From positions 1 to 29,742 of IMG/VR virus record IMGVR_UViG_3300027791_000090: 29,742 nt of DNA, one strand, 5' to 3'. The position numbers were made by a program, and so were the translations under genes. Below, piece after piece: positions 1-29,742 of the stretch. Within the stretch, counting starts at the first letter, position 1. Every line of letters begins with the position of its first letter. This DNA is from a virus (lineage: Duplodnaviria; Caudoviricetes). A model generated the notes under the pieces. That model searched no databases, was not told the origin of the DNA, and saw only the letters and a program-made list of their open reading frames with translations.

Positions 1-125
1 GGTCTTGCAAGCAATGGAGGGCTGGTAAAAAAGTAGAGGGCTCAGAAGAATTAGAATCAGACGCTTCGCTTCTTGAAATTAATTCAGAACTTTCTAAAGC
101 AGAAACGATCCAAGGAGATTATTGA
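1..125 (+). CDS. 3' end of a phage hypothetical protein (partial)
   Basis: Frame 3 is open from the window edge: (W)SCKQWRAGKKVEGSEELES...QGDY, with TGA at 123-125 overlapping the next ATG (TGATG). Not in the ORF track. Confidence 0.6.
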   Translation, partial: SCKQWRAGKKVEGSEELESDASLLEINSELSKAETIQGDY

Positions 126-313
126 TGCCTGGTCATTTCGCCACTGGTTCTACATTATACCAAGAATTTTTGGCGGAAAGAGAAGAAATTTTAAAACACA
201 AGTGGATTGAATCAGAAAAAGCTGGCGAAGATATAGGTTTTGAAAGAGCTTTATTAACTTGGGTAACTGGACACCGAGTTGAGTGGAAAAAACAACGAGC
301 TGATTTAAAATAA
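125..313 (+). CDS. Small DUF4032-like protein
   Basis: LYQEFLAEREEILKHKWIESEKAGEDIGFERALLTW resembles the DUF4032 motif (EILxHKWxxSExxGxDxG). ATG at 125 with AAGGAG at 112-117. Confidence 0.75.
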   Translation: MPGHFATGSTLYQEFLAEREEILKHKWIESEKAGEDIGFERALLTWVTGHRVEWKKQRADLK

Positions 314-319
314 ATCCTA

Positions 320-577
320 ATGGAACAATTTTTAGGTTTAGTATATACAGTATGCTTTAGCACTTGCATTTGGCCGCAAATAATTAAAAGCGTAAAAACA
401 AAAAAAGTAGAAGACGTCAGTATATCTCTTTTTATTCTTTCTATCATTGGATACGTATCCGCTATATCTTACACTATCCTAAGAGTAGGCTTTGATTTTT
501 GGTGGTTGATAAATTACTGTTTAAGTTTATTATCAGCTATAGTCATGGTTGTGCTGTGGTTTAGATATAAAAAATAA
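320..577 (+). CDS. SemiSWEET / PQ-loop membrane transporter
   Basis: 85 aa with three hydrophobic helices, the PQ motif WPQIIKSVKTKKVEDVS, and a conserved Asn in TM3 (LINY). Confidence 0.85.
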   Translation: MEQFLGLVYTVCFSTCIWPQIIKSVKTKKVEDVSISLFILSIIGYVSAISYTILRVGFDFWWLINYCLSLLSAIVMVVLWFRYKK

Positions 578-579
578 AA

Positions 580-1623
580 ATGAAAAAAGTTATTATTACT
601 GGTGTTACTGGACAAGTCGGATCTTATATGGCTGACTTTTTATTGAAGTTCGCAGATCTAGAAGTTTACGGAGCGATTAGAAGGCTAAGCGTTCCTAATC
701 ATAAAAATATAGAGAAAGCAAAACTAAACCCAAAATTCAAGCTTATTGAAATGGATCTCACTGATGAACATAGCATGTTCAGCATAATTCAAGAAATCAA
801 ACCAGATTACTTTATAAATTTTGCCGCAAACTCTTTTGTGGGCAACAGTTGGCATATGCCAGCTAATCACTTTGACGTAAACGCCTTGGGGGTAATGCGC
901 CAACTAGAAGCTATTCGTAAAATTTGCCCCAATTGTAAATATTACAATGCTGGCTCTTCTGAAGAATTTGGTGATGTTATGTATAGTCCACAAGACCTTA
1001 ATCATCCACCGAGGCCTAGGAGCCCATATGGTGCGTCAAAGGTCGCTGCTAGACAAATCGTTAAAGTTTGGAGAGACTCTTACAAACTGTTTGCCATCCA
1101 AGGTTATCTTTTTAATCATGAATCAGAACGCCGCGGGGAAGAGTTTGTAACCAGAAAAATCTCCATGAATGCAGCTAGAATTAAAAAAGAGCTAGATGAA
1201 GGGAAGACCCCAGAAGCATTTGATTTAGGAAACATCGAAGCTAAGAGAGATTGGAGTCACGCATATGACTTCGTTAGAGCTGTTTGGTTGATGCTTAATG
1301 AAGATAAACCAAAGGATTATTTGCTGGCTTCTGGAGAAACTCATACAGTTAGAGAGTTTGTAGAAAAAGCGTTCGAAGCTGCAGGTATAAAAACTCACTG
1401 GCATGAAGAAGATAACCCCATTAACACGAAATTAATTCATACTGAAACTGGGTCTATCTTATTGAACATTAATAAAGACTTCTATCGTCCAGCCGAAGTC
1501 GAACTTTTGCTTGGTGACCCATCCGAAGCACAAAAAGATTTACACTGGGAAAAAAGCGTTGACTTTTCTACATTAGTGCGTAGGATGGTTGACAATGACA
1601 TTGAAGAAATTAACGCCACATAA
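580..1623 (+). CDS. gmd: GDP-mannose 4,6-dehydratase
   Basis: ITGVTGQVGSY Rossmann motif, AANSFV, SSEEFG, PRSPYGASK (YxxxK), LFNHESERRGEEFVTRKI, LGNIEAKRDW, YRPAEVELLLGD. Confidence 0.95.
   Translation: MKKVIITGVTGQVGSYMADFLLKFADLEVYGAIRRLSVPNHKNIEKAKLNPKFKLIEMDLTDEHSMFSIIQEIKPDYFINFAANSFVGNSWHMPANHFDVNALGVMRQLEAIRKICPNCKYYNAGSSEEFGDVMYSPQDLNHPPRPRSPYGASKVAARQIVKVWRDSYKLFAIQGYLFNHESERRGEEFVTRKISMNAARIKKELDEGKTPEAFDLGNIEAKRDWSHAYDFVRAVWLMLNEDKPKDYLLASGETHTVREFVEKAFEAAGIKTHWHEEDNPINTKLIHTETGSILLNINKDFYRPAEVELLLGDPSEAQKDLHWEKSVDFSTLVRRMVDNDIEEINAT
1559..1586 (+). promoter_or_regulatory. sigma70-like promoter inside the 3' end of gmd
   Basis: TTGACT(1559-64)-N16-TAGGAT(1581-86), 8 nt before ATG 1595. 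Confidence 0.55.
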
Positions 1624-1951
1624 AAGACGACAAGCCGTCATTGGCAAACTGATCGATGTACCATCAGTCCAAAAAAGATTCTTTTGGGCCAGGGAAATGA
1701 AGCTTTTAAAAGACCTAGAAGCTAGGTATTCTTTGGATTTCTTAGAAATTGTTACTTTTCCTAAGAAGTACGATAGCCTTGCATATATAGTATCTAAGGC
1801 TCTTAAGGACACGATGGATAGAAAGTGGAGGAATTTCAACTTTAAAGTTGACCTATCTAAATATGACACTATTATTTTAGGAGAAAAGACTGGAAAAGAT
1901 TACGTACCCAGTGATAATAAACCAAAGAATACAAAAGATTTACTTAAATGA
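1595..1951 (+). CDS. Hypothetical basic protein
   Basis: Lys-rich ORF overlapping the end of gmd and coupled to recA by ATGA. ATG 1595 preferred to TTG 1589. Confidence 0.7.
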   Translation: MTLKKLTPHKRRQAVIGKLIDVPSVQKRFFWAREMKLLKDLEARYSLDFLEIVTFPKKYDSLAYIVSKALKDTMDRKWRNFNFKVDLSKYDTIILGEKTGKDYVPSDNKPKNTKDLLK

Positions 1952-3060
1952 GCGATAAAGATTCAGAAATACTAGAAAAGTTCCTTAAAGACAAAAAAGG
2001 ACAACATTATAACTTCGAGGAAACGATTGACTACAAGGCATCCAGTGGGTCTCTTCAACTCGACTTGAACCTAAATGGTGGCTTCGGGCCAGGATTACAC
2101 AGGTTTGTGGGCATGAACGAGGGCGGCAAAACTTCTGCAGCTTTAGAGGTCATGAAGAATATGCTTAACACCCAAAAGCAAGCCAAAGGTTTTTACATCA
2201 AAGCTGAAGGTCGTCTTTCAAACGAGATGGTAGCTCGGGCTGGCGTCAAGTTTGTGTATAATGCAAAAGATTGGGTAAATGGCACCTGCTTTGTTTTTGA
2301 AAGTAATATTTATGAGGTTGTAGTCGACGCTATCAAGACCTTAGTTGACCAAAACGAAGATAAGCAGCGCTACTGCTTCATATTAGATTCTGTTGACGGC
2401 TTAATATCTCAAGTAGATATTGATAAATCCTTTTATGATTCTAACAAAGTGGCTGGCGGAGCAGTAATTGCAGCGAACTTTATGAAGAGAATGTCCATTT
2501 CTCTTGCAAAAAGGGGTCATATGGCCATTTTCATCAGCCAAGTGAGGGCAGACATCAAGTTAGACCCCTACTCCAAAGCTCCGATACGTCAGACGTCAGC
2601 AACGGGAGGCAATGCACTTTTACACTTTGCCAACTACATTATTGAGTTTGAGCCTCGATTTAGATCTGATATGATTTTACAAGACCCAACAAAGAAGCAG
2701 CCAGACCCTAAGACCAACCCTATTATTGGTCATTGGGCCAAAGCTACGATTAAGAAGTCCCCAAATGAGAAGACCAATAATACCATTCCGTACCCTATCA
2801 GATATGGTAGAACTGGCGGCAAGTCTATTTGGGTAGAAAAAGAACTCGTCGACTTGTTGTATATGTGGGAGTTCGTCACCAAAAAAGGTGCTTGGATTAC
2901 AATTGGCGAAGAGTTTAAGGAACTTGTTGCTGGCGTTACGCAAGATTTGCCAGAAAAGATACAAGGAGAAGCTAATCTATTTAAGATGATTGAAGAAAAT
3001 GAGGAGCTTTCTGAGTTTTTAATTAATTATTTTAAATCCAATATTGGTGAATTAATTTGA
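1948..3060 (+). CDS. recA: RecA/UvsX-like recombinase
   Basis: SSGSLQLDLNLNGG, Walker A GMNEGGKT, catalytic Glu in IKAEG, Walker B ILDSV, FISQVR, TGGNALLHFA, KKGAWI. Confidence 0.9.
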   Translation: MSDKDSEILEKFLKDKKGQHYNFEETIDYKASSGSLQLDLNLNGGFGPGLHRFVGMNEGGKTSAALEVMKNMLNTQKQAKGFYIKAEGRLSNEMVARAGVKFVYNAKDWVNGTCFVFESNIYEVVVDAIKTLVDQNEDKQRYCFILDSVDGLISQVDIDKSFYDSNKVAGGAVIAANFMKRMSISLAKRGHMAIFISQVRADIKLDPYSKAPIRQTSATGGNALLHFANYIIEFEPRFRSDMILQDPTKKQPDPKTNPIIGHWAKATIKKSPNEKTNNTIPYPIRYGRTGGKSIWVEKELVDLLYMWEFVTKKGAWITIGEEFKELVAGVTQDLPEKIQGEANLFKMIEENEELSEFLINYFKSNIGELI

Positions 3061-3458
3061 AATTCTTAACCCTATATGGTAAAGAAAAGCCTCTTAAAAG
3101 CCCACATAAGTATAAAATTAAGTGGAACGGTAAATGCCGTAGCAAATTCCAAGCAGAGGTAAGAAAATACATATATAAGCATTGGAGATATGATGCTGTA
3201 TATGAGGAATTCAGGGTTATAGGCACTCAATTATCTTTAGATTTCTACAACCACAATAGAAAAATAGCGATTGAAGTGCAAGGAGCCCAGCATTTACAGT
3301 TTGTAAAGCATTTTCATAAGACTAGGGCTAACTTTATTCGCCAAATACGTAGAGATAACAAAAAAATAGAATTTTGTGAAATGAACGACATAAGATTAAT
3401 AGAAATTTACCCAGATGACGAATTATCAGAAGATTTTTTCGCAAACCTTTTAGGGTAG
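3057..3458 (+). CDS. PD-(D/E)XK endonuclease, DUF559/Vsr-like
   Basis: SKFQ...EEF...LDFY...IAIEVQGAQH...RDNKK..FC...IRLIEI, the typical phage DUF559-like pattern. TTG start overlaps the recA stop. Confidence 0.8.
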   Translation: MKFLTLYGKEKPLKSPHKYKIKWNGKCRSKFQAEVRKYIYKHWRYDAVYEEFRVIGTQLSLDFYNHNRKIAIEVQGAQHLQFVKHFHKTRANFIRQIRRDNKKIEFCEMNDIRLIEIYPDDELSEDFFANLLG

Positions 3459-3463
3459 TGTAA
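3458..3463 (+). promoter_or_regulatory. GTGTAA motif, candidate phage-specific promoter
   Basis: GTGTAA 10 nt before ATG 3474. The same motif recurs before starts at 12970, 28133(-) and 29314. Confidence 0.5.
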
Positions 3464-3473
3464 AATATTGAGG

Positions 3474-3722
3474 ATGGAATCTAAACCTAAATTTAAAAAT
3501 TTTGAATTACCCCCTAAAATTCTGACGCAATTATATGAACTTACGGGTGGGGCAGAGTCCTATAAGGGCTTTATAATAGCTTACTGCAATGAAGATGGTA
3601 CTCCAGTCGTCTACACAAACTGCGAGTCTCAAATTACAGAGTCTGGGCTTATTAAATCTATAGAAAATTACATAACCGAGTATACCCAAAATAGTTATGA
3701 ATTGAGCCAAGAGTCAGAATAG
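3474..3722 (+). CDS. Hypothetical protein
   Basis: 82-aa ORF filling the gap between the nuclease and the helicase. ATG at 3474. Confidence 0.7.
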   Translation: MESKPKFKNFELPPKILTQLYELTGGAESYKGFIIAYCNEDGTPVVYTNCESQITESGLIKSIENYITEYTQNSYELSQESE

Positions 3723-3725
3723 TGC

Positions 3726-3753
3726 TTGACAAGCCAAGCGCTTTATGTAGTAT
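3726..3753 (+). promoter_or_regulatory. sigma70-like promoter for the helicase operon
   Basis: TTGACA(3726-31)-N16-TAGTAT(3748-53), 9 nt before ATG 3763; intergenic. Confidence 0.7.
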
Positions 3754-3762
3754 GGGCTACAT

Positions 3763-5277
3763 ATGATATATAGTCTTGAAATTGAAAAGCAGGTTTTAGC
3801 AGCCTTTATACAAAAACCAAATACACTCATAAACTTCATGCACCTGATTGGTGAATCGGATTTTTATGATGGATCGCTATTGCACAAAACTATTTTTGCG
3901 GTTATAAAGAGGGCTTGTCAAAAAGACGAAAGTATCGATGACATAGTATTGGTCCAAAGGATCAAAGATTTAGGGATAAAGTTTGAGGAAGATATTTCTC
4001 TAGTTGATTATGTAAGATCTCTTTCGATGAGGAGGATCAACTCAGAAGAAAAGGTTGAGTCGTCCATCAAAGAGCTTAAAAAATATAGCGTTCGAAGAGA
4101 GATTACTAAAACAGCCAATAACATAGCGCAATCAATGAAAAGTGTATCTACGGACACTTCATACTTAAAGATCATTGAAAACGCCGATAAGATATATAAC
4201 GATAAAATTAATTTATTTGAGGTCGGTGATGATGTTCCGTCAAATATTTATGAGGAGATGGAAGACTTTATCGAAGATCGAGGCAACAACCCAATCGATG
4301 AGTTTGGCATGATGGGCCCACACCCAAAGATCAATGAGATTTATGGGTCTCTTTTGCGACCAGGAAATATCACGGTCATTGTCGCACGTTCTGGAGTAGG
4401 TAAGACTCAGTTTTGTATGCACTACGCTACCCAAGTTTCAGCCAGGTATGATGTTCCAGTTTTGCACTTCGACAATGGAGAGATGAGTAAAGAAGAATTG
4501 ATCATTCGACAATGTGCTTCTATTTCTGGAGTCGCGTCCCACTTGTTAGAAAGCGGTAAGTGGAGGCAGGCTGGACCAGAGGTCGTCTCTAAAGTGCGCT
4601 CCGTCTGGAGCAAAGTCAAGAAGCTTCAGTTTTACTACTACAACGTCGGCGGTATGGACGTTGACTCTATGATAAACACTCTAAAACGTTTTTATTATTC
4701 AAAGGTTGGTCGCGGCAACAAGATGGTATTTTCTTTTGATTATATTAAAACATCTTCAGAGAATGGTGGCAACAAAAGCGAATGGCAAACAGTTGGCGAA
4801 ATGGTAGATAAGTTTAAGAAGTGCATACAGAAAGAAATATTAGAAGAAGGCAATCCAGTAATACCAATGATTACATCCGTCCAGTCGAATCGTAGCGGCA
4901 TCACTACTAACCGTCAGAGCGCAAACATCGTTGATGACGAGTCTATCGTTTCTCTCTCTGACCGCATCACTCAATTCTGCTCTCATATGTTCATTCTACG
5001 CCAGAAAACAAATGACGAAGTTGCAGAAGAAGGCAATCAGTTTGGCACACATAAACTCATTAACGTAAAGTCTAGACACTTGGGTAAAGATATCGCGGGC
5101 GCAGTCGAGCCTGTTCAAGTCGACGACAACCTTCGTAAGAATTTTGTTAATCTATCTTTTATGAACTTTAACATCACAGAGTGTGGGGATTTACGAGATA
5201 TCGTAAACTTCAGAGATACTGGCGGGGATTTAAATCAATCTTCTTCCAACGGAATTCCTTCATTTGATGACCTATAG
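3763..5277 (+). CDS. dnaB: Replicative DnaB-like (SF4) helicase
   Basis: N-domain SLEIEKQVLA, Walker A ARSGVGKT, NGEMS, Walker B FDYIK, SVQSNR, VKSRH arginine finger. Confidence 0.92.
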   Translation: MIYSLEIEKQVLAAFIQKPNTLINFMHLIGESDFYDGSLLHKTIFAVIKRACQKDESIDDIVLVQRIKDLGIKFEEDISLVDYVRSLSMRRINSEEKVESSIKELKKYSVRREITKTANNIAQSMKSVSTDTSYLKIIENADKIYNDKINLFEVGDDVPSNIYEEMEDFIEDRGNNPIDEFGMMGPHPKINEIYGSLLRPGNITVIVARSGVGKTQFCMHYATQVSARYDVPVLHFDNGEMSKEELIIRQCASISGVASHLLESGKWRQAGPEVVSKVRSVWSKVKKLQFYYYNVGGMDVDSMINTLKRFYYSKVGRGNKMVFSFDYIKTSSENGGNKSEWQTVGEMVDKFKKCIQKEILEEGNPVIPMITSVQSNRSGITTNRQSANIVDDESIVSLSDRITQFCSHMFILRQKTNDEVAEEGNQFGTHKLINVKSRHLGKDIAGAVEPVQVDDNLRKNFVNLSFMNFNITECGDLRDIVNFRDTGGDLNQSSSNGIPSFDDL

Positions 5278-6307
5278 AGAATCATTAGATAAGTTGGGCT
5301 ACCCGCTCCAAGATTGCGGCTCTCATTGGAGAACTCGGGCTATATATAGAAATGGAAAAACAAACACTTCTGTTATTATCTATAAAGACAGCGGTGTTTG
5401 GAAAGATTTTGGCGGAGACAACCAAGCTAAACCTTTTTCTGCTTTAGTGCAGGAAACATTAAATACAAACGACCCCAAGACGCTCAAAGAATATTTGATT
5501 GACGCTCCAGATCAACAATATAAACCCAAACTTATAGAAGAGAAAATAGAAATGGAAAAAATATATCCCGAATCCCATTTAGATAAGCTTCTGCCAATGA
5601 AGACTTTCTATGAAAAAAGAGGCATCTCTTCTAAAACTCAAGATAAGTTTAAATGCGGTTATGCTGGCGGTGGTAAAATGTACCGCAGGATTGTATTCCC
5701 CATTTATGATTTAGATAACCAGATACACGGTTTCTCTGGTCGCAGTGTTACGGATGATAAAAACATTCCTAAGTGGAAACATATGGGTCGTAAAACAAAT
5801 TGGGTTTATCCCCATCATCTTTCGTGCAAAAGCATAGAAGAAAAAGAGGAAGTTATACTCGTAGAAAGCATCGGCGATTGTATGTCTCTTCATGAAGCTG
5901 GCCATGATAACGTATTAATGTTAGCTGGTTTAGATATCTCAGCAAAAATGATTTCTTACCTTAACTCATTCAACTTGAAGAGAATTATTATTTCTACAAA
6001 TAACGACGATAGCAAAGAGGTAAATACGGGAGCCTTAGCTTCAATAAAAATTGCAGCGAAGTTATCTTCGGTATTTGATTTATCATTAATAAAAATCAAC
6101 CCACCAGTTTGTAATGATTTTGGCGAGATGCTAGAATGCGATACGGGCATGTTAGACAATTTTAAACAGTGGTATGAACGAAAAAATAAGTGGAGTTTAG
6201 GAGAAGATTCTTTTCAACGGTACATTGTTAAACAAATAAACAAATACGAGCAACTGAAAAAAAATGGACAGTGCAAAAAATTAATTAAAATTTTAAATGG
6301 AAGTTAA
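5267..6307 (+). CDS. dnaG: DnaG-like DNA primase
   Basis: RRIVFPIYD...HGFSGR, PKWKH, TOPRIM VESIGD, NDFGEM; follows the helicase. Confidence 0.85.
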   Translation: MTYRESLDKLGYPLQDCGSHWRTRAIYRNGKTNTSVIIYKDSGVWKDFGGDNQAKPFSALVQETLNTNDPKTLKEYLIDAPDQQYKPKLIEEKIEMEKIYPESHLDKLLPMKTFYEKRGISSKTQDKFKCGYAGGGKMYRRIVFPIYDLDNQIHGFSGRSVTDDKNIPKWKHMGRKTNWVYPHHLSCKSIEEKEEVILVESIGDCMSLHEAGHDNVLMLAGLDISAKMISYLNSFNLKRIIISTNNDDSKEVNTGALASIKIAAKLSSVFDLSLIKINPPVCNDFGEMLECDTGMLDNFKQWYERKNKWSLGEDSFQRYIVKQINKYEQLKKNGQCKKLIKILNGS

Positions 6308-7295
6308 ACTATCAGCAAGCCGCATTAAGACGGCGCAATCGTGCAGTTGGATATACTGGAGCAAGTACAAACAAAAACTGCCCGATACAAATAATGACGG
6401 AGCTCGTCGGGGTACGGTGTGCCATAATGTTTTTGAATTCCTTTCTAAACAAAAAACCAAAACCCACTATAATAAAGTAGTGAAGTCTAAAGACCCGTTT
6501 GCTTCTAAAGCCGTTCAGGATTTGATCATGTCAGACGCTACAGAGCTTGGAGTTACAGATGATGATAATATGAATCTAATAAAACAAATGATTCTTAACG
6601 GACTTAGTTGCAATTTTCACGGAGAAGATCTGGGTATACCAGACGAAGCTCATGCCGAGTTAGATTTTGACATAGAGCAAAATGGTTATCATATTCGCGG
6701 GTTTATTGACCAATTATTTCTGTATAAAGATAAAAAGATAGCCATTATTCGAGATTATAAGACTAGCAAAAAAATGTTTGAGGGTAAGGAAAAGGAAGAT
6801 AATCTTCAAGATTACATGTATTCACTTGCGGTCAAAACTCTTTTTCCAGAATATGTGAATAGGACTTCTGAGTTTTTATTTTTAAAGTTTGACTTAGATA
6901 AAAAAGGGCTGATGAAAATGAACCCTATTGACGAAGATGACCTAGAAGGTTTTGAACTACAACTATCTTCGGTTCAGGATTATTTAGAAAACTTTGATGA
7001 AAAAGACGCCGTATCAAATTTTGCTATAGACAAAGGCTTTCCAGATGATGGCTCGTTTGGGGGCAGGCTCCAATGCGGTTTCGCTAAAGAAAAAGGCCAA
7101 CTTAAAAAGGACGGCAGCGTTATGTGGCACTGCCCCTATAAGTTCGACTTTTGGCACGTTAGCATCTTAGACAAAGATGGGGAGTTTCATTCTTCTTGCT
7201 TTCAAGACGACTTTAAAAAGGACATGGTTCCAGAGGGCGGAAGCCATGAATTAAAATATTACGAAGGCTGCCCAAAACACTTGACAAATAGATAA
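6297..7295 (+). CDS. PD-(D/E)XK exonuclease, Cas4/AddB-like
   Basis: LSASRI..AQSC, GTVCH, RGFIDQL, RDYKT, QDYMY, plus C-terminal cysteines (LQCG, HCPY, GCPKH). Confidence 0.85.
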   Translation: MEVKLSASRIKTAQSCSWIYWSKYKQKLPDTNNDGARRGTVCHNVFEFLSKQKTKTHYNKVVKSKDPFASKAVQDLIMSDATELGVTDDDNMNLIKQMILNGLSCNFHGEDLGIPDEAHAELDFDIEQNGYHIRGFIDQLFLYKDKKIAIIRDYKTSKKMFEGKEKEDNLQDYMYSLAVKTLFPEYVNRTSEFLFLKFDLDKKGLMKMNPIDEDDLEGFELQLSSVQDYLENFDEKDAVSNFAIDKGFPDDGSFGGRLQCGFAKEKGQLKKDGSVMWHCPYKFDFWHVSILDKDGEFHSSCFQDDFKKDMVPEGGSHELKYYEGCPKHLTNR

Positions 7296-7308
7296 TAGTA
7301 TGTACATT
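7281..7308 (+). promoter_or_regulatory. sigma70-like promoter for the polymerase genes
   Basis: TTGACA(7281-86)-N16-TACATT(7303-08), 7 nt before ATG 7316. Confidence 0.6.
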
Positions 7309-7315
7309 GTTACAT

Positions 7316-8005
7316 ATGACGCCTTTATTTAAAACTCATTTTTCTATAGGTCGCAGCATTCTACGCATTGAAGATGTAGAAAGAATCTGCAAAGACGAAG
7401 AAATAAACGAAATCTTCTTGGTTGAAGATTCAATGACTGGCTTCCCAGAAGCTTTTAAAACCCTTGCAGATAAGTTAAGATTCGGTTTCCGCTTTTCTGT
7501 TTACAACGAAGACCTTAGTGAAGAGTCCGAAAGTAAAATGATTGCTTTTCCAGATGGAGACGCGGGAGCCAAAGAATTATATTCGCTGTACACCGAGAGC
7601 TTTGATAAAAAAATTGTAAACCCATGGGATCATACAAAAAATATAGCGTATGCTGTCCCTTTCTACGATTCCTTTTTGCATAAAAATTTAACTTCATTCT
7701 CAAACTGCATGATCGATCTTCCGTCTGATATTCTCTTCTTCGTAGAAAGAAATAGTTTACCATTTGATTCAATTCTTGAAGAAAAAATTATAGATTACGT
7801 TACGAACACTTTTGGAAACACTGATAAATATATTGAGTTAGCAAAATCAATTTATTACGAGAGTATGGAGGACGTCAGCGCATTTCAAACATACAAATGC
7901 ATTTGCAATCGTAAGCCTGGTAGACAAGCTAGTTTGTCGAATCCGCGGCTTGATCATTTTGGCAGCGATCGTTTTTGCATAGAAGCCTGGAAGGAGGAGA
8001 AATAA
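7316..8005 (+). CDS. Stand-alone, degenerate PHP domain of DNA polymerase III alpha
   Basis: PLFKTHFSIGRSIL ~ HLHxHSxYSxxDG; LVEDSMTG ~ TDHxxMxG; AKSIYYESMEDVSAFQTYKCI...SLSNP...FGSDRF ~ ATNDVHY...DAxAHxxLLCI...LxDP..RF. Confidence 0.75.
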   Translation: MTPLFKTHFSIGRSILRIEDVERICKDEEINEIFLVEDSMTGFPEAFKTLADKLRFGFRFSVYNEDLSEESESKMIAFPDGDAGAKELYSLYTESFDKKIVNPWDHTKNIAYAVPFYDSFLHKNLTSFSNCMIDLPSDILFFVERNSLPFDSILEEKIIDYVTNTFGNTDKYIELAKSIYYESMEDVSAFQTYKCICNRKPGRQASLSNPRLDHFGSDRFCIEAWKEEK

Positions 8006-8007
8006 TA

Positions 8008-8640
8008 ATGGAAGATTTACTTAGATTTAAATTTGATCAAAAATACGTTATCTTTGATACCGAAACCGAGGGCCTAAATCTCGTTTCTTCAAAGCCTTGG
8101 CAACTTGCTTGGATCGAGGCTAAGGGTAAAAAAATCATCAAAAAGCAAAACAGATTTTTAATGTGGGAGGACTTAAATGTTTCAGAGGATGCCGCAAGAA
8201 TTACTGGCTTCAGTAAAAAAGATTACGTCTCTAAAGCCGAAGATCCAGCCGTAGTTTTCAAAGAGTTTATGGATCTAATAAGCCAGGACGATGTCATTGT
8301 CGTAGGCCAGAATATTCTTGGCTACGACTTATATATGCTTGGGGTTATCGCCCGTAATTTAAATACAAAAGTAGATTACTCTTTTGCTAAGCGGTGCTTT
8401 GACACCAAAGCAATTGCCACAGCCATAGCCAAAGACAACAAAAACCCAGATAAGGAAGATTTCCTAGCTTGGCAATTAAGATATCTTAACTATAGAGAAA
8501 GAGGTCTCAAGTCTAGTCAAAAGTTTCTGTTGCAGCATTATGATATTGACTTTGACGAAGGAAAGCTACATGATGCTCTATACGATATAGAAAAGAACTT
8601 TGAAATATTTCAAAAACAATTATGGGAATTAGAAATTTAA
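8008..8640 (+). CDS. dnaQ: DnaQ-like DEDDh 3'-5' exonuclease
   Basis: ExoI FDTETEG, ExoII GQNILGYD, FDT, ExoIII HDALYD. AAGGAGG at 7991-7997 supports ATG 8008. Confidence 0.9.
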   Translation: MEDLLRFKFDQKYVIFDTETEGLNLVSSKPWQLAWIEAKGKKIIKKQNRFLMWEDLNVSEDAARITGFSKKDYVSKAEDPAVVFKEFMDLISQDDVIVVGQNILGYDLYMLGVIARNLNTKVDYSFAKRCFDTKAIATAIAKDNKNPDKEDFLAWQLRYLNYRERGLKSSQKFLLQHYDIDFDEGKLHDALYDIEKNFEIFQKQLWELEI

Positions 8641-11198
8641 ATCCTCTCAAGCGTCCAATGCCTCCAGGCGTTCGTTTGCCAGGAATTGACGTAGAAAAGC
8701 GTTTTTACCTTGAACTGGGCATTGACCCCAAATCTTCCAACTACGACCTTCTGAGGGCGCTGTGTCTCCGTGGAGTGCAACAGAGAGGCATTGACAAGTT
8801 AAAAAACAAAGAACAATACTATGATCGTGTAAAAATGGAGCTTTCTGTCCTAAAAGACCTAGGATTCATTGATTATATACTTCTAAATTGGGATGTTTTA
8901 AACTTTTGTCACGAAAATGAAATACCAACTGGCCCAGGTCGGGGTTCTGCCGCTGGGTCTTTAGTGCTTTTCCTACTGCGCGTTACAAATGTAGACCCAA
9001 TTAAATACGACCTTTTCTTCGAACGTTTTGTCTCCAAAAGCAGGGCAAAGAAAACTATCGTGGATGGTATTACCTACCTCGACGGCTCTCTACTTGCTGA
9101 CGTAGATAACGACATTTCCTACGATCGTCGCCAAGAAGTCATAAAATATATTGAAGAGCAACACAAAGGAAGAACCTGTAAAATCTTAACCCTAAACACT
9201 TTGAGCAGCAAATTATGTGTAAAGGAGTGCGGTAAAATAGTTGGAGAGATGCCTGAAGATGAGGTTAATCAGATAAGTTCACTGATCCCTAAGCAGTTCG
9301 GTAAGGTGGCTAAACTAAGCCAAGCACTAGAAGAAAGCGATAAATTCAAAGAGTTTGCGGATAAAAACAAAAAAATATTTAAAATTGCAAAAAAATTAGA
9401 AGGATTAAACAAAAATACAGGAGTTCACCCATCTGGTATCGCTATTAGTTTCTACAATATTGAAGAAATTATGCCGATGCAAAAAACAAACGATGGTAAC
9501 TTAATATCTGCCTATGACATGAACGACGTTGCGTCCTTGACTGTCAAGTTTGATATCCTCGGACTTAGAACCCTTTCCGTAGTAAGCGACACTTGCAAGC
9601 GGTTGGGGATCAAAATGGAAGATATAGATGTTGGACTCCCAGAAATATATGAAAACTTCAAATTCATTGAGACACCAAAAGGTTTGTTCCAGATTGAAGC
9701 GGATACAAATTTTAAAGTCTGTAAAAAGATCGCTCCTAAAAACCTGGAGGAGCTGTCTGCTGTTGTTGCGATTGCTCGCCCTGGTGCACTTGACTATCTG
9801 GATGTTTATGCTGACTATGCTACCACCTCAAGATTTCAGTCAGTTAATGAATTCTTTGACGATATTCTTTCTTACACTGGCGGCATTCCCCTATATCAAG
9901 AGCAGTTAATGAAGATGGCCGTTAAGGTCGGATTTACTCTTGATGAGTCAGAACAGCTTCGTAGAATTGTGGGCAAAAAGAAAGTGGATCAAATGCCTGC
10001 TTGGAAAGCTAAGATTGAGCAAAAGATTGAAGAGAAAAATTTAGACAAAGAAGTTGGAGAGGTTTTGTGGAAAGTTGCAGAAGATTCAGCAAACTACTCC
10101 TTTAATAAATCGCACTCAATTAGCTATGCGATTCTCGCCGCTATCACAACTTATTTAAAATTTAAGCATCCGCAAGAGTTCTTTCTTTCCTTGCTTAAAA
10201 TGACCAAGCATGAGCCAGACTCTCATGCCGAGATAGCTCTTATCAGCCAAGAGCTGTGCCAGTTTAACATGAAGCTTCTACCGCCAGATTTATCAAAGTC
10301 AGACATTAACTTTGGCATCGAAGGACGCAACATTAGATACGGAGTTAATAGTGTCAAAGGGGTATCAGAAAAAACTCTAGAGAATTTAGTTGATTTTAGA
10401 AAAGCCCAAGAGACTAATCAAAACAAGTATGATATATTTACTAATGCCAAACAGTCAGGCATTAATATTGGGGTGCTTTCTGGTTTGATTCAAGGAGGTA
10501 CGATGGATTCTTTTTGTGAAACAAGCTCAACTTTACCCAATCGCTGTCGCCTAGTCTTAGAGGCTCAGTCTTTTAACATACTTACCGATAGAGAAAAGAG
10601 AAATATTATTCAAATCGGAGAAGAGTACAAACATGATGTTCTCAATACTATTCAAGCAATTGTAAAAGACTCTTTAGTCGCCGATGACGGTAGGCCCATT
10701 ATGAAGGCATCGCGTTTCCAAACATTCAAAAAGAAGTATGAAGGCTACAAGAGTATATATGAAAAAAACAAAAACCACCTTGAGTTTGCTAATTGGTTTT
10801 TTGAGAGAAAGTATTTGGGGTACAGCCATTCTACAGAAATTAAAAAAGTTTTTAAAAACTCTGGCGATCTTTATAACAGCTTAGAAATGAAATCCATAGC
10901 CGACCATGATAGAGTTAAGTTCGTAGGGGTAGTCACAGACTGTGTTTCTAGAACAAGTAAAAATGGCAACAAGTACATGAGGGCGGAAGTGCAAGACGAC
11001 TTCGGCAAGGTTAATTTTATGCTTATGAATAATAGAAGGTCTTCTACTCTAGATAACTACTTAAACAATGGAGGTAAAAAACCAAAAGAAGGAGAGATAG
11101 TTTTTATTTACGGAAGCAAAGGTGACGATGTTATTTTTGGAGAAAAATTAACCATCCTTGATGAAAAAATTTACACAAAACTTTCAGAAGTAAAATAA
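8622..11198 (+). CDS. dnaE: DNA polymerase III alpha core lacking PHP
   Basis: GPGRGSAAGSLV, FERF, DVDND, GVHPSG, KFDILGL, LFQIE, IARPG, YQEQLM, YSFNKSHS, LLPPD, HhH SVKGVS, C-terminal OB fold. Confidence 0.95.
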   Translation: MGIRNLNPLKRPMPPGVRLPGIDVEKRFYLELGIDPKSSNYDLLRALCLRGVQQRGIDKLKNKEQYYDRVKMELSVLKDLGFIDYILLNWDVLNFCHENEIPTGPGRGSAAGSLVLFLLRVTNVDPIKYDLFFERFVSKSRAKKTIVDGITYLDGSLLADVDNDISYDRRQEVIKYIEEQHKGRTCKILTLNTLSSKLCVKECGKIVGEMPEDEVNQISSLIPKQFGKVAKLSQALEESDKFKEFADKNKKIFKIAKKLEGLNKNTGVHPSGIAISFYNIEEIMPMQKTNDGNLISAYDMNDVASLTVKFDILGLRTLSVVSDTCKRLGIKMEDIDVGLPEIYENFKFIETPKGLFQIEADTNFKVCKKIAPKNLEELSAVVAIARPGALDYLDVYADYATTSRFQSVNEFFDDILSYTGGIPLYQEQLMKMAVKVGFTLDESEQLRRIVGKKKVDQMPAWKAKIEQKIEEKNLDKEVGEVLWKVAEDSANYSFNKSHSISYAILAAITTYLKFKHPQEFFLSLLKMTKHEPDSHAEIALISQELCQFNMKLLPPDLSKSDINFGIEGRNIRYGVNSVKGVSEKTLENLVDFRKAQETNQNKYDIFTNAKQSGINIGVLSGLIQGGTMDSFCETSSTLPNRCRLVLEAQSFNILTDREKRNIIQIGEEYKHDVLNTIQAIVKDSLVADDGRPIMKASRFQTFKKKYEGYKSIYEKNKNHLEFANWFFERKYLGYSHSTEIKKVFKNSGDLYNSLEMKSIADHDRVKFVGVVTDCVSRTSKNGNKYMRAEVQDDFGKVNFMLMNNRRSSTLDNYLNNGGKKPKEGEIVFIYGSKGDDVIFGEKLTILDEKIYTKLSEVK

Positions 11199-12700
11199 TG
11201 GACTTATCTAAATTTAATTTAACGCCTTCAGCCAAAAAAGCCTTAAAGGACAGTGAGTTTATAGCGGAGACATTCGGCCACTTAAAAGTAATAGACCTCC
11301 ATCTTATAATTTCTATATTAGATTTTAGCCACAACAATATAGACTTTGTGTTTAGTTCTAATGGGATCATTAAAGAGGGAATTAAAAAAAGCATGGAGTA
11401 TGCCGTGTCCAGCTACAAAGAGCCCAGAAGAAAAAAGAAAATATATTCTAAGGAGATACTAGACATTTTAGACAATTCTCTTAAATTGTCAGCTAGGTTA
11501 AAAGATGAATTTATCGGGATAGACCATATACTATTTATCATACTAACTACAAGAGAAGAGCTGTGTGATTTTTTACTTTCCCTTGATATTGATTTAGAGA
11601 AAATCAATAGAGACCTAAAAGATACTATAAAAAATGGGATACCAAAAGATCTAGTAGTATCGAGTCAACCAGCTAAAAATCCGAAGGGCGAGTCTTTATC
11701 TGATATTTCAGATTGGTGTGAAGATTTAAATGACAAAATAGAAGCCAGAGGAGATTTTGAAATTTTCGGCAGGGAGGAAGAAATAGATAGAATCTTTGAA
11801 GTGCTTCTCAAGAAAAATAAGAGTAATGTAATTTTGGTTGGAGAAGCTGGTGTTGGTAAAACTGCAATCGTAGAGGGCATGGCAGAAAAAATACTAAAAA
11901 GACAATGCCCAGATTTACTTTTACATAAAAAAATACTTTCATTAGACTTAACTTCGGTTCTTGCTGGCACAATATACAGAGGACAAATGGAAGAAAAACT
12001 TAAAAAAATTCTAGACCAGCTATCATCATCAGGTAATCATTACATTCTTTTTATTGATGAAATACACAATATAATTGGCGCTGGAGGTGGATCAGATGGT
12101 GGAGGTTTGGACTTTGCAAACATAATGAAGCCAGCTCTATCTAGAGGAGATATGTCCTGCGTAGGAGCTACCACCAAAGAAGAATACGAAAGATTTTTCA
12201 AAAAGGACGCTGCCTTAAATCGCAGGTTCGAAAAAATAGACATAAAAGAACCCACAAAAGAAGAAACTTTTGAATTGATTAAAGTTGCCAAAAAATCCTA
12301 TGAAAAATTTCACCAAGTTGAATACAAAGAGGATGTGCTTTCTAAAATAATAGATCTTTGCGATATTTATTTAACAAATAAAAAATTTCCAGACAAAGCT
12401 TTTGATATTTTAGACGAATCTGGAGCTATAACCAAAAAAATAAACTTCGTTCGTCCGCAAAAAGCTAAAAATATGGAGGACAAGCTAATGAATTCTGAAT
12501 TTCAAGACAGCCCACAACACGCCAAGTTTCAGAAGGCTTACTCCAAAATCATAGAAAAATGGGGAAAAAGTCTCGAAAATAAAGTTTTTCCTGTTGACAT
12601 TGATGTAGTATATGATATATTTGCATATAAGTTAAACACCTCTAAGGAAAACGTTAGAAAAGGAAACAACATTCCGTTATCAGGTAAAATAGGATTTTAA
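11198..12700 (+). CDS. Truncated ClpA/ClpC-like AAA+ ATPase (Clp-N repeats + D1 only)
   Basis: Two Clp-N repeats, GREEEI, KKNKSNVILVGEAGVGKT, LFIDEIH, GATTKEEY, DAALNRRF, KFPDKAFDILDE. No second Walker A. Confidence 0.9.
   Translation: MDLSKFNLTPSAKKALKDSEFIAETFGHLKVIDLHLIISILDFSHNNIDFVFSSNGIIKEGIKKSMEYAVSSYKEPRRKKKIYSKEILDILDNSLKLSARLKDEFIGIDHILFIILTTREELCDFLLSLDIDLEKINRDLKDTIKNGIPKDLVVSSQPAKNPKGESLSDISDWCEDLNDKIEARGDFEIFGREEEIDRIFEVLLKKNKSNVILVGEAGVGKTAIVEGMAEKILKRQCPDLLLHKKILSLDLTSVLAGTIYRGQMEEKLKKILDQLSSSGNHYILFIDEIHNIIGAGGGSDGGGLDFANIMKPALSRGDMSCVGATTKEEYERFFKKDAALNRRFEKIDIKEPTKEETFELIKVAKKSYEKFHQVEYKEDVLSKIIDLCDIYLTNKKFPDKAFDILDESGAITKKINFVRPQKAKNMEDKLMNSEFQDSPQHAKFQKAYSKIIEKWGKSLENKVFPVDIDVVYDIFAYKLNTSKENVRKGNNIPLSGKIGF
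12594..12621 (+). promoter_or_regulatory. sigma70-like promoter with extended -10
   Basis: TTGACA(12594-99)-N16-TATATT(12616-21), preceded by TGn; upstream of ORF 12710. Confidence 0.55.
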
Positions 12701-12709
12701 TAATTAATT

Positions 12710-12919
12710 ATGAGAAAAACAAATCGTATCGTAAAAACAATGAAGCAAAGCGGAGGCCGATTCTTTGGTCTTCGGACAAAAGACGGAGCTAGTTATAATG
12801 CTCAGTTTGTTAATGAGACCCCCAGTTATGTGATTATTCACGACCGAAACGCTGGGGTTAAGCGAAAGTTCGCTAAAACCAGTCTAACTGGACTCAAAAT
12901 GGGTACAGTCAGTATCTAA
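12710..12919 (+). CDS. Small basic protein, possible Sm/Hfq-like or SH3 fold
   Basis: 69 aa, helix followed by a multi-strand beta pattern; followed by an intrinsic terminator. Confidence 0.7.
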   Translation: MRKTNRIVKTMKQSGGRFFGLRTKDGASYNAQFVNETPSYVIIHDRNAGVKRKFAKTSLTGLKMGTVSI

Positions 12920-12925
12920 TCAACT

Positions 12926-12951
12926 AGGGCGGTAGAAATACCGCCTTTTTT
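12926..12951 (+). terminator. Rho-independent terminator
   Basis: GGCGGTA-GAAA-TACCGCC stem-loop followed by TTTTTT. Confidence 0.9.
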
Positions 12952-12963
12952 GTGTAATATAAT
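12952..12963 (+). promoter_or_regulatory. GTGTAA motif + TATAAT, leaderless promoter candidate
   Basis: GTGTAA(12952-57) directly followed by TATAAT(12958-63), 6 nt before ATG 12970, right after the terminator. Confidence 0.6.
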
Positions 12964-12969
12964 CTATCT

Positions 12970-14181
12970 ATGGGCACTAAAGGAAAGGAAATATATCTAG
13001 GTAATTTGTTTACAATTGATATCAAACCAGATCAAAGAGATTCTGAAATTTCAGAATTCGAAGCGGAGCTAATCAGATCGTACCTTAAAGATGTGCTGTC
13101 AGATATAGAAGAGGCCGAAAGCACAATAGAATTAATAAATTCAAATTTTTTCTATGAAAGTTATTCTTTTATAAACGAAAATAAAAAATATCTATTAAAA
13201 ATTAGTTTAGATCCAGACAACGGAAAGCTTTCTACTGAAAAAAAAGCTCTAGATGCTGTAAGTGATTTAATATCGCCCGAAGTCATAAATTATACAAATG
13301 ACGAAGATTCTGGAATTGAATTTCTTCTTTTTAGTTGGGAAAACGGAGATAATTTTGATTTCTTTGGTATAGACGACCTTATGCATAATATCGGCACTTT
13401 TACATGTAATTTGGACTTTATGCATGAATCTAATTCTTCGGAGCTGCTGTCTTTTGAAGATAAATTTACCCAAAACGAATCAATCTTAGAGCTTTTTGAA
13501 GCCTCAGACGAAAAAGAGAAAGTCATTTTTGAAAACTTAGTAGATCTAAACTTGGATGATGCTAAAAACATTTTCTCAACACTTAAAAGCATTTTTCAAG
13601 AAAGGTATTCCGAAGACATAACCGTCTTATGCCATTCTAACCTTAAAAAGAGCAACATCTTATACCAATCAGAATATATAAAGTTTATTAATTTTGAGCA
13701 CTCCCACAGGGCGGACATTTATTATAGCCTACTTAAAGTCATTAATAACCTGTACTTATTTAAATCATCTAAAGATATCAGTTTATTTTTAGAAAGATAT
13801 CACTCATTTTCTAATTTGGTTAAGGACCTTTCTCTCGAAGATTTTTTAAGCAAGTATGAAGAAAAAAAAGAGACAAATCAACTTCTCCTCTTTCAAGATA
13901 TATTTCATAAGGTGCTCTTTCATTTTAATGCTTATGGAGCTTTTTATAAATCGTCGGACTTGATAAGGTATATTGAATTGTATAATAACCTTAGATCGAC
14001 TGTTGAAAAATATTTTCCCGACTATATAAAAAGTTTAGATAAATTGTTTTATACATGTATCCAAACCGTTGAAACTTACGATATAGACAAGTTAAAAACA
14101 ATTGCGGGTGAAGTTGATGAAGAAGAAGTTGACGAAGATTACTCAAACCCAGGAATAGAAGATTACGAAGCTGCAGATTAG
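12970..14181 (+). CDS. APH/choline-kinase-like phosphotransferase fold, likely pseudokinase
   Basis: KYLLKI (beta3 Lys), LSTEKKAL (alphaC Glu), SPEVI, SWENG, LCHSNLKKSNIL, KFINFE; acidic C-terminal tail. Confidence 0.7.
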   Translation: MGTKGKEIYLGNLFTIDIKPDQRDSEISEFEAELIRSYLKDVLSDIEEAESTIELINSNFFYESYSFINENKKYLLKISLDPDNGKLSTEKKALDAVSDLISPEVINYTNDEDSGIEFLLFSWENGDNFDFFGIDDLMHNIGTFTCNLDFMHESNSSELLSFEDKFTQNESILELFEASDEKEKVIFENLVDLNLDDAKNIFSTLKSIFQERYSEDITVLCHSNLKKSNILYQSEYIKFINFEHSHRADIYYSLLKVINNLYLFKSSKDISLFLERYHSFSNLVKDLSLEDFLSKYEEKKETNQLLLFQDIFHKVLFHFNAYGAFYKSSDLIRYIELYNNLRSTVEKYFPDYIKSLDKLFYTCIQTVETYDIDKLKTIAGEVDEEEVDEDYSNPGIEDYEAAD

Positions 14182-14200
14182 GTTATATAAAATAATAGAA

Positions 14201-14223
14201 TATTACATTTATTACATTATAAT
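14201..14223 (+). promoter_or_regulatory. Tandem 9-mer repeat abutting a -10 box
   Basis: TATTACATT x2 (14201-14218), then TATAAT (14218-23), 5 nt before ATG 14229. Confidence 0.5.
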
Positions 14224-14228
14224 CCTGC

Positions 14229-14696
14229 ATGAGTCACAAGCAACACGATATTTATAAGCCAAATTCTTTTAATTCTGGGTGTGCATTTTCTTTTAAAATT
14301 GTCGAGAAAGATAAGGAAGGAAATAATCAAAAACCTTCATTTTTAGTACAGTCAATTAAACAGGCTAGCTGGAATAGTCAAAAGAAAACAGGATCTTTCA
14401 GCGCAAACGCCAAAGACCCAGAGAAAAATATTTATTTTAAGTTGGGAGAAAATGAAATTGGCGGCATGCTCAATGCAATTGAAAATTATGCAGAGTTCTC
14501 AGCTTATCATAGCTATAATGAAGATAAAACTCAAATATCTTTCAAGCCCTACACGAAGAAGAACGGGCAAAAAGCCTTTTCTTTCAGTGTGGTAAAAAAC
14601 TCTACTCTAAAATTTGGAATGGGAGTTGAGCTGTCAGAAGCTAGAACGCTTAAAGGCTTGTTTGATCTTTTCCTATTTAAGTATTTTGATTATTAA
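14229..14696 (+). CDS. Putative Whirly-like single-stranded nucleic-acid-binding protein
   Basis: Two beta-sheet/helix repeats with collinear motif similarity to plant Whirly proteins (see findings). Confidence 0.6.
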   Translation: MSHKQHDIYKPNSFNSGCAFSFKIVEKDKEGNNQKPSFLVQSIKQASWNSQKKTGSFSANAKDPEKNIYFKLGENEIGGMLNAIENYAEFSAYHSYNEDKTQISFKPYTKKNGQKAFSFSVVKNSTLKFGMGVELSEARTLKGLFDLFLFKYFDY

Positions 14697-16387
14697 TGAA
14701 AAAAGTTCTTTTTCACTCTAATTCAGCTAAAGCATTCACGGGTTTCGGAAAAAATGCGAAAAATATTCTTCGCTATCTTCACAAAACTGGCAAATACGAG
14801 GTTATTGAATTTGCAAATGGTATGCAGTGGGGCAACCCATCTCTTTCATTAAGGCCTTGGAAGGCTCAAGGCTCGCTTCCAAATAACCCAGCCGTTATAC
14901 AACAAATAAATTCCGATCAAAACAAGTCTAGATTAGCTGCATATGGATCATTCACTATCGATCAGGCTATAAAAGAATATAAGCCAGACATATATATAGG
15001 ATGTGAAGATATTTGGGCTTTCTCAAATTATTGGGAAAAACCTTGGTGGGATAAAATCAATAATATGATTTGGACTACCTTGGACAGTCAACCAATACTC
15101 AGTCAAGCACTAGAAGCGGCACCAAAAACTAAAAATTTTTACGTCTGGGCCTCTTTCGCAGAAAAAGACATGAAAGAACTTGGTCATGATCATGTGGGCA
15201 CTTTACATGGAACAGTAAACACAGAAGATTTTTATAAAATTAGCGATCTCGATAAACAGAAGACGAGAAGCAAATTTAATCTTTCTGACGAATTCATTGT
15301 TGGCTTTGTATTTAGAAACCAACTGAGAAAAAGCGTGCCTAATTTACTTGAGGGTTTTAAAACATTTAAAAAAGAATGCCCCGAAGCTAAACTATTATTA
15401 CATACGCATTGGAGCGAAGGCTGGGATATACCAAGGCTTTTAAAAGAAAAAGGTATAAACAATGATGACATTTTAACTACTTATTTTTGCTCTTCTTGTA
15501 AAAAATACGCAATAGCCCCTTTTTGTGGTCAAGAGAAAACTTGCCCATTTTGTGGATCTGAAAAAACTTTCAATACTACAAATACTAAAAATGGAGTTGA
15601 CGAGTCACAGCTAAATGAAATTTATAATATTATGGATGTTTACTGCCATCCATTTACGAGCGGGGGAATGGAGATACCCATCTTCGAAGCAAAAATGACC
15701 GAACTTGTAACGTTGGTCACAAACTATTCTTGCGGAGAAGACTCTTCTAGTCTTGAATGCGGCAGCTTTCCGCTTGATTGGTCAGAATACAGAGAGCCAG
15801 GGACTCAATTTATCAAAGCCTCAACTTATCCATCTAGCATAGCCAAACAACTTAAAAAGGTTTGGAAAATGCACAAAAACAAACGTAATGAGATGGGTAA
15901 AAAAGGCCGAGAATGGACGATCAAAAACTATTCAACGGAAGCTGTTGGCAAAAAACTCGAAAAGATTTTAGACGCGATGCCAGACATAGACTATGATTTT
16001 TTAGAAATCAATAAGGTAGACGAAAACGCAATACAATTGCAAGATTTACTTGACGAAGGCAAAAGAATCGCTGTCGTTATGCCTGAATCTGCTGGAGATG
16101 TTTTATGGATTAATAGTTTAATGACAAATCTCAAAAAACTTTACACTGATCATGATATTTATGTTTTCACTAACCCTCAATTCTTCGATTATATAGAAGA
16201 CCATCCAGCGGTCCACAAAGTTCTACCATATTCTCAACAAATCGACAACTTACATTTTCTAGAAGGTAAAAAAGGGCATGAGGGATTTTTTGATATAGCG
16301 TTCTTGCCACATTACGGGACTCAGCGCTTCCACAATTATCATCATAATGGAATAGACAAAACACAATTTGAGTTATATGAAAATTAA
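14696..16387 (+). CDS. GT4-like glycosyltransferase with Zn-ribbon insert and C-terminal GT9 N-lobe
   Basis: TGFGKNA, FRNQLRKS, LNEIYNIMDVYCHP.TSGGMEIPIFEA, GKKGREW; CSSC...CPFC; C-terminal IAVVMPESAGDVLW...HPAVHKVL. Confidence 0.85.
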   Translation: MKKVLFHSNSAKAFTGFGKNAKNILRYLHKTGKYEVIEFANGMQWGNPSLSLRPWKAQGSLPNNPAVIQQINSDQNKSRLAAYGSFTIDQAIKEYKPDIYIGCEDIWAFSNYWEKPWWDKINNMIWTTLDSQPILSQALEAAPKTKNFYVWASFAEKDMKELGHDHVGTLHGTVNTEDFYKISDLDKQKTRSKFNLSDEFIVGFVFRNQLRKSVPNLLEGFKTFKKECPEAKLLLHTHWSEGWDIPRLLKEKGINNDDILTTYFCSSCKKYAIAPFCGQEKTCPFCGSEKTFNTTNTKNGVDESQLNEIYNIMDVYCHPFTSGGMEIPIFEAKMTELVTLVTNYSCGEDSSSLECGSFPLDWSEYREPGTQFIKASTYPSSIAKQLKKVWKMHKNKRNEMGKKGREWTIKNYSTEAVGKKLEKILDAMPDIDYDFLEINKVDENAIQLQDLLDEGKRIAVVMPESAGDVLWINSLMTNLKKLYTDHDIYVFTNPQFFDYIEDHPAVHKVLPYSQQIDNLHFLEGKKGHEGFFDIAFLPHYGTQRFHNYHHNGIDKTQFELYEN

Positions 16388-16775
16388 CATTCCAATATCA
16401 GTGGGGGAACTTGTTGATAAAATTACAATTCTTGAAATTAAATCGATAATGATTAGCGACAAGGCTAAACTAGTTGAAGTTGAAAATGAAAAAATTCAAC
16501 TCACGAAAGAGTTTCAAAAAATTTCTAGCGCTAAACTTTCTAAATCACAACTCTTCGCTCTAAAAGCAGATCTTTATGAAACCAATTTAAGACTTTGGCA
16601 CATTGAAGATAATATCAGAAAGTGTGAACGAAATAAAAATTTTGACGCAGAATTTGTTAGATTAGCCAGGGGCGTTTATCAAGCAAACGATATGCGATTT
16701 AGTATTAAAAATAATATCAATAAATTAACCAATTCAGACATAAAAGAAGTAAAATCATATGAGTCATATAGTTGA
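16377..16775 (+). CDS. DUF6165-like protein
   Basis: IPISVGELVDKITILEIK...NLRLWHIEDNIR.CE...FVRLARGVY..ND.R..IK..IN...S.IKEVKSY, a pattern typical of glycosylation loci. Confidence 0.8.
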   Translation: MKINIPISVGELVDKITILEIKSIMISDKAKLVEVENEKIQLTKEFQKISSAKLSKSQLFALKADLYETNLRLWHIEDNIRKCERNKNFDAEFVRLARGVYQANDMRFSIKNNINKLTNSDIKEVKSYESYS

Positions 16776-17892
16776 AGTATACGCAAAAGATTTGGGTGTT
16801 AAAATTGGAGATCCTGTGGTGACAGATCATTTTTTTCCAGGATTGCCCGATAAATACATAACTATTCAAGCATCGAACAAAATGCCAGCGGCAAATTATT
16901 TGTATTGGGATTTGGTGATTGGCTTGATAAAACCTTATCTTGGCGATATAAAAATAGTGCAAGTAGGAGGCTCAGATGACAAGCTAGTAAACGGAATAGA
17001 TTTAACTACCCTAGGTAATTCTTACAAACAAATGAATTACGTTATTAAAAATTCTAAAGCTCATTGTGGTTGCGACAGTCTTCCTTCACATGTTGCCAGC
17101 GTTTATGATATACCTTCAATCTCTTTGCACTTTAATCTTTATAAAGAAAACTCAAAGCCTATCTGGCACAAAAATAATCATTGCATAAGCATTGAGCCAG
17201 ATTTCTCGAAAACAAAACCGTCTTTTTCTAGCAATTGCAATAGAATAAATGAGATTAAGCCAGAACAAATTGCTCAAGCAATCATTAATCAATTGAACAT
17301 TAAAGAAAAAATAAAATTTAAAACCATAAGAGTTGGTTCTTCTTATAACCAAGATCTCGTAGAAATCGTTCCCAACTTTTTTTCTCCGCATCAAGATTTA
17401 ATAAATAAAAATATAAACATCAAATCAGACATCCATTTTGATAAGCAGAATATTGTAAATTGGTGCAGGCATTCAAATGTAAATCTCTTTTTGAGTCGGA
17501 CTATAGATGATGAGACGATTGATGCTTGCACAAACTTAAAACAAGTAGTCTTTAATTATAGCGCCGAACATAAAGACTTAGATCTTACAAATTTTATTAA
17601 AAAATTAAAAAACAACAGAATAAACTTAGTTATCCAGGCCCAAGACGAAAAAATGTTTTCTGATGTTAGTTTTGAATATTTTGACGACAATGTTATTAGA
17701 AAAAACAATGCGGAGCCAACGAATATTCCGAATATAGAATGTAAATTCTTATCTAAAAAGAGATTTATTTCAGAGGGAAATGTATTTAATTCAGAATTTT
17801 CCCATAAAACGCTTGACAATTCTAATAAATTTGTCTATGATGAAGCCTCAAAATTAGAAATAGAAAGTTTATACCTATATGTCGAAGAATAA
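16759..17892 (+). CDS. GT9 (heptosyltransferase-like) C-lobe fused to an unknown domain
   Basis: HIVEVYA, YITIQAS, NYLYW, IVQVGG, CGCDSLPSHVASVYDIPSISL (~ DSGPxHLAxAxxxPxxxL), INEIKPEQI. Confidence 0.75.
   Translation: MSHIVEVYAKDLGVKIGDPVVTDHFFPGLPDKYITIQASNKMPAANYLYWDLVIGLIKPYLGDIKIVQVGGSDDKLVNGIDLTTLGNSYKQMNYVIKNSKAHCGCDSLPSHVASVYDIPSISLHFNLYKENSKPIWHKNNHCISIEPDFSKTKPSFSSNCNRINEIKPEQIAQAIINQLNIKEKIKFKTIRVGSSYNQDLVEIVPNFFSPHQDLINKNINIKSDIHFDKQNIVNWCRHSNVNLFLSRTIDDETIDACTNLKQVVFNYSAEHKDLDLTNFIKKLKNNRINLVIQAQDEKMFSDVSFEYFDDNVIRKNNAEPTNIPNIECKFLSKKRFISEGNVFNSEFSHKTLDNSNKFVYDEASKLEIESLYLYVEE
17813..17841 (+). promoter_or_regulatory. sigma70-like promoter
   Basis: TTGACA(17813-18)-N17-TATGAT(17836-41), upstream of ATG 17879. 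Confidence 0.65.
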
Positions 17893-18619
17893 ATTATATG
17901 GCCCAGATTTGTGGAAACGCAACGAACATGGACTCTTAGAGTCTGTTGAATACGAATTTAATCAAGATGGCTCAGTCAACTGGCGAGCCATGATCAGCCC
18001 AGAGAACTTGTATCCAAATAAGGATCACTTCGAAATGCGCAAGATGCCAGTTCCAAATTCCATTGAAGGCTTGGAAGATAATCAACTACTAATCAAGCTT
18101 GGCGGAATCAAAGAGTTAGCAAAGCTCCGTGGCTTTCATAACTTAACATACGACATTTACGAGTCCTCAGATAATCGCGTAGTAACCCAGTGTATGATCA
18201 ATTGGATTGGCAACTACGAAAGCAATGGCTCGCAAACATTTAGTTCAATAGCTAACGCCACTGTTCACAATACAAATGGATTTGCCGCTAAGTTTCTAGA
18301 ATGTATTGCAGAGAATCGCGCATTCGTTCGCGCTGTTCGCAACTTTCTCGGTATTCATATCGTCGGAGCTGACGAGATTGACTCTTCAAAGAATAAGTCT
18401 CCCATTGTAGCCCCTCCTTCACCCGCTGGAGCGAAGGATATTAGCCCACAGGGCATTTTAAAAGAGAAAGCAGGTACAGACTTCAATTCTTTTGTAACTA
18501 AGCTACGCAAGCTTTACGTGGACGGTAAATACGAGAACGATCCAGAAGTTATCAAGACCTGGAAAGATTACAAAGATGTTCCCGCCAAGGAGTGCCGTAA
18601 GCTTTTGAAGCTTCTATGA
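17879..18619 (+). CDS. Possible Rad52/Sak-like ssDNA-annealing protein
   Basis: IKLGGIKELA helix, three strands, then IAENRAFVRAVRNFLGI..VGADEI, like the AxTxAxxRAxxxxGI motif; Pro-rich linker and small C-terminal domain. Confidence 0.5.
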   Translation: MSKNKLYGPDLWKRNEHGLLESVEYEFNQDGSVNWRAMISPENLYPNKDHFEMRKMPVPNSIEGLEDNQLLIKLGGIKELAKLRGFHNLTYDIYESSDNRVVTQCMINWIGNYESNGSQTFSSIANATVHNTNGFAAKFLECIAENRAFVRAVRNFLGIHIVGADEIDSSKNKSPIVAPPSPAGAKDISPQGILKEKAGTDFNSFVTKLRKLYVDGKYENDPEVIKTWKDYKDVPAKECRKLLKLL

Positions 18620-19062
18620 TTTTTGAAGTAAAAACAGATTCTGAATTACTAGAGCTAAGGGATGTTCTACAGAATTTTTACGAAATATTACCATATGAAA
18701 AAGATTTAAATGGTTTTAAAAAAAATTGGATTCTATCTTGGAAAGAATTAATTAGATCTAAAAAAGGTAAGATATTTGCTTTAGAGGATGAACGAAAAAT
18801 TACAGGGGCTCTGGGCTTTTTAATAAGCCCAGCCCTTGAAGATGGAGTTCTTTGCTGCACTGAAGCCTTTTGGTATGTAGACGAAAAACACAGGGGCGCT
18901 GGATTAAAACTTCTTAACAAATTTGAGTCTTACGCAAAATCCATAGGATGCAAAAGAATAGGTATGGTTCATTTAGAGAATTCAATGCCAGATAAATTAA
19001 AGAAACTATATACTCGAAAAAAATACAAACATATCGAAAGCATGTATTTAAAAGAATTATAA
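18616..19062 (+). CDS. GNAT-family acetyltransferase
   Basis: WYVDEKHRGAGLKLL acetyl-CoA motif, YAKSIGCKRI, KLYTRKKY. Confidence 0.88.
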   Translation: MIFEVKTDSELLELRDVLQNFYEILPYEKDLNGFKKNWILSWKELIRSKKGKIFALEDERKITGALGFLISPALEDGVLCCTEAFWYVDEKHRGAGLKLLNKFESYAKSIGCKRIGMVHLENSMPDKLKKLYTRKKYKHIESMYLKEL

Positions 19063-19953
19063 TTCTCCTATTAAATAACCAGTTCTTATATCATCAGAGT
19101 CTAGCAAGCCAGCAATATCAAATTCTGCGAACTCACTGTTCGCGGGTACAGTAATTTTATTGTCACTTACGGGGAAAGTATCGCTACTAGACTTAATGCT
19201 AATACCGCTTCCAGAAATTGTTACTTCCTCTTGCGTACTTAGTTTAAACATACCGTAGAAATTTACTGGCACTGTATTATCAATTATAATATTAGTTCCT
19301 GTAAATATCTCTACCGTCTGTCCTCTGCCGACAACTATGTCATTTCCATTTGACCTGGTTATTATAAACTCATCTGTATTTATTTTGGTGAAATTTTCAA
19401 AACCACTAAACATTGTTCCACTTGCGGAGGGGGATTGTTCCCCAAACGTTAAATAATCATTAGGTATAACTTTATAAAATATATTTTCCTCTACCCGACC
19501 ATCTATTTCAGTGTCTTTGACATTTATTAGAAACGATGGTTCTCCAGAAACTAAACTAAGAGGAAATTCAGATACCCTATTTGTAAAAAGCACCCTGTCC
19601 GCTTCAAAATTTGACTCATCTCCAGTATAAACATCTACTTTTTTTATATTTTGGATAGCTAGTCCAGTCGCTCCGTTCAAATCTCCAGAAAAAAAAGCTT
19701 TTAAATTTACATTAGCTTCCAAAATCTCTATGGCATCCATAAGTTGCTCGTCTGGCTCTGTTCCAAGAGGCGCAGATAAAAGATTTTTTCCTTGGAATTC
19801 TAATCCAGTAATCGCAAATTCAGGGAACTCTACCTTTAGCCTGCCAGAACCTCTAGTAAAATCATTGGAGTCTTCAGGCCCTCTCACAAGACACTCTACT
19901 ATATAACCAGACGAAGCTGGATGATTACCTATAACTGTTTCATTAAATACCAT
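19057..19953 (-). CDS. Hypothetical tail-associated protein
   Basis: 298-aa acidic, beta-rich ORF directly downstream of gpJ on the same strand. Confidence 0.65.
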   Translation of the reverse strand: MVFNETVIGNHPASSGYIVECLVRGPEDSNDFTRGSGRLKVEFPEFAITGLEFQGKNLLSAPLGTEPDEQLMDAIEILEANVNLKAFFSGDLNGATGLAIQNIKKVDVYTGDESNFEADRVLFTNRVSEFPLSLVSGEPSFLINVKDTEIDGRVEENIFYKVIPNDYLTFGEQSPSASGTMFSGFENFTKINTDEFIITRSNGNDIVVGRGQTVEIFTGTNIIIDNTVPVNFYGMFKLSTQEEVTISGSGISIKSSSDTFPVSDNKITVPANSEFAEFDIAGLLDSDDIRTGYLIGEL

Positions 19954-19972
19954 TTTATTCTTATTCCTCTGC

Positions 19973-22900
19973 TTATGTCGTTATGTTTCCTGTCACCCCT
20001 ATTTGCAAAAAGTTAAAATTAGAGAGTTTGTTTCTATTTATTATGGATTGAGATCTTTCTACAGAGCCGACGATACTACCGCTAGCTGTATTATCGGTAG
20101 AAATGTCTTCAAAATATTTTTCATCCGACACTTCTAATAAAAATTTAGTTCTCTCCTTGTTTTTTTTATTATTTTTAAAAGTATTTGGGCTGTTGAAGTG
20201 AGTGCTTTGAGTTTCTTGTCCAGTTGTTAATCCAATATATTTCATTATATGACCGCTTGTTAAAGAATTTCCAGGCAATTCGGAATTACCTAATATTTTA
20301 AATCCTGTTTGAGCGTCGAAGGGTTCTAAAAGGAAATTTGAAAATGTTGGGGCGGAAGTACCAGGATAACTTTCTTTCTCGATATCTGAAAATACTGGAG
20401 CGCTAGTTGTGACTGATGCTGACGTTTCTCCACCAGTCCAGTTAGAAAGAGTCCATGGTAAATTTTCATTTTCCCCTCCAGACCATGCAATTCTATCGTG
20501 AGAAAGAACTGTATCAAAAGTTGGAGCGCTACTATCCGTTATTGCTCCGTTCGTTATTGTATCCCCTGCGCTCCAAGAGGCCACATTAAATGGATATTGA
20601 CGACCTTGATCGGCAGAGGTCCAAGCAATTCTGTCATGGGAAAGTTTCAATGAGAACACTGGGGAAGAACTATCTGTTATCGTGAGGTCTATTATCGAAG
20701 CGCCACCTGACCAAGTAGCAACATTTCCTGGAAAGTTTACATTTGCTCCACCTGACCAAGCAATTCCATTATAAGATGGACTAGCTGGATCATCATCGGT
20801 TAAGACCCAAGTTGCTCCACTAGTTCTAATTCTTAGTCCAGAGGTTATCGTATTTACAAATAAATCTGCACCCCCAGTATATGTTCCATTGAAGTCCGCT
20901 GGATTGTCCGTCATCCCGCTTCCTACTGCACCCAGAGTAAATCCAGTAAAATAAGTATTAGTTGAATCTTCATCAGTAAGAATCCAATTCACTCCAACTT
21001 TTTTAACTTTTAATCCAGGCACTTGTGTATTCACAAACAAATTATTGTCCCCAGTATATGACCCATCGAAGTCATTTGGATTATTTACCATACCACTGCC
21101 AATTCCATTTACATTAAATCCAGTAATATAACCATTGGCTGGGTCATCGTCAGTAAATACCCAAGTATTATTAGCCCCAGTTTGTTTAAGCCTCAATCCA
21201 GATGTTGCTGTGTTTTGATACAAATCAACGCCTCCAGTATATGTTCCATCGAAGCTATTTGAGTTCTGCGACATTCCAAATCCAATGTTAGCTACAGTAA
21301 ATCCACTATAAACTTCCAATCCAGTCCAAGACGATACATTAGCAGGATGATTTATATTTTCGCCTCCTGACCAAGCTATTGGAGTATTTACATAATTAGT
21401 AGCAGGATCTTCATCTACCAAAATCCAAGTATTATTAGAGCCGCTTGTTTTTATTCTCAATCCGCTATATCTAACATTTTGATAAAAGTCATCAGCTCCA
21501 GTATAGTTTTCATTAAAATTGCCTAGATTTTGTGGCATACCTTGTCCAACGCTATCTACAGTAAATCCAGTAGTTCGTTCTATTATTTGAGTATCTGTTA
21601 TCGCCAATGTACCATCAACATATCCCTTTAAAGATGTGTCTCTAGTGACTTCAACATATAATGCATGTAAATTTCCATCATTTAAAGAAGCTCCCGCAGC
21701 ACCAGTAATAGCTAAATATTCTACTCCATTTAAATTAACATAATTTTTTCCGTCTCCAGATTGAAACCAAGCTATTCCAGTTCCATTGTTATGAGACTCT
21801 AGTAAGTATTGCTTTCCGTCAAGACTTGAGTCAAATTTAGCCCAAGCGAACATTGTAAAATCTTTAGTTCCCACAGTTAAATCAGTTCCAGTTAATAAAA
21901 TATGATTGTTCGCGCCATCGGTTTGACTAGCCCTTATTCCAGTATCAAGTCCGCTTGTAAGCATGTGTTGATAAAGTTTATTTTGATTACCTGTTTCGTG
22001 TACTGCGAAAAACTTGTCCTCTAAATTAGCATCTTCTCCAGATCTTTGGCATAAAACCAAATATTGATCGTGATTAAATCGGCTATCCGTAACCGAAGAT
22101 TCAGAGTTGTTGAATTCATTTAAAATTGGAGTACCAAAAGAATAATCTTCAACGCTATCGGATGCATAATTTAATACCGATATCGGCAAATCACTCGTTG
22201 CCGCATTATTAAACGCTAATTCTTCTGCGGCTATGTAAGCATATTTGCCCGTGCCACTTGCTAATTGATTATTATCCTGAAAAGCTGCAAAATAAAATCC
22301 AGTATTAGACACTCCAGTTATACAAGTTTCGGAGGTATCTCTATCTTTAGCAGTATCCGCCTCCTGCAATTGAATAACAACGGTAGGGATCGTTCCAAAC
22401 GTTCGGTTAAACTCAACAGCCTGGTATCCCGTGCCCACTGTAACCCCAGACCTACTTACAAAATCAATCTCTATTTTTTTACCGTCGACAGTAAAACTTC
22501 CAGTTTGAGAAGCCATATACGTATAATGAGTTTCATTGGGGTTTTCATCAAGCGATTTTACAAAAAATTTCGTCCCATCATTTTTAGTATATTGTCTACC
22601 CAGTGGTCTATAGATGTCGTTAAAAGACCCACTTACTTTTTGTTGGATAAATACAGCTGGAGGTTCGTTAAATTCGCCTTCAAAAAATATATCTTCCCGA
22701 CTGTTGTCGCCTATTGATATTTGAAAACTGTTGACTTCGAAATTGAGCCCTGAAGGTACCCTGTATCTTTCATCACCAGTGTACCCAAACATTTCATTGA
22801 CTTCTGCATTTAATATTGAAAATGAACTATCGTTCGTCAAAGTTTTAAAATTTCCCGATTTTTCATTTCCTTGAAAATCTAATATGTTTATTTCTTGTTG

Positions 22901-25900
22901 CAATACATTTCGCTGTACAGAAAACCCAGAATTTCCAAATATATCTTCAAATTCTAAATCCACAATTGTATTTATAGAGGGATCGTTTTGGATAAAAGAA
23001 TTTTGAGCAACTCCAGTTTCAGCGGCATTGTCGAATGTAGAATTAAAATTTGTTTTAATAGAAATGTTTGAGTATTCAGTAAAAGCCTCCTGATCGCTGA
23101 ATGCAAAAGTATTTATATCGGTAGTAAATTCAACAGTTTTCGATGATAATGATCTAGCGACTGCAGGTGTCGTGTTTTCTGAAAACACGGTTAAAAAGTA
23201 TCTTCCTATCTGATCTATTTTAGAATCTCCACTTAATGTAATTGACGTAGAGGAAGTATTGCTTTTAAAATGCTCGCTAACAATAGTTGTTGAATCAGGC
23301 TCTTCTAAAATAACTATATATTTTTCTGGTACTTTCTCAACGATTGTTGGGTCATTTACTGTAAAATTTATATTTTTAGATCTACCTACGCCATCAGAAA
23401 ATGCTCCCACCACAACGCTATCTGGTTCACTAGGTCTAATAACTGAAGTTAATAGAAGATTTGGCTGAAATGCGCCGCCATCTAAATCAAAAGATGTATT
23501 TTCTTCTACAAATTTAAACTTACCCGTATGATGTATTGTCGCTGATACATTAAATCCTAGATTTTTATCTTCTGATATATTCAAGACTCTATAATACTTT
23601 GGGTCTCTTCCGCTTGAATCAATATTATAAATCGATCCATGCTTTATATTTGCATCTTTTTCTGAGAACCACTGACGGGCCACGCTCTCGCTTCCATTTA
23701 CAAGAGTATCTAGTCCGTTTACAAATACAGCGACACCGCTATCTATAATCTCATAACTAGAACCCAAACCGCCAGGTTTTATTTTTAAAGACATTACTTG
23801 AGGATTATGTATTTCTTTATACAACTCATTATTCGAAGTAGGGTTGCGATAAAAATCTTCAATTCCAGACTTGCCCACTGGATTATATATATGTATATTT
23901 CCACCAGTTACATATTCAGTTAAATCACTACCTATTGCTGGCTCAACTATTATAGCCGATGGCCCCTTTCCATTTGCTGCAGTTCCAGCAACAGCAGCAC
24001 TGTATGCTTCGTCTGGATCGTAATAATCAGTTACTCCACTAGCCCCTAAAACTGTTCCGTAGTTTCGAGTGAAATTTCTCATTTCATCCTCAACCCTTAT
24101 GATATCCCCTGGCTGCACTAAAAGAGCCTCCAATCCAGCATTGAAGGATATTGTTTCCGTAGTGTGTAGCGATTCAAACAAAATATATTTTGCCAATCTA
24201 TGAGCTTGAGCTTTTGAGGTGACTCCGATTCCTTCTACTTGTTTAAAATTTAAACCTACGTGCTTTATAGATTCAGGATCTTCTACATATTCTGTCTGTG
24301 ACGTAAAATTATTTCTTTTATCCAAAAAAGAAACTTCCACGGCAGATAGCTTTGTCGATCTATCTACATCCGCATACGAAAACATTCCATCTTTAACATT
24401 TAAATTATTAAAAATCAAATGAGGGGGAAATTTATGTTCTTTTGGCGCTGTTGAAGTCGTATGTAGGTTATTAAAGTCTTCAAAAAAATACGGTCTGTCT
24501 ACCCTAACAGACACGCAAGAATTATTAAAATATGTCATCGCCCTAAATGATCTAGCTAGGTTTTGTATAGCGTCAAAAGCATCAGTTTGATCTTTCATCA
24601 ATATGTTGCAACTAAATCTAGGCTCAAGACCTCCAAATCCATCATCTAATCCAATAAATCTGCCAGCACCTCCCATATTATTAGTAGTCTTGCTCCCATC
24701 ATTCATTGTAACAGCGTCACAATACATACCTATTTCATACAGAGTCCATTTATCTATGATATCTACATCTTGCAGATAAGATCCTAAACCATACCTTTTG
24801 TTTGTTAAAAGATCATAATATATCCAAGCTGGATTATCCGACCATTCATATTTAAAAGTTCCATCCCAGTTGCCATTATAGATTAAATTCCCCCTTGTCG
24901 TCGTTGTGTCAGACGCTCCATTCCAAAATCTAAGATCAGTCCCGTCAGCTTGTATCGGACTATAATTACTAGGTATCTTTATTTTTTTGCCTTTGACTCT
25001 GAATGTCCTAGATGGAATTTGTGGATGATACTGAGAATCTATTTGACTAGCTACATAACAACTTCCAGGATAGTAAAAGGTATCTAGATATTTTTCTGTT
25101 ACTGTTGCAACGCCCCCATTTCTGTTAACTAGATTAGAAACTGTTTCGTGTTCTACCTTGCCTATTTCTATAAAATTATATAAATCGGTGTCAGATAATT
25201 GAGGCAAAGTAATATCTTCTAAAGTTACTGTGTATGGCGCTGTAATAATTCCCCTGACCGATAGCTTTCCATTTCCATTTCCAACTGTTTTGCCCTTTCC
25301 TGGCCTAACTGTAAAAACCGCCGCCTCCTCTGTTATGGTGCCATCTTTATCTGACTTTCCGACCTTAGCCGTAAAGGTTATTGTTAATGGCATGGGCGTT
25401 CCCATTTTACTTTTGCCCGCTTCATTTTCACTTTTGGTAGAATATGATCTTGTGTCACTTAGCCCGTCTATTTGTAAGCCTATATCTACCTTATCTATAT
25501 CTTTATCATAATTTGTATATGTAAATGGTTTAGCGGCGCTTTCTATTGGATGATATTTTTGCCAAGTAACGAAGTCTCTCGCTGAAGTGCCTTCAGTTCT
25601 TACATCCCTACTTCCTTTACCTGTTCTTGCGCCATTTAGAGAAACATTAACTGTATACGTCTCAGTCTTCGTTTCATATCCCCTGTACCATTTCCATGTC
25701 CTCACCGTCCTCGTCCGCGTTTCATATTGAGCAGACATATTATACGGCCCTTTAATTGGAGAAGATAACTTCTTTAACCTAGTTGGGTGTTTTGTTATAA
25801 CGGAAGCTGTCTGTAAAATTTTTCCGCTTTTAAATTCAATGTCGTACTTGGAATGAGTCGAATTTCCCGCGGAGTCTCTTAGTGCCGTTTCATTAAAGTA

Positions 25901-26173
25901 AATTCCTTGGTCAATGGGTAATGTAGTACCTCCAATAACATTTTGTTCTTTATTGAAGGTTTTCTGAACCCTTGAACCGCCAGTTAAAATTTTTCCTTCT
26001 TGGCTAACTAGACCTGCGACCTCACCTTCACATATCAAATCTACCGCCTCGTATATCTGATAACCCTGCTTGGCAGCAGTCGCGTCTGGCGGCATCAAGT
26101 AAGAAGGCGAAGCTCCCTTACTCCTACCAGCTATAACTATCTTTTTCTTAAATATGCTTTTGTAAAAACCCAT
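19973..26173 (-). CDS. Tail tip / host-specificity protein, lambda gpJ-like, with lectin-like C-terminus
   Basis: DLICEGEVAGL, YYPGS, VKGKKIKIPSNY, WDGTFK..WSDNPAWIYYDLLTN.RYGLG, IDKWTLYEIGMYCD, EPRFSCN, GVTSKAQAHRLAKY, QPGDIIRV; then FN3-like, lectin-like and LamG domains. Confidence 0.92.
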   Translation of the reverse strand: MGFYKSIFKKKIVIAGRSKGASPSYLMPPDATAAKQGYQIYEAVDLICEGEVAGLVSQEGKILTGGSRVQKTFNKEQNVIGGTTLPIDQGIYFNETALRDSAGNSTHSKYDIEFKSGKILQTASVITKHPTRLKKLSSPIKGPYNMSAQYETRTRTVRTWKWYRGYETKTETYTVNVSLNGARTGKGSRDVRTEGTSARDFVTWQKYHPIESAAKPFTYTNYDKDIDKVDIGLQIDGLSDTRSYSTKSENEAGKSKMGTPMPLTITFTAKVGKSDKDGTITEEAAVFTVRPGKGKTVGNGNGKLSVRGIITAPYTVTLEDITLPQLSDTDLYNFIEIGKVEHETVSNLVNRNGGVATVTEKYLDTFYYPGSCYVASQIDSQYHPQIPSRTFRVKGKKIKIPSNYSPIQADGTDLRFWNGASDTTTTRGNLIYNGNWDGTFKYEWSDNPAWIYYDLLTNKRYGLGSYLQDVDIIDKWTLYEIGMYCDAVTMNDGSKTTNNMGGAGRFIGLDDGFGGLEPRFSCNILMKDQTDAFDAIQNLARSFRAMTYFNNSCVSVRVDRPYFFEDFNNLHTTSTAPKEHKFPPHLIFNNLNVKDGMFSYADVDRSTKLSAVEVSFLDKRNNFTSQTEYVEDPESIKHVGLNFKQVEGIGVTSKAQAHRLAKYILFESLHTTETISFNAGLEALLVQPGDIIRVEDEMRNFTRNYGTVLGASGVTDYYDPDEAYSAAVAGTAANGKGPSAIIVEPAIGSDLTEYVTGGNIHIYNPVGKSGIEDFYRNPTSNNELYKEIHNPQVMSLKIKPGGLGSSYEIIDSGVAVFVNGLDTLVNGSESVARQWFSEKDANIKHGSIYNIDSSGRDPKYYRVLNISEDKNLGFNVSATIHHTGKFKFVEENTSFDLDGGAFQPNLLLTSVIRPSEPDSVVVGAFSDGVGRSKNINFTVNDPTIVEKVPEKYIVILEEPDSTTIVSEHFKSNTSSTSITLSGDSKIDQIGRYFLTVFSENTTPAVARSLSSKTVEFTTDINTFAFSDQEAFTEYSNISIKTNFNSTFDNAAETGVAQNSFIQNDPSINTIVDLEFEDIFGNSGFSVQRNVLQQEINILDFQGNEKSGNFKTLTNDSSFSILNAEVNEMFGYTGDERYRVPSGLNFEVNSFQISIGDNSREDIFFEGEFNEPPAVFIQQKVSGSFNDIYRPLGRQYTKNDGTKFFVKSLDENPNETHYTYMASQTGSFTVDGKKIEIDFVSRSGVTVGTGYQAVEFNRTFGTIPTVVIQLQEADTAKDRDTSETCITGVSNTGFYFAAFQDNNQLASGTGKYAYIAAEELAFNNAATSDLPISVLNYASDSVEDYSFGTPILNEFNNSESSVTDSRFNHDQYLVLCQRSGEDANLEDKFFAVHETGNQNKLYQHMLTSGLDTGIRASQTDGANNHILLTGTDLTVGTKDFTMFAWAKFDSSLDGKQYLLESHNNGTGIAWFQSGDGKNYVNLNGVEYLAITGAAGASLNDGNLHALYVEVTRDTSLKGYVDGTLAITDTQIIERTTGFTVDSVGQGMPQNLGNFNENYTGADDFYQNVRYSGLRIKTSGSNNTWILVDEDPATNYVNTPIAWSGGENINHPANVSSWTGLEVYSGFTVANIGFGMSQNSNSFDGTYTGGVDLYQNTATSGLRLKQTGANNTWVFTDDDPANGYITGFNVNGIGSGMVNNPNDFDGSYTGDNNLFVNTQVPGLKVKKVGVNWILTDEDSTNTYFTGFTLGAVGSGMTDNPADFNGTYTGGADLFVNTITSGLRIRTSGATWVLTDDDPASPSYNGIAWSGGANVNFPGNVATWSGGASIIDLTITDSSSPVFSLKLSHDRIAWTSADQGRQYPFNVASWSAGDTITNGAITDSSAPTFDTVLSHDRIAWSGGENENLPWTLSNWTGGETSASVTTSAPVFSDIEKESYPGTSAPTFSNFLLEPFDAQTGFKILGNSELPGNSLTSGHIMKYIGLTTGQETQSTHFNSPNTFKNNKKNKERTKFLLEVSDEKYFEDISTDNTASGSIVGSVERSQSIINRNKLSNFNFLQIGVTGNITT
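20340..21571 (-). repeat. Four diverged copies of a roughly 100-aa domain, nested within gpJ
   Basis: Four A segments ([TS]GF..G.GM..F...YTG...N...GL....W..D[DE]D), four B segments (IAW...P....W.G) and four C segments (S[AS]P.F), in non-tandem order. Confidence 0.85.
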
Positions 26174-26769
26174 TATCCTAAATCTTCACTAGTGACATTG
26201 GTTGAAATGATATTAGATCCGACACGAAGTTCTCCATACAATAATGGTATGGGAAAACCCTGAACAGCATTATTTTCTAAATTGGTAAAAATGTAGCTAG
26301 ACATATCAATCTTGCTTTCTGCCGTCTGAGGCTTTGGAGTCTCAATAGGAAATAATAAAGACATAATGCCTTGAATCAGCATTCCAACCGCCAAATTAGC
26401 CAAAAACCCACCACTAGCTAAAGCCGTGCCTAGCGCACTTAAAGCCCCAGCTACGAATCCACCTATACCCGTGACAACCGCCGCTATCGCAGTAAAAACA
26501 AACGCGCCAGTTATGGTTGGGACAATATGTATTTCTTTAGGAGCGTTCGCTGAAGATAATTCATCAATCGTCTCCCATTTTTTATCTGGGTTTTGGGGGT
26601 CTATAAAAGCATAACTCAAGCCTTCCTTGAATTTAGAAAGCAAAAAATTCCTAACTCCTGGATTATTAGCCTCTAAAGCGCTAGTAATCTCCAAAAGCTT
26701 CTTTACTTTAAATTTATGAGTCGTCCCATAAATTTCTCCAAATTCTCCGTGTATAATTACATTAGTCAT
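26173..26769 (-). CDS. Tail assembly protein, lambda gpI-like
   Basis: IHGEFGEIYG, ALEANNPG, IHIVPTITGA, Gly/Ala hydrophobic stretch, SYIF..LEN..VQGFPIPLLYGELRVGS. Confidence 0.9.
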   Translation of the reverse strand: MTNVIIHGEFGEIYGTTHKFKVKKLLEITSALEANNPGVRNFLLSKFKEGLSYAFIDPQNPDKKWETIDELSSANAPKEIHIVPTITGAFVFTAIAAVVTGIGGFVAGALSALGTALASGGFLANLAVGMLIQGIMSLLFPIETPKPQTAESKIDMSSYIFTNLENNAVQGFPIPLLYGELRVGSNIISTNVTSEDLG

Positions 26770-27154
26770 CCAAAAATTCCTTTAACATTATTACACCTTT
26801 TTCCGATCTTTGGAAATTAGGCATATCAAATAAATTAAACCTCTCTGTAGATAAAGAGTATATTAAAAATGGATAGAGGCAGTTTTTTGAATTCTCTATG
26901 TCATATTCGGACGGATCTTCCCTACCATTTACGTGAGTGTGAAATATAGCCAACAAATCTCCTTTTAATTTTACCTGCAAAAAATCCGCTGGGTTAATTA
27001 AAAATATATCATCATCACTCGAATGATTTTTGGCGGGCTTGAAAATCAACCCTCCATCTTTATAACAAATAAAGCCGCAAACTTCTTTTTTTAAGTCCGT
27101 ATTAGCGTATTCAATTAAATCTTTTTTAAAACTATCCTTTAGGTGGGTATGCAT
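26762..27154 (-). CDS. gpK-like JAB/MPN metalloprotease domain
   Basis: KEVCGFI, AKN, FHTHV...PSEYD (JAMM motif); lies between L and I. ATG 27154 preferred to TTG 27175. Confidence 0.85.
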   Translation of the reverse strand: MHTHLKDSFKKDLIEYANTDLKKEVCGFICYKDGGLIFKPAKNHSSDDDIFLINPADFLQVKLKGDLLAIFHTHVNGREDPSEYDIENSKNCLYPFLIYSLSTERFNLFDMPNFQRSEKGVIMLKEFLDD

Positions 27155-28133
27155 GAGTTCCTGGAAATCCTCCAAATCTTAGTCCATTTTTTCCAAATCT
27201 TAGTTTGCAGGCAGACAATTTTTTTGAACATTCATCTCTTTGCCAATTTTTAGATATTGGCGGGAAATTTTCATTTCCAGATATAGTGCCCTCTCCGACA
27301 CACACATAAAAAGTACGCAATGGCTTTATCGAAGCATTGTTTATTGAGCTTTCTGAATCGTCGTCAGAAACGTCATGATTGGCTATTTCTGTGTATACAT
27401 GCTGTCCTTTAGTATAACTCGTTGAACCGCTCCATCTGCCTTTAAATTGTGCAGAAGAGGTCGATACTACAGTTCCGCTAGAGTCTCTAAAATCATCATC
27501 GTTTGCCGCCTTTATAGGTTCTTGACTGTAAAGACATCCATGCCCCCTATATATCCATGTGCAGTATTTTGAATATACATTCCTGTTCGGAAGGTAACTA
27601 TTGTCTAATTCAAAAACAGTGGATAGTTCCAGTTCCACCAGATCTTTTGTTTCTGTAGTCCTCCTGTTTATATAAAAGGTTTGATCTGGCAAGTACGAAC
27701 TTGCAGAAGCTTCACTGCTCTGAGTGTTTATATCGAAATACGGGTTTTTTCCTCCTTCAAAATTAACATCATCTAAAAACCTAGCGAAAGTTCTTTTTCT
27801 TACTACCTTTGCTCCGATTAAGTTGTTATGTACTTTTAGATATTTTGATATTGTATATTGTATATTCGATACTTTTAATCTTGGTCTAGGGAGGCTATTG
27901 TCGCCCTTCACCTCAAAACCGCTAGTCTCCATTGGGTAAGATATATATTCTTGACCTTGCCATACAATTCTTTCCGCAAGAGCTCCTTTTCTAGTAGTCA
28001 TCGTGGGAGACAAAGCCAATACGCTATTTTGATCTACTGGCCAGCCATAATAGATCAAATAAAATTCTAGCATTTGACTTGGCTCGAGAGACATAGCCTC
28101 AGATGCTACTTTTTGATCTATTCCTTCTGCCAT
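27132..28133 (-). CDS. Minor tail protein, lambda gpL-like (Fe-S)
   Basis: WQGQEY..YP....GFE....LPRPRLKVSN, GAKVVRKRTFARFLD..NF, CTWIYRGHGC, CSKKLSACKLRF, FGGFPG. Confidence 0.93.
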   Translation of the reverse strand: MAEGIDQKVASEAMSLEPSQMLEFYLIYYGWPVDQNSVLALSPTMTTRKGALAERIVWQGQEYISYPMETSGFEVKGDNSLPRPRLKVSNIQYTISKYLKVHNNLIGAKVVRKRTFARFLDDVNFEGGKNPYFDINTQSSEASASSYLPDQTFYINRRTTETKDLVELELSTVFELDNSYLPNRNVYSKYCTWIYRGHGCLYSQEPIKAANDDDFRDSSGTVVSTSSAQFKGRWSGSTSYTKGQHVYTEIANHDVSDDDSESSINNASIKPLRTFYVCVGEGTISGNENFPPISKNWQRDECSKKLSACKLRFGKNGLRFGGFPGTHAYPPKG

Positions 28134-28173
28134 ATTTATCTTTACACTTCGTTTGCTTGTTTTATTATATATT
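28134..28173. promoter_or_regulatory. Compact divergent promoter region
   Basis: Minus strand: GTGTAA (28147-28142), 8 nt before the gpL ATG. Plus strand: TTTACA(28141-46)-N16-TATTAT(28163-68), 5 nt before ATG 28174. Confidence 0.5.
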
Positions 28174-28770
28174 ATGTTGCCCAGAATTAAAGACTTGTTT
28201 TATATATATCAAAAAAATATATATTCAATTTTGTCTAATGTAAGCGTCTCAGAATATGATTTTATAGCCGAATCTTTAGACAACATAACCGAAGACGATA
28301 TCTGTGACAACGAACACCTTTCTTGCTATTCCTTTGTAATTAGCATAGAAGGGGGAGAGATAAACCCCTCAAGATTTATTATTGGAACAAAAACCAATCC
28401 AGACCTATTTGAAAAAAATGCGTTGAATATGTTAAATACTTTAAATATATGCCCCATAACCCCCAATGGGTTCAAATGGTATGGTGTTGGTTGGGATATA
28501 AAAAATGATCAAATAAAAATATATTTTTTAAAAAATGACCTTTCTCAAATATACTGCAAAGAATACCGTAGGAGCTCATCTGAAAAAATAAAAGAAAAGC
28601 TTTACGATGTAGGCGAAAAATTCACAAAAATGTACAAAGACGATGAAATAATAGATCAAATTAACTCAAACAACTATGACAACAAAATTGTCAATAAAAT
28701 GGTATCTTTTGGGTTTAATTTAGACACTTACAGTGAGTACAAGGATAAAGTAACATTATACTTTGATTAG
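28174..28770 (+). CDS. Hypothetical protein
   Basis: Long AT-rich ORF. ATG 28174 preferred to TTG 28153. Confidence 0.65.
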   Translation: MLPRIKDLFYIYQKNIYSILSNVSVSEYDFIAESLDNITEDDICDNEHLSCYSFVISIEGGEINPSRFIIGTKTNPDLFEKNALNMLNTLNICPITPNGFKWYGVGWDIKNDQIKIYFLKNDLSQIYCKEYRRSSSEKIKEKLYDVGEKFTKMYKDDEIIDQINSNNYDNKIVNKMVSFGFNLDTYSEYKDKVTLYFD

Positions 28771-28776
28771 AGCAAA

Positions 28777-29304
28777 ATGAACAGAGATAAATACGAATTT
28801 TCTAATTATGAGAATTTCGATGAGGTTCATAAAATAGCCAAATTGCAATTTAAAAAAATTATTAAAAATTTCAATCAATATGACTTTAAGGATAATTTTG
28901 AAGACCTGTTTTATGGGGGCGATAGCTGTCATAAACTTTTTTTGAGAAAAAATGGCGTTATATTATGCGGGACATTAGCCTTCTTATTCGAAGACTGCGC
29001 TTTTTGTGACATATTTTTTTGGAATGAATTGCATCAAAAGACCAATACAATGGAATTTAGATACTTTTGCGAGAGATTCTTTAGAGACACTAATAAAATT
29101 GGCATTAAAAATATGATAGTGCCAATGGATAAATCTAGATTAAAACATGAATCTTTTAAAAAATACTGCCAAAAACTTTATTTTACAAAGGACGAACACT
29201 TTATTTGCGATAAAATTATAAAAAAAGAATACAAAAACCATTATCTTTTGAAAGTGAATTACGAAAACTATTTTAAGAAATTTAAAGGAGTAAAAAGAGT
29301 GTAA
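28777..29304 (+). CDS. Hypothetical protein, weak GNAT-like pattern
   Basis: 175-aa AT-rich ORF; KLFLRKNGVILCG...FCDIFF...KIGIKNMIV loosely resembles GNAT strand order. Confidence 0.6.
   Translation: MNRDKYEFSNYENFDEVHKIAKLQFKKIIKNFNQYDFKDNFEDLFYGGDSCHKLFLRKNGVILCGTLAFLFEDCAFCDIFFWNELHQKTNTMEFRYFCERFFRDTNKIGIKNMIVPMDKSRLKHESFKKYCQKLYFTKDEHFICDKIIKKEYKNHYLLKVNYENYFKKFKGVKRV
29299..29304 (+). promoter_or_regulatory. GTGTAA motif, candidate phage-specific promoter
   Basis: GTGTAA 9 nt before ATG 29314. Confidence 0.5.
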
Positions 29305-29313
29305 TACATATAT

Positions 29314-29673
29314 ATGTCGGAAAATCCAAATTTATTGAGAAGTGAAATTAAAGGAACATCTGATCGCGATCTTCTCGCGGGAGGTCATTTTGAGTCTAGA
29401 ATAACTGCTTTAGGTGTCATATACCCAATTGAAGAGACTCAGAATTTTCACATGTTTTCGAAAATTATACAAGAGTTAAACAGAAAACTAGATCAATACG
29501 GATTATATAGTAATATTATCCAAGATACTGATGCAGGATTTAGACCATTAAACCTTGGTTCTTTCTTCGGAGAGACCGTAAGCGTCAACTATCCTGATTT
29601 TTTACAATTACAAAATAACGAATTTTTACTTCAACAAGACGGATTTAGATTAATTTTAGAGCAAGACGTTTAG
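29314..29673 (+). CDS. Hypothetical, probably virion-associated protein
   Basis: Ends FLQLQNNEFLLQQDGFRLILEQ, an LLxEDGxxILLE-type motif common in phage fibre-associated proteins. Confidence 0.65.
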   Translation: MSENPNLLRSEIKGTSDRDLLAGGHFESRITALGVIYPIEETQNFHMFSKIIQELNRKLDQYGLYSNIIQDTDAGFRPLNLGSFFGETVSVNYPDFLQLQNNEFLLQQDGFRLILEQDV

Positions 29674-29686
29674 AGCAATAATAATC

Positions 29687-29742
29687 ATGGCGAACAAAAA
29701 AATACCAGAACTTACGGAACTTGCTTCAGTTAACTCAGCAAC
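29687..29742 (+). CDS. N-terminus of a putative fibre/structural protein (partial)
   Basis: MANKKIPELTELASVNSA..., an MAxKKIxxL start typical of phage fibre proteins; runs off the window edge. Confidence 0.6.
   Translation, partial: MANKKIPELTELASVNSA

Follow-up and report, generated by a model that had tools for sequence, protein, structure and literature searches.

Tail-tip genes and domains of the gpJ-like protein

The window, meaning the whole stretch of 29,742 nt analysed here, comes from an uncultured marine phage (IMG/VR record IMGVR_UViG_3300027791_000090) and carries on its minus strand a gene for a gpJ-like central tail tip protein (P0001). The tail-tip genes and the lectin-like domain scored in this protein are located as follows:

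26173..28133, minus strand: lambda-type tail-tip genes upstream of gpJ (PF05100, PF14464; PHROG 18, 30, 32)
27132-28133, minus strand: gpL-like gene
26762-27175, minus strand: JAB/gpK-like gene
26173-26769, minus strand: gpI-like gene
19973..26173, minus strand: gpJ-like central tail tip protein, 2066 aa, single open frame
22292..22420, minus strand: H-type lectin-like domain, aa 1252-1294 (PF09458, E 1.2e-05, 25.8 bits against a cut-off of 24)

The gpJ-like gene is thus preceded by gpL-, JAB(gpK)- and gpI-like genes, as in a lambda-type tail tip; the labels gpK and gpI for genes before gpJ are the lambda names. The hub domain of a lambda gpJ-like protein was likewise found, with matches to PHROG 31 (central tail fiber J, E 5e-108, aa 357-924) and to PF13550 (E 7e-14). 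This hub occupies the N-terminal half of the protein, and the nest of repeats described below lies in the last third of the open reading frame. Regarding a lambda-type C-terminus with shaft, prism and Ig-like receptor-binding domain, the PHROG 31 match ends at aa 924 of 2066, and aa 1400-1991 had no match among 50,697 annotated phage records. About 90 aa upstream of the scored H-lectin domain, the pattern F-x-x-x-P-x-V-x-I-Q-x-Q was recognised by eye (approximately 21980-22880, minus strand, aa 1100-1400), which suggests a second, putative lectin-like domain at this position.

Directly after gpJ lies a gene for a 298-aa product (19057-19953, minus strand) without Pfam or PHROG match. Its product is fused to the gpJ C-terminus in the relative P0036 (E 6e-25), and the long gpJ of L024 appears, by eye, to run on as the P0036 fusion does. 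The plus strand carries a phage-like cluster at 580-19062, including genes for GDP-mannose dehydratase, RecA, DnaB, primase, PD-(D/E)XK nuclease, PHP, exonuclease, DNA polymerase III alpha, ClpA-like ATPase, glycosyltransferases and GNAT acetyltransferase.

Four copies of one module inside a LamG-like host domain

Self-comparison of the C-terminal region was carried out with ungapped scores over aa 1501-1990 (490 aa), using 100 shuffles of the same residues as a control. The A segments scored 101-189 against one another and the B or BC segments 83-125, the best score among the shuffles being 61 and their mean 39. The C segments alone scored 30-33, inside the shuffle range, and are therefore recognised only by their position and by relatives. 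Four copies of a module of about 100 aa were recovered in the protein order A1 B1 A2 A3 A4 B4C4 B3C3 B2C2 C1, which reproduces the order and positions proposed in a first-pass annotation of this DNA. The segments and the two parts of the domain that flanks them are listed here in protein order:

21584..21943, minus strand: N-terminal part of a LamG/ConA-like host domain, aa 1411-1530
21392..21571, minus strand: A1, first half of copy 1 (from self-comparison)
21320..21379, minus strand: B1, after which copy 2 is inserted (B/C site)
21128..21307, minus strand: A2, first half of copy 2
20951..21124, minus strand: A3, first half of copy 3
20651..20947, minus strand: copy 4, the sole contiguous module (A4 20947-20780; B4 20773-20702, or from 20764 by the first-pass positions; C4 20677-20651)
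20513..20644, minus strand: B3 C3, second half of copy 3 (C3 starts at 20539)
20387..20506, minus strand: B2 C2, second half of copy 2 (C2 starts at 20410)
20324..20362, minus strand: C1, last strand of copy 1
19988..20323, minus strand: C-terminal part of the LamG-like host domain and protein end

Copy 4 is indeed the only contiguous copy, as had been claimed, and the identical LSHDRIAW said to restart both resumed B segments was found at 20644 and 20506. Copy 4 was also supposed to sit in a DDDP-type loop of copy 3; the insertion at this loop holds, whereas the loop itself reads DEDS.

In every module copy the reading frame is open and certain W, D, G and P positions do not vary. The A copies share only 57-65% identity in DNA, so that the nest is not a collapsed assembly repeat or an assembly loop. 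This divergence, the open frame and the recurrence of the same architecture at depths 2-5 in many records, such as 8 of the 8 members of the P0003 cluster, make it hardly credible that the pattern is an assembly artefact, a reading suggested by the metagenomic source and by the fact that, among the contig pieces listed from other studies, none runs through the entire region. Among marine metagenomes, 20 of the 24 listed runs contained the nest stretch or part of it, and contig pieces from four other studies, most of them at an identity of at least 99%, covered 27 to 30 of the 30 bins into which the stretch was divided. Record L040 is identical to the source stretch at 6309 of 6309 nt and may come from the same sample. 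In this contig-piece survey, one contig of run X6 contained three joints with short sides.

Relative L021, in which the host domain is uninterrupted, aligned to both flanks of the nest, through its residues 1-115 on the N-terminal side (E 6e-30) and 113-236 on the C-terminal side (E 3e-14), which implies that about 410 aa were inserted at one point. At the level of sequence alignment, the whole nest was thus shown to be a clean insertion in a LamG/ConA-like domain. The identity of this host domain was obtained through relatives: PF13385 (Laminin_G_3) scored 28.1 bits in L020 and 28.7 in P0027 (cut-off 27.6), and 23.8, below the cut-off, in L021, with no Pfam match for L022 and P0033 and none to this family for the source gpJ itself. 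ESM Atlas matches of the single-copy relative P0018 were LamG clusters. Three points are absent from the first-pass annotation: the nest's own insertion in a LamG-like domain, the additional sites used in relatives, and the apparent swapping of layers from one lineage to another that is discussed below.

Nesting depth and ancestry of the layers among relatives

Relatives were gathered from two protein searches (17 and 16 matches), one profile search, cluster members and locus scans. The profile search covered 1.84 billion representatives and gave 11 matches, 7 of which belonged to the same module family. On inspection, the other 4 (P0037-P0040) turned out to be unrelated repeat proteins, and the single match in prokaryotic genomes (L060) was a chance motif; these candidates were discarded.

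A census of nesting depth was made on 46 distinct complete host-domain interiors, with depth taken from motif strings and checked by eye; the parse of the C motif was noisy. Depth 0 was found in 2 interiors, depth 1 in 10, depth 2 in 11, depth 3 in 11, depth 4 in 1 (the source protein) and depth 5 in 4, and 4 further interiors held two copies plus an insert of about 120 aa inside B1, the 3 others being unbalanced. Two more uninterrupted relatives, L020 and L021, were missed by the census anchor. The records are close kin, several of them from overlapping data sets, so these counts are descriptive and not independent. Nesting depth had been expected to vary from 0 to 4 among homologues, and the variation found extends from 0 to 5. 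The existence of relatives at depth 0 indicates that the module is dispensable. Balanced strings were seen in 31 of the 34 multi-copy interiors and a plain head-to-tail ABC-ABC arrangement in none of them (0/34), in agreement with the proposal that this is not ordinary tandem duplication, the nests placed after the first strand (L052, L034, L024, P0036) coming near to plain tandem. At least three insertion sites were clear: after the first strand (L052, L024, P0036), in the A/B loop, and between B and C. In the single-copy relatives, A, B and C were present together in 10 of 10.

Closely related proteins of neighbouring depth show A and BC gained or lost as a pair. P0023, at depth 2, and the tail of P0049, at depth 3, agree in 322 of 330 residues and are set apart by two gaps, one of 62 aa that corresponds to an A and one of 47 aa that corresponds to a BC; by eye, P0003 and P0004 exceed the source protein by an A and a BC placed at mirror positions. 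Among the unbalanced forms, P0008 and P0054 have one A fewer than P0049-P0052, which belong to their cluster, and L034/L053 have a perfect 60-nt extra repeat absent from L052; such forms may be half-way states or assembly slips.

Several other forms were recorded. An extra single copy of the module is present near the start of the LamG-like domain in L017 (4494-4811), L018 (5656-5970), P0005-P0008 and P0011. In P0049, the middle nested A agrees with this upstream copy at 48 of 57 residues and with the inner A at 50 of 57. It also clusters with upstream copies in a rough tree, which was built from 49 A cores and only 38 columns, is unsettled and serves as a hint only, the pattern having missed some divergent copies. 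The insert of about 120 aa that splits B1 was seen in L007 (6673-7023), P0016, P0017 and P0029 and contains, by eye, W-x-x-x-D-x-D and YPW-like motifs. As a candidate copy of the module (P0016/P0017) it reached only 0.6% in hhalign, stayed as 1 of 22 rows in the module alignment, and was left out of the copy count. In L044 an in-frame stop (2899-2901), either a sequencing error or a real break, falls in the first A copy, while L008, whose protein sequence matches around it, is open. Finally, a single contiguous copy lies inside an unrelated long beta-roll fibre protein (L054 3001-3381; L056 3001-3375; P0035 aa 1152-1269), identified by PF21300 matches in P0035 and L054, from which it follows that the module moves between tail proteins.

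Co-inheritance of the halves was assessed in 16 proteins with a terminal run of k A followed by k B segments (k at least 2), of which 12 were kept after 4 near-duplicates had been dropped. For these 12 proteins (382 pairs), the Spearman correlation of A-A distances with those of the partner B segments was 0.618 when the halves were paired in nested order and 0.495 when they were paired in parallel; among 2000 random pairings, none came up to the nested figure and 3 came up to the parallel one. Nested pairing was the best permutation in 10 of the 12 proteins, including the source (best of 6) and P0003 (best of 24). The exceptions were P0004 (24 permutations) and P0010 (2 permutations), where it took second place. 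These values also bear on whether the halves complement each other in parallel order or swap between the three chains of a gpJ trimer. Lambda gpJ is a trimer, according to the available portion of PMC11101478, all A copies are homologous to one another, as are all BC copies, and the parallel pairing itself lay above 1997 of 2000 shuffles. We nevertheless consider such an arrangement quite improbable, given that nested pairing scored higher, that A4 is joined directly to B4, that a confident model was obtained from one chain (see below) and that the other insertion sites, after strand 1 and between B and C, fit intrachain insertion.

The ancestry of the individual layers was examined by matching each of 12 source segments against 8 relatives at the DNA level. 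Both flanks and the C-terminus were closest to L026 (90, 90 and 89%), with L049 tying on the right flank. The outer shell was closest to L045 (A1, 94%; B1, 89%; A2, 89%; B2C2, 81%; C1, 86% over aa 1931-1947), and the core to L043 (A3, 85%; A4, 91%; B4C4, 81%; B3C3, 78%). The concentric left-right assignment of partners ranked 1 of 120 with 15 relatives and 2 of 120 with the 10 closest relatives, the swap in the latter case lying inside the L045-like shell. Flanks, shell and core are each nearest to a different relative on both sides, and the nest is hence a three-layer concentric mosaic. This ancestry pattern suggests that layers may have been exchanged by double crossover. Recursive self-insertion had originally been put forward as the way in which the nest was built; it stands as a building step, but not as the only one within a single lineage, since layers look exchanged between lineages.

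Predicted structure, proposed mechanism and known nested proteins

The stretch A3-A4-B4C4-B3C3 (209 aa), which occurs naturally as a two-deep nest, was modelled confidently by AlphaFold2 from an alignment of 26 rows, with a pLDDT of 87.6 and a pTM of 0.73, the five models ranging from 86.0 to 87.6 and no residue falling under 50. In this model, split copy 3 repeats the pattern of strands and short helices seen in intact copy 4 (model residues 61-164). By comparison, the model of the 592-aa host domain plus four-deep nest was poor (pLDDT 45.7, pTM 0.26), and its fold search was uninformative; it shows a strand at C1, E544-551, with a local pLDDT of 62. The structural check that had been proposed therefore came out favourably for the inner two-deep stretch and poorly for the full region. 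Co-folding of A3 and B3C3 as separate chains gave a score of 0.02, which is no answer and was counted neither way.

In fold alignments of the two-deep model, single-domain chains of 114-137 aa (bradavidin, 4xin, 8ah9) aligned 76-85 residues over positions 1-209 or 2-209, and shwanavidin aligned to residues 61-161, others to 61-162. These ranges, read from weak matches (Z at most 4.3), fit an arrangement in which model residues 1-60 and 165-209 would form one compact unit. The split halves are thus predicted to fold together at the inner two levels, copies 3 and 4. None of 48,161 chains reached a Z of at least 5 with this model in VIA-align (best Z 4.3), and Foldseek against viral models and the PDB gave no match at E ≤0.001. 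At the sequence level, no Pfam family was found for 13 module units at E up to 10 and no PDB sequence below E 0.26 for the module; PHROGs gave one weak module match (E 0.023), and an ESM Atlas search of the module gave a best value of 0.89 and no match. The lack of a family or fold match does not prove a new fold.

Taken together, the balanced depth variants, the co-inheritance of mirror halves and the confident two-deep model support the earlier proposal of nested pairing and recursive self-insertion. They also bear on the alternative in which A and BC are independent small domains, each multiplied by tandem duplication (A-A-A, BC-BC-BC), and no domain is split. In favour of this alternative, two adjacent tandem duplications would formally leave the string of a nested duplicate, and unbalanced interiors such as P0008 and P0054 do occur; the predominance of balanced forms, the common ancestry of mirror halves, the joint presence of A, B and C in all single-copy relatives, and a two-deep model in which both halves are ordered with the pattern of the intact copy render it very improbable. 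A two-step tandem duplication is a possible route to a new layer, not a description of the final fold.

We consider it likely that the protein contains a LamG-like domain with four self-nested modules, the outer copies being split-folded, and that layers are exchanged to vary a probable host-binding arm. The parts of this explanation differ in strength. Very probably, as the model predicts, the module is a beta-rich domain with adjoining ends, a whole copy of which fits into the loop of another, so that A3 would fold with B3C3 around copy 4; clean insertion in a host loop requires module ends that are close together, and for this reason the module would also be insertable in a loop of its own copy. 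In nested copies the inner stack would then be flanked by homologous sequence, A halves to its left and BC halves to its right, such that one crossover on each side would swap the whole inner stack, a step that we regard, jointly with this arrangement, as having good probability. A double crossover in register between two phage genomes would yield a concentric mosaic; one out of register would add or remove one layer while the brackets stay balanced, and a single crossover would leave a half-copy. For the first origin of a new layer, one step or two half-duplications would both be compatible with the data.

On balance, the stack would project from the tail tip and alter the reach, valency or specificity of surface binding. 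Because the four-deep model is poor, the out-and-back stalk of stacked domains proposed at first pass and any receptor role are only inferred, the latter from the position in the protein, the lectin-like neighbours, the lambda precedent and the module in the beta-roll fibre (P0035, L054, L056). More tentatively, and with somewhat less than even confidence, the module may be a new mobile adhesion module for which self-nesting serves as a diversification system. The nested homology on either side would allow whole layers of a receptor-binding arm to be exchanged, added or dropped in one balanced recombination step, and the outcome would be a telescopic tail tip whose length could be tuned and whose specificity would be mixed. 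Alternatively, the nest could fold as described and yet be a tolerated by-product of recombination, acting as a spacer or without effect on host binding. Depths 0 to 5 all occur, depths 2 and 3 are found in nearly identical proteins, half-copy forms are recorded and no ligand-binding fold was matched, all of which suit a by-product; nonetheless, the open frame and the invariant W, D, G and P residues have been kept in copies that have diverged in DNA, and the module also occurs singly in a second host loop and in the unrelated beta-roll fibre, its hosts in the present sample always being adsorption-type proteins. We therefore judge a by-product unlikely, while giving it more weight than the other alternatives. 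The family also suggests that tail tips may vary by a route other than C-terminal swapping or tandem expansion, and it provides a small insertable domain without matched fold.

With respect to known systems, the C-terminal domain of lambda gpJ binds the receptor, and, as far as the available text of PMC11101478 describes it, lambda gpJ shares with the source protein the hub domain, the L-K-I-J gene order and a variable C-terminal part. This part consists of a helical shaft, beta prism and Ig-like receptor-binding domain in lambda gpJ, whereas it contains the H-lectin and LamG-like domains with the nest in the source gpJ. In phage tail sheath proteins, additional domains are formed from the outgoing and returning chain and have been proposed to aid adhesion; like the gpJ nest, they represent an out-and-back chain in a phage tail protein, but they are mostly Ig-like and belong to a contractile sheath, and the portion of PMC9230969 available describes no self-nesting of one module. 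A literature search on self-nested modules in phage tail fibres, with most subscription journals and supplements outside its scope, found no description of such modules.

Closer parallels in architecture come from two other proteins. In DysF of dysferlin and myoferlin, a domain has been duplicated into its own copy, the inner one remaining intact and the outer one being split, as in the gpJ nest; unlike the latter, DysF is eukaryotic and, in the accessible part of PMC3898210, two-deep. Si3 of the cyanobacterial RNA polymerase beta' subunit consists of recursively nested sandwich-barrel hybrid motifs, according to the available portions of PMC10895346 and PMC13114784. On this partial account, Si3 and the gpJ nest both contain homologous non-tandem domains, with outer copies assembled from distant parts of the chain and the stack placed in a loop of a host domain; the Si3 stack forms an elongated arm, to which the inferred shape of the gpJ arm may be likened. 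The gpJ nest differs from Si3 in protein and setting, in having depths from 0 to 5 among close relatives, in its several insertion sites and in the separate ancestry of its layers. No match between the module and the sandwich-barrel hybrid motif was found in Pfam (13 units, E up to 10), among PDB sequences or in the list of 50 fold matches, where the best Z was 4.3, and none to DysF in Pfam, PDB sequences, Foldseek or the listed fold matches. The gpJ nest shows the intact inner and split outer homologous copies that characterise both systems and thus works like Si3 and DysF nesting, membership in either family not being implied.

Recursive self-nesting, a rare way of building proteins of which Si3 is the best-known case, is therefore already known; what is new is the module, for which no family was matched, together with a range of depths, 0 to 5, still present among relatives and the layer-wise mosaic. 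The Si3 nest is old, and its building steps are no longer visible there. The gpJ module family keeps the empty site, single inserts, nests 2 to 5 deep, half-copies and mosaics, which makes the origin of nesting directly testable. Should the tentative reading of self-nesting as a diversification system be true, these phages would provide the first series of snapshots of the way in which deep recursive nests of the Si3 kind come about.
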